From contig QPGO01000069.1 in the NCBI GenBank assembly GCA_008632985.1, positions 310,001 through 374,000 of the forward strand: a stretch of 64,000 nucleotides of DNA. The letters run 5' to 3'. This document shows positions 1 through 64,000 of this stretch, one piece after another. The translations under genes and the position numbers were made by a program. The stretch is from Psammoneis japonica. Lineage: Eukaryota. The notes beneath the pieces were generated by a model that worked only from the letters and a program-made list of their open reading frames with translations, was not told where the DNA came from and did no database searches. How positions within the stretch are numbered: position 1 is the stretch's first letter; each line of letters starts with the position of its first letter.

Positions 1-3000
1 CTGAAGTGTTCCATGCTGACATGCTGATGCTTTTAGGAGACTGGGGAAGAGAGCTGCAAATGTCCCACACAGCATTGACATGTGGTGGACAAAAATGCTC
101 TCCTCCACAACCTGTCTGTCATGCTCTTGACTCATGCATCCAATTGCAGCAGTGCACTGTGGCTCTCTGGCATTGCCAAAGGCACCCCAAGAGAGCAAAA
201 CAATGTTTTTTTTTCATTTTTTCACAGAGCTGCTGGGCTTGTTGAAATGACTTTCCAAAAGATGCCAGCACACAACATCCAGGGTGGATCTTGTTGCGCC
301 TTTCTTGGCAATGTTGTTGCTGGGGTGATTGTGGTTGAACAAAAATGCATCATCTGACTGCCAGTGAAGACCTTGAACTTGCTTGATCCAGTCAGAAACA
401 AAACCAAATGCAGACAAAACTGTGGGATCCTCAACCAAGCACATGATGCCAATGCCAACACCATTGTGAGAATGTTTCCATCTGGTGCATTGACTCAAAT
501 TTTTTTTTTTCATCATCCTTGTGCATGCCCAGCAATTGATGCTTGGTGAAACCAGAGGAGGAAGAAGACTTGGACACAGAAAAGGCATGACAACCATCCA
601 ACTCTGTCAGATCATCAGCAGGTGTTTGGCTGGCTTTCCTGGAAAGAGCCCGGAAATCCAGATGATCAAGGATGGAATGACCAACATTGACAACATGGAA
701 GCAATGATTGCCGTGGTCACTGTTGGTGAATGGACTTCAAAACTCAAGGCATTGCCAGTGTGATGGAAAGTGGCAATGGACTTTTCCATGTTCTTGGAGC
801 AAGCCATCATGCAGCAACAATGCCTCCCGTCAATGCAAGTGGATGCCCAGCCAATGTCAAGATCAGGCAGCACCAAGTGAGTGCAAATGACATGCTGCAC
901 TGCTGCTCTTGACTTGCCTTCCCCACATTGCACAATTCTGGTGCACTCTTCCAGAAGGCATCTTTGGGTTGCTTGCAGACCATGCCAACATTCTCAAGTC
1001 CTCTCCATTTGCTGGGCAATGATTTGGGGACAGAAGCAGAAGTCTTGGTGGAGACAAGAGAAGGAGCTGTTGCAGAAGATTGAGGCAGACTTTTTTGGAC
1101 TGGTGACCACTTGTTGGCCAAGGCCACTCGTGGGGACAGAGATGGCAGCAGAAATGTCAGAAGCACACCACACAGATGAAATGACATGCACAGGAAGCAG
1201 AGCTTGACTTGGAGCCAACAGAACAGTGAAAGGGAGTGACAAAGACATTGTCAGACCAGATGTGGCATTGAAAAATGAGGGTGGCACATTGAACAATTGA
1301 GCTGGAATGGCAGGAGAGGATGCACCCCCCACAGTGCAAGACATCAAGCTCAAATCAATGCAGGAAGAGACACAGTGGGACAAGGCACCAAATGCAAGGT
1401 TCCACCAAGCACACCTTCTCCTGATCTCTGCAAGATCCCAATCCCACAAAGAAGGATCCAGCTGTTGCACCAAAGCAATGTGTGGGTGCACAGTGGGAGC
1501 GGTCATGGACAGAGTTGTTTGAAGGCAACTGAGACAAGCAAACTGCACCGCTGACTGGGCAGGCATGGGATGAACCCTGGCATCATCATCAGAGAGCCAT
1601 TGAACCATCACAGTTAAAAGATGTCTTGTCTTCTCTGTCAAAGAGCTCAAGCCTGCTCTTTTTGCTGAAAAACACTCAAAATCTTTCCTCTGTCTGTCTG
1701 TGGTGTGATGGGTGAGCAAACAACATGGGAAAGTGACAACTCAGTGAGCTGGCCATGAGCAAGGCAAGGCAGATGGTGGCAAGTTCACTTTTGCTCCATT
1801 GTGGCTTCAACAGTTGACTTGCCAAGAAGAGAAAGGTCTGGGAGCACCAAAAGAGAAAATGCAAACTCAATCAAGAATGTGCAGTGCAGGCAAGCAAGGA
1901 AAAAGCTGTGAGGGCCCAGAAGACAACCTCCATTTCCAATGTCAATTTCTCATTGACAATCAGCAATGCCAATTTCTCAAGTGTTGAAAAACTTGAGGAG
2001 GGTCATTCTCTCAGTTTTGATGATGGTGTGAGTCCAGATGTGCTGTTTGCAGTCAAAGTGCCCACCTGCTTGATGGATTGATCCTGTTCTCACAGAAGCA
2101 CAAGCAACCATCAATGCCTGATGCCAACATGGAAAATTGATGCATGACTCCTGGACTTTCTCTCACTTTGGCAACAACAAGAGGGTGACAAGAGTTGTGC
2201 TCCATTTGTTGACATCCCCAGGAGGGAAGGGTTGTCTGAAACTTTGCAGTGCAGCAGAGAGGAAGTTGTTGGCAACACCCAACACAACATGTTTGGAGCT
2301 GAGCAACCTCAGCTCATGACATTCTGGTGTTTGACCGCATGGGACATGGAGCATTGTTCCAGACACAAAAACCCAGCTTTGCTTGATCATGCCCAGCCAG
2401 CATCCTTCACACAGTGGGGGAGCAACCAAGAGCAAGGTGTCTCAGCAATCAGCATTGAGTCAGGTGACAAATGTGGAATCACGTGCTTTGCAGTCAAGGC
2501 CACACATCTCAAAAACAAGGAATGGGCAGCTTTTGACACCCAAGGGCTGGACACAAAAAGTGCACAAATTTCCCCCCAGTGGCGGCACAAGCTTCCCAGG
2601 TGAACAAAGACTGCCACCTGGCAAAGGTGGAGTGAGTGTTGTTTTTGAGGAGGTCAACAATTTGGAGAGAATTGTTCCTTTTCAATGCCATGGGAGCCAA
2701 AGCAGCAGCCAGAGCTGGTGCTGCTCTCACAGTTGATCAAGCATGGAATTGGAAAACCCGCCAATGAGCAATTTGGGAGAACAGTCACAGAAGGAGGTGG
2801 GCAGCTGTCAGGAGTGGAGAAGGATGGAGGGATCACATGACAGAGTGCACAGGGCATTGTTGGCAGATTGGTTGGGGGAAGAGGAGTCTGTGCAGAGGGC
2901 AGAAAGAAACCAAAGAGCATGAGCAGAGAGATGACATGAGATGTTGCAGCTCAATGTTTGGGGGTTGCCCACAGAGGGGGAGAAGAGGAGTGGCACATGC

Positions 3001-5300
3001 TGCCAACAAAGTGATCGCTGGTGAGGTGGTTCCAGGTGGAGTCACTGGAAGGAAGAAGGGAAGTGGGGAAGGTGTGGGCATGTGAAGAACAGCAGACAGA
3101 GTGGCAGGCATTGGAGCAATGGAGAGCACAGGCAGACTGCCAGGGAGGCTTGGGTTGAGAGTGAGTGGCGGGAAATGAAGAGCTCAAAAAAAAGTGGTGG
3201 AAGAAGATCCCCTTTTGTCAAGCAGAGATTGGGGTTCAGTGCAAAAGAGAGTCACATGGAGGTTGGGTGGTGGGAGAGGGTGGGAGGTGCACAGCAGAGG
3301 GGTGTGGAGGTGAAAAAAGAGGGCCCAAGGCACACACACAGACAGAAGTCTCAAGGAGCCTGATGACAATGAACCTCTCCCAGCAGGAGAATCATCTTTG
3401 TGGACTGGCAATGAACATTCGATGTCAAAGGTTGACTGAATGACACATGACAAAAGCATTTGGTGACTTTTGCTGAGGCATGACCTGCAAACATCTGGAC
3501 CAAGTTGAGCTGGGGACACCAAGAGTTGAACTGAGTGCAGGCTCTTCCAACTCTGTTCATTGCACCTGAAGCAACTGGCATGCCTGCATTGTGTGGCTCC
3601 ATGCATTTAGGGGTGGATTTTGTCACGCTCTTGGCCAGCATGCTTCTTTGTCATGTCTGTCTTTGGCAGCAGCATGTGGACAGTGCTGTGGCATTCACTC
3701 CACTGGCAACACATGCGGCATTGCATGACGCTGTCGGGCACCATTGGATGCCAAGGTGTGTCGTTTGCTCAAGGACACTCTCCTGAATGATTGCAAAGCA
3801 ACAGTTGCCCAGTCTTTGAGATGCTCCAGGAGAAAGAACCCAAGGATGCTTTTGGCCAATGGCAAGCATGACACAGACAAACTCATCATGGCGCAGCCTG
3901 GTGACTTGATCCACTTTCATCAATTGGAGATGATTTGGAACGTGCCACTGGTTTGCTCAGTTCCAAACTCAATCAGTCGGAAATGGTCCATTTTCAAGAA
4001 CTGACTCATGATGGACAGGCCAGGTGTCATTTGGATGAAGCCTCTGCTCTGTCAACAGTTGTGATCATTGGCGACAACCAGATGTGCCAAGGACAAGGAC
4101 CTGTTTTGCCAAAAGGCTGCATTGACGAACCAGTTCCACACATTTGTTCTAGATGCCACAGAATGTTTTCCTCAGTTCATTGCCACAGAGAGGAGCTGCT
4201 GTCCTTCCTGGTGCACAAACAAAGCCATTCAGTGATGCCAACACTTGCCTCATTGTTTCCATTCTTCCACAGTTCATTCTCCGCATCCGAAGTGAGCAAG
4301 GGTTTGGTTCATTGACTGCCGCACAGGTGTTGAGCAAATGCAGAGCAGTCATTTTGCATTGAAGAACCAATCATGCCTGGCACACATTTTGTTCCAGAAA
4401 ACATGAGTCGCAGGGCAGGACCCACTGTCACTTGAACCTTGGCACTTCAAAAAGACTGGCTGCCACATCATTTCAAGTTGGGTTGTCAAACCAGGGTGTG
4501 GAGTGCATTTCCATGTTGACAAAAAGAAGATGAAAAGCAACGTCAGCAAACAAATCTCAAATGAAAAGAAAAATGGACATGAAATTGACTTGCATTGGGG
4601 GTTCATTTGAATGCAACGTAGCACAATGAATGCACTCTATGGCATTGTGAAATGCACAACAAATTCATGCAATGAATCTCTTGCCACCCAAAACGGGTGT
4701 CATGTGGGTGTGACAAGGGATTCAAAGAGTTCTTGGAGCAGTCACGCCAGTTGGAATGGGAGGAGCGTCACCATCATAAATGTCTCAAAACATCATTTGG
4801 TCTGGTCTCCATCTGACACGACCGCTGCCAAACAGTTTTCATTTCAAGAGCAGCAGCCATGGGGATGTAAACTGCAAGGGAGCACAGATGGCAGCAATTG
4901 ATCTCTCTGATGGGCTTGTTGTTTTGGGATTAGATGCCTTGGATGAGCATGAAGGAGAAGTTCAGATTTGGTCTTTGAGGGCACGACATCCGATGCGCCA
5001 ATGGCACGGACACGTTCTTCCACAATGACTTTCTTCTTCACTTGTCTCTCAAACACTCCAAAAGCATCAAATTTCCAAGGTCACTGCACCCGTCATTGCA
5101 ATGTCATTGCCAATCTTGATCATTGACACTCTTTCATGAGCTGCATGCATTGAGTTGTGATGGAGCTTTGTCGGTGTCCATGGGGAAAGCTCAGTTTTTG
5201 ATGACTCTGTTTCAGTGCGAGTGAAGTTTGATCTCAGCACGACAACTCAATGAGCAAGAGGGAAGCAGGCTGAATGACACAAATGTCCAAATGTTTGAAT
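1..5300. mobile_element. Heavily degenerated repeat/TE-like domain depleted of both TpA and CpG; family not recognisable
   Basis: Only on the order of ten TA dinucleotides seen by eye in ~5.2 kb, few CG, strong TG/CA excess; many short overlapping Cys/His/Trp/Gln-rich ORFs with no recognisable domain. Confidence 0.55.
3348..3700 (+). repeat. Diverged copy of segment ~9202-9655 (3' end of F-box-like gene plus downstream flank)
   Basis: gtctcaaggagcctgatgacaatgaacct...gttgactgaatgacac matches gtctcaaggagcctgacgaaaatgaaccc...gtcgactgaatgacac; ctttggcagcagcatgtggacagtgct matches ctttggcaacggcgtgtggacagtgct. Confidence 0.85.
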
Positions 5301-5554
5301 GTTGTTGTGCTGCTGGCAAACTCAACCAGTCCCGCTGCCTCAACCGGTCCCGCCGGCTAACTGACGGATGGCTGCTTGCTTGATTTAAATTCCGAGCGCC
5401 GCTGCTCGCCGCCGCATCAACCCCACAGCGCAATGACAACGCAAGATGCTGGCAGTTTGTTCTTCCCAATGAACAAGCAATGCAATCACACTGCCAAAGA
5501 AAACCACAACACTGAGAGTTGCACCATCACACCTCCAAAGAATGACAAAATGCC

Positions 5555-6400
5555 ATGAGTCATTTTAATGGATTGTCAAGCATTTCGTCGTCGACAGAAA
5601 ATGCCGAAAACGCTGCTGCGAGCAGAAGGTCACAAATGGACAATGCACTCGATTGTTTCCTTGATGCTTCCACAGTTGCTTTGCAGATGCAAGACCAGGA
5701 CAATGCATTGAAAAATGTTAAAAACACTTTGCCAAAAGGGAGTAAAGTGACCAAGCGGAAATTGAAGGAAGCCAACGACCAGCTGGCGTTGGTGCAAAAC
5801 AGCATCTCCATTTTGCAAGTGGCAACAAAAGGAGCAACTGTGGCAGCTGCTCAAGCTTCTAGGATTCCCAATGTTGGACATGTCCACAACTGCTTGAACA
5901 GCAAAAGTGTGTGCGCAAGAAGCGAGTGGAAGAGCAACCAAGAAAAAACCAGAAGCCGTTTCCATCGCAAGAATCAAGCGCCGCACCGGCAGGTCAAAAA
6001 CCTGTGCCGGCAAAATCGGAATCCCTCATTGCATTGGAGGACATGTGCAAAGAAAATCAGCAGCTGCAACCAGAGACTCGTGCCCAAAACAAAAGACCTT
6101 GTCTCATGCCGTCATCTCATTTTCATGAAAACTTCCGAATGCCAACAAAAAAGGAAACAGGATTGTGCGGAAAATTTAAATTTGTCGACATGGTCCTGGC
6201 CATTCCCACATCAAAGCGCGCCAAAGTCATTGATTTTGCAATGGAAAACTCGATGATTCCATTGAGCAGCCGACGAGGGGCCAACAGGATCATCCAAAAG
6301 CGATCGAACGGCGCAGCCATGCACTCGGAGTGGGGCGCTTGTCCCGCAACTTCACGGTTTTTGGTTTGCCCCGTGCCATGCGCGGCCTTCACACGTCACG
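5555..6400 (+). pseudogene. Frameshifted, TA-depleted coding relic of unknown (possibly TE) protein
   Basis: Overlapping ORFs 5555-6256 and 5911-6423 read as protein-like (coiled-coil then KFKFVDMVLAIP...EWG), with no Tyr residues. Confidence 0.3.
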
Positions 6401-7550
6401 CGTCTCGCGCCACACCGCAATGACGACACACGACACTCTCATCACTCCAACTTGAAACTGCGCCGCGGCTCATCACTGGCCAGTTGTGCGCTGCCGGTGC
6501 CGGCAGACCCACATGAGGTGCTCCTCGCCGTCGATCATGACATTCTCCTGCCTCAGCATGCGGCAGTGTTGAAGGCAGAAAGAACAAAATTGAAAGGCAG
6601 AAAAGAAAAGGACCGACATGAGCATGCTGACGGCTCATTTGAAAAAGCGCAAGGCAGATGAGGAAGTGAGGGATCAGAAGATTCCTTCATTCAAAGCCTC
6701 AAAGAAACGTCTCAACGACGACACATCTGGAAGCAACGAAACGGAAACAGGTGACATCAGCTTGTTTCTGTCATCGCTTTCTATCGTCGCTGACAACGGC
6801 TGGCTTTCTGCGCAGCATCTTTGTCGCCTGGAATCGACCTCAAAAGCAACACAAGCATGGGTGAAAGACGATCACTGGAAAGTGGTTTGTTGCCTGCGTT
6901 GGCCCAACACGGCTGTTTTTTCCAAAGAGCATGTCCGTGATTTTGGAGGCTACAGAATGTGGTTCCGTCACAGGGCCGCCTCGTTGGTGCGGGAGAACGT
7001 GGATGCTAGACCACTCCCGCCTCCTACGATCGATGTAGAGCAAGTCAGGTTTCTAGTTGACATTTCGGTTTGCGGGAAATCGGTTTGTTCAAAATCTGTT
7101 ATGTTGAGCCCTGAAGGATGGAGACTTTGGTCTGAAAGCGGAGGTTTCGGGTTTCATTTAGAATCTCCTTTTATTGTCGGAGAAGCCCGCTGTTGGCGTG
7201 AGGGTGTGGACGGGCGTCGTTGCAATCATGGATGCAAATTCAATCCTCGTCAATGTGATGCTCGGATCCACCTCATGCGCTGTAAGGAAGAGTGGTCACC
7301 ACCTTTTTGCGTCTGTCAATCGGGAAGGAAGAATTGGATTCGTGCATTCTCAGCTGACAGTGTTGGTGAACCTCAAGACGGCATGTACGATTGGAAGAAC
7401 TCGTCAAAAGAATGGCTTGAATGTGACTCTGATGATCCTGCTTCCCATGACCATCATGGATGTCTGATGATGAGTGACACGCAAATGTCCAGAAGAGTTC
7501 AGCAACGACTGGGAAGCCCAATGCGTTTTTCGATGTGTCTTGCGCTCAAT

Positions 7551-8306
7551 GGAGTGGCGTGCTTTCAAAAATTCGGTGCGCACACCTGATCTGCACAAAA
7601 CACACGTACGTAAAAATGCACTGCAAAATTCGTAGAGATGTTTGTTTGAATTCACTTCACACACAAACATCACGGCAACGACGCCGCGACATCGGCAATG
7701 GACGCACACAACAACGACAGCGGACTGGGGGGTTGTGATGCACCGAGACAACAACTGATGTGATGAGAAATGAGGTGTCAATGTCAAATGACAATGATCG
7801 AGTTGTTTTGGGAGCTGGTTGAGCCATTGGTGACGAAGGGTTTTTGGCACGTACAACTTGGTGCTGAAATCACGCAGAGGTTTTGGCCGCGGTGGGACTG
7901 TTGTTTTTCACTTTTTTTGGGGTGCATTTTGTGTTTTCTCGGTCGATCGCATTGATGAAGCACTGAAGTGAGCACGCGACAACAGATTTTGACGAAAAGT
8001 TGGATTTTCATTCATTGTGGAGGATCAGCACGGGGTTTTTAACACGGTGAAGCACGGGGGGACGATTTTTTCACCAGATTTGCAAGATCCTGCATCCCAT
8101 CCAATTCGCGTGCGCAATGTCAGTGGATTGATGTATTTTTCATACGCAAGAAGCGCAATGACGTCGACATGCCCGACATGACAGACTTCCCGTGCTGTTG
8201 TCGTAATGAAGTGAAATCTTGTTGTGTTCGGTGCGCAGAGTCTAGTGCTGTTTGTCCGCATGCAGACGAGTGCTGCGCACCGCACTTTTGGAAAGTGCGC
8301 CACTCC
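7551..8306. mobile_element. MITE-like non-autonomous DNA transposon, copy 1 (~756 bp)
   Basis: ~33-bp imperfect terminal inverted repeats GGAGTGGCGT(G/A)CTTTC...CGGTGCGCA; flanked by AT on both sides; no credible ORF. Confidence 0.85.
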
Positions 8307-8308
8307 AT

Positions 8309-9063
8309 GGAGTGGCGTACTTTCAAAAATTCGGTGCGCACACCTGACCCACACAAAATGTGCGCACGTAAAAATGTCCTACAAAATTCGTAGAGATGTT
8401 CATTTGAATTCACTTCACACACAAACATCACGGCAACGACGCCGCGACATCGGCAATGGATGCACACAACAACGACAGCGGACTGGGAGGTTATGATGCA
8501 CCGAGACAACAACTGATGTGACAAGAAATGAGACATCAATGTCAAATGACAATGATCGAGTTGTTTTGGGAGCTGGTTGAGCCATTGGTGACGAAGGGTT
8601 TTTGGCACGTACAACTTGGCACTGAAATCACGTAGAGGTTTTGGCCGCGGTGGGACTGTTGTTTTTCACTTTTTTTGGGGTGCTTTTGTGTTTTCTCGGT
8701 CGATCGCATTGATGAAGCACTGGAGTGAGCACGCGACAACAGATTTTGACGAAAAGTTGGATTTTCATTCATTGTGGAGGATTGGCACGGGGTTTTTAAC
8801 ACGGTGAAGCACGGGGGGACGATTTTTTCACCAGATTTGCAAGATCCTGTATCCCATCCAATTCGCATGCGTAACATTAGTGGATTGATGTATTTTTTAT
8901 ATGCAAGAAGCGCAATAACGTCGATGTACCCGACATGATAGACTTCCCGTGCTGTTGTCATAATGAAGTGAAATCTTGTTGTGTTCGGTGCGTAGAGTCT
9001 AGCACTGTTTGTCCGCATGTAGACGAGTGCTGCGCACCGCACTTTTGGAAAGTACGCCACTCC
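8309..9063. mobile_element. MITE-like element, copy 2, head-to-tail with copy 1
   Basis: Colinear with 7551-8306; termini GGAGTGGCGTACTTTC / GAAAGTACGCCACTCC are perfect inverted repeats; AT at 8307-8308 and 9064-9065. Confidence 0.85.
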
Positions 9064-9945
9064 ATGTGATTGAGCCGGGGGACAAGATTGCAGTTGCTGG
9101 TTTTGAAATCAACCTCTTTTGTGTCAATGACGGCAACTGGTTGGATTTTGACTCTGAGGCTGCAGAGGAGAAGGGCGTCTCTGTGTTGCATGTCATGGAG
9201 AGTCTCAAGGAGCCTGACGAAAATGAACCCCCCCCAGCCGGGGAATCATCGTTGTGGACGGACGAAGAGCATTCGATGTCGAAGGTCGACTGAATGACAC
9301 ACATGGCAGAAGTCTCTGGTGACTTTTGCTGAAGCAATTCGAGTGGTTTCGGCAAAACTTGCGCGTTGCCAACTTTGTGTGACAGCGTTGGAACGAAATC
9401 ACATTCAAAGGCGAACCGCATCTCGGCGGCCCAGTGTGCACCTACAGTGTGACCTTGAAATCTCTGGAGCGACTTGAACTAGGGATGCCGAGAGCTAAAC
9501 TAAATGGGGACTTTTCTGTTCATTTCACACGAAGCAACTGGTGCATGCCCACATTGCACGGCTCTGTGCATTTAGCGGCGGCTCTCGCCACGCTCTTGCA
9601 GCACGCTTCTTAGTCATGTCTTTGGCAACGGCGTGTGGACAGTGCTACAGTACTCTTCCTCTCAAAAGCTTTCGTGGGCTGCTACTCTCGCTCCGTTTAG
9701 TCCCTCGCTATTAGCCCAACGGCCTCGAAGTTTCTTGTCAGTAGTGACTGTCAAATCTTTGCCGTGCTGGTGACTACTAGAGTAGACCGGAGAACTGGAA
9801 CTAGCGTGGCGGCAAAAGAGATTTGGTCGTGACTCCCATCTTGGGGAAAATCAGATAATTTTACTTCTACTACACAGAGCTGAACTAATGTTGCTTCTTC
9901 TATTCTTACAACTCGAAGCAAGTTGTACAACTCCTCCTCTACGCC

Positions 9946-11127
9946 TTACATGCCTCCCGCCATCATCTGCTGCAGCATGGCAGGGTTCATTCCTCCTCCC
10001 ATGCCACCCATACCACTCATCATGCCTTCAATCATGTTGAGCATACTCGGAGGCGGCTGAATGTTGAAGTATGACTTTCCAATCTTGGTCGTGTACGTTT
10101 CGACAATCTGCGGCTTGTACATGACGTGGAGTTCCTTCTTGAAGGACCGAAGGAGCCACGAATAGAGAGGACCCGTCTTGGTATCCTTTTCACACACCCT
10201 CAAGAGCATGCAACCAAAGACAACGTGAGACGGGGACTTGCCATCGTCCTTTTTCATGTACGACTTGGTAAGATCGTCCATGGGTCGGTCTTCGACCTTT
10301 TCAATAAAGCCCCTTAGCAAAATGTTGGCGTCACGCAAATTCTCCACGGCGCAAAACAACAAGAGACTGCGAGTCAAGAGTGCATCACGATCCGCCGGGG
10401 GACACGTGTGTCCCATTTCCAATTCCTGATCCGTGGGCTTGGGAAGCGACTCGAGCCACGACAAGATCTGATCTGGCTTTTCGGCCAACACCATGTTTGT
10501 CACGGCATCACACTGCAGTGCATCACACGACTGTCCGTCCTCCTCATCGTCTACCATGTCATCGGCACCCTCTTCTTCTTCTTGTGCAAGCAGGGACAAC
10601 TTCCAGCATTGGTGTCCCATGAGTTCCAACAAGCGTTGATCTCCGAGTCGGATCTTTCCCAAATCGGCAGACCATTGAATGGCTCTTCGGAGAAAATCCC
10701 GTTCAAGTCGTTCCAATCGATTCCGTTCCGCCTTGGACGCAATGTCCGATTCATCCAGAGCTGTTTGTTGCGCCTGATGCAATTCGACAAGACGTCCAAT
10801 CCATTCGTCCGTCGCTTCTGTATGAGTCTCTCGCAACGCCTCCACCAAACACGTCAAGAGCTGAGATGCGACGGACACGCGATGATTCTTGAGAATGGTC
10901 AAACTGCCCTGGTAGGCCAAGTCGGTAGCACCGGCGTAATCTCCAGCCTTGACGCGTTTGCGAACCTGAGACTGAGCGAGCTGCAACGCTTCGTATGCAG
11001 TGGCTTCGTCCTTGAGATTCTCGCCCTCGAGCAATTCCTTTAGACGAAGGGATACCGCATCCTGACTGTTTTCGTTCTTTTTGCGAGCTTCCAACTGCTT
11101 ACGACGACGAGCTGCGGCGGCACTCAT
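9946..11127 (-). CDS. GET4: Golgi-to-ER traffic protein 4 (Get4/TRC35) homolog
   Basis: YEALQL..., FLRRAIQWS...GDQRLLELMG, ..TKIGKSYFNIQPP.. with Met/Gly-rich tail; start chosen at MSAAAARRRK. Confidence 0.75.
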   Translation of the reverse strand: MSAAAARRRKQLEARKKNENSQDAVSLRLKELLEGENLKDEATAYEALQLAQSQVRKRVKAGDYAGATDLAYQGSLTILKNHRVSVASQLLTCLVEALRETHTEATDEWIGRLVELHQAQQTALDESDIASKAERNRLERLERDFLRRAIQWSADLGKIRLGDQRLLELMGHQCWKLSLLAQEEEEGADDMVDDEEDGQSCDALQCDAVTNMVLAEKPDQILSWLESLPKPTDQELEMGHTCPPADRDALLTRSLLLFCAVENLRDANILLRGFIEKVEDRPMDDLTKSYMKKDDGKSPSHVVFGCMLLRVCEKDTKTGPLYSWLLRSFKKELHVMYKPQIVETYTTKIGKSYFNIQPPPSMLNMIEGMMSGMGGMGGGMNPAMLQQMMAGGM

Positions 11128-11536
11128 TACTATTATATTTACAGCGAGGTTGCTGGATACAAGCAACAACAAACACAACAGCAACAACACGGAGATGGGA
11201 GAGTGTGATGAAAAAAAGATGTGCGGTGCGGTGTGCGCCGACGCGACACGTGGGAAGGATCGACCTAGTATGTGCTCACGTAGAATTGTACGCAGTCATT
11301 CGATTATCCGAAAGACAGACACGCTTCACCGGCACGCATGCAAAGGATAAGCGCACCCTAAACACAGATAAGAAGGCGTTCATGCAAAGAATGTGCTTAT
11401 CAGTCATAGGCGGAAAACGAAACTTCGACAGTCATCTCGCTCGCTCGTTGGCTTCACAAATCACAAATTGTTGTTGTTGTTGCTCTTGTGTATTGTTGCT
11501 GTATTGTGTTTCATGTTGTCGTTGTTCTTGTCCAAG

Positions 11537-13059
11537 ATGAAGACACCCAGTGTGTTCAAAAAGAGCTTGGGAGCTTTGGCCTTTTTGATTTTGTTTCTTC
11601 CGCTGCACAAGTTTTTTTCATGGTTGCCTTTCATCAAACGACTTCTGCTGCCGCCGACCAACAACAAACAGCCCTGTCGTCCATGCTGGAGCAAAGCAAA
11701 ACAACAACAACTATACACGACGTTACAACAAGAAAGATGGAACCTTTAATGGATTGTATCTCATGTATAGAGAGCCACTCCCCACGTCTCATGCACACTG
11801 TGTGGGAGAAAACTATCGAGAACATTCTTGGATTGGGCGGTCTTGTGACTTTCGATACTTGTGTTTCGATACGAGCAACACGAGTTTGTTTTGTTTCGAT
11901 CCGAAATTGAAGCCAAGCTCACAAAGCCTTGGGAGCGACCAATCATAACTTTACGGATGTTCCACACAATATCGAATGATTCTCACGTTTCGATAGGAGG
12001 CATCAATTTGAAATGGAACAAGAGGGATATGACCGACTCAAGTGGTTTCCCAAGATTGTGGATGTTGAAAGCATGACGGAACAAACGGGCTTTTATGAAT
12101 TGCCATCGGATGTGGTTTGGATTCCGATTCATTCGCTTGCCGGATACAATCCCGGTCATTTAGTTTGGGACGACCTTTTGCCGACCTATACGTTGCTGTC
12201 CATGTTTATGCACTTGGACGACAAGAAGCGTCCACTCTTGATGCGAATGGTTCTAAGAGACCCCCTCTGGGCTTCATGTGACTTTGAACCAAAAAAGAAG
12301 CTCTGTCAAACCATGATTCGAAAGTTTATTCCAATGATGGGTATGGATCCGACTTCGTTTAGTACCTTTCATGACTTTGCATTCAACACCACCAACGGTG
12401 AACCACCCAAATCAAAGTATGTTTGTGCTCGACACGGAGCAGCCGGTATTGGAATGTTGACTGATCACGGAACCAAGTTGCATGGATGGAGTCATGAGGA
12501 TTATGAAACGACACACAATCACGGACGAGCTGCAAATTTTTATCAATTTCGAAACTTTTGTTTACAGAATTTGGGCATACCCGTCAAGCCAGCCAATGCC
12601 AAACCGCCATTTAAGGTTACCTTTTCCGTGAGTTCATCGGCACGTGCCGTTGGAATATACGGTAATTTGGATCATCAAATTGACGCTGTCGAAAAGGCCT
12701 TTCGTGGTGAGGAGGTGATTGTACAAAAGTACAAAATGAGTGACCTTTCGTTAAAAGAGCAAGTACAGATTGCAGCCGACTCGAACATATTCATCACCAT
12801 GGCGGGAGGGGGTGCGGTCACTGCGTTTTTCCTTCCCAAGGGGTCGTCTTTGATTTTGTATTATGATGAGATGGGTGGGGTTCACAGAGGTAGACCAAAC
12901 AAGCGTCCCGCCAGATTGGACTGGGACATTTTCAACAATGCGGCACACATTTCAGCCCATTGGCTCCCGCTTCGAACATTCAAGAAAGACGAGGATGTTG
13001 AGGCCTTGGTTCAGCTGATACGATATGAACTCGACAGCATAAAGGCACTGTCCCAATGA
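11537..13059 (+). CDS. Putative glycosyltransferase (GT61/DUF563-like), type II membrane; frameshifts in 5' part
   Basis: N-terminal TM, HCVGENY...RSCDFRYLCFD, NPGHLVWDD, SLKEQVQIAADSNIFITMAGGGAVTAFFLPKGS. Confidence 0.7.
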
Positions 13060-13499
13060 TGTAGATGACTCTGAGAAGAATTGAGGTATAGAGGACTAGT
13101 CTCAATCCTGCGTACCGGTAGTTTCATCTCCGATTCAATCCATACCTAATACTACTCTTCTCTGCTATACTTACTCCTAGTAGTAGCTAATAGGGGCCCT
13201 CCTAACAGTTGCTCTCTACTCTCTAGCTCTAGAGCTAGAGTGAGGAGTCGTCCCCGCCCGCCCCTCGCTCGCCCGCCCTATCCCGCCCGCGCGCCCTTCA
13301 AGCATGGTCGGTGTCCGTCCGTCCATCCATGTTCAATGTTATGTTCATCGTCGTCATTCGTCCTTGGCCATGGCGATATGGCGAGGAAAGCGTTGACGCA
13401 AGCGGTGGTACTATATGAGCAGAGACTGTGACTCATTGAATTGTCGCTTCTGTTTATTTCAATGACACAGCATAGATGCAAATAAAGCTCTCTTACGCC

Positions 13500-15089
13500 A
13501 TGGTTGGAATACGAAACGGTATGTTCTGAAGCAAGTGTGCGCAGAAGGGATCTTGATCTCGGCGCTTCTAACTGTCGATTACGTTGTTTCTTTCTGATCA
13601 GGAATCGTCTTTGGTCTCTTGGCGGTATTGGGGCTAGTGATTGCTATTGGAGAGCTTTTTTACCTTCATTCTCAGTATTCGTTTCACGATGAATTACACC
13701 ATCCGCCGCCGCTCGTGGAGAAGAGCGAGAATCATCAATCAGTTCCAATCATCGCGGCTGAGAATGCACCAAAAGACGGGACTTTTAACGGTTTGAATAT
13801 AGCATACAGGAAGGGAAACATCACTTCTAGTGTACACTGTGTTGGGGAAAATTACCAAGCAGACTCATGGATGTATCGATCCTGTGACTTTCGAAATCTG
13901 TGCTTTGACACTGAGCAACACGAGTTTGTCTTGTTTCGCTCCTCCAAAGAGTCGGCCTTGTACGAGGCCCTGAACAAAACCCAACATGAATACATAGATA
14001 TCTCCACCACATCACATACCAACGTTTCTCTTGGTGGCATTAATCCAAAGTGGGTAAACGAATGGGATCGAATGAAATGGTTTCCACAAATGATCGAGAC
14101 GGACGAATTGGAGAATGTGGGCTACTATGAATTGCCTTTGAGTACGGTTTGGATTCCCTTCCATTCTCTTGCCGGCTTCAATCCCGGACATTTGGTGTGG
14201 GACGACTTTTTACCGATATTTACACTGCTTTCCATGTTTTCGCACGTTCAAGACAAGAGACAACCCTTGATGATGCGCAAGGTTATGCGACCCTATCTTT
14301 GGGCAACATGCGACAACAAGGAAAGCAATACGATAACATGCCGCGCCATGTTTCGAAAATTTTTACCCATTATGGGTATCAATCCCGACTCGTTTAGCAC
14401 CTTTGACGATTTCATGTTCAACACAACGGATGACGACTCGGCTCCACGATCAAAATATGTTTGTGCTCGACACGGTGTCGCCGGAATCGGAATGCTGACG
14501 ATCACGGAACCAAGTTGCATGGATGGAGTGCCGAGGATTATAAAACTACCCATAATCATGGACGAGGTGCCATCTTGTACCAATTTCGAAACTTTGTGCT
14601 GACCAACTTGGGTATTCCAATCAAGCCGGTGATTGCAGAACCTCCCTTCAAGATTACCTTTTCCATTAGCTCGTCGGCTCGCCCAAATCGCAACGTTGAC
14701 ATGAAGACTCAAATGGATGCAGTCCGAAACGCATTCCCTAATGATACTGTTATTGTGCAGGCCTTTAAAATGAGCGATCTTTCCTGGCAGAACAGGTCAA
14801 AATTGCAGCCGAGTCAACCGTTTACGTGACGGTTTGTGGCGGTGGTGCAGTGACGGGGATATTTCTTCCACGGGGATCAAGTTTGATTGTGTTTTACGAT
14901 GAAAAAGGTAGCTTGGAGGGCAACAGAAAAACTGGACTTCCTGCACGGCTCGACTGGGATGTTCTCAACAATGCTGCGTATCTCCGAACGCATTGGTTTC
15001 CCACTAGAAGCATGTCTACTCAAAATGACATTGACGCTCTTGTGGAGCTGATACGTTACGAAATCGATCTGATGCGATTAAATCAATGA
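13500..15089 (+). CDS. Tandem paralog of GT61-like glycosyltransferase; probable intron ~13519-13601; frameshifts near 14500 and 14790
   Basis: Same motifs as 11537-13059 (HCVGENY, NPGHLVWDD, DHGTKLHGW, ARLDWD) spread over three ORFs. Confidence 0.7.
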
Positions 15090-15425
15090 CCTCTTAAAAA
15101 AGAAAGGTTGTACGGTATGCTCTAGGAGCTAGAGAGAGTCTACATTAGGTTGTTAGAAGTCTATAAGTGTTTGAATCTTTTTTCGTCTGTCATCGCACGA
15201 ATGTTGGGTGGAGCTTCTGGCTGACGGTACCAGAAACTCTGTATGCTTCCACATACTCGAAACTCAGTATCTTTGAACGGACTTTGTAAATAAGTATGCT
15301 AAAATTGTCGAAGCGCGCCATTTTCTCGCCGTCGCTCCGCCGTCGCCTCGTCGTCGTCGTCCTCGTTGTCAACAAAAAAAGAAACAACACAATCGTTGTT
15401 TGTTGTCTGTGTTGTCTGCCGAACC

Positions 15426-16948
15426 ATGAGCGCCGCTGTCGCCGCTCCACCCGCGGATGTCCCTGAAACTGAGAATGTCGAGATGGAGGACGCACCAGTA
15501 GTTGAGAACCGATACACAAAATCGACGGACGCCGGCAAGAAAAGCACGGCTGAGAACGAAGTCCTGTACAGCCCCGAGCTGTTGGGTATGTACTACTCCC
15601 GCCTGTTTCCCTATCACCTAATTCATGATTGGTTAAGCTACGATCCTTCGTCGTCTCCTGAAAAGAAGTCGCCTATTTTCTCGCATCGAGAATTTTCCTT
15701 TACGATTGAAAAGGGTAAGGAGGAGATCTACCTTCGTTATCAGAGCTTTGCTTCTGAAGCTGAACTCCAAGCGGCCATTATGAAACGCCGTCCTGCAAAG
15801 ATCGATATCGGCGCCGTTTTCTCTCATCCACCCAAGGATCACAACGCGGTTCAGGGTAAGTTTCATCCTGAGCAGCGCGAGTTGGTGTTTGATATCGATT
15901 TGACCGACTATGACGAAGTGCGCAACTGCGGATGTTCCCAAGCCAAGATTTGCAGCAAGTGCTGGACTCTCATGACCATGGCTATTAAAGTCATGGACGA
16001 GGGATTGCGTGAGGACTTTGGTTTTGAGCATATTGCCTGGTTCTACTCTGGACGTCGTGGTGTGCACGCCTGGGTATGCGATGAGAAGGCTCGGGAACTG
16101 CCAAACGATGCTAGGAGTGCTGTGGCAAGCTACTTTGAGGTAAGACTTTGATTTTCGTGTTATCAATGCGTGGTACTATGCCAATTTTGTTCTCAAGATT
16201 TGTTCGCTGCATAAACTAGGTTTCTCTGGGAAGCGAGAAGAATAAAAACGTGACCTTGCCTCATCCCCTACACCCCATGCTCGCTCGTGCCTTTTCTGTT
16301 TTGGAGCCCATGTTTATCAAGAACATCTTACCCGCTTCTGGACACGGCTTACTTGCATCTCCCGAACAATGGAACAAGCTTCTCGGAACCTTACCGGACG
16401 CTGCTCTTCCGGTGAAGGAAAACTTGGAGTCCAAGTGGGCCGAAGACGATAGCACTCCGCTCGAAAAGTGGAAGGATCTCAAGAAGCACTTAAATATTCT
16501 CATTGGCAAGGGCAGCCATGCCTCAAAGTCGCAAAAGAACTTTTCAGCTGGGGATCGAAATCGCATTGAGTTGTGGCCCGTCGAGGCCGTGCTCCGTTAC
16601 ACCTATCCCCGTTTGGATATCAACGTGTCCAAGATGCAGAACCATCTTTTGAAGTCGCCTTTTTGTGTCCACCCCAAGACGGGACGTGTCTGTGTTCCTA
16701 TTCAAGTGGAAAAGGTGCAAGAGTTTGATCCCTTTGCCGTGCCTTCGCTCCCACAGTTGATGCGGGAATTGGATGACTACGAAAAGGACGACGAATCACG
16801 TGACGTCGCACACAATTGGCAGAAGACAAGCCTAAAGGAGTCCTTTGGCTACTTCCAAAAGAAGTTTCTCGAACCGATGAGGAACGAGCTACGGAGAAAT
16901 CAGCGTGCGGCTGCAGAAGAACAAGCCGCTGTAACTGGCGACTTTTGA
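15426..16948 (+). CDS. PRI1: DNA primase small (catalytic) subunit; intron ~16140-16219
   Basis: REFSFT, KIDIGAV, RELVFDIDLTDYD, YSGRRGVHAWVCD, YPRLDINVSK..NHLLKSPFCVHPKTGRVCVP. Confidence 0.95.
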
Positions 16949-17932
16949 AGACACGGTGATGATAGGTAGGGGTACTGTGGGATTGTCAATGAAAGCGGTA
17001 GTCGTTAATGGATGAAATTCACAGTGTCGAATTCTATAAGTTTATTGTTACTGTCATATCCATATAATATTTTCGCTGGTGTGCTCCTTCAACACAACAA
17101 TGAGACTACTGCAGTCCGATCCATCCAATTCACCATGCCTTGGCGCGGTTGGGGATCCGCTTGACTCCTCTCGACATACGACTGAAGCAAGACAACCCCG
17201 ATTTCATCCCATGGTGGGTGAGCTCAGTTCTTTCTGGTTTCCGGATACGGCTAACGCTCACTTGCTACTTGCTATAACGCTCTTGCCGGTGTGTACTTAT
17301 GGACAAGACAACATTCAGCGCTTCTTTTGCAAAAGACGTGTCTTTCACTCTCACAATTTGCGATTTTGGCGCGATCGAAACTGCCCCGATAACTATTTTC
17401 TGGACACTTTTTTGTCGGATGCCAGCTAACGAAAATGTCTGAATCCTACTTATGGATTTGTCTCGACAAGACAATCTTGCGTGGCGATTGTTAATTGAAG
17501 ATATCCAATATAGATCTTTGTGTGGTTTATAAGTCCTGACTCGTATGCTACATTATACACAGTGCCCTTAATTGAAGGCAATTGACAAACAATATGTGAT
17601 GTTAAGTAAGGTCTAGTTCTCGTGTCTTATGACCTTATGTCGCGGGAGATAAAATGCCAAAATGTTATTGCGGAAGTATCCTTCTCATAATTGGTTCAGA
17701 AACGTTTGGACTTAGCCTTACTTATGGGTTCCGTCGGGATTTGAATAAAAATTCCAAAAGTGGATCTCACCTCACACAACGAAAGCCGATCTCTGAAAGT
17801 TTGAACACAGCCTGCCGAAAAGCGATCGAGCACCTTGCTATCAAACTTTCCCGATTACATCAAACTCCGCTTGATATAAAAAATCCGGAGCGATAATCGA
17901 TAACCTCAGGATACAAACATCAGACAGCGAAG

Positions 17933-20900
17933 ATGAGTTCGACATCGTGGAAGCGGACAACGATGAAATGGGGACTGCTTTTGTTCTCCTCTGGGCTACT
18001 GGGTGCTGTTTACATGGCACGCACTCAAGGCAACGAGAGCTCATCGGATCAGTCTCATATGGTCAAGACTATCGTGATGCCTTCTCGCATGGAGTTGGCA
18101 GCAGACAATCTTGAGCCGGTGTTCCGCGATTTGGAAATGGTTCGCGCTTTTGAGAAAGATAACGCAGACCTTGAATTGATGGAGTCGGCCAAACTTTTGG
18201 ATAGGTCTTGGGACAGTGATGGCAAACTCAGGAAAGTCTACAGCGCCTCGTACCCCCAGGAAGGCGAAGTGTCTTGCACTTTGTCTCACCGTCGTGTTCT
18301 TGAAAGCTTCCTCGCCTCCGAAGCCGAGACCATGCTTGTTCTCGAAGACGATGCTGTCCCCATGACAGGTGATGTGAACCAAGAAATTGAAGAACTTCTC
18401 GAGGTCGCCCCTCAAGGTTGGGACTACATCAATCTTGGTCGATGCTGGGACGTTTGTGATGCTCGTCGCAAGCAGGTTGTTGCTTCGTTCAACGTTTCAA
18501 ACACCGCAAACGTATCCAAGAAGGGAACTTTGGAGAAGAGCTTGGGCTGGGAGATGTGCACTCATGCTTACTTGGTTTCTCGCGCCGGTGCCGAAAAGCT
18601 TCTTCAGTACACCCAACCAATTTTGTTGCCATATGTGAGTGAAAATTGTCGAAACAAAAACCTCGTTACTATATCGTCGTGAAACTCTCAAAAAGCTTGT
18701 CTTATTTTACAGGATCACACCGTTAATGTTCTCGGACGACAAGGAATCCTCGACATGTACTTTACCTCGCCGAGACTTTTCACTCAGTCTGAAGAAACCG
18801 ATAGCATGTTGCGCTCCCAGGAAGACAACGTAAAGCCTGTATGTGATCCTAACGGTGACAAGAGGGCCAAACTTCTCGAGACCGAGGTTCCCCTCTACGA
18901 CAGGTACATCATGGCTAAGATCAACCGTTCTCCCGTGCAGAGTATGGTGAGCATCGAGACCATGCTTCTTCAAGAGTCGGGTGAGCCTGAGGTCGCCGAA
19001 GAGATGCGAGAGAAGCTTCTGGATAACCTCTGCTCTCGTGGTAAGGACGAGTTCTGCATCCGCGAAGCACACGTCCAACGTGAGGTCGCACAACACTGTA
19101 CCATGCATGGAGGTTTCAATGCTCTCGAGCCCGATGCAGCCAGTGAGGATCTTCTCAACGAATTGGACGAGGCTGGCCTTGATGGTGTTGTTATCTGGGG
19201 TCTCCGTCCGGAAGACTCCCACTCACACCGATTCGTCCACTCGGCCATCTACCGTTCCGTTGAGTACGCCCTTGATCGTTCGCCGGTCCCGCGCCACCTT
19301 TGCTATTTGAAGGAAACACCAGGAGTTGATCTTGGATCTGCTCTCTACAACGACAGCAGCCGTGGCAAGCTTGCGAACTCTCTCGTGTTTACTTCTCCCA
19401 AGCACATGACCTGGTCCGACGATATGGGATTCCTCACCCTTCCCATTGAAGAGTCGTCCCTTTACGTATTCCATGGTATGACTCCAAGACCTCACGAGTC
19501 CCTTAAGGAGATCGGACGCGCCGTTGAGTGGGAAACGTGGGGCCCGGATGGTCACATTCCAGTTTTTGACTCTCAAGAATTCGTCCGTGGAGACGTCTGG
19601 AGACCTCACAACGGATGTGAATTGGACGAGCAAGGCAAGCACTTCGAATGCGCCCAGGAACGTTTGATCGTCATGCCATGGGCTACCGAGTTGCTCCCAT
19701 CCGAGATTGCTGAGAACAAGCAACGTATTGAGGAGCACCCTATCTCCGTCGACGAGCAGCAAGGTATGCACTTTGTTGGTACCATCTGGTACTGCAACCT
19801 TGATGAATTTGTTGGTTTCACCCGTGGATGCCTCGAGGAGAACGTCACTGTGACTCGCCACGGTAAATTCTTGCTCTCCAACAGTATCGACGAGCTCAAG
19901 GGCTTGCCCAACTTTGAGATGAAGGACGACTTGGATGATATGTCCGTCGAGGATGTGTTCCAGAAGTCACACAGTGCTTATGCCCCTGCCTTCCAGGGTA
20001 GCTGCCACTTTGATAGTAACGGTGGCCAGTCCTACATCGCCGATAGGTTGTTGAACGTCATTGCCATGGGTATGTACCCAATGACAAACAACCCTGCCGC
20101 GGTCGAGTTCTTGGGAGGATCATCTGCCATTGTCTACAGCGAAGACGAGGAAGAACTGTGTTCCGCCGCCACTACCCATGATGTTGAACCAGAAGCCCTT
20201 CCAGAACTTATGGATTTGGTTGCCAAGGATCACACTTACATGGCACGTCTCAGTACCATCTTGCGCTTCTTCCGCGGTCCCATCGAGGCTAGCAACGGCC
20301 CTCTGGTCGAGAACAGGGCTCATTTGGACGAGGATATGGATGAATTGATCATGGACGGTGACGTCGAGGTCGACATGGAGCGCAAGCTTGCTGCTGATGA
20401 CTTCGATGCCGACGAGTTGCACGAGTTCGACGCCGAAGCCGAGGAACTTGAAGAGAGGATGCTGTTCAACATCGCTTCGGGTGTGGGTGCCATGCCCGAG
20501 CTTAACGTCATGAAGAAGGCCGCATCCCCAGACGGTCGCAGGCGCAAGCTTGTAGCTGAACCCGATGAAGATGCCTTTGACGCCGACGAGTTGCATGAGT
20601 TTGATGCCGACGCTGAAGATCTTGAAGAGAGGATGCTGTTCAACATCGCTTCTGGTGTGGGTGCCATGCCCGAGCTTAACGTTATGAAGAAGGCCGCATC
20701 CCCAGACGGTCGCAAGCTTCAGGCTGAAGAATTTGATGCTGATGCGTTGCACGAGTTTGATGCCGAAGCCGAGGACCTTGAGGAGAGGAACCTGTTCGAA
20801 GTCGGATCAGCGCTTGGTGCCGTCCCGGAACTTACCTCGAACAACAACTCGGAGACTCCTTACAAGAAAGTCAAGACCATGGCAAAGCTTAAGAAGTGGG

Positions 20901-21109
20901 CAAAGCGCAACAAGTACAAGATGAGGATGGAAAAGAAGCCAGGTTTCAAGATCCCCAAGAGGCTCAGGAAAATGAACAAGAACTATATGTTGTCGCAAAA
21001 GAAATATCCAAAAAAGAATACGAGTTGGAGTCTTGGAAGCAGCAGCGACGATAAGCATCGTGCGCTTGAAGCACCCAAGCATACTTTCGGTTGGTTGCCA
21101 CAGCTTTAG
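17933..21109 (+). CDS. Glycosyltransferase family 25-like domain + second GT-like domain + C-terminal repeat tail; intron ~18635-18712
   Basis: GEVSCTLSH, LVLEDD, WDYINLGRC, CTHAYLVSRAGAEKLL; splicing gives LLPY|DHTVNV.. in frame with 18755-21109; YIADRLLNV...MTNN...KDHTYMARL resembles GT-B C-termini. Confidence 0.7.
20381..20835 (+). repeat. Three imperfect coding repeats (FDADELHEFDAEAEELEERML FNIASGVGAMPELN...)
   Basis: Near-identical nucleotide and peptide units visible at ~20400, ~20575, ~20730. Confidence 0.9.
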
Positions 21110-22066
21110 AGCATTCTGAATGCCGTGTTAGTGCACTCTGGAAGGAGTGCTGTGTTGTACTTTTAGGAGCGTAATGTGAAGTTATGCATGTTTTTATGAA
21201 CTCTCATGTCTCTAGTCATATTGACGATTCCATAGGGACTACTCTCTACTCTTTAAGTGCCGGTAGCTAGCTAGTAGAGAGCGGCTTCTCTCTGTCTAGC
21301 TCTAGGGAAAGTGGGAGTGCTGAGTAGAGACCCTCTGTCTATTCTACAACAAGTATCTGCTGCTTCTAGCTCTCTACTAGAGAGTAGTAGCTACTAGCGA
21401 GCTAGAGCTCTACTCTCTAAAGAGTAGAGTAGCTGATAGATACAGAGCGAGGTAGTGACCTCCACTCTCCACTGCGCGCGGACCAGTTTGGAATTTTGGC
21501 GCAAAAACCGTTCTCCGGGTCCCCGTCTTGCGGGACAAGAACGTTCTACGTATTTTTCGTACCAATTCATCCGTAGAACACTGTTCTCGTTTTGTGACAC
21601 GATTCTTCTCTTCGCGTGACATCGATCGTTCTCACAATTCCAATTCGTTCACACTCCACGATTACACAACTGATGTGATGAGAAAGAGACACAAGGCATA
21701 GTATTTGTCGTTGATGATTGCACCTCCAATTCGTCCGGATTGTATCGTTGAACGCTTCCAGATGCACCTTGCATGATTCTGTTTCGCTTTCGTGGTGATT
21801 GCAATGATTGAGTAGTAGTTGGTGTTAGTCGTGTTTTTTCGTTCCGCCTTCTTCGAAACTCTTGCGCAGATGGATACAATGAAGCTTACCTACTAGAGAG
21901 AACGCACACTATGGAATATTGGAGTTGGTTTAGTTGCCTCCCTGCATTCGTTCGCTGCTTCTTCACGTCAAACCGAGCCCTCCGAGTTTATGAAATCGAA
22001 AGTTCGCATTGCGAGTGAGTCAAGTTGTTCTTCGTCGGGTCAGTAGAAGCGTCCGTTTGTTCTTCG

Positions 22067-22880
22067 TCAAACAAGAGTACTCTTCAGGTAGAGCGCAAGT
22101 ACAATAGCATTCTCGTAGCTTGATTGAGGCTTCAAGATCGACATCAGGATCGTGTATGGCTCCCCATGACTTCCGAGTGATTTGACTCTACAGATCGTTT
22201 CTCCGCGCTTCAAGTCGTCCCCGAGTACGTGATAGATGTGTCTGGCACGTTTGATTTCAAGTTCGACGTCCTGTTTTCTGTTTGTAACAGCACCTCCCAA
22301 GTACAAGTAGCGTTTCGCCCACGGCATTGAGATTTCCTTCCCAAGCACAAGTCGTTTTCCTCCCCTGGCACTGAGATTGATCATCGCGTTTATCTAGCAC
22401 TCCGCCCACCGCATCGAGATTCATCTTCTTGTATAAATTTCCCAAAGTAGTTTGCTTCTTTCCGTGGTTCACCGCTGATGGTATCAACAATTCCAAGTAA
22501 GTCTCTCCCAAGTCCTCTCGAAGATGTATACAACAAATTTGACTTGTCCAGTTGCAGGTTAGACCCTTCGGTGTGATTTACAAGATTGGCTTTCAAGATC
22601 AAAACAAGACCGATTGGAGACAAGGAAACACGCAACAACGTCTGCCAGACAGCTTCTTCTTCAAGGACTCAAGTTGTTCTTTTGGTGTCGATACAACGTC
22701 ATTCTACCCCACCCGATACTTGACAATATCGAGATGGCTCATCTCCAAGGCTACGATTGGCAAGGATGGAACGAAACAATAGAAGGAAGCAGTTATTGGC
22801 TTTTCCACCAAGCAGATTCATTACTTCGTTGGCGTCTACGATTCCAAGCCCCACCCAAATACTCGACAATTTTCCGTGTA
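22067..22880 (-). CDS. Hypothetical protein, fragmented by frameshifts
   Basis: Consecutive overlapping minus-strand ORFs 22390-22638, 22257-22511, 22067-22384 with protein-like composition. Confidence 0.3.
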
Positions 22881-23131
22881 TGATACATATAGACCGTAGA
22901 AGTAGCTACTGCGCGGTACCTCTTACAGTAGAAAGAATACATGATTAGAGTTGCATTTTTCATACAGTTAGTATGTATCCTACTCTACTACTAAAGTAGC
23001 TAGAGAGAGCCAGCTACTCTAGAGTAGTGGAGTCTGTCTCCGCTGCGGCCTGCAATACCATACGCATTAGCATGCAAGAAAAGCAGAGAATGGGAAACGA
23101 ACCGACGCGACCGCTGCCTCTATGCGTAAGA

Positions 23132-23458
23132 TTACTTTGTCCTCTCTTCTTTTACTTCAGAGATTGGTGGCTCTGACAGTATCGCCTTCTGAATCTTGGA
23201 CGATAGAACAGCTTTGGCAGTATCGCGATCGCATCGAAACATTGCTGCTCCCGGCGAAAGCTGCAGAAACACGGATCCGCTGGTATCCCCACTCACGAGC
23301 TCAGACTGAGCGACTCGCAAGGCATTTAGATGATTCTCCTGGGTTTGATCCGACATGCTCAAGTCTTTTCAAGAGGTGTACCGCTGTGAAATAGTCTCTA
23401 GCTCGTATGTAGTCTCAGAGCAGAAGCAGCTTGTGGTGACCGTCCGTGACCGCCATGA
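23132..23458 (-). CDS. Small prefoldin-like (ASDURF/PDRG1-like) protein; 5' end uncertain
   Basis: Helix - VFLQLSPGAAMFRCDR hairpin - helix organisation. Confidence 0.35.
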
Positions 23459-24288
23459 TGGGAATGAAAACAGTGTGGAAAATCTTCTCACGGGCGCGCT
23501 CTCCGCGCACATCCTGGAATCCTGAATCCTTAGTACTCGAGCATTGCATGAGCCTCAAGTAGTCTAACGCGACCACGAGAGTAGAATACTCTAGAGAATA
23601 CAGTAATCAAAAGCATACAAAGCGACACTGGTAATCCGAGATAGTAAATTTGACTGACCAGGAGTCAACCACCTGCCGGCATTGGTGCCGCTGTCGCAGG
23701 TGGCACTCCCATTCTGTTGGTCGAAGTGGCACTGTTGTGATCAATTGCAACGAGGAAGAAAACATCAACTCATCGTCTGATGATATTGTCATCAACCAAC
23801 AACATTCTGCAGGTTCTACGAGTACACCTTTTTTGTACTATTATAACATTCGCGAGAACCCCATCTCCCCCCTCCGATCGTGCGCGAACATTTTAAAGAA
23901 CTCGTAGTGTTCTCTGGGGGGAAGTTCGTCGAACAGCGCGACATACTCTCTAAAGAGAGATATTCGAATTCGCATGGAGCCACCTTTCTTTCTTTTGGTT
24001 GGTCCCTGATCCGCATTGATAGCTGGTCACTCGGCAGTGCTGCTACCGGTACATGACTATGACCGTCTCGATGTACAGTAGCAACTAGATGATTCCTTCC
24101 CGCCACCTCTCGTGCATTGTTACACATTACTAAATTTTCCTTACTGAAGCTGATTTTATGGGGCCAAAGGTTATAACTTGCATTACTAGGGTTTTAATGT
24201 AGCAACCTTTATTGTGTAGGGGTCCACTTTTTAGTAAAGACTGCCGCGAGATGTACCTGTCATCTGTCGCCGCACTGACACACAACTT

Positions 24289-24729
24289 CTATTGGCGCAA
24301 AGACTCCCTGACATATGCCAATGCTTGCTTCATGTCCATGGCACGCTCACCAAGCTCTGGTACATAAGGATCTGTCGCTCCCAACTCAACAAACTTATCC
24401 GTTGTAGCAATAAGTTGGTCCATCTTGCCATCAATCTTGCGCACCAGGATGTCAAAACTATCCAAGAGCGCCACGAAATCTGTTGAAGCATTGGGTCCAG
24501 CGATGCCACCTCTGTGGCTATCAGCTGCTTCCAATTCTTCCACAATATCCCAGGCAACTCGACACTCTTGACTCGTTGGGTCGTCGGCGCAGATTCGGTT
24601 GGCTTCTTCAATGGCTGCCTCGACGGAATCATACAAGTTTAGCGTTGTTGAGCGACGAGGAACTGGCCTAGAAACGGTAAAGGCGCCAGCCGTGGTGGCT
24701 ACCAAAGAAAGGACAAAGGAGATCCTCAT
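24289..24729 (-). CDS. Plastid-targeted CP12-domain protein
   Basis: Signal peptide ending AGA-F, then AIEEANRIC...ECRVAWDIVEELEAADSH (CP12 AWD_VEEL core). Confidence 0.75.
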   Translation of the reverse strand: MRISFVLSLVATTAGAFTVSRPVPRRSTTLNLYDSVEAAIEEANRICADDPTSQECRVAWDIVEELEAADSHRGGIAGPNASTDFVALLDSFDILVRKIDGKMDQLIATTDKFVELGATDPYVPELGERAMDMKQALAYVRESLRQ

Positions 24730-25212
24730 GGTCGTGTCACTTTTTGTTTTCGATGTACCTAATAAGTTGGCATGACACAAAGAACACAAAGAAGACAATA
24801 GGAAAAACACAAACGAACGAGAAAGCGAAAATCTTTTCGCGCGCGGATTCGGTCGGATCGCATGGATCACGCACTGGCGGGCGCGCGTGGTAACGGTATG
24901 CTGACGTCAGGAGATTGAAGGCGCAAGAGCCTAAAGTCAATCATATTCATGAGTACCATTTAGAGCGTAAGATTTCTACACACGTAACTTCTAACGATAC
25001 CTTCCGTATTTAATGGAATCTGGACTTCAGCTCACACATCGCTGAGAACCAAAACTCAGAGTTGAGTTTTCAAATTCGAGATTCCCTCCCCATCTTGAAC
25101 AGAGCTCATCGCGATCTTTCGCCGACGCAACGGCAACAACACGTAGAAATCTACGTAGACTACACGTATGTGGTCACGTAATCCATTTCCCCATTGCGAA
25201 AGTCAAGAGAAA

Positions 25213-26023
25213 ATGGTGAAATTTGCCGCTGCCGCCGCCGCCCTCCTTGTTGGATCGGCTTCAGCCTTCACAACCTCGCCGGCCGCAAGCCGTGCAACGG
25301 TTGCTTTGAATGCCGAAAAGAGCAAGGCTCTTCCTTTCATGAACCGTCCGCCTCTTGTAAGTCTTTGTTGCAGCAAGACGTGTTGTTTCGCACCTCATTG
25401 CAGGAAATTTTGCGTTCCTGCCTGAACGATTTTTGTACATTTATAGGATGAAACTTAACTTTTTCTCATTTGTTGCTTCTCGATTCTTACTTGGATAGCT
25501 TGATGGTTCCATGGCTGGAGACGTTGGCTTTGATCCTCTTGGTCTTTCGAACATTGACGATGTTGGCATTGATCTCTACTGGCTCCGTGAAGCGGAGATC
25601 AAGCACTGCCGTGTTGCTATGCTTGCAGTCGCTGGTATCCTTCAGGTTGAAATCTTTGGACCTGCTCCAGGATGCGAAGCTGCCACCGCAAAGTGCCAGA
25701 TGGACGCCTTCTGGCAGCTTTGGGGATCACACCCTCAATACGTCGCGTTTGGGCTCATTATGATTATGATTATCGAAGCGATTTCAGGAATTGCAACCAC
25801 CAGTGGCCGGGAATCTGGAGAACGTGCCCCGGGTGACTTTGGTTTGGACCCTCTTGGTTTCGGCAAGGGCGACGCTGCGGCTTTCGAACGTCTGAAGGCC
25901 CAAGAGATTGCCAACGGACGTCTTGCCATGTGGGCTGCTGCCGGCCTTCTTATGCAGGGATGCACTACCCACCAGGGTGGTATTGAGAACTTGATGCAGG
26001 CTCTCTCCGATAACTCATTCTAG
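25213..26023 (+). CDS. Light-harvesting (fucoxanthin-chlorophyll, Lhcr-like) protein; intron ~25357-25498
   Basis: ASA-F presequence; GDVGFDPLG, WLREAEIKHCRVAMLA, PGDFGLDPLG, QEIANGRLAM. Confidence 0.95.
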
Positions 26024-26385
26024 GCACACATTATAGAGTCTAGAACAGACTTGGTTGGGCATGGCTATGGCTAGCTTTTCGTTGGAATGCATCTCTCCTT
26101 GGTTGCGTTGCTTTCATAGTTGCTCGCGGTGAAACGACTACTCCCAAGGGCTATCTTGGTCGGTTTTCGTCTAGTAGTAAAATAAATGATGATAGATGAT
26201 CGATTAGGATGCAGATTTTGAATGGCACTAGACGTACTAGTTTGGTCCCTACTCTACTTGGAGAGCTCAGTATTGGCTTTGTCTTGTTTTTCTAAAACTT
26301 AAGTTACCAGTCTCTAGACTGCGCCGGGAGCATCCCAGACGCAGAAACGGGGAGAACCAGTCGCAAACGTAGGAATTGGTACAGT

Positions 26386-27586
26386 CTATTCAATGACAGG
26401 ATCCCCGCGCTTGTCGCCCTCCCAGTTGTAGAATCCCTTGCCCGTTTTCCTACCAAGATCACCCGCCTCAACTTTCTTCTTGAGGCAGTCTGGTACGACA
26501 AAGGCAGGCTCATCTGGGTACCTAGTGAAGAGAACGACCGCAAGAAGAACAAGGTGAGAAATAATTTCAGTGAAGTCGAGATGGGAATCGGAAGACCAGA
26601 TGGCATGCAAGCAAAACAAATGTCGTTTACGTACTTCTCCATCCACCCTTGCATAATGAAAAGGCACGTGTCAAGTCCCACATAGTCAGCCAGAGTAATG
26701 GGACCCATTGGATGTCCAGCACCGAGCTGCATCGAAATATCAATGTCCTTGACAGAAGCGTCGTTTCGATCCACCATTAGCAATGCCTGCATGAGACTCG
26801 GCACGAGCAAGCGGTTGACAATGAATCCGGGAGTATCGCCACACGACACTGGCGTCTTTCCAATATCCGTCACCCATGAATACGCCTTTTCAAACACCAT
26901 GGGGTCGGTTTCTTCGGTTCGAATGACTTCGACAAGCTTCATGAGCTGGACCGGATTGAAAAAGTGGACGCCAACAAACTTGTCGGTTCGCCCCGAAAAC
27001 TGCGCCATTTCGCTAATAGAGAGTGATGACGTGTTGGAAGCAAAGATGGTTTCAGGCTTGCAGGTCGCTCCCAACTTTTCATATGTTTCTCGCTTGAGAT
27101 CCATTTGTTCAATGACAGCCTCCACGACAAAATCAACGTCGGCGAGATCAGAAATATCCGTCGTATACGTGATGCGCCCAAGAGTATCTTTTGCATAATC
27201 TTCAGTAATCTTTTCTTTTGCCAACAGCTTGTTCACTGAAGCCTCGATTCGCTCGCGACCTCGATCAAGAAACGCTGCTCGGGCTCATAAGCAATAACTT
27301 CAGAGTGCACACCAGAGGCACTGCAGAAGCAAAACCGTTTTTTGAAAGAATGAGCAACCTGGGTCAGTGAACACATGCCAGCAATACCATGTTTTTCAAC
27401 TTACGCTGAAACTTGGCAAATACCATGACCCATTAGACCAAGTCCCACTACTCCAATCTTATCAAAAGAGTGGGGTCCTTCGTGCATGCGTCGCATCTGC
27501 TGCAGACGATGGAAGCCTTCTTGCAAAACTGCAATGCGACCACATGGCATTCTCGAAACTTTACGACATACGGCTAACAATGACAT
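26386..27586 (-). CDS. HADH: 3-hydroxyacyl-CoA dehydrogenase, mitochondrial; introns ~27325-27403 and ~26523-26631
   Basis: VVGLGLMGHGICQV, VVEAVIE, FASNTSSL, GVHFFNPV, PGFIVNRLL, GAGHPMGP, LGRKTGKGFY. Confidence 0.92.
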
Positions 27587-27982
27587 TTTGATCTTCACAA
27601 CAAACAAAAAAGGAACGTTTCTACGGTATGATATCACCACTGGATGGATCCAGGAAGTATAAAAGAGTGACAGTGCGAGGTGCGAGAAGATCGGCTTCCC
27701 ATTTTTGTGATGCCTCGCGTCAAAGATGACGCGTCGCGATGAGAAGCGGGAGCAGGCGATAGATCATTGAGTTATAATCAGCTCTGAAATTCCAAGTATT
27801 AAATTTTTTTGAGTGTTAGTAGTTTTTTGAGTGTTAGTAGTGTGGGTTGCCTACTGTACTGTAGACTACATTCTCTCGCTCTCTAGGTGGAGTTTTGAAT
27901 CTACAGTATGATCTGCAAGGAACATTTCTACAAGAATACACCTTATTCTAAGCAATGTCGCTTCATTCATCTAAACTAAAAA

Positions 27983-28744
27983 TTACTTTTGAACGGTGTC
28001 CTTGAACCATTCGCGGTTCTCAATCTCCGTTTCAATCTCTTCTGCGATATCAGGATAGTTCTCCTTGAGTTCGGTCGCAGAAGTCTCTCGGGTAGTTCGG
28101 GTCGCTTGCATAAACTTGATCTCCTTCTCCGTTTCCAGAATCGTCTCCTGAATAAATTCCTGCCTGCCCTTGGCTTCCTCGATTTGCAAGGCCTTGTCAG
28201 CTTTATCTTCCGCACTCCATTCATAAGTCTCCGGTGGTGGACTAGACGACTTGTACAGATTCTGAAGTGATGTTACCAAGTCTTTATCGCGAATGTCCTT
28301 CTTTGCAGCTTCAAAGTCAATCGGCGTGGGGTCAGCATTGTACTTTTCGGCCATTGCTTCGGCAGACGCGACCCAAGCACGGAACTGATTCACTGCAGCC
28401 GAAAGTTCAGGGGTACCCTTGAAGACTGGTGCTGACCTATAGAATAAAAAGAACGAATTTGAATTAGATAAAGGATGGATAAAATCAAACACTAGGTCGC
28501 TGAAGGGACTCCAACAACAAGTTGATCCACGCGCGAATCTTTCGCGGTATTGCGTGAGCTAAATACTTCGACAGCCGTTAAACGCGGATATGCGTCGTCG
28601 TTCGCATCGACAATGGGGCGCCGTTTCCTTCACGAGAGTGGTCTCCGACAAGTAAAGGCCATTTCGACATTATGCAACTTACCAGTCAACACTGCGTTTG
28701 GCAGCACTGCTCATTGCCCGACGGGCAACTCCAGAAAAGGTCAT
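27983..28744 (-). CDS. Mitochondrial ATP synthase subunit d-like; one intron ~28438-28681
   Basis: Mito presequence ..RRAMSSAAKRSVDW, PIDFEAAKKDIRDKDLV, YPDIAEEIETEIENREWF. Confidence 0.7.
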
Positions 28745-29083
28745 GGTGTGTTGGGTTGTGCCGATGACGGATGGCGAACGGCGAGTGACGACAAGGTGCA
28801 CGACGGACATGGCGAGCGATCCTTGTTTGTGGTTGTGGTAGTTTTTCTACTTGATTCTACTTACACGTTTTCACGTACAATACATACCGAGATGGCTGGA
28901 GGACAGACGAAGCGATCGCGCGTGAACGCGGAATTTCAAACATCTGCTCGGCAGAACTTTTCTCCAAAATGACACAAAAAGTGACACGAAAACGACCGGA
29001 AAGATGAAGATGCTTGGACGCACAGTCGATCGTTTCGGTTCACCATGGCTTTTAGCTTTGATGATTTTATTGTATAAAGATAT

Positions 29084-29794
29084 TTGCGGAGCCTGGTGCT
29101 TTGGTTTGCACGTCTCGTTCGCAAAGCACGCGATCAAAGAAGAATCGGTCCGGTCGTTCAGAAAATGAGTATTTCTGAGCATCATGACTGCAACTTTATG
29201 GCGAACGAGGAAAAGGGCGAAGAGGAGCTAAGCCTTAGAGATTCATCTGACTGGATTACGTCCGAGTTTACGTTGTTGAATCTACCACCAATCCCAACTC
29301 CAGATCTGGACGCAGAGACAGTTGCCACGACGTGTTGTCGAAGCCTACAATGGGTTGATTATCCGACTCCTAACGCAGGTTTGGAAACTTGTTTTGAGTT
29401 TTTTACTTGGGAATGTCGGGAAGTTGTGACAGCACGAAGAGGTGGGGATACAGTGGAGCAATTTTGTAACTACGGTCTACTATCGCCTGCTCTTCAGCCC
29501 TTTATGGGAGCTCATCGTATAACAATTGGAGAAGCTACACTCACGCCTGCAACCAACGTGCGCGGCGCTCTAATGTCCTTTCCAATTGTCGTCCATGGTG
29601 CTCCTGTTCTAGCTTTTCAGCATCCTTCTGGTATGAATAGAACAGGTGTTGCAGAACCTCCAATCACAAACATGGTAATGCGACTGGAGCAACAACGTAG
29701 ACCACCGCTGAGAGGATGCTGGCTAGTGAAGGAACTGCTGGACGTCCGATATGCCTTTGCAGGCGACATGGGTAATGCACACGTTGGTGCATAA
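29084..29794 (+). CDS. Hypothetical protein (start uncertain)
   Basis: 236-aa ORF; PTPDLDAETVA...LQWVDYPTPNAGL...QRRPPLRGCWLV resembles conserved algal hypothetical proteins. Confidence 0.55.
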   Translation: MRSLVLWFARLVRKARDQRRIGPVVQKMSISEHHDCNFMANEEKGEEELSLRDSSDWITSEFTLLNLPPIPTPDLDAETVATTCCRSLQWVDYPTPNAGLETCFEFFTWECREVVTARRGGDTVEQFCNYGLLSPALQPFMGAHRITIGEATLTPATNVRGALMSFPIVVHGAPVLAFQHPSGMNRTGVAEPPITNMVMRLEQQRRPPLRGCWLVKELLDVRYAFAGDMGNAHVGA

Positions 29795-29915
29795 GATTAA
29801 AATGATATGCAAAATCGATCATTGTCTCTATTGTTTTTGTATCCTCGACCACTTGCGGCCTTGGCGCACCCCGGTAGGCAAATCGAGAAACAAACTTTGA
29901 AAAATTGGCAAGACT

Positions 29916-31841
29916 CTATTGCTTTGTATCCTTGACTTTCTTCACAAAGGAAGCCATCCGTATCATGAGATCATCAACTCCGTCCTTCTCCTTAGCGCTC
30001 ATCCACATTAATCTCGTATGTGTCATGTTCTCACGAAGTGCATTCTCCAGCTCCTCGCGCTTCAATTTGGTTCGCAATCCGTCTTCCCAGTCCTCTCCAC
30101 CTCCAGACTCGAACGCATCCACCTTGTTGACGACTACAATTTGCGGCATTTTCGCCAACTGCCCAGTTCCGTAATTCAGAATTTCGCGGTTGAGCATATT
30201 AAAGTCTGCAATCGGGTCGATCGAAGTGGCATCGACCAAGTGAAGAATGACATGACAGCGCTCAACGTGACGCAGAAACGCGTGTCCAAGACCAACGCCT
30301 TGTGCAGCACCGGCAATCAGACCTGGTACATCCTGAAAAAGACGGGGAAAGGGAGCGACACAGCATAGGTGGGCAACTAGGGCGACAGCATAGTCACTAT
30401 GCCAGTATTTCATTTCTTACACACAAGACTAGACCTGCGCTGCCAGCTCCCTCAGTTCGTCGCCGTCCTGTGCCCGAATCTCCGTCACTAAAATCGGTCT
30501 CCGGAGGGATCCACACACCAAGATTTGGAATGACAGTCGTGAACGGATACTGAAACAAGAAACGACAAAGAGGTCAGCATGAAGCACTGTGAGCCAAACT
30601 TATGACAGGACTTTACATATCTGATCTGGGTGGTATCGCTGGTATGTTTACGTACATTTGCAATTTTTGGTTTTGCTCGCGTGACAGCAGCAAGAAAGGT
30701 GCTCTTGCCGGCATTCGGTACACCGACCAGTGCCACATCGGCCACAATCTTGAGTGTAAGTTTCAACGTTTTTCGTTCTCCTCCCTCTGGTGGCATGCGA
30801 GGTCTTCTGACACCTCGACCACTGACTTTTCCAGAAACCCCGAACCTTCACCGCCCTCTCCGCCATAAGCAACTACCAAAGTCCGATCTTCGGTCGTAAG
30901 AGTTCCCAAATCAATGAGACGAACCGTCGTTTCACCGTCAATAGTGTCTGTTTCGTTGATTTCTTCCTGTACCTCCGTACCAGGAGGGACCCTTACAACC
31001 GCGTCTTTACCATAACGCCCGTTCTTAAATTGTCGATCGCCGTCAGCACCGTTTTCCGCACGAAACTCTTGGGACGAATGGTGCTTTGCGCATCTGCAAC
31101 AGTTTTGTAGGATGCCCCACTTCCGCCAAAGGAATTTGGACGCCACGCATAAGTAACCCCAGCCAGTGTGTTGAGCGAATCGTCCACTGCAAAAACAACA
31201 TTACCGCCGCGACCACCGTTTCCACCATCGGGAGGTCCATCTGTCCTCCGACACCCTTTTTAAAAGTGGATGCACCCTGTCCACCGCTCCCCGCTCGAAC
31301 ATACACTGTGGCCTCATCAAAGAATGAGTACTCATTTATACTGGAATCTATTGCATCCGTGTTGATGTCAGTTGCTTCGTCCAAATCGTATCGATACCGA
31401 CTGTCATCGAGTTCGACGTTTGGAGAATAGTATGTAACTTCCTCGTCACGCCAACTTCTGTTGTTCCATCTCCCTGAGAATCCTCTCTGGATCGGTGCAG
31501 TCTGTGTCTTTTCCTTTCAATTTTTTGTAGTTTATTTTTGTGACTGACGGAATTGAACGTGAAGGCGAGGTTGTTCCGCACCATAACGAGAAGATTGACA
31601 TGAACATACACTTTTTTCGGCATCTCGTTCTCATTCTCATACTTTTTTGTTCTTAACTTTTTCGTCTAGCACCAGACTGTCCAGAACAATCGATGCGACG
31701 GCCACGAATATTGACAAAGGAGCTGGTTTCAAAGACGAGGAATACAATGGACGACAAGCTACACAGAAACAGCGGCGGTGGGCGTTGTGTTGCTTCGGCT
31801 ATGTCGAATGAGAGTGCACATGTGTAACGGAGGATGACCAT
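29916..31841 (-). CDS. obg: Obg/CgtA family GTPase (likely organellar); several introns and frameshifts
   Basis: [78 protein letters not shown]. Confidence 0.9.
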
Positions 31842-32094
31842 TGATTGCCGATGGCCGCTGATGGCTGAAACTGAAAACGCAACGCAGTGCAGACACAATT
31901 TTGTTGCTAACCCGGAAATTGAAGTCTCTTTCAAATCGCTGTAGAATTTCCGTACAAGGCTACGACAGTACGTTGAGTTCGTAGAAAGCACGTAAGAAAG
32001 CTCCACGTGCTGACGAAAGTTTATCAGGTTATGAGGCTTTGCTAATCCACGTGTCTGACGTTTTTTTTCCTCACACAAAACGAGAGCCATCACG

Positions 32095-35131
<3,037 letters not shown>

Positions 35132-35538
35132 TCAGTAGTTTACAAATAGTATGCGCACCGTCGAGGTCTATCTTTCTTCGCGATGATACAAAACCATAAA
35201 TGCGTATGGCAAACGGATTAATTCCAGCGGGTCATCATTTTGGGGTTAGCGACATTCAACATGGTCCGTCTTAATTCTTACCGGCATAGACCTACAGTAA
35301 TACACTGTTGCTTTTGCGCGCGTTTTCAAGTTTGGTAGCGGGAACAGCAAAGAAAGCCACGATTAAAAATGTATCCTTTGTACGTGACATGCCGGTATAT
35401 CATCGCAACGCGAAGCCGCCGCGAGCTTTTCGGCATGCTTTGAGTTTGACCAGCCATCGACCTCCCAAGTTTGGAGTTGGCATTGTTGACACACAAAAAA
35501 AAACAGAAGACACAACCGAATTCATCATTGCATCAAAC

Positions 35539-38500
35539 ATGGCAGACGTTGAGCAAGCGCTTGACGCTTCTGGGAATCCTCTGGAGGACGATCAGCACAG
35601 CCCATCGTCAAAGAAAGACGAAGCTGCCGCTGAAAATCTCGCTTCGCTGAGAGAAGTATTTCAATTCGGCCCACCCAAGAAAAAGCCTTTATCGCAGCTG
35701 GTTTCTTTTGCGCTATAGTTTCAGGATGCGTCTTTCCTTTCATGGCCTTCTGGTTCGCAAAGTCGTTCGAGAAACTTGGCGCTTCTGCTTCAGCAGATGA
35801 CTTCTTGGATGGAATTCGCGAGGTCTCATATGTGTTTATGATTCTCGGGTGAGGTAGTATGGTGCATTCTCAGACACATGGATTTGTATAATTCGATCTG
35901 ACTCCTCATACTTGATCCGTTCCTTTTCATTTCTCAGAGTTGTTGCTGGAGTCTTTATGACTGCTCAAGCAACCTTATTGGAGACCGCAGCCGGCTTTAT
36001 GACGGACGATTTCAAGACTCAGTGGTTTGACGCTTTGCTGCGTCAAGATATGGCATATCATGACATTAGAATGTCACTGGAACCGCCACGATGGTGTCCT
36101 CGAACGGGCGGAAATTTAGGAAAGGCTTGGGAGGAAACTGGGAGAAGGCATTCAGTTCACTGTTACAGTCATTGGAGGCTTAGTTTATGCCTTTACCGCA
36201 TCTTGGCAATCAAGCCTAGTTATGTTGGCCTCTGTGCCGTTCATGATCGTGGCTGTCTACTTCGTTTTGAAATTAAACACATCGCAATCGACTCGCGCTC
36301 AAGAGAGCTATGCGGAAGCCGGATCTGTGGTGTATACCACAGTTAGTGCTATTCGGACCATCCTCTCGTTGAATGCTGTGAAACTTACCATCGAGAAGTT
36401 CATGCGTGCTACCCAAAAGGCCTACGAAGGAGCAGCAAGACAAATTCATTTGGTAGGATTGGCGAACGGGGGTATGATGGGATCATTCATGATTGGTTAT
36501 ATCGTGGTGACCCTGTATGGTTCATACTTGCTCTATGATTCCGTCAAAGATTCTGGCTGCGATCCAAGGTGAGTAACGAGTAACGTTCTGTATGAACTCT
36601 GTTATGCCGATTTGTTTTCATCTTCGTTGACACGGTGTACGGGGTCTCTGCTTATTTACAGTGGAACAGTCGATGGGGTAGAGACCTGCAATCCTAGGTG
36701 AGTATTTTGGTTGCCTTCCCCAAACTTGAGGAGTTTCATGCTTTTTAAACATCGAGCTTTCGCGTTCCTTCCTTTATGTATGCAGTGGTACCGACGTTTT
36801 TGGCTCGTTGATGGGGATCACTTTTGCTGCCTCCGTTCTACCGCAAGTGGCTGTAGCCGTCGAGGCCCTGATGGGCACTAGAGCTGCCTGCTATCCGGCG
36901 CTTGAGGCCATTTATCGCAAAGTTGACACAGCTGAGAAAGCAGAAGGGGACAAGGATTCCGACAAAGATGCATCGGACCTTCCCAAATACGTGATTGATT
37001 CTTCTTCTGACGAAGGCGTAAAACTTTCAAATATCAAGGGAGACATTCAATTTCGAAACGTATCATTCGCTTATCCGACTAGGCGGCAAATAGACATCTT
37101 CAAAGGGCTTTCACTTGATATCAAGACTGGCACAACAGTTGCATTGGTCGGACCAAGGTGCGTGCGTGGACGTTCACAATCGTTTTGACTTATATTCTTT
37201 TGTCCGCTTTAGCCTAACTCACCTTCATGATCAATGCAGTGGGAGTGGGAAGTCTACTACCGTCCAGTTGATTGAGCGTTTCTACGATCCCATCGATGGC
37301 TCAATCACCGTTGATGGTGTTGATCTCAGAGAGATAAACGTGAAGTCTCTTCGTGCTCAGATTGGTTTGGTTAGTCAGGTGAGCTACTTTGAAGAGGGAG
37401 TGCATGCGACAGTGTCACGGACGCACAGATGACTCGTTCTTACGAATCTTTATTGTTCAAAGGAACCTACTCTCTTTGCCCGCAGTATTCGCGAGAACAT
37501 TGCCTACGGCCGCCCAGGTGCCACGCAAGAGGAAATTGAAGCGGCTGCCCAAATGGCTAATGCCCACGACTTTATCACGTCTTTTCCTGAGGGCTACGAT
37601 ACTGAAGGTATGACCACTCACCTTGATCGCTTCTCCTCTTGACAGCAGACTTGCATTTCACTTTTTCTCATCTTGTCGATCATTTATGCATTGTTTTGCT
37701 CTCGATTAGTCGGGGATAAGGGCACCCAACTCTCTGGAGGGCAGAAACAACGAGTGGCGATTGCTCGTGTTCTTATTTCTAACCCAAGCATTCTTTTACT
37801 GGACGAAGCAACTTCAGGTAGGTCCCAGAAGTCGGTTTTTATTGTTGTGCTAACGGGTGCTTCGCTCACAGTTATCGCACCGTCGGTCTCACAGCTCTTG
37901 ATAGCGAGTCAGAGGTCATCGTACAGGATGCGCTAGACCATTTACTCCAGGCCAGAAAAATGACAACGGTGGTCATCGCGCATCGGTAAGCATAACATCT
38001 TCCGCTTGGTCACCTAATCTTAATTCCTTCACTTTTCACAGATTAATTTTTGTTGCTTTCTTCGCCATTTCTTGAAAAGACTTTCTACAATTCGTAACGC
38101 AGATATGATTGCCGTCGTCGATGATGGCAGGGTAGTCGAAACTGGAACTCACGACGAGCTCATGCAAGCTGAAGGTACTTACTACCAGCTTGTCAAAGCC
38201 CAAAGTGGACAATCACTCGACGCTGAATCTGATCCGCCCTCGAGAAAGGGAAGTGTCGTAGACCTTCAATCCATGAATGCAGATTCTGAGAAGGCAGCGT
38301 TACTGGAATTTAAAGATGTCGACTTTCGTTATCCGTCCCGTCCGGACGTTCCAGTCTTTCGAAAGCTCAATCTATCTGTCAGGGAAGGGGAAACCGTCGC
38401 CATTGTTGGTCCTAGTGGTGGAGGAAAGAGTACCGTAGTTTCCTTGGTTGAGCGATTCTATGACCCAGATTCGGGCAGTATTGCGCTCGATGGGGTTGAA

Positions 38501-40614
38501 CTGAAAGACATCAATGTGACTTGTCTGCGTGAGAAACTTGGCTTGGTCGGTCAAGAGCCGACTTTATTCAACACGACCATCGCAGAAAACATCAAATACG
38601 GATCTACAAGTGCGACTCAAGAAGAAATCGAGAATGCAGCTCGGCAAGCGAATGCGCACGATTTCATTATGTCGTTTCCGAAGGGATACGATACGCTTGT
38701 TGGCGAACGTGGAACGCAGGTATCTGGTGGTCAAAAGCAGCGAATTGCGATCGCCAGGGCAATTATGAAGAAGCCCCGAATCTTGCTCTTGGACGAAGCT
38801 ACGTCTGCTCTCGACAGCGAATCTGAACGAGTTGTTCAAGAGGCCCTTGACAAAATCATGGCATTTGAATCTCAGACAACGATTGTGATCGCGCATCGCT
38901 TGTCAACCATTCGTAACGCTGACAGAATTGCAGTGATATTAAATGGAAAGGTGCGAGAAATTGGAACTCATGATGAATTAATGGCGAAACCTGACGGACA
39001 TTACCGAAAGCTGCAGGCCTATCAAGATCTCGAGCGTAACAACAAGTTCGCCACAGAATCGTCCGCCAGACGCACAAAATCGCAACAAGACTCCGCAGCG
39101 GTTTCTGGGAACAGGGATGTGGTGGAGACGAGCGAAGAGGGAGACGAGGAGGTTGACAAGGAAAAGCAAAAGCGGAATGCCCGTCGAGCTCGACTTCTCG
39201 CAAGAGATGACGTGAATTATTTCTTGATTGGCGGAGTCGGAGCAATACTAGCAGGTATGCTGAACAATCCTGGAACTCTAGAGCTTACTTTAAAACTCGA
39301 TGCGAATCGTGACTGATCTTTTTCACTTTCTCTATTCGACAGGTTTGGTTTTTCCTGCGTGGGGTGTGAGTATGAGCTCTTCTTCGTATGAACGTGGGAA
39401 TATGAATGTCCTCACCTTGTTCGCTTTTTCGTCTTTCTTCTGTCGGCTTCTTTGCAGATCATTTTTGCCTACATGATTGAACTTCTGTACACACCAGTTG
39501 AAGATTGTGAAGACGGCGTCATCCCGCCACCGCCGCCCTACGATGAATTGTCATGTCAACAGTATCACGATGTGGTGTCTGACGACATGCGAGACCTCTC
39601 CTTCAATATCGCCCTAGGCTGCGCAGGAATTATTGGTTCGGCACTCGTTGGCTACATGTTGCTATACTTCGGATTCGGCACTGCATCGGAGAAGATGAAC
39701 AAGAGGGTGAGGGATTCCGCATTCACCTCTTTGGTCAGGCAGGAAGTCGCCTATTTTGACCTACGGAGTGTCGGCGAGATAACGTCGCAACTACAAGAAG
39801 ATACAGCTATGATTCATGCTTTCAGTGGCCAGCCCATAAGGACCTTAATTATGAATCTGTCGAGTCTCTTGGTCGGCCTGGTCCTTTCATTCGTTTTCAT
39901 GTGGTAAGTGTGCAAAGGACACGCGGTTACTTGAGCGTGCTGCAGACGCAATGCTTAATATTTTTTTGTGCTGATTCACCTTCCTATCATAGGCCCTTCG
40001 CTCTACTGACGTTGGCGATCCTTCCGTTCATGGCGATTGGGGCCGAGGCAGAAATGCAAATGTATCTTGGTAAGTCTCATCTGCACCTTTCCTTGAATAT
40101 TGCACCCTTTGGCCGTTCGTCTCTGACACTTTGTTCTTGATACCTCGGTGCAGGCGAAAATGAAGATGGGGACGTCAAGGAAGACGAAAACAGCCCTGGT
40201 GGGATCATCATAGAGTCTTTGCTCAACATGCGGACCGTTGCAGCGCTCAAGATCGAACAACAACGTTCCGCCGAATTCTCTGAAGCTCTGCGAAAAGAAG
40301 ACCCAACTCCCATCAAATCCAATATGTGGAAAGGGTGTTTCACTGGCCTTGGACAATTCCTACAGATGTGGGGAATAGCTCTGATGTTCTGGTGGGGTGG
40401 CTGGCTGCTTTACAAGTACCCGAATGAATTTTCCTACAGAGATTTTCTAATCTCAATGTTTGCTCTCTTGTTTTCAATATCCGGACTGGCCATGGCAGCG
40501 CAAGGCGCCACTGACAAGGAGAAGGCAAGCGAAGCTGCGGACCGAATCTTCGATTTGATTGATCGGGAAAGTGCAATCGACCCCCTTAGCGAGGATGGAA
40601 AGAAAGTCTGTTAG
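35539..40614 (+). CDS. ABCB/MDR-type ABC transporter, multi-intron, domain order TMD-NBD-NBD-TMD
   Basis: [16 protein letters not shown]1 ALVGP/SGSGKST...[18 protein letters not shown]2 GPSGGGKST...[21 protein letters not shown]2 [10 protein letters not shown]...; stop after [13 protein letters not shown]. Confidence 0.9.
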
Positions 40615-41446
40615 ACTCTGTAGTGAAGTCCGCAGAACTTCCACTTGAGTCGCCGCAAATAATAATTGTTCTTTCACGAAGAGAGCTTGTTTTCTGGTTT
40701 GTATTGCCCCTTTGCGTAACGCTCTAGAAAATCGGTCACATGCCAACGATTGCACATGCCATAGAACGGAGCAAGCTGTACAACTGAAACCACGAAGAAT
40801 CCTACCATCTCCAGCTAGAAGCTACTCCATCCAGTCGAGCCTACCTCAAGAAAAGGAGGACGAAGATGGTTTTCCCTTCGACAGCTCTACGTATGCAACT
40901 GGATCTTCCAACTCCCATCTAGTAGAGCTAGAGTAGCTCCTACTCTCTAGAGTAGTCACCTTCCCACAGAGAAACATGTACGCGCGACCATGGCGCTACT
41001 AGAGTAGGCCCTCTATCTAATAGCTCTACTAGAGAGTAGGGCCCTACTCTATACTACTACTACTCTCTACTCTAGGTCTAGAGAGAGTCTCTCTCTAGAG
41101 CTAGCTCTACTCTAGTAGCCTAGAGAGAGAGCACTGGTAGTACCGGTAGGAGAGTAGTGCGGAGAGAACACTAACTGTACGTCGCGCGATTAGGTAGATC
41201 TATGCCATTCTTCGGAGACTAGTAGAGAGGGCCCTACGATTCCGATATCAATGTGGCATCCACAGACTCTGAATAGAGAGAAAAGGAATTGCGCTCTATT
41301 GAATGAAATTTCAGAACATGATGTGTGAAACAGAAGATTCACAAGATTCATCAGAAGCCAAAGGATAGGCGGCGCCGCCACAAAAGCAATCACAAAAAAA
41401 GATACAGAACAACTGCTGTCACTTGACTTGACCGAACCTCCGAACC

Positions 41447-42124
41447 ATGTCGCCGTCGATGCATCACTACATGAACCACGCCAACGAGTGTCTTGCGTAC
41501 GCTCCGAAGCTTCCCAAGGGTATTATTAAGCGTTGCAAGGGTTTGGTTTTGGTGTCGTCGAGGGAGTACGGTATTGGTTTGTCCGGTAGTAGCGGAGCTG
41601 GTGTGTTGCTGGCGCACACGGACGGGAAGTGGTCTCCTCCTGTGGCGATAAAGCTCGAAGGATACGGCGCCGGAGTCGCGCTCGGCGCTCAGGACAAGTG
41701 TACGATTATTGTTTTGGGCGGCAAGCTCGCAGACAAGTTGATCGAAGGTGAAATGAAGTTCAAGTTGAACCTTCAGGGTGGCTTGGTTATTGGTGGAATC
41801 GGACGCGAGGCTGAAATCGCAACAGCAGTGGCACAAGGAGGGTCGCTGGCAGCTTCTTATTCCTACAGCTTTACGGAGGGGCTCATGGTGAACGTCCAGC
41901 TCGAGACCAATACGATCTTTGATGTACCGGAGGTCAACAAGGCTGTTTACAACTTGGACAACGCCAAGGCGATTGTCGAAGAAGCTGAGATTCCAGATGT
42001 TCCCGAAATCAAAGAGTTCATGGCCAAGGTGGAAGAGTTGACAGCGGATAAGGTGGAAGAGTCGACTGCCGAAGTGGCAGAGTCGACTGCGGAAGTGGCA
42101 GAGTCGAAAGCGGAAGGTGAATAA
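41447..42124 (+). CDS. Ysc84/SYLF lipid-binding domain protein with C-terminal 21-bp VAESTAE repeats
   Basis: IIKRCKGLVLV...GLSGSSGAGVLLAHTDGKWSPPVAI...YSYSFTEGL. Confidence 0.8.
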   Translation: MSPSMHHYMNHANECLAYAPKLPKGIIKRCKGLVLVSSREYGIGLSGSSGAGVLLAHTDGKWSPPVAIKLEGYGAGVALGAQDKCTIIVLGGKLADKLIEGEMKFKLNLQGGLVIGGIGREAEIATAVAQGGSLAASYSYSFTEGLMVNVQLETNTIFDVPEVNKAVYNLDNAKAIVEEAEIPDVPEIKEFMAKVEELTADKVEESTAEVAESTAEVAESKAEGE

Positions 42125-42915
42125 GGTAGATGTTTCTGAAATATGGTAGGATGTTTCTTTTGTGTGACTACCTCTCGCTCTACCTGCTGCTGACAACTCA
42201 CTGAAGTAGAGATTGTCGACACTATCGTCCACGTATCCATTCAAACACATTCCTGACAAGAGCTAGGAGGCCTTATCTTCACTGTATTTGTGTCATTGAG
42301 TAGCACATTTTTCTTGTTGTGATGCTCAGAGCAAAGTGAAGTCGTTGCACTTTTTACGAAAATGTGCACAATGCATTTCACAAGGCTAGAGTTACCATTG
42401 TTCCGTCACCGTGACGAATTCAAAGCATTTCAAATTGTCATTTTGGCTTGCTAAATATATGTTTGTTTAGACAGGATGGATTCGAGAGCAAAGCTAGTAG
42501 GTACCGGTAGAGTTTCGGATCTAAGGACCAATTTTGCCAGCCTATCTCCAGAGAGTAGGCTCTAGTAGAGAGCTACTTCCAACTTCTACTACTCCATTCT
42601 CTCTACTAGAGAGAGTAGAGCCTCTATTATCTCTACACTCTCTACTCTCTAGTAGTAGTAGAGAGAGAATAGTAGTTGAGGAAGTGGTCGGTCTGTCGGA
42701 CCGCCCAACGTCTGCATTGCGTCCCGAGTTTCCCGCCATTTTTCTGTGCTTCGTCCGTCGTCCACCATCCAAACTTCCCTCCACCACCGACAACGTACGA
42801 GCCAATGCGAGCATCCTCAATCCATCCTCCATCATCAACCCTGTGGACTCTGTGCGTTCCTTTTCCTAATATAGGTACAGCATTGGACTAGACCTAGAGT
42901 GTCTGTAAAAACACC

Positions 42916-44186
42916 ATGACGGAAGATAATATCGAACGCAAGAAAGATGCGTCGGTGGCAGGTTTAACTGATACGAATCGAAAGATCGAGGCCGCTCTGA
43001 TGCCGGCAATCGAAGAACATGTTTCAAGCTCAGACTTTGACGCAGCCAAGGATGGCTTGGATTTCCTTCAAGTCAAAAATACAATGATGCTTTCGTATCT
43101 GATTGACCTTACGTACCGTATTCGAAGAAAGATGATCTCCACTCCCATAGACACGAGCGATAATCACGACGACAAGAACTTGGAACGCCTGACCGAGATG
43201 AAAACGGCGCTTGAAAAAACGAGGCCGATGGAAAAGAAAATGCGTTACCAACTCGACAAACTATTGACCACATCGACGAGTAGTACATTTGCTTCAGCAG
43301 GTGATGGGACAGCAGATCCGTTGCAGTTTCGTCCTGATCCCCAGGCGTTGGCCGAGGTAAGATGATCCTGACTCGAGTCCTCAGGTTCATTTCGAATGTG
43401 ATTCTCACTTGTTTCTCATGTCTCGATGAAAAGGAGGGATCCTCTTCACAAGACGATGGCAATTCTTCTGATAGCAACGATGATGAATCTGAAGAGGATG
43501 AAGATGATGATTTGGCAGCTGCCAAAGCGACTGTCGCCAGAGCTCGAATCAAGAGTAGTTCTAAAAACAACGACAACGACGACAATGATTCGGATGGTTT
43601 GTACAGAGCGCCACGTATGGCATCCATGCCGTATCCATTAGATGATGGTCAGGTCGAAACGGAACGCAAGAAACGTATGGACCGTCGTTTGCAAACTTCG
43701 GAATTGGTACAAACGCTTCGGTCTCAATACGGAGAAACGCCGGAACAAGAGGATGTTCACGGTGCCAGCGACTTTGGAAGGCAGAGAGAAGCGGCGAGAC
43801 GAATGGCTCAGCGAGAAGCGGAAAAGACTCAGTTTGAGGAGGACACAATGGTTCGTCTAACCACGAGTCGGAAGGAAAAGAAGGAACGAAAGCGATTAAT
43901 GAGGGAAGAAAGCAGCAACCTGGCCGCTATTTCTGATTTGGGAAACTGGGTGCGTGGCGTGAGTTCAGCTTTCAACATTGATAACGACAGCGATGATCAT
44001 GGCATAGGAGATGGCTTGACGACGGAGCGATACGACAATGGAAAGCGCAAACGCGCTACAGTTGACCCAGTGACGGGACGCACAAGGGACACCAGACGCA
44101 AGGGTGGACGAGAACCAAAGAATGCGCTTCAAATGGAATTGTACGGCGGCCGAAAGAAAAAATCCAAGAAGAGCAAGAGGCGCTAA
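42916..44186 (+). CDS. NGDN: Neuroguidin/Lcp5 (Sas10/Utp3/C1D family); intron ~43357-43433
   Basis: GLDFLQVKNTMMLSYL, LEKTRPMEKKMRYQLDKLL, LQFRPDP, GLYRAPRM, FEEDTMVRL. Confidence 0.85.
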
Positions 44187-44596
44187 CGCCTACCAGTTCC
44201 TTTGTGCTACAAGGCCTGCTTAACTTCTGCTTCTGTGCAGCATGGTACAAAGAATCGGTTCTTCCTGCATGCTCCCATGAAATGAAACTTATTTCACTAC
44301 GAACTTTAGAGTAGCAATAAAACGATCGTCAATCTCTCATCATCCATGTTCTGGGCGCCCCCTAGAACTAGCCAGCTACTTCTAGCTAAGGCTCTCTAGT
44401 AGAGAGCTCTAGCTCTAGAGAGTAGTCGTAGGCCCTACTCTCAAAATAAAGACTGCACGTAACGATAAGGGACCGACGCGGGCCGGATTGGGTTGACTCG
44501 TGATTGACTTACTCATGACTCACTGATGCCGACGCCCGACGCCGACAGTGATAAAGCCATGATCCATCGCATCGTTGCCCTGAGATGTGAGATGCA

Positions 44597-45463
44597 ATGT
44601 ATGTACGACGACGTGGAACACCAAATGAAACCAAGAGAAGTGTGAGGGTGTCACCTGCTGTTCACTGCCGAAAATATTCAGGAGAAACAAGCTTCTCTCC
44701 GACCAAGAAAATCATCCTCGGTGTGTTGTCGGTGTTGCTTGTGGCTGCAACGGTCTGGATTCGCCAAGGCGGCAACACAACATCAACTTCGGTAGACTCA
44801 TCAATAACCCCATCTCTTGACGGAACCATGTCAAAGGGAATCGTCTATTCACCGTTGAAAGAAAATGGAAAGGTGTTGCGGTATGCGGCCTATGAAGATG
44901 CGGACAAAATGAAACCGGTGTCGATACAACAGTGGGCTGAACGGATGAAAGAGTCATCACTGGTTCAAAAAGACTTTACAAAGAAATTACAGGACTGTCC
45001 ACATAAAGCTTTCTTTTTTGAGACCAAGGGTGTTTCCAAGTCAAGTGCATCCGAAAAACAGTTTGAGTTTGTGCTCGTGGACACTCCCTCTTTGTATAGT
45101 TTTGCCGAAGGGAATCCCGACCCTCACACCTTTGCCGAGCATTTGAGATGCTTACCGGAAAGCCAACCAGGGTGTTCCTTTACAAGTCTAGGAGGAGATG
45201 CAACACTCATTGCACCTCGACCCTTAAAAGGCGAGAAGCGTGACAATGTCGTCTACTCACACTTGGGCGCTTTTGTTCGCGGGGCACCGAGCAACCAAGT
45301 CGATAAGTTTTTGAAGCTCGTCGCTACGGAATATCTTGCTAAGATCCAAGAGCGGAAAGTTTGGCTGAGTACAGATGGAACTGGTGTTGCTTGGCTGCAT
45401 ATGAGACTGGACAGCAGACCAAAATACTACTCATACAAGGAATTTGCGAACGATTCCTCATAG
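44597..45463 (+). CDS. Conserved hypothetical protein (DUF6940-like) with N-terminal TM
   Basis: AFFFET, FEFVLVD, SLGGDATLIAP, YSHLGAFVRGAP, WLSTDGTGVAWLHMRLDSRPKYY. Confidence 0.65.
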   Translation: MYVRRRGTPNETKRSVRVSPAVHCRKYSGETSFSPTKKIILGVLSVLLVAATVWIRQGGNTTSTSVDSSITPSLDGTMSKGIVYSPLKENGKVLRYAAYEDADKMKPVSIQQWAERMKESSLVQKDFTKKLQDCPHKAFFFETKGVSKSSASEKQFEFVLVDTPSLYSFAEGNPDPHTFAEHLRCLPESQPGCSFTSLGGDATLIAPRPLKGEKRDNVVYSHLGAFVRGAPSNQVDKFLKLVATEYLAKIQERKVWLSTDGTGVAWLHMRLDSRPKYYSYKEFANDSS

Positions 45464-45541
45464 CAAAGAGAATCTAAAATAATATTGTTGAATGTTTTGT
45501 ACGCCTTCCCATCTTGCTCTAGACTACACTAGAGGCATCTT

Positions 45542-45883
45542 TTACCCTCCGGTACATTTTTGTTGGTATTTGTCACCGCCTTCAGTGGACGATTTCTTGA
45601 CTGCGTCTTGGTATTCCCTGTCCTGTTTCAGATATTCATCAAAAGATATTTCATGGCCTACCGCACTTGCAAAGGCATCCTCCTCACGCTGTCGTTTTTC
45701 GTCCATATCTTTATTCATCTCTGCCAACAGATTCGCCTTTTCTCTCTTAAAACATTTATCCATGGCAAACTTTATCTCGTTGCACGCCGTCAGGTTGAAG
45801 AACGATTTTGTTGCATGGCACTGACGGAGAGCCTCGATTTCTTTTTCACATTCGGGGTGCGGTCGACTCAACGGAGGATGCAT
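45542..45883 (-). CDS. CMC2: COX assembly mitochondrial protein (twin CX9C, CMC2-like)
   Basis: MHPPL...C-X9-CH...C-X9-C pattern. Confidence 0.8.
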   Translation of the reverse strand: MHPPLSRPHPECEKEIEALRQCHATKSFFNLTACNEIKFAMDKCFKREKANLLAEMNKDMDEKRQREEDAFASAVGHEISFDEYLKQDREYQDAVKKSSTEGGDKYQQKCTGG

Positions 45884-46176
45884 GGTGTTTAGTAGTGCAA
45901 CAGTTTTCTATACTGGTGCGAGAGAACGCTATCACAGCTATTTTTGGAGAATGTTGTGCCTCATGGTGAAAATGCGGGGTGCGGGCGGGGTGTGCTGGGT
46001 GTGATGAGTTGGTGGGCGTGGTTGACGGACGGACTATAGAATCTTTGATGACCTCGTAGCTCGTGGAAATGGCAGAAGAAGGTAATGGTATATCGTAGCT
46101 ATACATGATATTTACCGTTGAAAGTTCGCATTGGACAGAAAGCTGGCATTGACTTCAACCTCCCTCCGCTGTCACA

Positions 46177-47851
46177 ATGACAACGAGGTTTCGCTGTGAG
46201 CTGATGAAGCTGGTGACGATGATGTTTCGCTGTGAGTTGATTGTTTTATCTCTCATCCTTTTGGGGCGCTTATGCGCTGCAGATACGATTGTAAAAGGCT
46301 CGTATAGCTATGATGAATCTTTTCCAGTGTTGGGAACGGTCAAGAAGAATTCGCTTGGAGATCGTCCCAAGATCTACAGGGAGCATCTCGATGGCTGTCG
46401 AAAGGTGTATGGAGCTTCGTCTTGTGACTTGTTTGAATACGATCGGCTCTTGATGAATCGTAGGCAACCAGTCAGCATGAAGAATTATACTGATGTGGGT
46501 TTCAAGGTCGTTGAAGCCCCGGCAAAAGTGAAGGATTTGGTATCCAAGTTCTGGGAAAGCAACAAAGATAAAAAGAACTGGAAAACCGAAAATTGGGGGC
46601 GCGGGAATGTTTATTGCAATCACTGGGATAGCCCTTCATATCAACTTTCGGTTGACGATGCCAAGCTTCGTGGATCGGGTGCCCGCTTGAAGAAAGAGAT
46701 CTGGGCTGCAGCGAGCACTCTTATGGAACTCTGGACTCAAGAAGAATTGCAACCGGTCAGTATGTACGGCATTCGCATCTACACAAAAGGCGCAATTATG
46801 TTGCCACATGTGGATCGGTTACCTCTTGTGGCATCTGCTATGATACACGTGGCCCATGATGATAGTCAAGAAAGTTGGCCTACGGAGATCTACTCGCATG
46901 ATGGCAGGGTTTACAACGTAACTTTGAAAGCAGGTAAGGCCGTTGTGTTCTGTACCAAAGCATGTCTCTCTTTCTGTGCGACCATGCAAAATTTATAACG
47001 CCAACCGTCGTGCCCCCGACAACAGGAGAAATGCTATTGCTTGAATCTCATAGTATAGTCCACGGTAAGTGAATCCATACCACATTTTGAAAATTAATCT
47101 CAATGTGGAGCAGATACTTACCCGGTACACACTCTCCGTACGTTTTTTTTTAATCATCGACAGGGCATCCGTTTCCCTTGAAAGGCGACTTTCATGCGAG
47201 CTTGTTCATGCACTTTGAACCTACGGGTCATTCGCTGGATCACAATGCGTCGGGGTACTTTCTACGTCATCACCATGATGACGCGGGTGATTTCGTGGAT
47301 GTCGAGTATAAAGAGCATGTCAAGCAAGGGTTTGGAGGACAGTCAGCTGCTCATGTTGGTGGAATCCTTCCTCCTTACATTCAGCGGTCTAGTCCTGAAG
47401 AGCAACATTGGAGAAGTCAGCATCCAGAGGGATGGTCTCCGGTAAGGTGCCACTGGTATGCGTGATTTGTGTTATTCCAAGTCCGTGCCCATTTCGTCTA
47501 ACTCTATATCTATCATTTCTCCAGCCCTACGAAGTCCTTCCACCTGACTCTCATTTGACAGCAAAAGCAGGCAACGTGCAAGACTTGGAACGACTCCTGG
47601 CCAGTGGTAAGGACGACATTTTGACGGAGCGCGACCACAATGGTTGGCAGATTCTCCATCAAGGCGTGACCAGTGGGAACCCCGAAGTTGTGGATTTGCT
47701 ACTCAAAAATGGCGCGGACATTAATGCTCGCACGCAAGGCGGTTACGGTGAAACTCCCCTTAGGATTGCCGAGAACTTGTTTGGGAAGTTGCATCCCGTT
47801 GTGGAGCTGTTGAAAAACGCCGGGGCACTCAGTATTGGACCTGAGCTTTAG
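46177..47851 (+). CDS. Secreted 2OG-Fe(II) oxygenase-like protein with C-terminal ankyrin repeats; introns ~46934-47025, ~47065-47163, ~47442-47525
   Basis: YGIRIY..GAIMLPHVDRLPLVASAMIHV, ESHSIVHG, FMHFEP; DHNGWQILHQGV...LLKNGADINART...ETPLRIA. Confidence 0.8.
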
Positions 47852-48799
47852 CTTGTCTGTATTCTGAGTAATGGGCTCTGTCATTTCGATGCACCTTATG
47901 ATTGCACTGTTGCATAAAATGGTCGGCACAGGCTCTACATGTCTCTCAATGATCACACTTCCATCTTTATCACGCTGCTCGGTTTCAGTTGCGGTGCGAC
48001 AGAAAGCTGCTGAATGGGTGGCGTGACTTTCTGAAGCGATTCTTCGAAATTAGTATTGGTGCTCGAAGATCAGTGCTGTACGTTTCTTCACATTGCATTC
48101 TACATACGGATAAAGAAGAGAGCAAATGCATTGGACTCAAGCAAGGTGGTCAATCCAATGTTGTAGTATATTGCTCTTCGTAGTACATAACATTACATTT
48201 ATTTGAAGACGTACAATGTTGCATACTAATCTGCAAGAATCCCCTCAAAAAGAGAGCTTTAGATACAGAGACGGTCAAGGCGGGTGTGTGTTTGCACCTT
48301 GCAAGAGAATAGTTTCCTTCTCAGCAGAATCACCGTCATCGTTAGTAAAACTATCTCCTGGCGCTACCGGGGCAGTGAACAGCCCTGTATGACGAGACGG
48401 CACGACCTATCGATAGTGTTACTAGCTTAGCAATCTCGTCAAAAATATCTTCACAAGACGTTGACCTACTCTAGCTAGTAGGGCCTATGAGCAATGAGCA
48501 CAACATGATACCTGATCCTCGTCTTTTGCGTCGATAATATAGCCGGGTTTCCCGCCATTTTCAGTCACGTTCGTGATTGACCACAACATCGCAGCAACAA
48601 TAGCAACAACCACTCCCAACAACAAAATGGATCGGTGAGAGGATCTGTCGACTGGAGCTAGGTGTCATCATGCTTAAAAAAGGCGGTCAGATGTATTGTT
48701 GCTTTTTAAAGAGAGAATTCTGTGGCCTTTGACCTCGAGAAGAAACGTGCGATTGCCAAATCGGCAACGACAACACTGCACTGGAAAAATCTGGAAAAA

Positions 48800-49891
48800 A
48801 TGAGCGCTCCTTTGCCGTTTACGTCTACAGCGCCTGGTAGATTATGTCTCTTTGGTGAACATCAGGATTATTTGGGGCTACCTGTAATTGCCGTTGCTCT
48901 TCCGCTTTGCTGTCGTATAAAAGTTTCACCAACACCAGACTCTCGAATCTTGGAAATGAAAATTCCTGTTCTTAACAACAAAACGTGGCGTTGCGACTTG
49001 GATTCCTTGCCGGCAAACGCCTACGTCAATGGCCATGCTGACTTTGCCTTAGCAGCAGTCTTAGACACCGTATCCGATGGGTGGTCATTTGTTTGTGGTG
49101 CCAAATGCGTGTCGACAACCGACATTCCTCTACAAGCCGGCTGCAGCAGTTCCTCGGCGTTTGTTGTTGCATTCGTTCAAGTGTTGGCGCGACTGGCTGG
49201 AAGGCCAGAGCTGTCTCCTTTAGAGATTGCTCAAAGAGCACATCATGCAGAAGTAACGCACTTTGGGAACCCTGGTGGAACAATGGACCATGTCACTTCG
49301 GCGTTTGGAGGAACAGTGCGTATTGGCCCAGGGCAATGGGAGATTGATCGATTGCCACCACTCAAGCCGAGTTTCGGAAAATGGATCTTGGCGTATTCTG
49401 GGCAGCCAAAGGATACCATGGGTCACTTAAAACGCTGTAAAGGAGATCGCCTTGCGTTATTGGAACGTCTTGGGGGGGATTGGGATGCGGAGACGGAGCA
49501 CCTGGGTTTGTCTAAGGACGAACTTGAGCTACTCCGTGCCACTCGTACCAATAGAGATATGGAAAGCAAGGTCGCTACCATTTGGCTATCATTGCCAATG
49601 ACTGGCGAACCTTATGAATTTGGTGACATGATGAATCGTCACCACGCTGCCCTTCGTGATGGATTGAAACTTAGCACCCCTAGATTGGAAGCCATGAGAA
49701 TAGCTGCTATCGAAGCTGGTGCGTGGGGGTTCAAATTAGTTGGTTCCGGTGGAGGAGGCTGTGCGGTGGCATGGACGTCTGACGAATTGTCACCTGCTGT
49801 TAGAGAAGCAATGAAGGACGCTGGAGCGGCCGCAACATGGGATATACCAGTCACAATGCAGGGATCCGGTGCTAGGATTGAAGAGGAATGA
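48800..49891 (+). CDS. GHMP family sugar kinase (galactokinase-like), intronless
   Basis: APGRLCLFGEHQDY, IPLQAGCSSSSA, GGTMDH, GFKLVGSGGGGC. Confidence 0.85.
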   Translation: MSAPLPFTSTAPGRLCLFGEHQDYLGLPVIAVALPLCCRIKVSPTPDSRILEMKIPVLNNKTWRCDLDSLPANAYVNGHADFALAAVLDTVSDGWSFVCGAKCVSTTDIPLQAGCSSSSAFVVAFVQVLARLAGRPELSPLEIAQRAHHAEVTHFGNPGGTMDHVTSAFGGTVRIGPGQWEIDRLPPLKPSFGKWILAYSGQPKDTMGHLKRCKGDRLALLERLGGDWDAETEHLGLSKDELELLRATRTNRDMESKVATIWLSLPMTGEPYEFGDMMNRHHAALRDGLKLSTPRLEAMRIAAIEAGAWGFKLVGSGGGGCAVAWTSDELSPAVREAMKDAGAAATWDIPVTMQGSGARIEEE

Positions 49892-50202
49892 CGAAATACT
49901 CAGCCTTAGCATTGCTACTACTAGTAGAAAGGTGCTCAAATCTTGCCATTAGGCTAAGCTGTGATAACTCATAACTCTCATCATTCTCGTGCCTTTCGTC
50001 TTTTATGTTGTCGGGCACACACACCCAAAATGCAGCACAACACGACGATCGAACAAGAGCGGAAGAGATGATGAGAACAGAGAACAGACGGATGCGATCA
50101 TACCATCTATCACGCATCACGCAAACGATCATCGCAAGCAGCATCCTCGACGGGTTATGCGGAAGTTAATGTCACCCTTATGATCAAGGAGCAAACTCGA
50201 CT

Positions 50203-51066
50203 ATGAGCGCAACTTCTGCAGCCTTTGCCGCAGCCAGTGAGGGACCAGGACGCGTTGCTGTTGTGACTGGGTCCAACAAAGGAATTGGCTATTTCATCGC
50301 TCTTCAACTGGCGTCGTCCGGGTTGTTTCGAAATGTAGTTCTCGCATGTCGGAATCCCACGCTCGGACAAGCAGCTATGCAGAGTATCCAAAAGGAACTG
50401 CCTTCTTCAGCAACTTCTGTTTCCTTTGAGCCTCTCACCTTGGGGGATCATGACAGTCATGTGGCGTTTAGCAAACGAATGGACAAGGAATTTGGTAAAG
50501 TGGACGTTCTCGTCAACAACGCGGGTATGGCCTTCAAGGGTCGTGATCCAACGCCCTTCAAGGAGCAGTGCAAGCCTACGCTTGATGTCAATTTTCGCGG
50601 CACCGTTGACTTTACAGAGCAAATGCTGCCACTTGTTCGAAAAGGCTCTGACGCGCGCATTGTAAATGTTGCGTCCATGTCAGGAAGGCTTATCTCAGAT
50701 CAAAAAGGAGAACTTGCGCCTTCGTTTCACGTCGCCAACTTTAACCATGGATGAGTTGAACGAGCTTGTAGATGATTTCGAGTCCGACGTGATGCATGGA
50801 GTTCATGATAGTCGGGTTGGGGCAATTCTAACTACGGCATGTCAAAGTTGGCACTCATTGCTGCAACCAAAGTTTGGGCTAGGGAGGAAGAACCAAACAA
50901 TGTCAAAGTAAACTGCTGCTGTCCTGGCTACTGTGATACGGATATGACCAGTCATATGGGCTCACGAAATCCAAGTGACGGCGCTAAGAATGCAGTCCTA
51001 CCTGCAACAATGGAAGACTGTCCCACTGGTGAGTTCTTTTCGGACTATAAGGTTTCGAAATGGTAG
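50203..51066 (+). CDS. Short-chain dehydrogenase, carbonyl reductase 1-like; two frameshifts
   Basis: VVTGSNKGIG, DVLVNNAG, RIVNVAS, NYGMSK, VNCCCPGYCDTDM. Confidence 0.88.
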
Positions 51067-51377
51067 ATTTGTTATTACAGTTAAAATATTGTAACGGAGA
51101 CAGTTCATCCATAGTTCTGCTGCCTACATATCTAGGTTCCTAGCTAATTAGTTACCCTACAGTAGTACGTTGGAGGAGACCGACCTCGTTTTGCTTTGAA
51201 GATTTTGACCAAGAACGCGCGGGAATGCGCTTTTAGTCGAGTCATTCGTTTTCTCTGACGTCATGCAAAATCGAAAAGCCCATAACCCACTGACTGTGAC
51301 GCATGTTTCGTCGCGCCCCACACGTTCAAATTTTTTACTTCTATTCTCTTTTCGCTTTTCGAGAGTGCTTCCTGACG

Positions 51378-53543
51378 ATGGCGGTTCCGTCGGCGGCATG
51401 TTCTGCAATGCTTGCACTGTTTGCTCTTTTTGCAGTCAGTTCAGTTTATTACCTGATGCATTGTCCCTTCGAGTGCTTTTGTTGTTCCTGGAAACTCTAT
51501 CTCAAGCAGTGCTCTTTTTGGTAAGAAGAACAAACGGAAAGCAGGCGGTGGCGGTGGGAAACCGAGAGGCCAACAGCCCAAGCAGGAGAAGGCGTCTGTT
51601 CGTGAGGCTCGATTCGATGCTGTTACTCGCCAATTCATGTTCACAATGGTGGGCTTGACGAAAATTCTACCGGACAAGTCCAAGACTATTTTGAAAAACA
51701 TTAATCTAAGCTTTTATCCAGGAGCAAAGATTGGAGTGGTTGGACTGAATGGGTCCGGTAAATCCACGCTCTTGAAAATTATGGCTGGAGTCGACACTGA
51801 ATTCGATGGAACGGCTCGTCCTTTCCTGGTGCATCTATCGGATACTTGCCACAGGAGCCAGAACTTCCGTTTGAGACCGTTCAAGAATGCGTCGACGACG
51901 CAGTCAAGTCGGCTCAATCAGTTATTGACGAATACAATGAAATGGGCATGAAGATGGCGGACCCCGACCTTACCGATGATGAAATGACACAACTTATGAC
52001 TGATATGGAAAAGTTGAATGATCAGATTGAGGCTGCTAACTTGTGGGAATTGGACCGAGTTGTGGAGCGAGCCATGGATTCTCTTCGTCTCCCACCGGGG
52101 GACGCCAAAACTGCTGTTCTGAGCGGGGAGAGAAACGACGTGTATCTCTATGCCGACTCTCTTGGAAAATCATGACATGCTTCTACTCGATGAGCCTACT
52201 AACCACCTGGATGCAGAGAGTATTGCATGGCTGGAACAGGTACGTAACATCGTTCTTTGGTTGGTTGTTGGATTGCACTCGCTCATTCAATCAGCTCTTC
52301 CTTGTTGCTATAGTATTTGGCGGAGTTCAAGGGTACTGTTGTTTGTATTACGCACGATCGTTACTTTCTGGAAAATGTTGCGCAATGGATACTGGAATTG
52401 GATCGTGGCGAAGGTATTCCACACGAGGGCAACTATTCTAGCTGGTTAGAGGCCAAGAACAAACGGTTGGAAGCTGAAAAGAAGCCAATCTGCCGCCGCT
52501 AAGGCCGTCGCTGCTGAATTAGAATGGGTCGATCTAATCCAAAGGCGAAAGGTAACAAGAGCAAGGCGAGATTGAATCGCTATGATGAGCTTTTGGCGCA
52601 GGCTGCACCAAAGGAACTCCGAAATGCGGGGCAAATCTATATCCCTCCAGGTCCAAGGCTGGAGACGTGTGATAGACGTGGATCACTGTCAAAGTCTTAC
52701 GGGTATGTTCGGTGATACTTTTAGGCTTGTTGCTTTGAGTGTCCAAACTGCTTTTCTAATTTTCGTTAATTCTTCGTTTGGTGTTACTCCGCAGTGAGCG
52801 ACTCCTTATCAACGAACTTGATTTCTCACTTCCAAAGGCTGGAATTGTTGGCATCGTGGGACCCAATGGAGCGGGGAAGTCCACATTGATCAAAATGCTC
52901 ATGGGCAAGGAAGATCCAGACTCTGGTACAGTCAAAATTGGTGACTCTGTCAGCATGATTGGTGTTGGGCAAGACCGAATGGAAGAGTTGAATCCTGAGA
53001 AAACCGTCTTTGAAGAGATCTCCGGTGGTCTTGACGAGCTTGAGCTTGGGACGCAGGTTGTACAGTCACGGGCATACTGCTCATGGTTTGGATTTAAGGG
53101 TGCACAACAACAGGCAAAAGTTGGAAACCTTAGTGGAGGGGAACGAAACCGTGTGCAGTTGGCAAAGCTTCTCAAATCCGGAGCCAACATGATTATTCTT
53201 GACGAGGTACGTTCATGTCATCCTGTATTTTGTTCCTTGTCTAGGACGTTTCAACATATTTCTGATCTTTTGTTTGCTGTATTATTAGCCTACCAACGAT
53301 TTAGATGTGGAAACATTGCGCTCACTTGAAGAGGGGCTCCTCAACTTTGCGGGTTGCGCATTGGTTGTTTCGCACGATCGATACTTCTTGGATCGGATCT
53401 GCACTCACATTCTAGCCTGTGAAGGTAACTCACAGTGGTTCTGGTTCCCTGGAAACTATGCGGAATACGAAGCTAATCGAATCGAAAGACTGGGCGAAAC
53501 AAGCATCAAAAGGATTAAGTATGCCCCTCTCGTCAATTCCTAA
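51378..53543 (+). CDS. ettA: ABC-F protein, EttA/ChvD-like, with presequence; introns and several frameshifts
   Basis: [67 protein letters not shown]. Confidence 0.88.
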
Positions 53544-53546
53544 TGA

Positions 53547-54536
53547 CTAAAAAGGGTTATTCGTCTTTCTTGTCGATGGCAATAACAGTCTCCGAGTAGC
53601 GCCTGTTATTCGTTCGCGTATCATCATGAGCAGAGCGCTCTTGAGCAACGTGTGAAATAACTGTAAGTCGAGCCCTTTATAACACGCCCGTATACCGCCG
53701 TGATTATTGTATTGTTCCTTTAGGCAGTCAAACATGCTACTCTGAGATGTCACCATTAGCATAACCTTGGCTCTGATTAGAGGATATGTTGCCATGATTG
53801 CAACAAACTTGGCAACGAGTCCCATAACAAAGGCCTCGCCCATGGATAACTTTTCACCGTGCCGGCTTCGTAATCTCCGCGCCTTGATAAGATCAAACAC
53901 CGTGAAATTTATCGAGGGATTGCTACAAAGCATCAACGACGGCCAAAGACCTTTCCATAAAGAGGTTATTTCCGGGACATATGGTTTTTCTTTTGAGCTT
54001 GGTAGCTCGATCGCTTCGCAGTGGTCATCTTTCTTTTCCTCCACAATTTCCGAGTGGTCTTCTTCTTCTTCGGTAGCATCGTGAAAGGTTTCTTCATCTA
54101 GCTGGTCCCAAACTTTCTGCATTGTTTCAGAGCTTGTCAATTGCTCTGTTTTGTTGCCTTTCTTTGTTTGGTGTTGTGTTGCGATCACGTCCAATGGAAG
54201 AGTCATGCATGTATTTAGCATCGCAGCAACTGCCGACAAGAGTAAATGCGTGGAAGTTGATATACCCTCTCCTCGTCTCTTTTTTCGTTGTGCCCACCAT
54301 GCTGATAACCAAGAGTATAAATAAAAATAGCAAAAGCTAGAGGATATTGTGTGCAGCGTTTTGACGGGGAGACCACGTAAAAGGTCCATGTCTTTGGTGT
54401 TCCGTGAACCACGATGTGACGCTTGAATGTTAATCTTCCAGACGTCTAACGGCCAGAAAGCCCATAGCGAAACAACTGATCCAACTACACCGGCCAAGGC
54501 ATCTGCAACGGCTTCTCGTCTTCGTTCATGTATCAT
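53547..54536 (-). CDS. Mitochondrial-carrier family protein, peroxisomal adenine-nucleotide/PMP34-like
   Basis: WPLDVWK, LPLDVIAT, YPLIRAK carrier signatures; LWKGLWPSLMLCSNPSINFTVFD. Confidence 0.8.
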   Translation of the reverse strand: MIHERRREAVADALAGVVGSVVSLWAFWPLDVWKINIQASHRGSRNTKDMDLLRGLPVKTLHTISSSFCYFYLYSWLSAWWAQRKKRRGEGISTSTHLLLSAVAAMLNTCMTLPLDVIATQHQTKKGNKTEQLTSSETMQKVWDQLDEETFHDATEEEEDHSEIVEEKKDDHCEAIELPSSKEKPYVPEITSLWKGLWPSLMLCSNPSINFTVFDLIKARRLRSRHGEKLSMGEAFVMGLVAKFVAIMATYPLIRAKVMLMVTSQSSMFDCLKEQYNNHGGIRACYKGLDLQLFHTLLKSALLMMIRERITGATRRLLLPSTRKTNNPF

Positions 54537-55052
54537 TTCGGGCACAGAATTAGGGTAGCGGGGACCTTTACTACTTCACAAGCACAGCGTCGTCATGGTC
54601 GTGCTTGTTTTGAGCGTCGCACCACGTACTTTTCGCGGGAACCCGGACTTCCATTTGAAGGGCACGCGCGCGCTGCGCGAGCTCGCTCTGCTTGTACCGT
54701 AGGGCCCTACCGTGCACTTGAGTATTTATGATGAGTTGAAATTTTGTACGCACAGTTGCCCCACATGCGATACATCGATGGAAAGCTGAGAGTCTGCTCA
54801 TTCCGTGGGGGGGGNTAGCGAAACAACTGATCCAACTACACCGGCCAAGGCATCTGCAACGGCTTCTCGTCTTCGTTCATGTATCATTTCGGGCACAGAA
54901 TTAGGGTAGCGGGGACCTTTACTACTTCACAAGCACAGCGTCGTCATGGTCGTGCTTGTTTTGAGCGTCGCACCACGTACTTTTCGCGGGAACCCGGACT
55001 TCCATTTGAAGGGCACGCGCGCGCTGCGCGAGCTCGCTCTGCTTGTACCGTA
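54465..55052 (+). repeat. Exact ~237-bp direct duplication (54465-54701 / 54816-55052) next to an N
   Basis: Identical sequence tagcgaaacaactgatcc...cttgtaccgtag restarts immediately after the N at 54815. Confidence 0.9.
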
Positions 55053-55464
55053 GTAGTCTAGACTATGGCTAACGAGAAATGATCGACATGGATTTTTGTT
55101 TCACTTGCTACTCTACCATACTGTACTCAACGACTCTAGTTGATAATTAGTTCTCAAGGAAAGACCTCTTCCATGGTTCTTCCGAAGACCAGCAGAGAAC
55201 TCCTAGCGACACAGAATGAGGTATGAGAGATACGAGTACAGGCCTGTTAGAAAACCCCAAGTACGTGATCTGACTTGAATGAAAATCTGTCGTAGCCTCA
55301 CCATGTTATAAAGTTAGAACCACCAACCTTAGCTGCGAATAAAATTAATCCCGTTTTATCTGACGTTGTCAGACGTAGACTGCGACATAGAGATTGAAAT
55401 AAACAACAATCCTTTGAACTCTCTAGCTAGGCTCCCCAACCACATGAGGTAGCTGCTTCGTGTT

Positions 55465-56091
55465 TTAGCGTTCCTTTCCTCCCTGATTGTTCCCGGAAGC
55501 CTTCCATATGCCGCTCAGCTTTTCTTGAATTCCTACTATTCCAAGGATCATATACACAACACCAATGCCAAGCATGCTCCACGAGACAACCTTTATGTAG
55601 GTCTCTACCGACTGCTCCTTTGATGGGATGTTTATGGTAAAGCTGCTGTCATTGTAGCTACCATAGGAGCTCATGCGGTTCTTGTAGTAGTTATCGTTTC
55701 CAATATCGTTCATTGTGATGCCCAATAGTCCAAAAAAGCTGTAAAAGCATCCACGAAAGGTCCAATTGCGCAGCACAGGCGATTCTTTCAGTGCGCGACC
55801 CCACTCTGTCTCGTTCAGCACAACAACGATCGCAAACAAGACCATGCAGCATCGAACAATTTCCTCCATGAGGGGAATAGACTGGATGCACATTCCCAGA
55901 ATTTGACCAACCGACATGTTTATGGCTGCCCCAATCGACGCAATGTTCATGCATGGGGCCAGATTATGAACAAAGGTGCGACGAGGAGGGAGCTCATCGT
56001 GGCAGACATCAACAGGCTGCAACTGACTGACGACCACTGGTTCTGCTGCTTGAATTGGAGCACTTCCTTGTTGATGGTATGGGCTATTCAT
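55465..56091 (-). CDS. COPI-associated/TVP15-like membrane protein
   Basis: Multi-TM; VVLNETEW...LRNWTFRGCFYSFFGLLG...GVVYMILG. Confidence 0.65.
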   Translation of the reverse strand: MNSPYHQQGSAPIQAAEPVVVSQLQPVDVCHDELPPRRTFVHNLAPCMNIASIGAAINMSVGQILGMCIQSIPLMEEIVRCCMVLFAIVVVLNETEWGRALKESPVLRNWTFRGCFYSFFGLLGITMNDIGNDNYYKNRMSSYGSYNDSSFTINIPSKEQSVETYIKVVSWSMLGIGVVYMILGIVGIQEKLSGIWKASGNNQGGKER

Positions 56092-56561
56092 GGAGAAGTG
56101 TTGACAGCGACAACGTTGTTATTACAGAAGCGCATTCAATGAATGCAACATAAGACACGCTGGCATTGCCATCACGAGAAATTTAAAAACACAGCCTCAA
56201 GCCCGGATGGGCTGATTTCAGTTTTTGGAATTTTGGCTTTGGCCGCAACTTCATGAAATCTCCCACTACGTTTTCAACGTGAATTCATCGTAGAATGGAC
56301 AATTTTTTGGAATGATTTGTTGTCGGAGGGAGAAAACGCCGGTACATTTCCTACGGAAGATTCTACGTACAACTCTCTCTCACACTGCGTGCCACACATC
56401 ACACTCAACGCGCTCACCACACTCGACACTCGGTTTTGATAGTCGCTTGTTTGAGGTGGCAAAGGAAGAAAAAAGAGGGGGGCCGCTAGCCGCCGTCGAA
56501 CCAGAGGGAAGAAGAAGAATAAAAGGGCTTTCAAGTTGATTGTCGATAGATACTGACTGAA

Positions 56562-57658
56562 ATGATGGTTCCAATATTTATTCTTGGTGTTTTGTTGGCG
56601 TTCAGTGCATCTTTTCATCAGCTTTTTGGCTCCGGCGTGCGCCAACTCGAGAGCATGTGCGTCGATGGAAAACATGCCGAGAACGCTGGCGTTTCTCCCA
56701 ACGAATGAAAGATCCATCATGATGTTCTCCACGCCTAGCGATGATTCGGATGGTAACATGTCTGCGTCTCAGGAAGACGAGCCTTTTTCAGAAGCAGAGT
56801 TGAAGATTGTTCAGAATCTCTGTGAGGCAAACGACAAAGGGGACGAGACTCTGGAAGAAATCGTCAGCAAAGCAATGCCTACAATGCACCCAAATTTGAT
56901 TATTAAGCTACGCCAAGTCGAAGCGAATATCATATCAAACTGTTCGGAGGAAGTGGTTGCCGTGGCAAAGGCCGTTGCTGCTGTTTTGGCTGCCCGAATG
57001 GAGGAAGCGAAACACTACTCATGGATCTTTTGGACTGTGGCGAAATCCGAAAGCTGGATGCAGCCATTGGAACCGCGTCACGCCAGGGACAGCTCGATAT
57101 GGCCTTCTTTACAGTTCTAGACATGAATCTGCAAGATGCTATTCAAAAACAATCAATGAGTGACGAAGGCGAAGATGGGAAAGAAGCCAATCGAGCACAA
57201 GTTTTACAACACATTTACACTCGATGTCAAGAGGAAGTAGAAAAGACAGTTCCGCCAGGAGTAGCCCTCTTGAACAAGTTGCTACGAACAGAGCAAGATT
57301 CGATCCGATTAAATCAGCTGGAGCACTTTTGTGTCCAAAGAAAAATGTCATCAAATCTCCCGACGGCAAAGAAATCCAGTTGGAAGGCACAGCCGACGCA
57401 CTGGTACCGCCATCAGAACTAGTGGCGGCACTCGCGGGAGCTGTCAAACAGATTCGAACCGTAGAAAATGCCGGTGGAGTGAATGCTGCAGCGGCAGCCA
57501 GCGTAGTTGAATCTTGTCGAGTCGTAGCAAAAGAGGCTCGAGTGGTGATTGGCAACAACTACGGCACCGATAGCGACGAGTTGAGAAGCTTTGAAGAGGA
57601 TCTCGAGCCCGTTTTTCGTCCAACCACACCCGATAGCGTTTACATAAAGGGAGAGTGA
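56562..57658 (+). CDS. Hypothetical protein (probably plastid-targeted), two frameshifts
   Basis: Three overlapping ORFs forming a continuous helical protein (GEIRKLDAAIG, QHIYTRCQEEVEK..PGVALLNKLLR). Confidence 0.6.
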
Positions 57659-57732
57659 GAATAAATGCGAAGAACTATCAATTAGAACAGGCCATATGCA
57701 ATCCAATGTGAAAAACCACAGATATTCCAATG

Positions 57733-58642
<910 letters not shown>

Positions 58643-58846
58643 GTGTTGTCAATGTTGGGCTGTTGAGCTTTTGAGCATGCGCGCGCGGCGAGAGCGCGAC
58701 ATCCCGGATCACGGAAGAACTTGATGGAACCCGGATATTTACCGGCCCTTGAGAAAAGGCCTCTCTTCTCTTTTCTTTCAATTTTTACTTAACTGTATTG
58801 CTCACAAAATCAAAAGCAATCCCAACCGAAGCACAAAACAACGACA

Positions 58847-59860
58847 ATGTTTGTATCACGTTTTCTTCTTTTAGGACTGTTGCTATCATATGCTTCATCC
58901 ATCAAGGCGTTAGCATTTCCATTTTCTCGTCGAACATTGTTTTGCTCGACGGCATCCGCCACCGCTGCTCTAGCTACTGCTTCATTCCCTCAAGTTTCTC
59001 AAGCCGTTCCTCCTCTCACAGAAAGTGAGTTAGGTCGCTACGAGAAATCATTGCGGAAAGTAAAGCCACCTGGAGACAAAACCAGTCGACCAAAGTTAGC
59101 TCTTGACTTTGCTGTTCTCCTGACGCGAGCATCGTACGCGGAAACCGATCAGCTCGACATTATTCCCATTAATCAACTAGAACGAGACATGTATCTGGTG
59201 CGAACGACCGAGTATCTGCCATATACGAGGAGAGCAGGATCCCTAATGCAAGGTGACTTGACTGATCCCAAGTACTTTGACTACATGAGTGCTGTGCAGT
59301 ATGTCGTCATCAATCGAGCCATTCAAGACCCTGAAACGGTGTTTGACGAAATGCAACCGAGTGACACAACATCCGTTGCCGGAAAATTGAAGTCTGTCCA
59401 TATTGAACGCACGCTACCCGATGCTGCACTTGTACCGACACATGATGAGCGTGTAGGAACCGCCATTTTGGACTACATTCATGACACGTACGACAAGACA
59501 CCCATTGCGTTGCCCAAGTTTGAGTCTCTCAAGCCAGGTAGTGCTGCCCTACAACAGGCCTTGTCCCAACTCATCAACATCTTTCTCATAAATGGCTATG
59601 CCTGGGATGGTAATGCCAAATTGGAAAAAGAAAGTCAGGGTAGAAGCAACAACGTGCCATCATACACATTTTCTTTGACCCTAAACGCGCCAGCAAGCTT
59701 GTGGAGCAGCCAAGTGTTGGCGAAACTAGGCGCTCCATTGCGCAATGATTTCTTGCTGAAAACCGCCAAACAACTAGTTCAATCAATGGGGTATACCGTC
59801 AAATCATCCTCTGTGACGATCAAAGGCGATAGTGAAGTAAATCTGCTGGAAATACAGTAA
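58847..59860 (+). CDS. Hypothetical protein, probable plastid/thylakoid-lumen targeting
   Basis: 337-aa ORF; signal peptide, SRRTLF twin-Arg-like motif, Ala-rich stretch ending SQA. Confidence 0.65.
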   Translation: MFVSRFLLLGLLLSYASSIKALAFPFSRRTLFCSTASATAALATASFPQVSQAVPPLTESELGRYEKSLRKVKPPGDKTSRPKLALDFAVLLTRASYAETDQLDIIPINQLERDMYLVRTTEYLPYTRRAGSLMQGDLTDPKYFDYMSAVQYVVINRAIQDPETVFDEMQPSDTTSVAGKLKSVHIERTLPDAALVPTHDERVGTAILDYIHDTYDKTPIALPKFESLKPGSAALQQALSQLINIFLINGYAWDGNAKLEKESQGRSNNVPSYTFSLTLNAPASLWSSQVLAKLGAPLRNDFLLKTAKQLVQSMGYTVKSSSVTIKGDSEVNLLEIQ

Positions 59861-59872
59861 CCACAAGTACTA

Positions 59873-60837
59873 AGCTCACTCGACGCGACTTCAAGCTCCC
59901 CTAGTCTTCGTTTTGGTGCAACGTCGGTTCACGACGAAGTATTTTCAGGAAAGAAACTTCTTGATGGCCCTCACAGGTCTGCTTGGGCGATCACAGCCCG
60001 GCGAAGCAAGTTTGGTCAGAGGTATCGGCGCATCGTCAAAGTTATTTTCAGGAGTTTTCACTCTCCTATTGCGGCCAGAAGGAAGACCAACAACGCTAGA
60101 TTTTGATAGCCGTGATTGCTTTCATCAACGGGCAAGCAAAGTAGTCGGCCCACGCTTCCGAATCATCTTGTCCCGACTCCAAGGGCTCGAGTTGAAAGTT
60201 TTCCACGATCTAGACTTGTTGAAAGCCAGCTCGTTCTAGTTCTCGCACATCAGGCTCTCGGGGAAAACCGTAATTTTGGACCTAAACTGCAAACTCGCCT
60301 TCAATCGTAAAGCACTTGATTTGCATAGCGGCTCCTTCACATAACTCCTCCGTCTGTTCAAACTCGAATCCATACTTCTTTTTCATACTTTTTCAACGGC
60401 CGCAAGTCTCCTTGATAGTCATACAAGTCTGGATTGATAAAGACAGTGACTAATTTCCCACCACTTTTCAACTTTGCGGCCAGTCACCGACACGACGTGA
60501 CCACATCAAAGATCAAAGCCTCCCGGAACTGCTGTTCTGGCGTTCCACCACGTAAACAATTCCATCCGTATCTTGTGCTCTTGCAGTTTCAATCATGGCA
60601 CACGACAGATCGGTTCCCACCACATGTTTGTCTTGCAACCGTCGTACGAGTTGTTTGGTGAGTCACCTTGGTGAGCCTCCCGGATCCGCACGCGACATCA
60701 CAGGCGGATTTGCCATTCAAGTCTCCCACCAATCGAAGCGTCGTGCACAATTTGACTCGATCACTAACTGGAACTTGCTTGGCTCCGTTGTAGGACTCTG
60801 CATCTCGCTTGGTGTAATTGACTCCCGATACAACCAT
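59873..60837 (-). CDS. Class I SAM-dependent methyltransferase, frameshifted (or pseudogene); 3' end uncertain
   Basis: LVGDLNGKSACDVACGSGRLT (motif I); downstream minus-strand fragments such as LKSGGKLVTVFINPDL. Confidence 0.55.
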
Positions 60838-61135
60838 GGTGGTGGTATTCGTTCCTAATTCCTAAGCGCAAGACCGAATAGACGCAGAAATGCAGAACGC
60901 AATGTACTGTGGAGGTTGGAGGTAGACGGAAAGAATACAACTCGGGGTGCAACTGTGTAGGTTCTAGTACTTCTCCTACGGCGTAAGTTGAGAACTCGAG
61001 CGTCACCAGGAAAGCACAGACACCGACTTCCGCTACATCAACCTGCAGCACCCTCCAAGACGCGCAGCAGCGCGCAGCCGCAGCGGAGACAAGAGACAAG
61101 AGACAACCAAAAAAGGACGTCTCGAATGAACTGCG

Positions 61136-61384
61136 NNNNNNNNNNNNNNNNNNNNNNNNNNNNNNNNNNNNNNNNNNNNNNNNNNNNNNNNNNNNNNNNN
61201 NNNNNNNNNNNNNNNNNNNNNNNNNNNNNNNNNNNNNNNNNNNNNNNNNNNNNNNNNNNNNNNNNNNNNNNNNNNNNNNNNNNNNNNNNNNNNNNNNNNN
61301 NNNNNNNNNNNNNNNNNNNNNNNNNNNNNNNNNNNNNNNNNNNNNNNNNNNNNNNNNNNNNNNNNNNNNNNNNNNNNNNNNNNN
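61136..61384. other. Assembly gap (N run)
   Basis: Run of N. Confidence 1.
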
Positions 61385-61979
61385 GTGGTGCTGGCGTCGA
61401 GTTCATTCCGTCAAGGCTGATTTGTCGCAAGGCACCGTGCACAAATTGTGAGAATGGAGCATCAGCATCACGGATTTTTGTGATGCATTTATGTATCTTT
61501 GGTGTTGTTTCTCACTTCTTGTCATTTATTCGATGTTTGTGCTGCAAGGTTCTGTGGTGATTGGCTCTGTTCCGCTGACTTGCTCTTCGGAACTTGTCGT
61601 TGAACAATCGAACTGCGTTTCAAGTGGAACTGATGATCAAGAGTTGGCGGCGGTGATGTCTCAACGTCCCTTTGGCCGATTTTCGCGGTTCTTGTTTCAT
61701 TCTCAACGGCAATTGTACAAGGAATCCGACAGGCTTGGCTTTGTTGTGCAAAATTTCATTCCATGGAGATGGATTTGTTGAATGTCGATCGGCACCCAAG
61801 GCTGCTTCAATTGGAAGGGACGCTCCCGCAATGTTTTGGATTGAAAAAGGAATGCCGCAATGAAGCCCTGGACATGTTCACATGCAACATGAACATTGAA
61901 TGTGGCATGTGCACACAAACAAACATGAACTGACACGGAATGCAATCGCCGTCTGACCCCTTCATTCTTTCTGCTGCCG

Positions 61980-63938
61980 CTAAACCTGCAGCAATGGACT
62001 CAGACTGTTGTTGCGCTTGTCGTGTTTCAATGCATTGACAATCTGAGTCACTGGTTTTGATGCACCACAAACCTGACACACACGATCACAAGCCACCTGG
62101 GCACTCAATCCAGCTCGGACAAGCCCAGCCACCACGTCCCATGGAACCTTCCTTCTGCGGCACTTGTGCTTGACTCGACCGCGCTCTTCTCTGGTGAAGT
62201 CTTGTGCTGCTTTCCTTCCACCAATTCCATTCTCATGCTTTTGCCACAGAATGTGAATGGTCCTTGGATTTGGGCCAAGGGTGCTCTCATGCGGGACGTG
62301 GTTTGGATTGTTGTTGTTTGCACCTTGCTGAGGCGGGACGTTTCCTGCAGCTTGTTGGTTGCCTTCCTGGTTTCGCGCAACTCCAAATGCAGGCTGGGAA
62401 GCAAGGCGTCGCACATTGCATTCTACATTTGCAAGTCGACGCTCCAGCTGTGCATGATGATCATCAGAGCAGGCTTTGAGCTCCTCCATGACGCGACGCA
62501 ATGATCTCACCTCGGAGTGCATCGCAAGCAATGGATTTCGATCGACAAGCCCACGGCCGGCTGCGACGCCCCCATTCTGAGCGCCATTCCCCCCATCATC
62601 AACATCCACCACTTCATTGAAATGCACCTCAGCATCTTCACCAGTCACCACCATCAATGCTTTTTTAATTGGATTCTCGCCGACCGGCAGTTGATGAACT
62701 CCATTGCATGCTTGGAGAATGCGTTCTCTTAGATGTTGCGGAAGGTGCCAGCTTTCTTCTGAGAAAGCAAACCACAGCAGTGCTTTCCCAAGCACCAAAG
62801 CAATCTCAGCACCAAATTTGTTGTTTGTTGCTGGCGCCACATGCTCCAATAAAAAATCATTTGAAACTGGCCTCCAACACAGAGTGCTGAGGCAACCTTG
62901 GCATCCGGCCACGGCAACTCTACGTCATCATACAAATCCGACATGCGCTTGGACATTTTCCAACGGCCACGACAGTCCTTCTCATCTTTTTGGCACCCAT
63001 TGTTGCGGGCACGCGTTGAGCCATACTTTCTGTCACTGTGTGAGCCAACCAGTCCTTTGGTGCTTCCTGTTGCAGCAACAAATTCTGGATGAATGTACAC
63101 TTCGTTTGTGAGTGTCTTGGTGACTGCATCCTTCACCTTTTCTCCTCCTTCTGGCACACGAAGGTCATTGGTTAATCCAAAAATGCAAGGTGCACGTTCT
63201 GCGGCACCTCCTACACTGTGGAACACTTCCAGCCAAATTGCCAAGCCAAGCAAAGAACAAAACTGTGGGTCCAGCATTGCCCCAAAGAGAATTTGGTTTG
63301 GGGCATCTCTTCTTCCAGACAGTTCTTTGACCAATTTGGCCTTGCCCGCAGGGTGAAGTCATTGGCTGGATGGGGGGTGAAATTGTCATTAAGAAACTGC
63401 GTGCAATCATCGATTCGACCAATCATGTGAACCTGAAACCGGGACAAGCTTGGCATGAGATGCTTCCGCAGCATGGATTGGTCTGGTTTTCCTCGAGCAT
63501 TTTGATTTGAGCCCGGTGCTCCTCATCTTTCAATGGTCGTCTCTTTTTTGACGGTGCGCCTCTGTTCCGAGTTTCCTCTTTCTTGACCTTTTTGATGAGT
63601 TTGTTTGCATCGGTTGATCATGTCGGGTTGCCTTGGTTCGATTGAACATTCCACGGCATCAACCGGTTTGGCACGCAGCTGGAAATCGCCTTCTTCCAGC
63701 ATTCCAACAAACTTGACCTTGCTTGCTTGGGCAAGTCTTCTTTGCCTGGTTCGGGCGTTCCACACGCCTTTAGATTCATCCACCGCTTGACATCATCGGG
63801 GGTCATTTGAAGCAGCCTCTGGTTGGTGAACTCTTGCTCACATTGACAAGTCACCCCATCAAGAAATGACATGAGTGCCATCAAGGTTGGCTTGCAATCA
63901 TTTTTAGATGGCATGGTCTCCATTGCATTGTTGCACAA
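61980..63938 (-). mobile_element. Degenerate Crypton-like (CryptonS-type) tyrosine-recombinase transposon with C-terminal GCR1_C-like domain
   Basis: GSHSDRKYGSTRAR..GC.KDEKDCRGRWK...YDDVELPWPDAKVA (HxxR, W, catalytic Y); N-terminal WKKAISS...GNPT; C-terminal LWQKHENGIGGRKAAQDFTREERG..RRKVPWD; several frameshifts. Confidence 0.75.
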
Positions 63939-64000
63939 ATCGATCAGAAACGCGATGTTCCATGCAACAAATCGGTTGTTTCAATGCGGAAAAATTTCCC

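What the first reader, a model, noticed from the sequence alone, without database searches (positions are those of the whole stretch)
1..9650. Candidate repeat-targeted TpA->TpG/CpA hypermutation system ('reverse RIP')
Seen: TA dinucleotides are almost absent from 1-~9.65 kb (about ten by eye in the first 5.2 kb) and from 61.4-64 kb, but common in the gene-dense core. TG/CA is in excess. Duplicated sequences inside the domain differ mostly at TA/TG/CA positions. Established: 5mC deamination gives CpG->TpG/CpA and fungal RIP gives CpA->TpA; neither removes TA. Inference: a context-specific A:T->G:C process acts on repeats/heterochromatin. Candidates are a TadA/ADAT-like DNA adenine deaminase (TadA-derived editors favour TA), deamination or mispairing of a modified base at TpA, or Pol eta-type WA->WG error-prone repair. 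It would destroy Tyr codons, TAA/TAG stops, TATA boxes and TA target sites, so it could act as genome defence. I know of no description of this in diatoms, but I cannot search the literature.
Basis: partly seen in the sequence, partly recalled or inferred. Interest (0 to 1): 0.95.

Follow-up and report, generated by a model that had tools for sequence, protein, structure and literature searches.

The report
TA-erasing hypermutation on diatom transposon relics
Both ends of this diatom genome window are dead transposon-type DNA in which almost every TA step has been mutated to TG or CA, a defence-like hypermutation so far caught in action in only one unrelated alga.

Summary
In 1-4000 there are 3 TA (about 257 expected from base content, about 152 at the core's own rate). 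CA and TG are at 1.8-1.9 times expectation. The depletion fades out by about 9.6 kb and returns at 61385-64000.

Polarity is shown. The right domain is a frameshifted relic of a roughly 640-aa GCR1_C-family transposon-type gene. At 9 of 9 columns where its two nearest homologues have Tyr, it has His or Cys. In 80 related metagenome loci the family is normally TA-rich, yet three copies were erased independently: 1 of 75 ancestral TA sites kept, the losses split between TG and CA. Tandem copies in the left domain differ by TA/TG/CA states, and a third copy reads TA at 4 of 4 TG/CA swap sites.

The organism is a diatom. The same TpA-only A·T>G·C hypermutation was reported in 2026 for the chlorarachniophyte Bigelowiella natans (bioRxiv 10.64898/2026.01.13.699255). 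Six literature searches found nothing for diatoms.

Verdict: real, and a new member of a just-described kind. The enzyme and the targeting signal are unknown.

The parts
1..4000 (.). Deep domain: both TpA and CpG almost erased, CA/TG about 1.8 times expected. No recognisable gene.
   Evidence: TA 3 (o/e 0.01), CG 22 (0.09), CA 1.86, TG 1.77. TpA/ApT is 0.013 and (CpA+TpG)/(ApC+GpT) is 2.09, the inverse of RIP. None of the 85 ORFs (75 aa or longer) drawn from both domains reaches a Pfam cut-off. phmmer of the ORF at 997-1740(-) found 0 hits. X1 contigs match with 0-2 other letters.
4001..7000 (.). Middle zone: TpA erased, CpG only partly lost.
   Evidence: TA 15 (0.08), CG o/e 0.66. The ORF at 6594-7586 has no homologue. 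The summed depth of related X1 contigs is raised at 4003-6003 (171-374 against about 56-66), which suggests related copies elsewhere.
7001..9650 (.). Transition zone up to the boundary: TpA partly lost (o/e 0.27), CpG normal (1.00).
   Evidence: The last TA-free run is 9053-9443. A contig of the cDNA-like run X2 is identical over 9036-9522.
7545..9066 (+). Two tandem copies of a unit of about 760 bp (7545-8309 and 8303-9066) with inverted-repeat ends. The copies differ by TA/TG/CA state changes.
   Evidence: 93.6% identical. 46 transitions and 2 transversions. Steps: TA/TA 8, TA versus TG or CA 15 (14 with TA in the right-hand copy), TG/CA swaps 11, CG/CG 45, CG versus TG or CA 4. Adjacent double differences are 14 against 3.0 expected. 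A third copy in X1 (depth 346) reads TA at the 4 swap sites in 8341-8401.
3347..3687 (+). Repeat segment in the deep domain, copy of 9201-9646.
   Evidence: 84% and 74% identical. The deep copy has TG or CA at 13 sites where the edge copy has CG, with 0 the other way, and TG at 3 sites where the edge copy has TA.
9201..9646 (+). Edge copy of the same repeat segment, with CpG retained.
61385..64000 (.). Right-hand TA-poor domain, beginning behind an assembly gap (N run 61136-61384).
   Evidence: TA 18 (o/e 0.11), CA 1.66, TG 1.49, CG 0.68. 6 windows pass the B. natans thresholds.
61983..63917 (-). Frameshifted relic of a roughly 640-aa gene of a GCR1_C-domain family (transposon-type; 'Crypton-like' is recalled, not tested).
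   Evidence: The ORF at 61983-62924 has homologues at E 3e-94 (55% identity, 94% coverage) that carry PF12550. tblastn pieces in three frames reach 63917. It has 0 Tyr in 314 aa. 9 of 9 columns with Tyr in both nearest homologues read His (5) or Cys (4). Of 13 Tyr-majority columns over the whole relic: Cys 6, His 3, Tyr 1, Trp 1, Thr 1, Ser 1.
9946..11295 (-). First ordinary neighbour gene (GET4 family), which marks the end of the domain.
   Evidence: PF04190, E 3.9e-39. TA o/e is 0.40, inside the 0.36-0.71 range of 20 core ORFs, so no spill-over is seen.

Best explanation
The window comes from a diatom. Its two ends (1 to about 9600, and 61385-64000) are dead transposon-type or repeated DNA. 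There, nearly every TpA has been converted in place to TpG or CpA. These are A·T>G·C transitions at the self-complementary TpA step, and they hit one strand or the other at random, site by site. In the oldest part (1-4000), ordinary CpG>TpG/CpA decay has been added on top. Both processes feed the same TG/CA pool, so GC content stays near 47-50%.

The TA process is separate from CpG decay and much faster. It is specific to TpA rather than to WA or to A in general. It runs to saturation and stops within a few hundred bases of the neighbouring genes. It abolishes Tyr codons (to His or Cys) and TAA/TAG stops, so it permanently inactivates the element.

It matches the TpA hypermutation seen in real time in Bigelowiella natans.

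Most likely mechanism (inferred, not shown): an enzyme acting on DNA is directed to silenced or foreign chromatin. The leading candidate is an adenine deaminase of the ADAT/TadA kind, whose tRNA substrate A34 always follows U33 (recalled). Modification of the thymine in TpA would leave the same trace.
For: (1) Depletion. TA o/e is 0.01, 0.08 and 0.27 across 1-9650 and 0.11 at 61401-64000, against 0.59 in the core. CA+TG is at 1.5-1.9.

(2) Outgroup polarity in the window.
- The ORF at 61983-62924 has 0 Tyr. At 9 of 9 columns where both nearest homologues have Tyr it has His (5) or Cys (4).
- R>H 3, R>C 2 and R>Q 2 mark CpG decay.
- Over the whole relic, 1 of 13 Tyr-majority columns is kept. 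Other residues are kept far more often: F 11 of 17, W 8 of 10, L 28 of 37, K 24 of 29.

(3) The family is not TA-poor. 72 of 80 related metagenome loci have TA o/e of 0.43-1.07.

(4) DNA-level polarity in that family.
- At sites where the majority of 16 TA-normal copies has TA, the three erased copies keep 0 of 27, 1 of 22 and 0 of 26.
- Outcomes are TG 14, 12, 12 and CA 11, 7, 12.
- Four control copies keep 19 of 23, 21 of 29, 24 of 28 and 21 of 28.
- A>G after A is 0.07-0.10 in erased copies and 0.02-0.08 in controls.
- The TG/CA outcome agrees between erased copies in 13 of 19, 11 of 22 and 8 of 17 shared sites, and each erased copy is nearer to a normal copy than to another erased one. The erasures were therefore independent.

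(5) In-place action in the left domain.
- The tandem copies differ by 46 transitions and 2 transversions. There are 15 TA-versus-TG/CA sites and 11 TG/CA swaps, but only 4 CG-versus-TG/CA sites against 45 shared CG. The swaps therefore cannot come from CG ancestors.
- A third copy reads TA at 4 of 4 swap sites that it covers.
- Two in-window control pairs inside genes have transition:transversion ratios near 1 (165:176 and 23:24).

(6) Not an assembler artefact. X1 contigs reproduce 1-4322. A cDNA-like contig is identical over 9036-9522, which includes the TA-free run 9053-9443.

(7) Precedent. In B. natans, 230 of 231 de novo mutations in two viral inserts were A>G or T>C, all of these at TpA, and TpA-depleted CDS were enriched for DDE and reverse-transcriptase domains (Results and Discussion read).
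Against: - No whole genome is held, so the link to repeats or transposons could not be tested genome-wide.
- The left domain has no identifiable origin. Of the 85 ORFs scanned from both domains, 0 reach a Pfam cut-off, and 8 have sub-threshold hits at E 0.011-0.049. Searches found no homologues for three of its ORFs.
- Polarity in the left domain rests on parsimony plus 4 sites seen in a third copy.
- X1 may be the same data the assembly was made from. All runs were laid as contigs, not raw reads.
- No de novo event was observed. The window-versus-X1 differences in 6040-7650 (7 in 1612 bases, both directions) may be alleles of a diploid.
- No strand-coherent runs of TG or CA were found (z from -0.9 to 1.2). 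So there is no trace of a processive single-strand enzyme.
- The enzyme, the targeting signal and any link to methylation or histone marks are untested.
- The related metagenome contigs are of unknown organism.
Confidence: 0.85

Rival explanations
1. The altered base is the thymine, not the adenine. A modified T at TpA (for example a hydroxymethyl-uracil or base-J type product of a dioxygenase) mispairs or is repaired wrongly, giving T>C. This is a variant of the main explanation with a different chemistry.
For: TpA is self-complementary, so A>G on one strand and T>C on the other cannot be told apart. TG and CA outcomes are about equal (434 and 460 in 1-4000; 38 and 30 in erased family copies). 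That modified T tends to sit before A in some protists is recalled, not tested.
Against: Nothing here speaks directly against it. The weak preference for TAC on the edited strand (35 against 17, p 0.018) reads equally well as GTA on the other strand. No such base is known to me in diatoms (recall).
Confidence: 0.2
2. RNA-level A-to-I hyper-editing (ADAR-like) of transposon transcripts, followed by reverse transcription and re-insertion.
For: ADARs prefer a 5' U (stated in the B. natans Discussion). A>G hypermutated retroelement copies exist in animals (search listings only).
Against: - The tandem copies diverged in place by this pattern.
- The depletion grades across non-coding flanks over about 2.5 kb.
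- Both strands are hit equally, without strand runs.
- The identified target is a GCR1_C-family gene, and no reverse transcriptase was found.
- ADARs are confined to animals (recall).
Confidence: 0.04
3. Error-prone repair by a Pol eta-type polymerase (WA>WG) in repeatedly damaged or repaired heterochromatin.
Against: In erased family copies A>G after A is 0.07-0.10, like the controls (0.02-0.08), while both strands together remove 74 of 75 TA sites. Surviving TA in the window are enriched for TTA/TAA (30 of 72 flanks against 21% in the core, p 7e-5). So the A/T-rich context is the spared one.
Confidence: 0.04
4. Artefact: a DNA modification at TpA, or an assembly or polishing error, makes TA read as TG or CA.
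For: X1 may be the assembly's own data, and only contigs could be laid.
Against: - A separate assembly of the run gives the same letters in 1-4322.
- A cDNA-like contig is identical across the TA-free 9053-9443.
- The same signature occurs in unrelated metagenome assemblies.
- Each TA is replaced at random by TG or CA, and differently in sister copies. That is what fixed mutations look like, not systematic miscalls.
Confidence: 0.03
5. The domains are foreign DNA that was TA-poor when it arrived, or TA is removed by selection.
For: TA is under-represented in the whole window (core o/e 0.59).
Against: - Homologues keep Tyr and TA.
- Erased and normal copies of one family coexist.
- The relic is frameshifted, so it is not under protein selection.
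- An o/e of 0.01 over non-coding DNA is far beyond any known avoidance (inference).
Confidence: 0.02

Closest known systems
Localised TpA hypermutation in Bigelowiella natans (Mettrop et al., bioRxiv 10.64898/2026.01.13.699255; abstract, Results and Discussion read; supplements closed)
   Same: - Only A·T>G·C transitions at TpA, giving TpG or CpA depending on the strand.
- Confined to foreign or mobile DNA beside ordinary genes.
- Long-term trace of TpA depletion with CpA+TpG excess. The window passes that paper's own thresholds.
- Their TpA-depleted CDS subgroup has a mean TpA frequency of 0.0018. Here 1-4000 has 3 TA in 4000 bases (0.00075).
   Different: - Different lineage: a diatom (stramenopile) rather than a chlorarachniophyte (Rhizaria).
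- Their active targets are giant-virus and virophage inserts that are still TA-rich. Here the targets are burnt-out transposon-type relics.
- Here CpG decay is superimposed.
- No de novo events were observed here.
- Their candidate enzyme (an ADAT2 homologue) could not be looked for, because no genome is held.
Repeat-induced point mutation (RIP) of fungi
   Same: Point-mutation inactivation of mobile or duplicated DNA, confined to a domain, with a dinucleotide preference and saturating effect.
   Different: Opposite chemistry and direction. RIP is C>T at CpA and makes TpA. Here TpA/ApT is 0.013 and (CpA+TpG)/(ApC+GpT) is 2.09, the inverse of RIP indices. Dependence on duplication was not shown here.
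5-methylcytosine deamination (CpG decay) of methylated transposons
   Same: It is present here as a second process: CG o/e is 0.09 in 1-4000; 13 sites show CG>TG/CA in the deep copy of the repeat segment, with 0 the other way; R>H/C/Q occur in the relic. It feeds the same TG/CA pool.
   Different: It cannot remove TA and it is uncoupled from TA loss. Zone 7001-9650 has TA 0.27 with CG 1.00. The family copy L072 lost 44% of CpG but kept 72% of TA.
APOBEC and ADAR editing of retroelements and viruses in animals
   Same: Deaminase-type hypermutation used against mobile or foreign nucleic acid. ADAR shares the 5' U/T preference.
   Different: Those act on single-stranded DNA during reverse transcription or on double-stranded RNA, and leave strand-biased clusters. 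Here both strands are hit equally, without runs, and the change is in place in chromosomal DNA.

Membership tests
TpA>TpG/CpA localised hypermutation (B. natans type) | Mutations are almost only A>G or T>C, and fall on TpA | tested here: met
   Erased family copies keep 1 of 75 majority-TA sites and 68 of the 74 losses are TG or CA, while other A contexts look like the controls. In the window, Tyr>His/Cys at 9 of 9 columns. The tandem pair shows 46 transitions and 2 transversions, 37 of the 48 differences at TA/TG/CA steps.
TpA>TpG/CpA localised hypermutation (B. natans type) | [quoted passage not shown] | tested here: met
   25 overlapping windows in 1-8750 and 6 in 61251-63500 qualify, and none in 10001-60500. 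My windows step by 250 bases; the paper's do not overlap.
TpA>TpG/CpA localised hypermutation (B. natans type) | Targets are foreign or mobile DNA; neighbouring host genes are spared | tested here: inconclusive
   The right domain is a GCR1_C-family gene relic. GET4 next to the left domain has ordinary TA. In L068 an erased element lies beside a TA-normal EF-hand gene. The origin of the left domain could not be identified.
TpA>TpG/CpA localised hypermutation (B. natans type) | Observed de novo, episodically, at about 1000 times the background rate | not testable with these tools
   No mutation-accumulation or time-series reads are available. The only indirect figure comes from the tandem pair: at least 37 events over 68 TA site-copies, against 7 differences in about 354 other columns.
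Fungal RIP | C>T at CpA, so TpA rises and CpA/TpG fall (TpA/ApT high, (CpA+TpG)/(ApC+GpT) low) | tested here: not met
   The indices are 0.013 and 2.09 in 1-4000, against 0.64 and 1.20 in the core.
ADAR-type RNA hyper-editing copied back into DNA | Strand-coherent clusters of A>G on the transcribed strand | tested here: not met
   The runs test of TG against CA along the domains gives z from -0.92 to 1.20, like the core.
Pol eta WA>WG mutagenesis | A>G raised after both T and A | tested here: not met
   After T: 0.46-0.48 per strand. After A: 0.07-0.10, against 0.02-0.08 in controls.
Crypton-like (tyrosine-recombinase) transposon, for the right-domain relic | GCR1_C DNA-binding domain | tested here: inconclusive
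   PF12550 passes its cut-off in homologues P0121, P0122, P0127 and P0129, and P0132 is below it. The window ORF itself has no Pfam hit at E <=0.05, though it aligns to those homologues at E 3e-94.
Crypton-like (tyrosine-recombinase) transposon, for the right-domain relic | Tyrosine-recombinase catalytic domain and element ends | not tested
   Pfam gives 0 families for the intact 642-aa relative L002:524-2449. The Crypton label is recalled, not shown. A MULE transposase ORF lies next to it in L002.

The most novel reading that the evidence does not exclude
TpA-directed editing of chromosomal DNA is an old, widespread genome-defence system of SAR eukaryotes, perhaps wider. A dedicated enzyme shared by diatoms and chlorarachniophytes would permanently kill transposons and integrated viruses by erasing every TpA. 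The weak TAC preference and the sparing of TTA/TAA would then be the enzyme's footprint, pointing to an ADAT/TadA-derived DNA adenine deaminase. That would be a natural counterpart of laboratory adenine base editors.
Probability: 0.35. Interest if true: 0.9.

Novelty: new member of a known kind. Interest (0 to 1): 0.7.

Why it matters
Until 2026 no natural process was known that removes TpA from eukaryotic DNA. One preprint has now shown it in a single chlorarachniophyte.

Finding the saturated end-state in a diatom, and three independent erasures in an environmental transposon family, suggests the process is not a curiosity of one species. It may be a more general defence against mobile DNA.

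- Enzyme search. It can now go by comparison: look for what B. natans and TA-erasing diatoms share and other algae lack.
- Experiments. Diatoms are genetically tractable, so knock-outs and DNA-deaminase assays become possible.
- Annotation. Erased elements lose all Tyr codons and two of the three stop codons, so they produce long spurious ORFs and escape domain searches, as the left domain does here.
- Applied interest. A natural TpA-specific A·T>G·C editor acting on DNA would be of interest.

Tried and rejected
- Whole genome: none is held. No genome-wide scan and no search for deaminases was possible.
- Pfam on 85 ORFs of the two domains: 0 reach a cut-off. 8 have sub-threshold hits (for example rve_3 at E 0.039), which I did not use.
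- ORF 6594-7586: no homologue at E <=0.01 among 489 candidates.
- ORF 997-1740(-): 0 phmmer hits in 1.84 billion representatives.
- ORF 5546-6253: no usable Atlas hit.
- Idea that 3347-3687 and 9201-9646 are the two LTRs of one retrotransposon: dropped. Nothing gag- or pol-like lies between them.
- Strand-coherent patches of TG against CA: none.
- Spill-over into the neighbouring GET4 gene: none. Its TA o/e of 0.40 lies within the 0.36-0.71 range of 20 ORFs.
- Window is B. natans itself: rejected. All 12 hits of a 3-hydroxyacyl-CoA dehydrogenase exon that carry an organism name, among the 120 listed, are diatoms at 69-74% identity. The best unnamed hits reach 80%.
- Runs: X3 laid nothing, and X2 has no cover over 1-3336. 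Neither is evidence of anything.
- Summed contig depth is no copy number. I use it only as a hint of related copies.
- Window domains against the 80 loci by blastn: only short matches from the right domain, none from the left.
- Earlier findings of this scan: 4 look-ups, nothing that bears on this.
- bioRxiv supplements are closed. I did not see the B. natans cluster list or mutation tables (Tables S2, S10).
Full report
**1. The observation**

The window has 64,000 bases with one long N run (61136-61384) and one single N. Counts below are given as count (observed/expected from base content).

| Region | TA | CG | CA | TG |
|---|---|---|---|---|
| 1-4000 | 3 (0.01) | 22 (0.09) | 460 (1.86) | 434 (1.77) |
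| 4001-7000 | 15 (0.08) | 0.66 | 1.55 | 1.63 |
| 7001-9650 | 47 (0.27) | 1.00 | | |
| Core 10001-61000 | 2058 (0.59) | 0.99 | 1.12 | 1.15 |
| 61401-64000 | 18 (0.11) | 0.68 | | |

- At the core's own TA rate, 151.7 TA are expected in 1-4000. The Poisson chance of 3 or fewer is 8e-61.
- The missing TA (about 254) and CG (about 214) together roughly equal the surplus of CA+TG (about 400). This also explains why GC content stays at 47-50%.
- There is no simple repeat in the domain.
- The fungal RIP indices are inverted: TpA/ApT is 0.013 and (CpA+TpG)/(ApC+GpT) is 2.09, against 0.64 and 1.20 in the core.
- With the thresholds of the B. natans paper, 25 overlapping 1-kb windows on the left and 6 on the right qualify, and none between 10001 and 60500.
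- The left boundary lies at about 9450-9600. The last long TA-free run is 9053-9443. This is about 350-500 bases from the 3' end of a GET4-family ORF.

**2. Is it in the DNA?**

One search for public runs gave three coded runs of one sample. I laid them as Logan contigs.

- X1 covers all of 1-20000. Its contigs match 1-4322 with 0-2 other letters each, at a word depth (63-95) close to that of the genes (56-61).
- X2 skips two GT..AG introns (13517-13601 and 16137-16218), so it behaves like cDNA. This is an inference.
- One X2 contig is identical to 9036-9522, which spans the TA-free run 9053-9443.
- X1 may be the data behind the assembly, and contigs are not raw reads. This rules out an assembler slip, but not a systematic read error.
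- The same signature in unrelated metagenome assemblies (section 5) and the random TG-or-CA outcome make an artefact unlikely.

**3. The organism**

The core holds ordinary eukaryotic genes: GET4, the DNA primase small subunit, 3-hydroxyacyl-CoA dehydrogenase, AAA ATPases, an ABC ATPase, a GHMP kinase and a mitochondrial carrier.

Among the 120 best relatives of the dehydrogenase exon, all 12 that carry an organism name are diatoms, at 69-74% identity. They include Epithemia, Fragilaria, Nitzschia, Cylindrotheca, Fistulifera, Mayamaea and Chaetoceros.

The window is therefore from a diatom, not from Bigelowiella natans. No whole genome is held.

**4. Polarity inside the window**

*(a) Right domain.*
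- The ORF at 61983-62924 (minus strand, 314 aa) has homologues at E 3e-94 (55% identity over 94% of its length) that carry the GCR1_C domain PF12550. An Atlas look-up had given the same lead.
- tblastn shows that 61983-63917 holds a whole copy of the roughly 640-aa gene, broken into three frames. It is a pseudogene.
- The ORF has no Tyr, while its homologues have 4-10 Tyr in the same columns.
- At all 9 columns where both nearest homologues have Tyr, the window has His (5) or Cys (4). That is TAY>CAY or TGY.
- Over the whole relic, 13 Tyr-majority columns read Cys 6, His 3, Tyr 1, Trp 1, Thr 1, Ser 1. Other residues are kept far more often: Phe 11 of 17, Trp 8 of 10, Leu 28 of 37, Lys 24 of 29 and Arg 28 of 38.
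- R>H (3), R>C (2) and R>Q (2) are the expected traces of CpG decay.

*(b) Left domain.*
- The tandem copies 7545-8309 and 8303-9066 differ at 48 of 764 columns, by 46 transitions and 2 transversions.
- Two in-window control pairs inside genes give 165:176 and 23:24.
- Among pyrimidine-purine steps: TA/TA 8, TA against TG or CA 15 (14 with TA in the right-hand copy), TG against CA 11, CG/CG 45, CG against TG or CA 4.
- Adjacent double differences number 14, against 3.0 expected.
- A TG/CA swap needs a palindromic ancestor, TA or CG, that mutated separately in both copies. Only 4 single CG losses stand against 45 shared CG, so CG ancestors would give about 0.04 swaps. TA ancestors fit.
- A third copy, seen as an X1 contig of depth 346 over 8341-8401, reads TA at all 4 swap sites in that stretch. 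It also reads TA at two further sites where only one tandem copy has changed.

*(c) The repeat segment.* The segment 3347-3687 (deep) and its copy at 9201-9646 (edge) show CG>TG/CA in the deep copy at 13 sites, with none the other way.

**5. Polarity in relatives**

- One metagenome scan with the family alignment gave 80 loci.
- 72 of them have whole-locus TA o/e of 0.43-1.07, so the family is not TA-poor.
- Four loci are erased (0.01-0.06): L061 and L064 (99.4% identical, so one element), L062 and L067. Four are partly so (0.26-0.37): L057, L059, L060 and L068. The first 993 bases of L068 are 99.1% identical to L067.
- The TA-free patches have sharp or graded edges inside contigs.
- In L068 the erased part is the family homologue, and the TA-normal part holds an EF-hand gene. 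In L047 a kinase gene is TA-normal.

I aligned the 29 of 80 loci that match L067 over at least 900 bases. For the ancestral state I took the majority of 16 TA-normal copies. I dropped 13 of the 29: 5 erased, 4 partly depleted and 4 near-duplicates.

| Copy | Majority-TA sites kept | Went to TG | Went to CA |
|---|---|---|---|
| L067 (erased) | 0 of 27 | 14 | 11 |
| L062 (erased) | 1 of 22 | 12 | 7 |
| L064 (erased) | 0 of 26 | 12 | 12 |
| L055 (control) | 19 of 23 | | |
| L072 (control) | 21 of 29 | | |
| L040 (control) | 24 of 28 | | |
| L045 (control) | 21 of 28 | | |

- A>G or T>C in other contexts, erased copies against controls: after A 0.07-0.10 against 0.02-0.08; after C 0.03-0.11 against 0.02-0.07; after G 0.01-0.05 against 0.00-0.03.
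- CpG is kept at 0.48-0.66 in erased copies and 0.56-0.87 in controls. CpG decay therefore goes its own way: L072 lost 44% of CpG but kept 72% of TA.
- The TG/CA outcome agrees between erased copies at 13 of 19, 11 of 22 and 8 of 17 shared sites. Each erased copy is nearer to a normal copy than to another erased one (L067-L055 87.3% against L067-L062 80.7%). These are three independent erasures.

**6. Properties of the process**

- *Strand.* Both strands are hit alike, and neighbouring sites are independent. The runs test of TG against CA gives z from -0.92 to 1.20 in the four domain segments, like the core.
- *Context.* It is TpA-specific, not WA.
- *Spared sites.* Surviving TA in 1-7000 and 61401-64000 are enriched for a flanking T on the 5' side, counted on both strands: 30 of 72 flanks against 855 of 4114 in the core (chi-square p 7e-5). 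TTA/TAA is therefore relatively spared.
- *Weak TAC preference.* In the family, the edited strand more often has C after the A (35 against 17, p 0.018) and less often G (15 against 29, p 0.049). The 65 events come from at most 32 sites in three copies, and the two tests mirror each other, so this is only a weak hint.
- *Speed.* In the tandem pair at least 37 events fell on 68 TA site-copies. That compares with 4 on about 98 CpG site-copies and 7 differences in about 354 other columns. This is tens of times faster than CpG decay or background change.
- *No spill-over.* It does not visibly enter the next gene. GET4 has TA o/e 0.40, within the 0.36-0.71 range of 20 core ORFs.
- *Window against X1.* X1 differs at 7 of 1612 bases in 6040-7650 and at 7 of 8038 in 11966-20000. 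Four of the seven in the domain switch between CG and TG or CA, and two between TA and CA or TG. They go in both directions and may be alleles.

**7. Mechanism**

*Shown:* a directional TpA>TpG/CpA change, made in place, strand-symmetric and saturating, on transposon-type and repeated DNA, and separate from CpG decay.

*Inferred:* an enzyme is directed to silenced or foreign chromatin. An adenine deaminase of the ADAT/TadA kind is the leading candidate. Its natural target, A34 of tRNA, always follows U33 (recalled), and the B. natans authors name an ADAT2 homologue.

Because TpA is its own complement, a route through a modified thymine leaves the same trace. I give it 0.2.

RNA editing with retro-copying, Pol eta-type repair, an artefact, and ancestral TA-poverty are each disfavoured by a test above.

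**8. Comparison with what is known**

- The closest match is the preprint on B. natans (bioRxiv 10.64898/2026.01.13.699255; abstract, Results and Discussion read; supplements closed).
  - 231 of 302 de novo mutations fell in a giant-virus insert and a virophage insert. 230 of the 231 were A>G or T>C, and all of these were at TpA.
  - They appeared only in some lines, at about 6e-7 per site per generation.
  - The paper reports 124 TpA-depleted/CpA+TpG-rich clusters genome-wide, and enrichment of DDE and reverse-transcriptase domains among TpA-free CDS.
- The window meets the signature tests of that system, in another lineage and in its saturated end-state.
- It is the inverse of fungal RIP.
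- Diatom transposon methylation and RID-like DNMT4 genes of unknown function are on record (PMC9998398, passages read), and they account for the CpG part.
- Six searches found no report of TpA loss or A·T>G·C hypermutation in diatoms. Only listings were seen for the other papers. PMC11884799 was checked by passages and is not relevant.

**9. Verdict**

- The trigger and the enzyme remain open.
- The kind of process is no longer unknown: this is a new member of a kind described in 2026.
- It matters because it takes the process from one alga to a major, tractable group, with hints of wider occurrence.

Noticed in passing
L061/L064, L062, L067/L068, L060, L047 (metagenome loci): Environmental contigs of unknown eukaryote(s) carry TA-free patches of 1.5-4 kb with sharp or graded edges. 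In L061 there are 3 TA in 3817 bases. In L068 there are 0 TA in the first 1500 bases, then a rise to normal by about 2750. In L068 the TA-normal part holds an EF-hand gene, and in L047 a protein kinase gene.
   Followed up: partly
window 54465-54702 and 54816-55053: Two 238-base stretches, 100% identical, flank the single N at 54815. This looks like an assembly overlap duplicated at a gap, inside or beside the mitochondrial-carrier ORF 53547-54575.
   Followed up: no
window 7545-9066, palindrome 8274-8340: The tandem unit of about 760 bp begins and ends with inverted repeats of about 30 bases, which form a palindrome at the junction. The summed depth of related X1 contigs over 7338-9338 is 10-18 times that of the flanks, and a cDNA-like contig of a related copy (13 other letters) covers 8597-9041. 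It may be a non-autonomous element that is transcribed somewhere in the genome.
   Followed up: partly
window 11783-12869 and 13822-14902: Two neighbouring paralogous genes, 68% identical at the DNA level. The first carries a glycosyltransferase-61 domain. I used them as an ordinary-divergence control (transitions 165, transversions 176).
   Followed up: partly
window 20396-20834: A 174-base coding tandem repeat (1.8 copies, 91% matches; a weaker third copy by blastn) lies inside the 808-aa ORF 18683-21109, which has no Pfam family.
   Followed up: no
window 15303-16948: The DNA primase small-subunit gene is split by an 80-base GT..AG intron (16138-16217), which a cDNA-like contig of run X2 skips. 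A second intron, 13518-13600, is confirmed the same way.
   Followed up: partly
L002 2757-5969: Directly downstream of an intact 642-aa member of the GCR1_C-family gene lies a 1071-aa ORF with MULE transposase, RNaseH-like and SWIM domains. The family may travel with, or sit among, Mutator-like elements.
   Followed up: no
window 6040-7650 against 11966-20000: The window and the X1 contig differ at 7 of 1612 bases inside the domain, against 7 of 8038 in the genes. The 7 in the genes all lie within 14248-14722. These could be allelic differences or ongoing mutation.
   Followed up: partly

Follow-up and report, generated by a model that had tools for sequence, protein, structure and literature searches.

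Fungal RIP is a C>T hypermutation that strikes mainly CpA and makes TpA from it; its trigger is sequence duplication itself, it needs a methyltransferase-like protein of the RID/DNMT4 type, and it operates in the premeiotic sexual phase. In human Pol eta the hotspot is WA, with TA the strongest context and A>G changes at both TA and AA. TadA prefers TA and, to our knowledge, a natural DNA adenine deaminase was long thought to be absent. The closest known process to the one described here, judging from the part of the preprint available, is the TpA hypermutation of integrated NCLDV and virophage DNA in Bigelowiella natans, whose spectrum was measured in mutation-accumulation lines, of which only some were active, at about 6e-7 de novo changes per site and generation, and for which an adenine deaminase/ADAT2 with HxE-PCxxC and Asn at the position of TadA D108 is the proposed agent (Mettrop et al., bioRxiv 10.64898/2026.01.13.699255). 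In diatoms, transposons carry methylated CpG of the DNMT5 type and RID-related DNMT4 genes occur (PMC9998398). A literature search, with most subscription journals outside its coverage, found no report of TpA hypermutation in diatoms.

The window, i.e., the whole stretch of 64,000 nucleotides analysed here, comes from the diatom Psammoneis japonica (contig QPGO01000069.1, positions 310,001 to 374,000). Its left part is probably (at a probability of about 0.7) the margin of a silenced domain that is rich in transposons and has two mutational clocks, a slow one, which would be ordinary deamination of methylated CpG, and a fast one, which would turn A:T into G:C at TpA only, on either strand, at one base per dinucleotide and 10-16x faster per site. 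Targeting would be by place and not by sequence family, reaching any DNA that lies in the domain or no more than a few hundred bases away, such as a young MITE or a single-copy host gene already broken by a MITE pair, while identical MITEs in gene-rich DNA would be spared; old core DNA would have lost both dinucleotides, and later-entering DNA only TpA. We infer that the domain is heterochromatin with 5mC and histone marks.

The core of the old eroded block, in which both dinucleotides are gone, spans 1-3600 (2 TA where 230 are expected, 14 CG where 212 are expected), and the block starts some 7 kb to the left of position 1, with a TA o/e of 0.00-0.07 over contig positions 303001-310000. Positions 621-1391 give a 75% match to another eroded locus, and a Pfam search with the ORFs tried in the core and upstream blocks gave no match. 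At 3347-3687, on the forward strand, lies an older, CG-decayed partial copy of 9201-9660 (the 3' end of a host gene with its 3' flank), about 110 bp of which are deleted; 3703-4893 is an eroded member of a dispersed multi-copy family, of which uneroded copies also exist, and 5308-6354 is a dispersed repeat whose left end is the CpG step at 5.3 kb. When 3990-4672 is compared with copy L042, TA has become CA/TG in 38/43 cases and CG has become TG/CA in 29/39; for 5308-5704 against the uneroded copy L036 the corresponding fractions are 15/17 and 13/31. The o/e values of TA and CG are 0.06 and 0.33 in 3601-5300, 0.12 and 0.72 in 5301-6200, and 0.14 and 0.96 in 6201-7550. Computed over 5300-9645, TpA o/e is 0.20 and CpG o/e 0.95, versus 0.60 and 0.98 in the background (11131-61100), the lowest 4.3-kb interval of which has a TA o/e of 0.51 (Poisson p ~1e-23 for the TA deficit of 5300-9645). 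The preliminary description had seen here two nested zones, with TpA loss uncoupled from CpG loss and 1-5.3 kb devoid of both. The uncoupling stands, but CpG recovers in a staircase, its change points lying near 3625, 5325 and 6250.

The TA gradient is likewise stepped (change points 4600, 6950/8125 and 8825). A return of TA after 9645 had been described and is found in the counts, 6 TA in 9067-9645 versus 20 in 9646-9945 (Fisher p 7e-6), but 9645 is absent from the best three change points, and TA o/e is 0.70 already in 8801-9000, at the right end of the second MITE. The sharp return enters an unusually TA-rich stretch: 9646-9945, the TA-normal intergenic outer edge of the eroded domain, is rich in TA even by the standard of the background (its o/e of 0.95 is reached by 6% of 166 300-bp background intervals), and it gives way to GET4 coding DNA at 0.33. 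A partial TA recovery within the ORF was confirmed, with 7 TA in the 200 bp of 7001-7200. The low TpA everywhere in the window (0.60) and the coincidence of the steps at 5.3 and 9.65 kb with repeat ends would suit an account with no special process, by compositional artefact, GC-biased gene conversion or assembly join; this account is refuted by the copy-versus-copy spectrum given below, which is context-specific and directional, and by read contigs across the boundaries, and GC content does not change across the eroded DNA. An assembly join, a doubt already raised in the preliminary description, is rejected as the cause of the boundaries, because these regions have no N in the assembly and are spanned by contigs of short-read run X1 (probably the same sample as the assembly, and not independent biology), with 1 other letter across 5053-5447 and, across 9037-11341, 0 other letters and 7 gaps. 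A further contig of this run, over 6040-7650, where 15 TA and 97 CG are present, differs from the assembly at 7 positions, with 2 TpA and 4 CpG transitions among them; the two TpA differences are a hint of recent activity of the TpA process. On a larger scale, 304 intervals of 500 bp over 154 kb comprise none that is CG-poor with normal TA, 18 that are TA-poor with normal CG and 54 that are poor in both; the TA-poor blocks sit on repeats and are clustered, and the genes between them are normal. TAA and TAG fall from 8.5 and 9.9 per kb in the background to 0.7 each in the core.

The spectrum and direction of the fast process, its action on both strands, its dependence on position and its rate relative to CpG decay were all observed in a MITE family of 761 bp, with ends GGAG...CTCC, terminal inverted repeats and an AT target duplication. 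Out of 61 matches listed, 23 near-full-length copies were aligned, 15 eroded versus 8 pristine; as the copies share ancestry, some cells may not be independent events. TpA>TpG/CpA makes up 392/538 substitutions of the eroded copies, counting both strands, with TA>CA 207 times, TA>TG 175 times and TA>CG only 4 times versus 60-66 expected. TA is the ancestral hub, because both outcomes, CA and TG, are seen at 34/42 TA sites, and TAY is favoured over TAR by about 2:1 (A followed by a pyrimidine). Among A>G changes, 392/444 follow a T; the other contexts give 52/4545, with a weak ApT side signal. This TpA spectrum is repeated in three more families. A directional TpA>TpG/CpA change is one that 5mC deamination cannot produce, and some copies have 15-33 TA changes with 0/47-48 CpG changed, in line with the earlier proposal that TA erosion is a distinct process. 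CpG has changed to TG/CA in 72/720 cells of the eroded copies, a component that agrees with what 5mC-driven CpG decay would be expected to leave; non-CpG C>T accounts for 9/538 substitutions.

TpA loss could also be a by-product of repair, if an eta- or iota-like Y-family polymerase inserted G opposite T during patch synthesis at T:G mismatch repair in methylated DNA, the loss spreading by patch length. The genome has five Y-family genes, one with a Pol eta/Rev1 HhH motif (the others we take to be eta, iota and kappa), and CG loss is always accompanied by TA loss. We hold this explanation to be very unlikely, given that A>G occurs at 392/1260 after T versus 12/2055 after A, far stricter than the WA signature of Pol eta, that transversions are 12/538, and that same-strand clustering is absent (196/367 neighbours versus 190 +- 8.5 on permutation). 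Dispersed, strand-uncoordinated changes, one per dinucleotide, with the same spatial gradient as CpG decay, speak for a base mark on TpA in silenced chromatin (N6-methyladenine or oxidised thymine) that is mutagenic or mis-repaired, like 5mC at CpG; TpA is self-complementary and, therefore, a lesion of A and a lesion of T are indistinguishable in the data. Such a mark appears quite improbable, as the genome search was without an N6_N4_Mtase match, where the control matched in 10/14; a Tet_JBP search gave no match, nor did its control.

Erosion goes with position, not with age or copy number. Eight MITE copies that are ~99% identical have 0-1 TA changes, and neutral substitutions are 0-5 in eroded versus 0-6 in pristine copies, which gives no support to age as the source of the differences among copies. 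The asymmetry within a MITE tracks the TA loss of its flank (rho 0.89, p 2e-5, n=14), erosion entering from the TA-poor flank and fading after ~450 bp. In 8 one-sided MITEs, TA loss is 133/180 near versus 40/156 far, and CG loss is 18/225 near versus 2/155 far; both drop with distance by similar factors and therefore point to one common spatial domain, so that the farther spread attributed to TA erosion is mostly apparent. Its earlier action holds good: the CG/TA hazard ratio is 0.10 over 15 copies, the hazards near a block are 0.083 for CG versus 1.34 for TA, and CpG loss follows the same gradient at about 1/10 to 1/16 of the TpA rate. Co-variation of the two losses, which the preliminary description regarded as contrary to its view, does exist over the copies (rho 0.74), but the TA:CG ratio is not constant among them (chi2 53, df 14) and therefore the clocks are not tightly locked. 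What looked like nesting comes mostly from two clocks, one fast and one slow, that run in a single domain over an insertion mosaic, and the chromatin-domain edge proposed beside GET4 would fit the position effect. Proximity alone is insufficient, because the pristine MITEs L011, L013 and L015, each with 0-1 TA changes, lie <=150-300 bp from blocks that are fully eroded.

The geometry of the locus could also reflect a homology-triggered "reverse RIP", in which pairing of linked repeats would make both these repeats and the intervening DNA mutate at TpA, possibly via a RID-like DNMT4, although we know of no chemistry by which a C5-methyltransferase would produce T>C or A>G. The eroded zone stops where the direct duplication 3347-3687 / 9201-9660 stops, the 9.65-kb edge being the end of this local duplication, as a homology-triggered process would likewise predict; the tandem MITE pair is eroded, the duplicated methyltransferase genes L083-L085 and L089 are TA-less, several DNMT1-clade methyltransferases are present in the genome, one adjoining a chromodomain ORF, and diatom DNMT4 is related to RID (PMC9998398). 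This trigger is nevertheless unlikely: 8/23 near-identical 761-bp copies are untouched, erosion is one-sided within a copy though both halves are equally repeated, and the target in B. natans, according to the available part of the preprint, is single-copy.

At the edge of the proposed silenced domain, the 5' part of the host gene (6621-7550, forward strand), single-copy and TA-eroded with CpG kept, is followed by MITE copy 1 (7551-8306; TA changed 33/42, CG changed 0/48, neutral substitutions 0) and MITE copy 2 (8309-9063; TA 18/40, CG 3/48; erosion 0.59 left versus 0.30 right), in tandem with copy 1 and with a common AT duplication. The 3' part severed by the MITE pair (9066-9293, forward strand), with codons without TA, aligns collinearly to the C-terminal region of the relatives that the 5' part has (e.g., P0241 282-348, E 3e-11); it is followed by a TA-poor 3' flank (9294-9645), where homology to the copy at 3347-3687 stops at ~9660. 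There is no second copy of 6621-7550 in the genome, and a profile-free full scan gave 35 relatives where the shared-word homologue search gave 0. The family is of a diatom type, its relatives having a weak F-box-like N-terminus, and the earlier naming of the ORF as F-box is not upheld: the Pfam scan of the ORF gave no F-box match, and F-box-like matches occur in 4/14 scanned relatives, 1 above the cut-off and outside the aligned stretch. The ORF has 2 Tyr in 310 codons versus 1.9-4.6% in 6 neighbouring ORFs, with Cys at 2 columns where 7/14 and 6/14 relatives have Tyr, and Tyr retained at 2; selection behind the residual TA is rejected, as 9/11 remaining TA lie outside Tyr codons. The adjacent GET4 gene (9946-11127, reverse strand; PF04190, E 3.9e-39), whose homologues bearing names are from diatoms, is intact. 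In synonymous TA it ranks low among its neighbours (NTA 4/81; T|A junction 0.38 versus 0.40-0.70), and erosion at the protein level is rejected, no Tyr>His/Cys being found at columns conserved across 60 homologues. A single-copy host gene disrupted by MITEs is thus engulfed by the eroded domain, and GET4 is spared.

At the other end of the window, a second TA-poor block with CG partly kept (61385-64000, reverse strand; TA 0.11, CG 0.69) contains a GCR1_C domain (PF12550), with a tyrosine-recombinase domain found weakly in one relative, and is an element that we take to be Crypton-like. Against the young copy L095, TA has become CA/TG in 69/90 cases and CG has become TG/CA in 31/125. The eroded copy L097 has His/Cys at 9/14 conserved Tyr, versus <=3/14 in each of 120 listed outside homologues (167 found), a comparison with outgroups that, at the level of protein sequence, supports the polarity of the TpA change. 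No Tyr erosion was found among these 120 listed homologues, the probe being biased to intact copies, and in other organisms 7/7 metagenome loci reached with the Crypton-like protein have normal TA (0.70-0.83). The identified targets of TpA erosion are the MITE, the Crypton-like element, unclassified repeats and the host gene at the edge.

As for the chemistry, within the two-clock explanation there is about an even chance, by analogy, that the fast clock is a distributive adenine deamination (A>inosine, read as G) by a host TadA/ADAT2 or ADAT1/ADAR-type deaminase. The genome has ADAT2, a TadA-like gene and two editase-domain genes, besides C5-methyltransferase genes; L077 is the single ADAT2-type gene with HxE-PCxxC and Asn at the TadA D108 position, although this Asn, to which an enabling role has been ascribed, is a general feature of eukaryotic ADAT2, and DNA editing has been measured for a single natural ADAT2, whose preferred contexts are GAA and TCG rather than TA (PMC10354150). 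ADAR prefers UAG (PMC10661471), whereas TAY exceeds TAR here, and a processive single-strand deaminase would be expected to leave same-strand clusters, which are not seen.

Compared with the known systems, the process shares with fungal RIP a dinucleotide-specific transition hypermutation of repeat-rich DNA, a leak into neighbouring genes and damage to gene duplicates, but the polarity is opposite, TpA being lost and not made, with little non-CpG C>T, no fall in GC and removal of TAA/TAG stops, and near-identical copies at unlinked sites escape, unlike under a duplication trigger. Deamination of methylated CpG explains CG>TG/CA here and probably marks the same domain, but it has no action on A:T pairs and proceeds at ~1/10 of the TpA rate. 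For annotation, the loss of TAA/TAG gives rise to long spurious ORFs with much His and Cys, and TpA erosion makes transposons look older, by their divergence, than they are. With B. natans, to the extent of the available preprint text, the locus has in common A>G / T>C transitions at TpA that strike both strands and stay within certain regions, clusters of TpA-poor, CpA+TpG-rich intervals in mobile or foreign DNA, single-copy DNA as a possible target, ADAT2 as a candidate and a link to transposons, transposon domains being enriched there among TpA-poor genes. The words diatom, CpG, flank and spread are absent from that text (10.64898/2026.01.13.699255). There, a rhizarian shows de novo mutations, all at TpA, on viral insertions, with mild depletion (rho 0.45, NCLDV region); here, a diatom shows a less absolute spectrum (392/444) and near-saturating loss (o/e 0.01) in DNA transposons, dispersed repeats and an engulfed host gene, with spatial coupling to CpG decay and a gradient at domain edges. 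A process measured so far in one rhizarian alga is extended to a diatom, in a saturated form readable from copy alignments, and the MITE family offers ready test sites, of the same sequence and age, eroded or spared by location and with edges mapped to ~150 bp, on which both the targeting rule (chromatin domain versus homology) and the agent become directly testable. Tentatively, and with more doubt than confidence, diatoms and chlorarachniophytes may share a chromatin-guided defence: a natural DNA adenine deaminase would be recruited to silenced domains, edit TpA on both strands, spread a few nucleosomes past the edge and finish transposon-broken genes, steered by position and not by homology; if true, it would be a eukaryotic A-to-G counterpart of RIP and APOBEC restriction.

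Both TpA and CpG are scarce in the first 5.3 kb of the window (G000:C63:310001-374000), which belongs to a 91-Mb assembly, as the preliminary description had it: the observed/expected ratios (o/e) are 0.01 for TpA and 0.07 for CpG at 1-3600, and 0.06 and 0.33 at 3601-5300, compared with a background of 0.60 and 0.98. With TAA and TAG lost, positions 1-5300 contain numerous long spurious ORFs, His- and Cys-rich, in each of the six frames. From 5300 to 9645 TpA stays low (o/e 0.20, the minimum among background windows of equal length being 0.51) while CpG is mostly near background, again as described: TpA o/e is 0.12-0.18 at 5301-8310, 0.40 in the second copy of a MITE (8309-9063), 0.18 at 9067-9645 and 0.95 at 9646-9945; CpG o/e past 5300 is 0.72 at first, then 0.83-1.14. 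CpA and TpG are raised where TpA is lowered, with GC content steady at 0.46-0.52. The boundary, previously called sharp, is so only for the local return of TpA at 9646 (6 TA in the 579 bp before it, 20 in the 300 bp after); CpG rises as a staircase, with change points at about 3625, 5325 and 6250, and 9645 is not among the TpA change points chosen (4600, 6950/8125 and 8825). An assembly join does not account for it, since short-read contigs span both edges. Nesting is general, because among 304 windows over 154 kb of the contig none is CpG-poor with normal TpA, 18 are TpA-poor with normal CpG, and 54 are poor in both.

The eroded zone is a mosaic of dispersed repeats (3703-4893 and 5308-6354), a single-copy host gene in two in-frame parts on the plus strand (6621-7550 and 9066-9293; one set of relatives matches both, in order), a tandem pair of 761-bp MITEs (7551-8306 and 8309-9063) with an AT target duplication, which splits this gene, and a duplicated segment (9201-9660, second copy at 3347-3687). 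At 5.3 kb the step coincides with a repeat's left end, and at 9.65 kb with the point where the duplicated segment stops. Beyond the zone, on the opposite strand, GET4 (9946-11127) retains its conserved tyrosines; its named homologues are from diatoms, the ground for taking the source to be a diatom. Positions 11980-15089 hold two alike adjacent genes in tandem, the second of which, spread over three reading frames, is split by frameshifts, by introns or by sequencing error.

The process consists of TpA-specific transitions, two-stranded and non-clustered, confined to domains and their margins. The MITE alignment comprises 23 near-full-length copies among the 61 matches listed (30 loci retrieved; partial and diverged copies excluded). 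Eight pristine copies keep 41-42 of 42 TA sites and lie 0-7 bases off their consensus. In the 15 eroded ones A>G makes up 444 of 538 substitutions (392 as T[A>G] and 52 in other contexts); the rest are 73 CpG transitions, 12 transversions and 9 C>T changes outside CpG. TA became CA 207 times, TG 175 times and CG only 4 times, versus 60-66 expected if the bases changed independently; the target is therefore gone after one hit. Both products occur at 34/42 sites. A before C or T changed twice as often as A before A or G (0.36-0.37 vs 0.18-0.19; in mixed sites, 94 vs 44), and at TTAA no change occurred (0/30). Two further repeats of the zone and a Crypton-like element (61.4-64 kb) give the same spectrum against uneroded copies. 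The direction of change is fixed by outside homologues, which keep Tyr at 14 columns, 9 of them His or Cys in an eroded copy.

ApT gives a weak second signal of A>G, with a rate of about 0.02-0.03 per site (positions 228 and 563-564 of the MITE alignment); it is often beside a changed TpA and stems in part from common ancestry. Three young copies (L094-L096) of the Crypton-like element (61385-64000) retain ORFs of 673-677 aa; their differences over the first 2500 alignment columns (27 TA-type, 5 CG-type, 5 other) show erosion in progress.

Where a MITE copy lies, rather than how old it is, governs its erosion. Eroded and pristine copies have similar numbers of neutral substitutions (0-5 and 0-6), and the window copy at 7551-8306 has 33 TA changes but no neutral one. 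The end-to-end erosion difference within a copy tracks the flank TA difference (rho 0.89, n=14; L008 omitted, its flanks duplicating those of L006). In eight one-sided copies, TA loss per 150-bp bin from the TA-poor flank is 0.76, 0.72, 0.71, 0.33 and 0.21 (in four of them from 15-18/26 to 0-1/16), and CG loss 0.07, 0.12, 0.05, 0.02 and 0.01; as both fall over the same bins, the fast and the slow clock share one gradient; the nesting proposed would mostly be two rates of loss within a single domain. Hazards near the block are 1.34 for TA and 0.083 for CG. Against this picture, three pristine copies are found no more than 300 bp from dead blocks, and even the best constant CG/TA ratio (0.10) describes the copies poorly, which leaves room for differences in timing or methylation. 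L006 and L008 carry the same MITE insertion with different TA changes; L006/L008 and L074/L075, pairs on different contigs with common flanks or the same gene, suggest that the assembly contains haplotigs or segmental duplicates.

The eroded domain would be methylated heterochromatin. The genome has 27 C5-methyltransferase matches. At least three intact DNMT1-clade genes are present (L079, L080 and L086, on G000:C10, C59 and C34), possibly DNMT4/RID-like, one with a chromodomain ORF upstream. Several duplicated C5-methyltransferase genes (L083, L084, L085 and L089, on G000:C301 and C297) lie in TA-less DNA (TA 0.07-0.11, CG 0.66-0.74), with His or Cys at Tyr positions of intact paralogues and stops in some; duplicated genes are eroded just as transposons are. 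Candidate agents include one ADAT2, one TadA-like gene, two editase-domain genes and five Y-family polymerases. The editase domain PF02137 (ADAT1/ADAR) is found in L118 (G000:C40:112.7-113.4 kb) and L120 (G000:C79:344.5-345.4 kb), neither of which shows a dsRNA-binding domain in the scanned frames; one ADAT1 gene is the usual number, and L120, the second PF02137 gene, is a candidate agent. An ORF resembling, by eye, an endonuclease III (HhH-GPD) repair protein (L134:1-699) stands directly upstream, on the same strand, of a Pol kappa-like gene (L134:1075-3152). Loss of DNMT5 in a model diatom is reported to abolish methylation and free young transposons (PMC9998398).

Among the possible chemistries adenine deamination ranks first, given how strictly a 5' T is required and given the Bigelowiella natans precedent; against it count the absence of strand clustering and the preferences reported for amphioxus ADAT2 (GAA/TCG; PMC10354150) and ADAR (UAG; PMC10661471).

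TpA erosion is a real feature, of a kind of process recently described, to which this locus adds a position effect, a gradient common to TpA and CpG loss with their rate ratio, and a broken host gene engulfed while the adjoining gene is spared. Literature searches found no diatom report of TpA hypermutation. Fungal RIP has a similar logic, but its polarity and duplication trigger are not those of the diatom process. In B. natans, 231 of 302 de novo mutations are reported from two viral insertions, all but one of these being A>G or T>C and every such change at TpA, at about 6e-7 per site per generation, with ADAT2 as proposed agent (Mettrop et al., bioRxiv 10.64898/2026.01.13.699255); in its sequence features, which it shares with that system, the diatom process works alike.

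What the first reader, a model, noticed from the sequence alone, without database searches (positions are those of the whole stretch)
7551..9063. Tandem MITE copies give the direction and context of the mutation
Seen: aligning the two copies by eye, the large majority of differences fall in pyrimidine-purine steps. TA vs TG: gcgtac/gcgtgc, ctaca/ctgca, gttatg/gttgtg, caataac/caatgac. TA vs CA: cgtaga/cgcaga, tgtatc/tgcatc, gataga/gacaga. Reciprocal TG vs CA: aaatgtgcg/aaacacacg, ttcattt/tttgttt, ggcact/ggtgct. Most CpGs are shared and intact. Polarity: copy 2 has perfectly complementary TIRs (GCGTACTTTC / GAAAGTACGC), whereas copy 1 has GTGC at both ends, which breaks complementarity. The simplest explanation is ancestral TA with two independent TA->TG changes. 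Copy 2, nearer the gene-rich boundary, keeps more TA, suggesting a gradient.
Basis: seen in the sequence. Interest (0 to 1): 0.85.

Follow-up and report, generated by a model that had tools for sequence, protein, structure and literature searches.

The report
TA-erasing mutation in tandem diatom transposons
Two side-by-side copies of a small mobile element in a diatom genome differ almost only where TA has been rewritten to TG or CA, and other copies of the element show TA was the original state, so the pair records a rare TA-targeted mutation process at the edge of a TA-free stretch of DNA.

Summary
Two 757/758-bp inverted-repeat elements lie head to tail at 7550-8307 and 8308-9064. They differ by 47 substitutions, 46 of them transitions, and one indel. 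41 of the 47 fall in pyrimidine-purine steps; the null mean is 25.3, and 0 of 20,000 simulations reached 41.

The proposed polarity, ancestral TA changing to TG or CA, is supported.
- Contigs of other family copies were laid on copy 2. The element's depth is about 300-5000 against 57.7 in the flank.
- Those contigs carry the TA-making letter at 8 of the 11 TG-versus-CA doublet sites, at 93% or more of depth for 4 of them.
- They carry CG at 2 of the 4 CG-variable sites.
- No listed row contradicts TA.

Copy 1 lost 25 of 34 visible TA sites and copy 2 lost 12. Sites lost in one copy only split 14 to 1 (p=0.001). CpG is intact, with 45 sites shared.

The pair sits at the edge of a 7-kb island with TA observed/expected of 0.00-0.09. 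A gradient is plausible but weakly supported.

The signature matches TpA hypermutation measured in Bigelowiella natans in a 2026 preprint. This scan has already noted it on other DNA of this genome. The chemistry is unknown.

The parts
7550..8307 (+). Copy 1 of the inverted-repeat element (758 bp), on the island side. It has 9 TA and 49 CG and has lost 25 of the 34 visible ancestral TA sites.
8308..9064 (+). Copy 2 (757 bp). It has 22 TA and 45 CG and has lost 12 of the 34 visible TA sites. It also carries 4 CpG decays, 2 other A:T>G:C changes and a 1-base deletion of its own.
7550..7566 (+). 5' terminal inverted repeat of copy 1, with TG where copy 2 has TA (7560-7561).
8291..8307 (+). 3' terminal inverted repeat of copy 1, with TG at 8296-8297. 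Read in repeat orientation this is CA, so the two arms no longer pair here.
8308..8324 (+). 5' terminal inverted repeat of copy 2, 17 bases perfectly complementary to 9048-9064. Weaker complementarity runs to about 34 bases.
9048..9064 (+). 3' terminal inverted repeat of copy 2. A single-copy contig covers 9037-9200 with 0 differences and so ties the TA state to the unique right flank.
6594..7549 (+). Upstream part of an open frame interrupted by the pair. It has no homologue and no Pfam family. TA is depleted but CpG is normal (6001-7549: TA rho 0.13, CG 0.94).
9065..9293 (+). Downstream part of the same frame. Removing 7550-9064 joins it in frame for 75 more codons to a stop.
1..7000 (.). 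TA-free island with TA observed/expected of 0.00-0.09 per kb. The 1-5000 stretch has also lost CpG (0.05-0.30), and TG+CA stands at 1.4-1.9. No protein family was recognised in its frames.
3347..3687 (+). Island copy of the segment 9201-9646. It has TG/CA at 13 of the outside copy's 15 CG steps and at 3 of its 4 TA steps, with none the other way.

Best explanation
A multi-copy, non-coding inverted-repeat transposon (MITE-like, about 757 bp) sits twice in tandem inside an orphan open frame. The site is the edge of a DNA domain that a TpA-specific A:T-to-G:C mutation process has stripped of TA.

Shown:
- Nearly all differences between the copies are TA versus TG/CA.
- The original state was TA.
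- Both strands are hit equally and without runs.
- CpG is almost untouched.
- The island-side copy has lost about twice as many TA sites as the other.

Inferred: the changes arose in place, one site at a time over many events. Per site they came roughly 90 times faster than at other bases and about 10 times faster than CpG decay. This uses 37 events over about 90 site-copies, which assumes about 45 ancestral TA sites per copy with roughly 11 concordant losses unseen, against 4 over 98 and 6 over about 1300. The activity would be tied to the silent or repeat domain and would reach a few kb beyond its CpG-poor core.

The chemistry is not shown. I take enzymatic deamination of the adenine in 5'-TA-3' to inosine, read as G at replication, as the most likely route. 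That is the route proposed for the same signature in Bigelowiella natans. A thymine modification at TpA that mispairs with G is the main alternative. The confidence given is for the direction, the TpA specificity and action on DNA in place; for adenine deamination as the chemistry I would give about 0.4.
For: Context and excess:
- 41 of 47 substitutions lie in pyrimidine-purine steps, against a null mean of 25.3 with 0 of 20,000 draws reaching 41.
- 37 of those 41 are of TA type and 4 of CG type.

Polarity:
- Family contigs carry the TA-making letter at 8 of 11 doublet sites, 4 of them at 93% or more of depth. They carry CG at 2 of the 4 CG-variable sites.
- The state shared at high depth among tens of copies is expected to be the unmutated one.
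- TG and CA at one site can both be reached in a single step only from TA or CG, and no CG is listed at a doublet site.
- The four repeat arms read TA, TA, TG and CA. That needs 2 changes from TA, 4 from TG and 6 from CG.

Regional direction:
- The adjoining 7 kb holds 1, 1, 0, 1, 6, 6 and 3 TA per kb at unchanged G+C of 0.46-0.52.
- An island copy of a segment found outside has lost 3 of 4 TA and 13 of 15 CG, with 0 reverse cases.

Asymmetry between the copies:
- TA sites lost in one copy only split 14 to copy 1 and 1 to copy 2 (p=0.001).
- By other changes copy 2 is not the younger copy. It has 7 private changes (2 substitutions, 4 CpG decays, 1 deletion) against 1 in copy 1.

Both strands:
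- Copy 1 shows 13 TG against 12 CA outcomes in 13 runs (shuffle p=0.50).

Precedent:
- Mutation-accumulation lines of B. natans show almost exclusively TpA>TpG/CpA changes confined to integrated viral DNA (preprint 10.64898/2026.01.13.699255; abstract and passages read).
Against: - No whole family copy could be retrieved. No genome is held, both metagenome scans found nothing and the window holds no further copy.
- Polarity therefore rests on a truncated table of contig differences, with 40 rows shown and 74 hidden. Three doublets (8359, 8361, 8875) and two CG sites (8867, 8902) have no listed row.
- At 8784 the TA letter is a minority in run X1 (68.5 of 440.1). At 9003 it is 43%.
- Losses in the two copies are not independent, since 11 or more sites are hit in both and only 1 in copy 2 alone. 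Some changes may therefore predate the tandem state.
- The 250-bp TA profile is not monotonic: 0.44 at 7001-7250, 0.14-0.20 at 9001-9500 and 0.07 at 10501-10750.
- The island was not shown to be transposon-derived here. 0 of 19 frames scanned in 1-6661 reached a Pfam cut-off, nor did the frames at 994-1740 and 5546-6256.
- No enzyme, modified base or de novo mutation was observed. Adenine deamination is an inference.
Confidence: 0.75

Rival explanations
1. The direction is reversed. The variable sites were CG or TG/CA, and cytosine deamination (RIP-like CpA>TpA plus methyl-CpG decay) created the TAs, so copy 2 is the more mutated copy.
For: All but one substitution are transitions. TG-versus-CA doublets are also what independent deamination of the two strands of a CpG would give. 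Tandem duplicates are the classic substrate of fungal RIP (recalled). Four sites are CG in copy 1 against TG/CA in copy 2, and at two of them the family confirms CpG decay in copy 2.
Against: - Family contigs show TA, not CG, at 8 of 11 doublets and usually at most of the depth.
- 45 CpGs are intact in both copies, which does not fit 11 CpGs deaminated in both.
- The neighbouring island is TA-free at normal G+C rather than TA- and AT-rich.
- Copy 2 is still below the window's background in TA (rho 0.40 against 0.60).
- The repeat arms need 6 changes from CG against 2 from TA.
Confidence: 0.04
2. The direction is TA>TG/CA, but the difference between the copies says nothing about position. The two elements inserted separately into the same AT, came from source copies already mutated to different degrees or arrived at different times, and the 'gradient' is a coincidence of two data points.
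For: - A single shared AT lies at the junction and at both flanks. That is what a second insertion into the first element's target duplication would leave.
- Other family copies are polymorphic TA/TG/CA at the same sites, for example 9003 at 43% and 8784.
- Sites lost in copy 2 are nearly a subset of those lost in copy 1.
- The fine TA profile is noisy.
Against: - At every listed site with a near-fixed family letter, one of the two copies still has that letter.
- By non-TA changes copy 2 is not younger, with 7 private changes against 1.
- Within copy 2 the lost TA sites lie towards the island (median offset 221 against 577.5, p=0.045).
- The unique DNA left of the pair is TA-poor as well (rho 0.13 with CG 0.94).
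Confidence: 0.2
3. The pattern and direction are the same, but the altered base is the thymine of TpA and not the adenine. An oxidised or otherwise modified T made by a TET/JBP-type enzyme on silenced DNA (5-hydroxymethyl- or 5-formyluracil) would mispair with G and give T>C.
For: - In dinoflagellates 5hmU is enzymatically made and enriched on repeats, and it silences transposons. Older work cited there found it preferentially in TA and TC dinucleotides (PMC11572971, passages read).
- Here the 3 polarised changes outside pyrimidine-purine steps (8348 T>C, 7730 A>G, 8723 A>G) all read as T>C at TpC on one strand.
- TC/GA is slightly lower and CC/GG slightly higher in the island core than in the background (1.06 against 1.16, and 0.98 against 0.88).
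Against: - Three sites have a chance probability of about 0.04, and the dinucleotide shift is small.
- Base-resolution mapping in Breviolum found no motif for 5hmU (PMC11071213, one passage read).
- No 5hmU is known to me in diatoms (recalled, not searched).
- On a palindromic TpA the two chemistries give identical footprints, so the sequence cannot separate them.
Confidence: 0.2
4. The differences are assembly or sequencing artefacts of a collapsed or mis-polished repeat.
For: The window has gaps (N at 54815 and 61136-61384) and a 238-bp perfect duplicate beside one of them. The family is high-copy, which invites mis-assembly.
Against: - Errors would not be 46 of 47 transitions confined to TA/CG steps.
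- 37 laid contigs of run X1 match copy 2 at 99% or more. One contig covers 9037-9200 without a difference, linking the TA-bearing repeat arm to the unique flank.
- That run may be the assembly's own data and so is not independent.
Confidence: 0.02

Closest known systems
TpA hypermutation of integrated giant-virus and virophage DNA in Bigelowiella natans (Mettrop et al., bioRxiv 10.64898/2026.01.13.699255; abstract and passages read)
   Same: Almost exclusively A>G/T>C changes, confined to TpA and giving TpG or CpA according to strand. The process is local to foreign DNA while the rest of the genome is spared. Its long-term footprint is TpA depletion with CpA+TpG enrichment in clustered 1-kb windows.
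   Different: - That case was measured directly in mutation-accumulation lines of a chlorarachniophyte and on viral inserts. This one is inferred from copy comparison in a pennate diatom, on a small DNA transposon and the unique DNA beside it.
- Depletion here is far deeper: TA rho is 0.01 in the core, against 0.45 for the B. natans viral region.
- Here the core of the island has also lost its CpG.
- The preprint does not mention diatoms (0 occurrences).
Repeat-induced point mutation (RIP) of Neurospora and other fungi
   Same: Transition-only hypermutation of duplicated or repeated DNA in a dinucleotide context, which inactivates transposons and can leak into adjoining unique DNA (recalled).
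   Different: - RIP turns C into T, mainly CpA>TpA, and so creates TA and lowers G+C. Here TA is destroyed and G+C is unchanged.
- RIP marks are strand-coordinated within an event (recalled). Here TG and CA outcomes alternate without runs.
Methyl-CpG decay (5-methylcytosine deamination)
   Same: A palindromic pyrimidine-purine step decays to TG/CA on either strand, slowly and site by site, in silenced DNA. It is present here as a minor component: 4 sites in copy 2, and CG rho of 0.09 in the island core.
   Different: It acts on CG and not TA, and runs G:C>A:T. In the two copies 45 CpGs are intact while 25 and 12 TAs are gone, so TA loss here does not depend on CpG loss.
ADAR-type A-to-I hyperediting of inverted-repeat transcripts
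   Same: A>G changes with a preference for a 5' U/T neighbour, and inverted-repeat elements as substrates (recalled).
   Different: ADAR edits RNA, so fixing the change in DNA needs reverse transcription. Here a DNA transposon, its unique flank and a whole domain are affected on both strands, which points to action on DNA in place. ADARs are known from animals only (recalled).

Membership tests
MITE / non-autonomous terminal-inverted-repeat DNA transposon | Terminal inverted repeats | tested here: met
   Copy 2 has 17 perfectly complementary terminal bases, with weaker pairing to about 34.
MITE / non-autonomous terminal-inverted-repeat DNA transposon | Small size and no coding capacity | tested here: met
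   The copies are 757/758 bp. All 6 frames scanned inside the pair were below Pfam cut-offs, the best at E=0.079. Frames are long only because TA-containing stop codons are scarce.
MITE / non-autonomous terminal-inverted-repeat DNA transposon | Many dispersed copies with different flanks | tested here: met
   Contig depth over the element is about 300-5000 against 57.7 in the flank. At least five different sequences follow the element's right end.
MITE / non-autonomous terminal-inverted-repeat DNA transposon | Target-site duplication of defined length | tested here: inconclusive
   AT stands left of copy 1, between the copies and right of copy 2. All right flanks seen in other copies also keep at least ...CCAT. 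AT is therefore either a fixed 2-bp target duplication or the element's own last bases. Left flanks of other copies were not seen.
TpA-specific A:T>G:C hypermutation (as in Bigelowiella natans) | Changes are almost only A>G/T>C | tested here: met
   Once polarised there are 37 TA-type events and 3 further A:T>G:C changes, against 4 CpG decays (G:C>A:T). Three substitutions remain unpolarised, one of them the transversion.
TpA-specific A:T>G:C hypermutation (as in Bigelowiella natans) | Changes are restricted to TpA, giving TpG or CpA | tested here: met
   37 of the 40 A:T>G:C changes are at TpA. Copy 1 shows 13 TG and 12 CA outcomes.
TpA-specific A:T>G:C hypermutation (as in Bigelowiella natans) | Confined to foreign or repeat DNA, with the rest of the genome spared | tested here: inconclusive
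   TA rho is 0.01-0.13 at 1-7549, 0.18 and 0.40 in the copies, and 0.60 at 12-60 kb. The island's origin was not identified, and unique DNA of the interrupted frame is hit too.
TpA-specific A:T>G:C hypermutation (as in Bigelowiella natans) | Ongoing and measurable as new mutations | not testable with these tools
   This needs mutation-accumulation lines or population resequencing of the species.
Repeat-induced point mutation (RIP) | C>T at CpA (or CpG) that creates TpA and lowers G+C | tested here: not met
   Family contigs put TA as the original state. The mutated domain is TA-free at G+C of 0.46-0.52.

The most novel reading that the evidence does not exclude
TA erasure is the mutational shadow of an epigenetic mark placed symmetrically on palindromic TpA in silenced chromatin. 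The mark would be a modified thymine such as 5hmU, or a modified adenine, just as CpG decay is the shadow of 5-methylcytosine. It would spread a few kb from repeat cores into neighbouring DNA and would decay about ten times faster than methyl-CpG. TA-depletion maps would then be a fossil record of the reach of silent chromatin in diatoms and perhaps across the SAR lineages.
Probability: 0.15. Interest if true: 0.85.

Novelty: new member of a known kind. Interest (0 to 1): 0.62.

Why it matters
Local, context-specific A:T-to-G:C hypermutation of DNA is nearly unknown. I found one report, in a chlorarachniophyte, and none for diatoms in six full-text searches.

This tandem pair is a compact natural experiment, and it adds three things.
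- Polarity comes from an outgroup, namely other family copies, and not from assumption.
- It separates TA loss from CpG loss: 45 CpGs are intact while 25 and 12 TAs are gone.
- It gives rough relative rates per site, TA much greater than CpG, and CpG greater than other sites.

It also shows that both strands are hit singly without runs. That argues for slow site-by-site decay on duplex DNA and against a single burst on one strand.

If the process is a genome defence, it would be a second, chemically opposite counterpart of RIP, in a major group of marine primary producers.

Tried and rejected
- The whole genome is not held, so the planned consensus of all copies could not be built.
- Two metagenome scans, one with the terminal repeat and one with the most conserved internal stretch, found 0 loci.
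- The scan's sequence index held no look-alike of the element, and there were no earlier notes for this window.
- Tandem Repeats Finder missed the pair because the period exceeds 500 bp.
- The interrupted frame P0001 has no homologue among 489 scored candidates and no Pfam family. The planned check of Tyr>Cys/His against relatives was therefore impossible.
- The Atlas search of a galactokinase-like frame gave only bacterial clusters and no help with taxonomy.
- Pfam found nothing above cut-off in 22 frames scanned from the two TA-poor islands or in 6 frames of the element.
- A solo-LTR reading was considered because of the TG...CA ends. I rejected it because there is no 4-6-bp duplication, the inverted repeat is 17-34 bases long, and no common internal continuation follows the end.
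- A Helitron reading was considered because the insertion lies between A and T. I rejected it because the element has inverted repeats and its ends are not TC...CTRR (recalled motif).
- Run X3 gave no laid contig. That is no evidence of anything.
- Strand clustering of outcomes was tested and not found.

Full report
**What is there.**
- Positions 7550-8307 and 8308-9064 are two head-to-tail copies of one element, 758 and 757 bp long and 93.7% identical.
- Each copy ends in inverted repeats. In copy 2 the terminal 17 bases pair perfectly, and weaker pairing runs to about 34 bases.
- The element has no recognisable coding capacity: 6 of 6 frames scanned were below Pfam cut-offs.
- It is highly repeated in the source organism. 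Contigs of three coded runs from one sample were laid on 8308-9200 at 80% likeness. The element's depth was about 300-5000 against 57.7 in the right flank, and at least five different sequences followed its right end.
- I therefore accept 'MITE-like inverted-repeat transposon'.
- The target duplication stays open. AT stands at both flanks and once at the junction, and every right flank seen in other copies keeps it.
- Removing 7550-9064 joins the open frame 6594-7549 in phase to 75 further codons ending at 9293. The pair therefore probably interrupts a former coding frame.
- That frame has no homologue and no Pfam family.
- The neighbouring GET4-family frame has its best named relatives in pennate diatoms at 58-66% identity. 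This supports the 'diatom' label of earlier scan notes.

**The observation.**
- The copies differ by 47 substitutions, of which 46 are transitions, and one indel.
- 41 of the 47 lie in pyrimidine-purine steps. Random placement gives a mean of 25.3, and 0 of 20,000 draws reached 41.
- By step, as copy 1/copy 2: TG or CA/TA 14; TA/CA 1; TG/CA or CA/TG 11; CG/TG or CG/CA 4. Shared steps are TA 8 and CG 45.

**Polarity.**
I could not fetch whole copies: no genome is held, both metagenome scans were empty and the window has no further copy.
- The table of letters in which family contigs differ from copy 2 still answers much of the question.
- At eight of the eleven TG-versus-CA doublets the family carries the letter that makes TA, and no change is listed at the partner base:

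| Site | Family support for the TA-making letter |
|---|---|
| 8350 | 4 of 4 contigs |
| 8401 | 1064.8 of 1128.6 depth |
| 8620 | 1533.2 of 1645 |
| 8926 | 1200.7 of 1283.4 |
| 8522 | in part |
| 8534 | in part |
| 8784 | in part |
| 9003 | in part |

- One contig of depth 476 differs from copy 2 in 102 bases at three places only, and each of those turns TG or CA into TA.
- A state shared at high depth among tens of copies should be the unmutated one, because independent hits give private, low-depth variants.
- TG and CA can both be reached in one step only from TA or CG, and no CG is listed at any doublet.
- At 8461 and 8960 the family has CG at full depth, so two of copy 2's four CG-type differences are ordinary CpG decays. 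No row is listed for the other two (8867, 8902).
- None of the 40 listed rows contradicts TA at the 14 sites where only copy 1 has changed.
- Limits: 74 rows were not shown, three doublets have no row, and at 8784 the TA letter is a minority in run X1.
- Parsimony on the four repeat arms (TA, TA, TG, CA) also favours TA, with 2 steps against 4 from TG and 6 from CG.

**Context.**
- The first 7 kb of the window hold 1, 1, 0, 1, 6, 6 and 3 TA per kb (observed/expected 0.00-0.09) at G+C of 0.46-0.52, with TG+CA at 1.4-1.9.
- CpG is also nearly gone at 1-4 kb, but it is back to normal from about 6 kb.
- A second TA-poor stretch lies at 61-64 kb.
- A segment outside the island (9201-9646) has an older copy inside it (3347-3687). 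The island copy has TG/CA at 13 of 15 CG steps and 3 of 4 TA steps, with none the other way.
- A process that creates TA cannot produce a TA-free domain, so the regional evidence agrees with the family evidence.

**What the pair adds.**
- There are 34 visible ancestral TA sites. Copy 1 has lost 25 and copy 2 has lost 12. Sites lost in one copy only split 14 to 1 (binomial p=0.001).
- CpG is essentially untouched, so TA loss does not ride on CpG decay here.
- Allowing for about as many concordant double hits as discordant ones gives roughly 45 ancestral TA sites. That is about 0.4 events per TA site-copy, against 0.04 per CpG and 0.005 per other base. These are my arithmetic and are rough.
- TG and CA outcomes are balanced in copy 1 (13 and 12) and show no runs (p=0.50). 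This differs from strand-coordinated deaminase bursts and fits many single events on duplex DNA.
- The three changes outside pyrimidine-purine steps that could be polarised are also A:T>G:C, and all read as T>C at TpC. The sample is far too small to lean on.

**Gradient.**
- At the kb scale, TA observed/expected rises from 0.05 through 0.19, 0.34 and 0.48 between 6 and 10 kb.
- The island-side copy is the poorer in TA.
- Within copy 2 the lost sites lie towards the island, at median offset 221 against 577.5 (Mann-Whitney p=0.045).
- Against this, the 250-bp profile is noisy and there are only two copies.
- A difference in age is unlikely, because copy 2 carries more private non-TA changes (7 against 1).
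- Separate insertion of differently mutated source copies cannot be excluded.

**Mechanism.**
- Shown: the dinucleotide, the direction, the symmetry between strands, the independence from CpG, and the confinement to a domain and its edge.
- Inferred: action in place on DNA, and the chemistry.
- I favour deamination of the adenine in TpA. This was proposed, with an ADAT2-like candidate, for the same signature in Bigelowiella natans.
- A thymine modification is a live rival. In dinoflagellates an enzyme-made 5hmU marks and silences transposons and was reported to prefer TA and TC. Base-resolution mapping in Breviolum found no motif, however.

**Novelty.**
- The signature is known from one 2026 preprint on an unrelated alga.
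- I found no report for diatoms in six full-text searches.
- This scan has already recorded the same process on other pieces of this genome, so this locus is not a first sighting.
- Its value is as a clean, outgroup-polarised natural experiment.

Noticed in passing
window 1-7000 and 61000-64000: There are two TA-poor islands. The first has a core (1-4 kb) that has also lost CpG (rho 0.09) and a rim (about 5.5-8.3 kb) that has lost TA only. So the two depletions have different reach. No Pfam family was found in 22 frames scanned.
   Followed up: partly
window 3347-3687 versus 9201-9646: A segment covering the 3' end of the interrupted frame and the DNA downstream of it is duplicated inside the island, at 84% and 74% identity and without the 113 bases 9337-9449. 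The island copy has lost 13 of 15 CG and 3 of 4 TA.
   Followed up: yes
window 7548-7549, 8307-8308, 9064-9065: AT flanks both copies and stands once at the junction, and all right flanks of other family copies seen keep it. This could be a fixed 2-bp AT target duplication, which I do not know from any described superfamily. It could equally be the element's own terminal bases.
   Followed up: partly
window 8348, 7730, 8723: The three polarised changes outside pyrimidine-purine steps are all A:T>G:C and all read as T>C at TpC on one strand. The island core has slightly less TC/GA and slightly more CC/GG than the background. This may be a secondary target of the same process.
   Followed up: partly
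window 54465-54702 and 54816-55053, N at 54815: A 238-bp perfect duplicate stands on either side of a single N. It is probably an assembly join artefact.
   Followed up: no
window 11783-12869 and 13822-14902: There are two tandem paralogous frames at 68% DNA identity. The first carries a glycosyltransferase-61 domain.
   Followed up: no
window 8580-8702 (table 5): One family contig skips 121 bases of the element, and depth varies more than tenfold along it. Deletion derivatives or related families therefore share parts of the element.
   Followed up: no

Follow-up and report, generated by a model that had tools for sequence, protein, structure and literature searches.

A Crypton-type transposon relic of the diatom Psammoneis japonica in which tyrosine codons became cysteine and histidine codons

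What kind of mutation removes tyrosine from a protein and leaves most other conserved residues in place? This question is raised by one end of a 64,000-nucleotide stretch of the diatom Psammoneis japonica (assembly GCA_008632985.1, contig QPGO01000069.1, positions 310,001 to 374,000, forward strand), which we call the window. A first-pass annotation, made from the letters alone, described a Crypton-like relic there that is poor in tyrosine and carries cysteine and histidine in slots that look aromatic. It proposed that TAY codons had turned into TGY and CAY codons. Here we ask what the element is, whether the replacement is real, in which direction it ran and what may have caused it.

The element and its affiliation

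The element at 61983-63923 on the minus strand is a full-length relic of a Crypton-type tyrosine recombinase. We built a family profile of 651 positions from 79 full-length intact homologs; the relic covers 633 of these positions. Its damage amounts to three frameshifts and one in-frame TGA, the sole stop among the 633 aligned codons. A search of the minus strand with the profile (hmmsearch) returns four pieces in different frames, covering positions 1-150, 149-215, 199-345 and 349-649. The features of the element, in the direction of transcription, are as follows.

63924..64000, minus strand: 5' upstream part of the element, which runs past the window end; the 5' terminus is outside the window
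63471..63923, minus strand: open reading frame piece A, profile 1-150, N-terminal domain (hmmsearch score 165)
63618..63620, minus strand: in-frame stop TGA at profile position 102, a column with an Arg consensus in the family
63277..63498, minus strand: piece B, profile 149-215, in another frame, containing the catalytic Arg169 and Lys199
62861..63328, minus strand: piece C, profile 199-345, catalytic core, in which His286, Arg289, Trp312 and Tyr322 are all kept
62930..62932, minus strand: surviving TAT codon of the presumed nucleophile tyrosine (LYDD), profile position 322, Tyr in 77 of 78 homologs
62868..62869, minus strand: position of the third frameshift, a 31-base deletion that takes out about ten codons around profile position 346
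61983..62873, minus strand: piece D, profile 349-649, linker, coiled coil and GCR1_C-like C-terminal domain (hmmsearch score 263)
61980..61982, minus strand: original stop codon TAG, a surviving TA in the plus-strand context C-TA-A
61385..61979, minus strand: non-coding 3' part of the element, poor in TA (4 in 595 bases)

The frameshifts can be read against other copies of the element. For this comparison we used contigs of two runs, X1 and X2, of a read set from the same organism, probably the assembly's own; a third run, X3, contributed no contig. Two 1-base deletions, near 63476 and near 63309, lead into and out of piece B; at these points sister copies in the reads carry one extra A (after 63476) and one extra T (after 63309). 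At 62868..62869 the contigs are 31 letters longer, both in X1 (depth 131) and in X2 (depth 106); the relic is without profile positions 344-353. The TGA at position 102 fits a CpG transition (CGA to TGA). Between 61385 and 64000 nothing is recognisable besides the tyrosine-recombinase protein, and both element ends lie outside readable DNA: the outer end of the 3' part is hidden by an N run (61136-61384) and the other end lies beyond the window.

Sequence searches returned little. The five relic pieces match no Pfam family, apart from a chance-level match to APC1_C (E 0.034). A profile of 37 homologs finds no match below E 0.33 among PDB sequences, and tblastn of the relic finds no match among phage records. 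Because the searches against Pfam and PDB were empty, the fold had to come from structure prediction. The AlphaFold2 model of an intact homolog, P0001, was built from 37 aligned sequences and reaches a pLDDT of 86. Foldseek places Cre first among PDB structures (5u91_E, E 1.7e-4, TM by target 0.62; 2hof_B, 0.66); Xer, Flp and lambda integrase come next. As modelled, the intact homolog has the Cre/Xer/Flp/lambda-Int fold, and the relic aligns to the same family profile over positions 1-649. Six profile positions, R169, K199, H286, R289, W312 and Y322, are invariant or nearly invariant in the family, and the relic keeps all six. Their spacing would be that of H289/R292/W315/Y324 in Cre.

The architecture resembles that of CryptonS and CryptonF elements: one long open reading frame that encodes a tyrosine recombinase with an R-K-H-R-W-Y core and, at the C-terminus, a conserved region for DNA binding (Kojima and Jurka 2011, PMC3212892; Goodwin et al. 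2003 as cited there). The same source reports Cryptons from stramenopiles, including a diatom, and describes non-autonomous deleted derivatives. According to this source, the C-terminus of CryptonS is conserved and has no GCR1_C domain, whereas the family studied here matches the Pfam domain GCR1_C weakly: two of five homologs, P0001 (27.0 bits, residues 559-625) and P0008 (26.7 bits), exceed the 23-bit cut-off and the three others fall below it. A weak match of this kind would be consistent with CryptonF or with a GCR1_C-like domain that has diverged. Crypton termini are described as short direct repeats (4-6 bp), TATGG in most CryptonS (PMC3212892). Here the termini, where such 5-6 bp direct repeats and TATGG would stand, lie outside the window.

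Loss of tyrosine and of TpA

In 633 aligned codons the relic has 3 tyrosines (TAY), 20 cysteines (TGY) and 21 histidines (CAY). From the medians of 151 family proteins (Y 3.24%, C 1.77%, H 2.59%) about 20, 11 and 16 are expected. The relic is thus as poor in tyrosine as the first-pass annotation had read it.

The columns in which tyrosine is the commonest residue of the 79 homologs tell where the tyrosines went. At the 17 such columns with a consensus of at least 30%, the relic has 1 Tyr, 8 Cys, 3 His, 2 Phe, 2 Trp and 1 Ser. At a consensus of at least 50% (9 columns) it has 1 Tyr, 7 Cys and 1 His, and at a consensus of at least 70% (6 columns) 1 Tyr and 5 Cys. Hence 11 of the 16 lost consensus tyrosines are now cysteine or histidine, in a ratio (8:3) that is not distinct from 1:1 (p 0.23). 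Consensus residues other than tyrosine fare much better: the relic keeps 228 of 360, 159 of 198 and 100 of 108 at the same three thresholds (Fisher p for tyrosine versus the rest: 2e-6, 3e-5 and 5e-5). Lysine is kept in 13 of 14 columns with a consensus of at least 50%, asparagine in 5 of 5. As a control, the 17 tyrosine columns comprise 1273 cells in the 79 homologs, filled by 803 Tyr, 8 Cys, 67 His and 188 Phe, and no homolog has more than one cysteine at them.

The first-pass annotation had named two outcomes that would speak against its claim, namely intact homologs that carry cysteine or histidine at these positions, and a loss of tyrosine no greater than that of other residues. We tested both and found neither; tyrosine loss in the relic is far above the loss of any other conserved residue. 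The systematic replacement of tyrosine by cysteine and histidine is confirmed as real.

Ten individual cysteine or histidine slots had been named as former tyrosines. Tyrosine is the commonest family residue at nine of them, and at eight it occurs in at least 39% of the 79 homologs. The eight comprise profile positions 10, 26, 54 and 75, all cysteine codons of piece A, and positions 566, 591, 619 and 622 of piece D, where position 408 is a further one-time tyrosine codon. The slot in EKDC (position 308) is a weak candidate, since only 15 of 78 homologs have tyrosine there. In VKHK (position 589) the histidine may be ancestral, because histidine occurs in 21 of 74 homologs and tyrosine in 12. 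The tyrosine motifs that the annotation gave for homologs agree with our family consensus, and the putative catalytic tyrosine that it counted among the survivors is the TAT codon listed above.

Several changes at other residues also fit a loss of TA. Valine became alanine as GCA (position 106), isoleucine became threonine as ACA (position 367), and two phenylalanine columns changed to cysteine (position 83, Tyr in 17 homologs) and to histidine (position 136, Tyr in 10 homologs). There are zero ATA codons in the relic.

At the level of dinucleotides, the element has an observed/expected ratio (o/e) of 0.11 for TA, 1.68 for CA and 1.47 for TG. TA numbers 59 over the 1636 bases that precede the N run and 18 over the 2616 bases that follow it. 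In genic 1-kb bins of the window TA o/e ranges from 0.38 to 0.95, and the window start reaches 0.00-0.02. The deficit of CpG in the relic is mild (CG o/e 0.62-0.68, versus 0.05-0.18 at 1-4000), so that it is indeed still fairly common there, as the annotation had remarked. One edge of the TA-poor domain falls in the N run and the other past the window end. The loss of TA is probably confined to the element; the drop in TA density can be seen on one of its sides, with an unsequenced junction (the assembly gap) in between.

There is no strand bias in the relic domain: the plus strand has 247 CA and 261 TG (p 0.56). Positions 1-7000 of the window have a slight excess of CA (785 versus 704, p 0.04). 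The TA that survive are enriched in Y-TA-R contexts (18 of 36, versus 19% in genic DNA, p 1e-5), unlike the three surviving tyrosine codons, which stand in R-TA-Y contexts.

Is such a low TA content usual for this family? In 78 of 80 environmental relatives, retrieved with an alignment of six sequences, TA o/e lies between 0.44 and 0.79 (median of all 80: 0.595), and the relic's 0.11 is outside this range. Two environmental copies, L079 and L077, are contigs of an unrelated metagenome assembly and show an erasure like the relic's. L079 has a TA o/e of 0.01 and no tyrosine at 18 columns, and it is in one frame with one TGA. L077 has a TA o/e of 0.12 and no tyrosine at 13 columns; its flank is TA-normal up to about base 520, where TA-poor DNA sets in, some 220 bases ahead of the start of its open reading frame match at 744. 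In both copies the nucleophile position 322 is cysteine (TGC).

We also considered that the base before a tyrosine codon might decide between cysteine and histidine, in line with a target preference for T-A-Y. Over the window, L079 and L077, a preceding pyrimidine goes with 6 Cys and 3 His and a preceding purine with 10 Cys and 10 His. Although the sign of this trend is the expected one, it falls short of significance, and we dropped the idea.

Sister copies and the direction of change

Contigs of sister copies have TAT or TAC at four cysteine or histidine codons of the relic (62069, 62078, 62162 and 62237), and all three frameshifts are absent from them. These copies point to a change from TA to TG/CA. 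The direction, as the first-pass annotation had proposed it, is fixed by two independent supports: the tyrosine consensus of the family at the affected columns and the sister copies.

The individual differences tell the same story. Among the 40 listed of 327 differences between window and reads, 16 have CA/TG in the window and TA in the read, 5 have TG/CA in the window and CG in the read, and none has TA in the window and TG/CA in the read. The list includes 21 C>T/G>A differences; 16 of them are in CA/TG, versus 39% expected (p 7e-4), and these 16 restore TA. Transitions of the opposite direction, with T/A in the window and C/G in the read, make up 87 of the 214 transition places in X1; CpG decay in the window accounts for only part of these.

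The window's own letters are also present in the reads. Of 155 aligned X1 contigs, 49 are at least 99% alike to the window, and the letters of the window are thus carried by other contigs. Where an alternative letter occurs, some of the depth (about 40-75) still supports that of the window. Diverged sister copies occur too, among them a record of 1845 bases that departs from the window at 122 places over 1792 bases and has an insert of 31 bases and a deletion of 3. The depth of contigs ranges over 580-3000 at 61473-61852 and 800-2160 at 63849-64000, and rises above 1000 at both element ends. Internally deleted copies with the same 3' part are abundant in the read set; their joints are 61852>63613, 61852>63766 and 61764>63804. 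With diverged sisters and internally deleted forms among the contigs of X1 and X2, the Crypton family is multicopy in the host genome.

A TpA-directed mutation process and its alternatives

We propose, with a probability of about 85%, that this Crypton copy was struck by a local, TpA-directed mutation process from A:T to G:C, which turns TpA into TpG or CpA. A Crypton DNA transposon with a tyrosine recombinase and a GCR1_C-like DNA-binding domain would have inserted at the locus. The local process would then have turned the A:T of TpA into G:C, so that a conserved tyrosine would become cysteine (TGY) when the coding strand was changed and histidine (CAY) when the other strand was changed. As every tyrosine codon is TAY, such a process rewrites conserved tyrosine to cysteine and histidine; as it makes no TAA or TAG stops, the frame would stay largely open. 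A slower decay of CpG to TpG/CpA, two 1-base deletions and the 31-base deletion would be later additions.

Known mutation processes share some of these properties. The RIP process (repeat-induced point mutation) of Neurospora and other fungi disables repeated or mobile DNA in place by dinucleotide-specific transitions, and leaves sharp domains whose dinucleotide content is skewed. However, RIP changes C:G to T:A mostly at CpA, raises TpA and makes stops, whereas here A:T changes to G:C, TpA is removed and no TAA or TAG arises. We rejected RIP for the relic, since TpA is depleted, CpA and TpG are enriched, and tyrosine codons are lost and not gained. The deaminases APOBEC3 and ADAR of animals also produce context-dependent clusters of transitions that inactivate mobile or viral sequence, and ADAR favours a U before the edited A. 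Yet APOBEC targets C (C>U on DNA), and ADAR, which is confined to animals, targets double-stranded RNA; the relic is a DNA transposon without an RNA intermediate, and both its strands are affected. At CpG, deamination of 5-methylcytosine leads to TpG and CpA as well and is active in repeats of the window too (CG o/e 0.05-0.18 at 1-4000, 0.64 in the relic), but it cannot remove TpA or make TGY and CAY out of TAY, and its progress in the relic lags far behind the loss of TA.

The closest match is the hypermutation of giant-virus and virophage insertions in the chlorarachniophyte Bigelowiella natans (Mettrop et al., bioRxiv 10.64898/2026.01.13.699255). According to this preprint, two integrated viral regions of mutation-accumulation lines had gathered 231 mutations; 230 of them are A>G or T>C, and all of these are at TpA and lead to TpG or CpA. 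There, too, the process is local to foreign or mobile DNA and leaves a lasting deficit of TpA with high CpA and TpG, and TpA-poor coding sequences are enriched in transposon domains (reverse transcriptase and DDE). The systems differ in their host and target: viral inserts in a rhizarian there, a Crypton-type DNA transposon in a stramenopile here. The viral region has a TA o/e of 0.45, compared with 0.11 in the relic and 0.00-0.02 at the window start; here the process is known from its footprint in the sequence, not from a mutation rate. By analogy, we regard the two as probably the same kind of process. The preprint mentions diatoms, stramenopiles and tyrosine zero times each, and our full-text literature search for TpA hypermutation in diatoms returned no report, only this preprint.

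Could the pattern arise without such a process? If the true DNA had TA, perhaps with a modified base, and were miscalled as TG/CA, the frameshifts would be sequencing errors. The TA-poor domain does begin exactly at a scaffold gap, the best run contains only 35% of the sampled 31-letter words of the stretch, and contigs of this run show TA at many of the sites. Nevertheless, we give an artefact of assembly or base calling very little credence. The contigs alike to the window and the depth that keeps its letters argue against it, and the TA-bearing contigs differ so widely, with their many substitutions, insert and deletion, that they are other copies and not the same locus. Moreover, two contigs of an unrelated metagenome assembly have the same erasure, and Illumina-based mutation-accumulation data in the B. 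natans preprint show the process to be real in that alga. Ordinary neutral decay of an old pseudogene, by a general A:T>G:C drift or a genome-wide avoidance of TpA, seems to us still less credible. TpA is under-represented across the genic bins of the window and in the family at large, but the relic's TA o/e is outside the range of almost all relatives, and retention of strongly conserved residues (100 of 108, versus 1 of 6 for tyrosine) marks a copy that has diverged little except at TA. Neither is there a matching A>G shift in Lys, Asn and Ile/Phe codons; retention and TA counts already contradict this reading. Least probable of all is that a transcript underwent A-to-I editing and returned to the genome as a DNA copy. 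The 5' U preference known for ADAR and for the A-to-I editing of fungi speaks for it (Discussion of bioRxiv 10.64898/2026.01.13.699255). On the other side, the two strands are equally affected, the non-coding 3' part is TA-poor too, and Cryptons move as DNA by means of their tyrosine recombinase, without a reverse transcriptase (Kojima and Jurka 2011, PMC3212892).

Because Cryptons have no RNA intermediate, the TpA-directed process probably acts on DNA. Its agent would be an enzyme; the simplest candidate is a DNA adenine deaminase with a preference for A preceded by T, aimed at silenced or repeated DNA. It could instead be that the changes, though real, are a by-product of silenced-repeat chromatin and not the work of a dedicated defence deaminase; for example, a modified TpA base may be misread or deaminate there, or repair or replication may be error-prone. 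The present data do not pinpoint an enzyme, CpG decay, itself usually a by-product of methylation, goes on alongside, and the enrichment of Y-TA-R among surviving TA is obtainable from any sequence-selective chemistry. We nonetheless hold such a by-product to be unlikely, although less so than the three explanations above, since TA loss is near complete and CpG is largely kept in the relic, which uncouples the two. Furthermore, the B. natans preprint reports that the process is on in only 11 of 15 lines, which its authors read as regulation. Our tentative suggestion, for which we would not claim even odds, is a dedicated defence enzyme, a DNA adenine deaminase or an equivalent that targets A after T in silenced mobile DNA. 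It would be present in diatoms and in the hosts of L079 and L077 and shared with the rhizarian Bigelowiella, and would thus be old in the SAR supergroup or horizontally spread.

TpA-only hypermutation from A:T to G:C has so far been described in one 2026 preprint only, from an unrelated alga (bioRxiv 10.64898/2026.01.13.699255). The relic is a codon-by-codon readout of this almost unknown process that also fixes its direction. Its occurrence in a DNA transposon of a diatom indicates that the process is peculiar neither to one species nor to viral inserts, which L079 and L077 support, and suggests that it works on DNA rather than on RNA intermediates. Long frames stay open in transposon genes after TA erasure, since it makes neither TAA nor TAG, and such genes can be mis-annotated as host genes. 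Their proteins, poor in tyrosine and rich in cysteine and histidine, escape family models: the relic has no Pfam match, while homologs match GCR1_C.

If a dedicated defence enzyme exists, it would disable proteins without stop codons, through the removal of tyrosine codons. It would be especially lethal to tyrosine-recombinase transposons, because the nucleophile codon itself is a target, as the cysteine in L079 and L077 illustrates. What it leaves behind would be open, gene-like frames that annotation pipelines may call as genes. Diatoms, for their part, are genetically tractable.

A broken tyrosine recombinase gene

On translation, three frames of the minus strand between 61980 and 63980 encode fragments of a single protein. 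Used as the query in a word-based protein search, the longest piece returned one relative among 1224 candidates. This protein, P0001, has 659 aa, contains the Pfam domain GCR1_C and matches the window in four collinear segments at 33-47% identity (tblastn); the same search found no second copy of the element within the 64-kb window. An exhaustive HMMER search with P0001 yielded 4034 proteins at E ≤ 1e-3. Among the best 150 of these 4034 we aligned 79 proteins of 590-730 aa into a family profile of 651 positions. The relic covers 633 of the 651 positions in four frame pieces:

Profile positions 1-150, minus strand, frame 2: profile match
Profile positions 149-215, minus strand, frame 1: profile match
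Profile positions 199-345, minus strand, frame 0: profile match
Profile positions 349-649, minus strand, frame 2: profile match
63618-63620, minus strand: in-frame TGA, the single stop among the aligned codons (family consensus Arg)

The relic is a complete ORF of a Crypton-type tyrosine recombinase with three frameshifts. One end of the element lies inside a run of N (61136-61384), the other beyond base 64000.

No Pfam model matches the relic, and no solved structure matches the family profile at the sequence level. AlphaFold2, supplied with an alignment of 37 homologs, gives a confident model of P0001 (pLDDT 86). Foldseek ranks Cre recombinase first for this model (E 1.7e-4, TM by target 0.62-0.66), followed by Xer, Flp and lambda integrase. 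Six residues (R169, K199, H286, R289, W312 and Y322 in profile numbering) are invariant or nearly invariant in the family, and all six are present in the relic. They are the usual recombinase active site, with a spacing that we take to be equal to that in Cre. GCR1_C, located in the C-terminal 70 residues, exceeds the curated cut-off of 23 bits in two of five homologs (27.0 and 26.7) and stays below it in three. According to the accessible text of Kojima and Jurka (2011; PMC3212892), CryptonF elements combine a tyrosine recombinase with GCR1_C. CryptonS elements, from oomycetes and a diatom, carry the recombinase with a conserved C-terminus stated not to be GCR1_C, 5-6-bp direct repeats and TATGG termini.

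Loss of TA and of tyrosine

TA is nearly erased from the element. The observed/expected (o/e) ratio is 0.11 for TA, 1.68 for CA, 1.47 for TG and 0.64 for CG. In 1-kb bins TA o/e is lowest at 1-4000 (0.00-0.02), ranges over 0.38-0.95 across the genic middle and is 0.10-0.12 from 61001 to the window end. The 1636 bases preceding the N run contain 59 TA, the 2616 bases following it 18. Both strands are equally hit (247 CA vs 261 TG). As a baseline we used 80 environmental loci encoding relatives, measured over the ORF match. In 78 of them TA o/e is 0.44-0.79 (median of all 80, 0.595), far above the value of the relic.

The 249 N at 61136-61384 coincide with the switch of TA density from genic to erased; the run marks an assembly break at the repeat edge and hides the true domain boundary. 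A second, stronger TA-poor domain occupies 1-12000, with TA o/e 0.00-0.02 and CG 0.05-0.18 at 1-4000. Both ratios then recover stepwise, CG to about 1 by position 6000 and TA to 0.3-0.5 by 8000-12000. On its plus strand CA slightly exceeds TG over 1-7000 (785 vs 704, p 0.04). Two environmental Crypton copies, L076:1501-3070 (7 stops) and L036:2-1640, have normal TA (0.50 and 0.60) and almost no CpG (0.10 and 0.16). Hence, CpG decay is separate from TA erasure in this Crypton family.

The protein reflects the loss of TA. The 633 aligned codons include 3 TAY (Tyr), 20 TGY (Cys) and 21 CAY (His), where family medians from 151 proteins (Y 3.24%, C 1.77%, H 2.59%) predict about 20 Tyr, 11 Cys and 16 His. 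Tyrosine is lost far more often than other residues at every consensus threshold.

Fate of tyrosine-consensus columns in the relic, with non-Tyr consensus residues kept and Fisher p against Tyr
At least 30%: 17 columns; 1 Tyr, 8 Cys, 3 His, 2 Phe, 2 Trp, 1 Ser; non-Tyr kept 228/360; p 2e-6
At least 50%: 9 columns; 1 Tyr, 7 Cys, 1 His; non-Tyr kept 159/198; p 3e-5
At least 70%: 6 columns; 1 Tyr, 5 Cys; non-Tyr kept 100/108; p 5e-5

Thus the first-pass annotation was right that Tyr had been replaced by Cys or His, as is now the case in 11 of the 17 columns. The replacements are not a family trait. Across the 1273 cells of the 17 columns in the 79 homologs, Tyr occurs 803 times, Phe 188, His 67 and Cys 8 times, with at most one Cys per homolog; across 1116 cells at the Tyr columns of the 78 TA-normal loci, Tyr occurs 717, Cys 4 and His 64 times. 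At eight of the ten Cys/His slots that had been named, 39-87% of homologs have Tyr; the EKDC slot is weak (Tyr in 15/78), and the VKH slot may be ancestral His (His in 21/74, Tyr in 12/74). Four further replacements fit the TA-loss rule: Val>Ala as GCA (position 106), Ile>Thr as ACA (367), Phe>Cys (83, Tyr in 17 homologs) and Phe>His (136, Tyr in 10 homologs). The aligned codons contain no ATA. The three Tyr codons that survive include, as had been proposed, that of the presumed nucleophile (LYDD; TAT, 62930-62932 on the minus strand). In the homolog P0033 (684 aa) Tyr is the lowest of the 151 family proteins (1.02%) and His is high (4.24%), with His at 5 and Cys at 1 of the 17 columns; P0033 is possibly a copy hit in part and preferentially on one strand.

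Surviving TA sites show a context preference. Y-TA-R makes up 18/36 of the survivors in the two TA-poor domains versus 19% (365/1936) in genic DNA (chi-square p 1e-5). We tested the corollary that a pyrimidine before the Tyr codon would force Cys over His. The counts from the window and the environmental loci L079 and L077, 6 Cys/3 His after a pyrimidine and 10 Cys/10 His after a purine, fall short of significance, and all three surviving Tyr codons are R-TA-Y, supposedly the favoured target.

Sister copies and environmental replicates

The direction of change can be read from other copies of the element. We compared the window with Logan contigs from two sequencing runs, X1 and X2, of one sample (platform not on record) from which the assembly was probably made; 35% of the stretch's sampled words occur in X1 and 7% in X2. 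Contigs aligned at ≥80% likeness are of three kinds. Some represent the window's own version, with a likeness of 99% or more in 49/155 X1 contigs; others are diverged sister copies, and others again have internal deletions. A 1845-base X2 record covers 61980-63771 and shows 122 differences from the window. Compared with the relic, sister copies are longer by an A after 63476, by a T after 63309 and by 31 bases at 62868/62869. All three sites lie in the relic's frameshift zones, so the sister copies keep their reading frame at these points.

Among 40 of the 327 differences, window CA/TG faces read TA 16 times and window TG/CA faces read CG 5 times, beside 9 other transitions and 10 transversions; window TA never faces read TG/CA. 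In these 40, 16 of 21 C>T/G>A differences are located in CA/TG versus 39% expected (p 7e-4). Sister copies read TAT or TAC at the relic Cys/His codons 62069, 62078, 62162 and 62237, which supports the proposed cause, TA>TG/CA. Over all places in X1 there is a contrary class, 45 T>C and 42 A>G versus 71 C>T and 56 G>A, which CpG decay in the window explains in part only. At 62258/62259 the window has TG and a sister copy CA, as if one ancestral TA had been hit independently on opposite strands in two copies. Contig depth is 580-3000 at both element ends (61473-61852 and 63585-64000) versus about 150-400 over the ORF, and contigs join 61852 to 63613 (81 other letters between), 61852 to 63766 and 61764 to 63804. 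Together, depth and joints indicate abundant internally deleted, non-autonomous derivatives of this Crypton family.

The remaining two of the 80 environmental loci, L079 and L077, carry the same mark. L079 has 6 TA in 3764 bases (o/e 0.01) and 0 TAY, 29 TGY and 25 CAY codons; its 18 Tyr columns hold 0 Tyr, 5 Cys and 3 His. Although every Tyr codon is gone, L079:1-3764 keeps a single open frame with one TGA. In L077 (TA o/e 0.12) 13 Tyr columns hold 0 Tyr, 1 Cys and 6 His; the first 400 bases are TA-normal (0.65), and the TA-erased part begins near base 520 (520-2294). The nucleophile codon is TGC in both loci, and at three shared Tyr columns (82, 229 and 346) one has Cys against His in the other. 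An assembly artefact becomes a weaker explanation, because L079 and L077 derive from a different, unrelated assembly. Altogether the observation of the first-pass annotation is confirmed and its interpretation supported.

Precedent in Bigelowiella natans

A similar process is described in the available part of a preprint on Bigelowiella natans mutation-accumulation lines (10.64898/2026.01.13.699255). Two integrated viral regions received 231 of 302 nuclear point mutations, at about a thousand times the background rate and only in some lines; 230 of the 231 were A>G or T>C, every one at TpA. Reverse transcriptase and DDE domains were over-represented in TpA-poor coding sequences, and the agent proposed by the authors is an ADAT2-like enzyme that deaminates adenine in DNA. 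That part mentions neither diatoms nor tyrosine, and full-text literature searches found no diatom report of TpA hypermutation.

The relic looks like a further case of the same kind of process, this time in a distantly related lineage and with a DNA transposon, not integrated viral regions, as the target. The change must have been made on DNA, because Cryptons move without an RNA intermediate (PMC3212892, accessible text) and both strands are hit equally. Hence, the relic is not a new kind of system but a clear, well-controlled case of a rare mutational signature.
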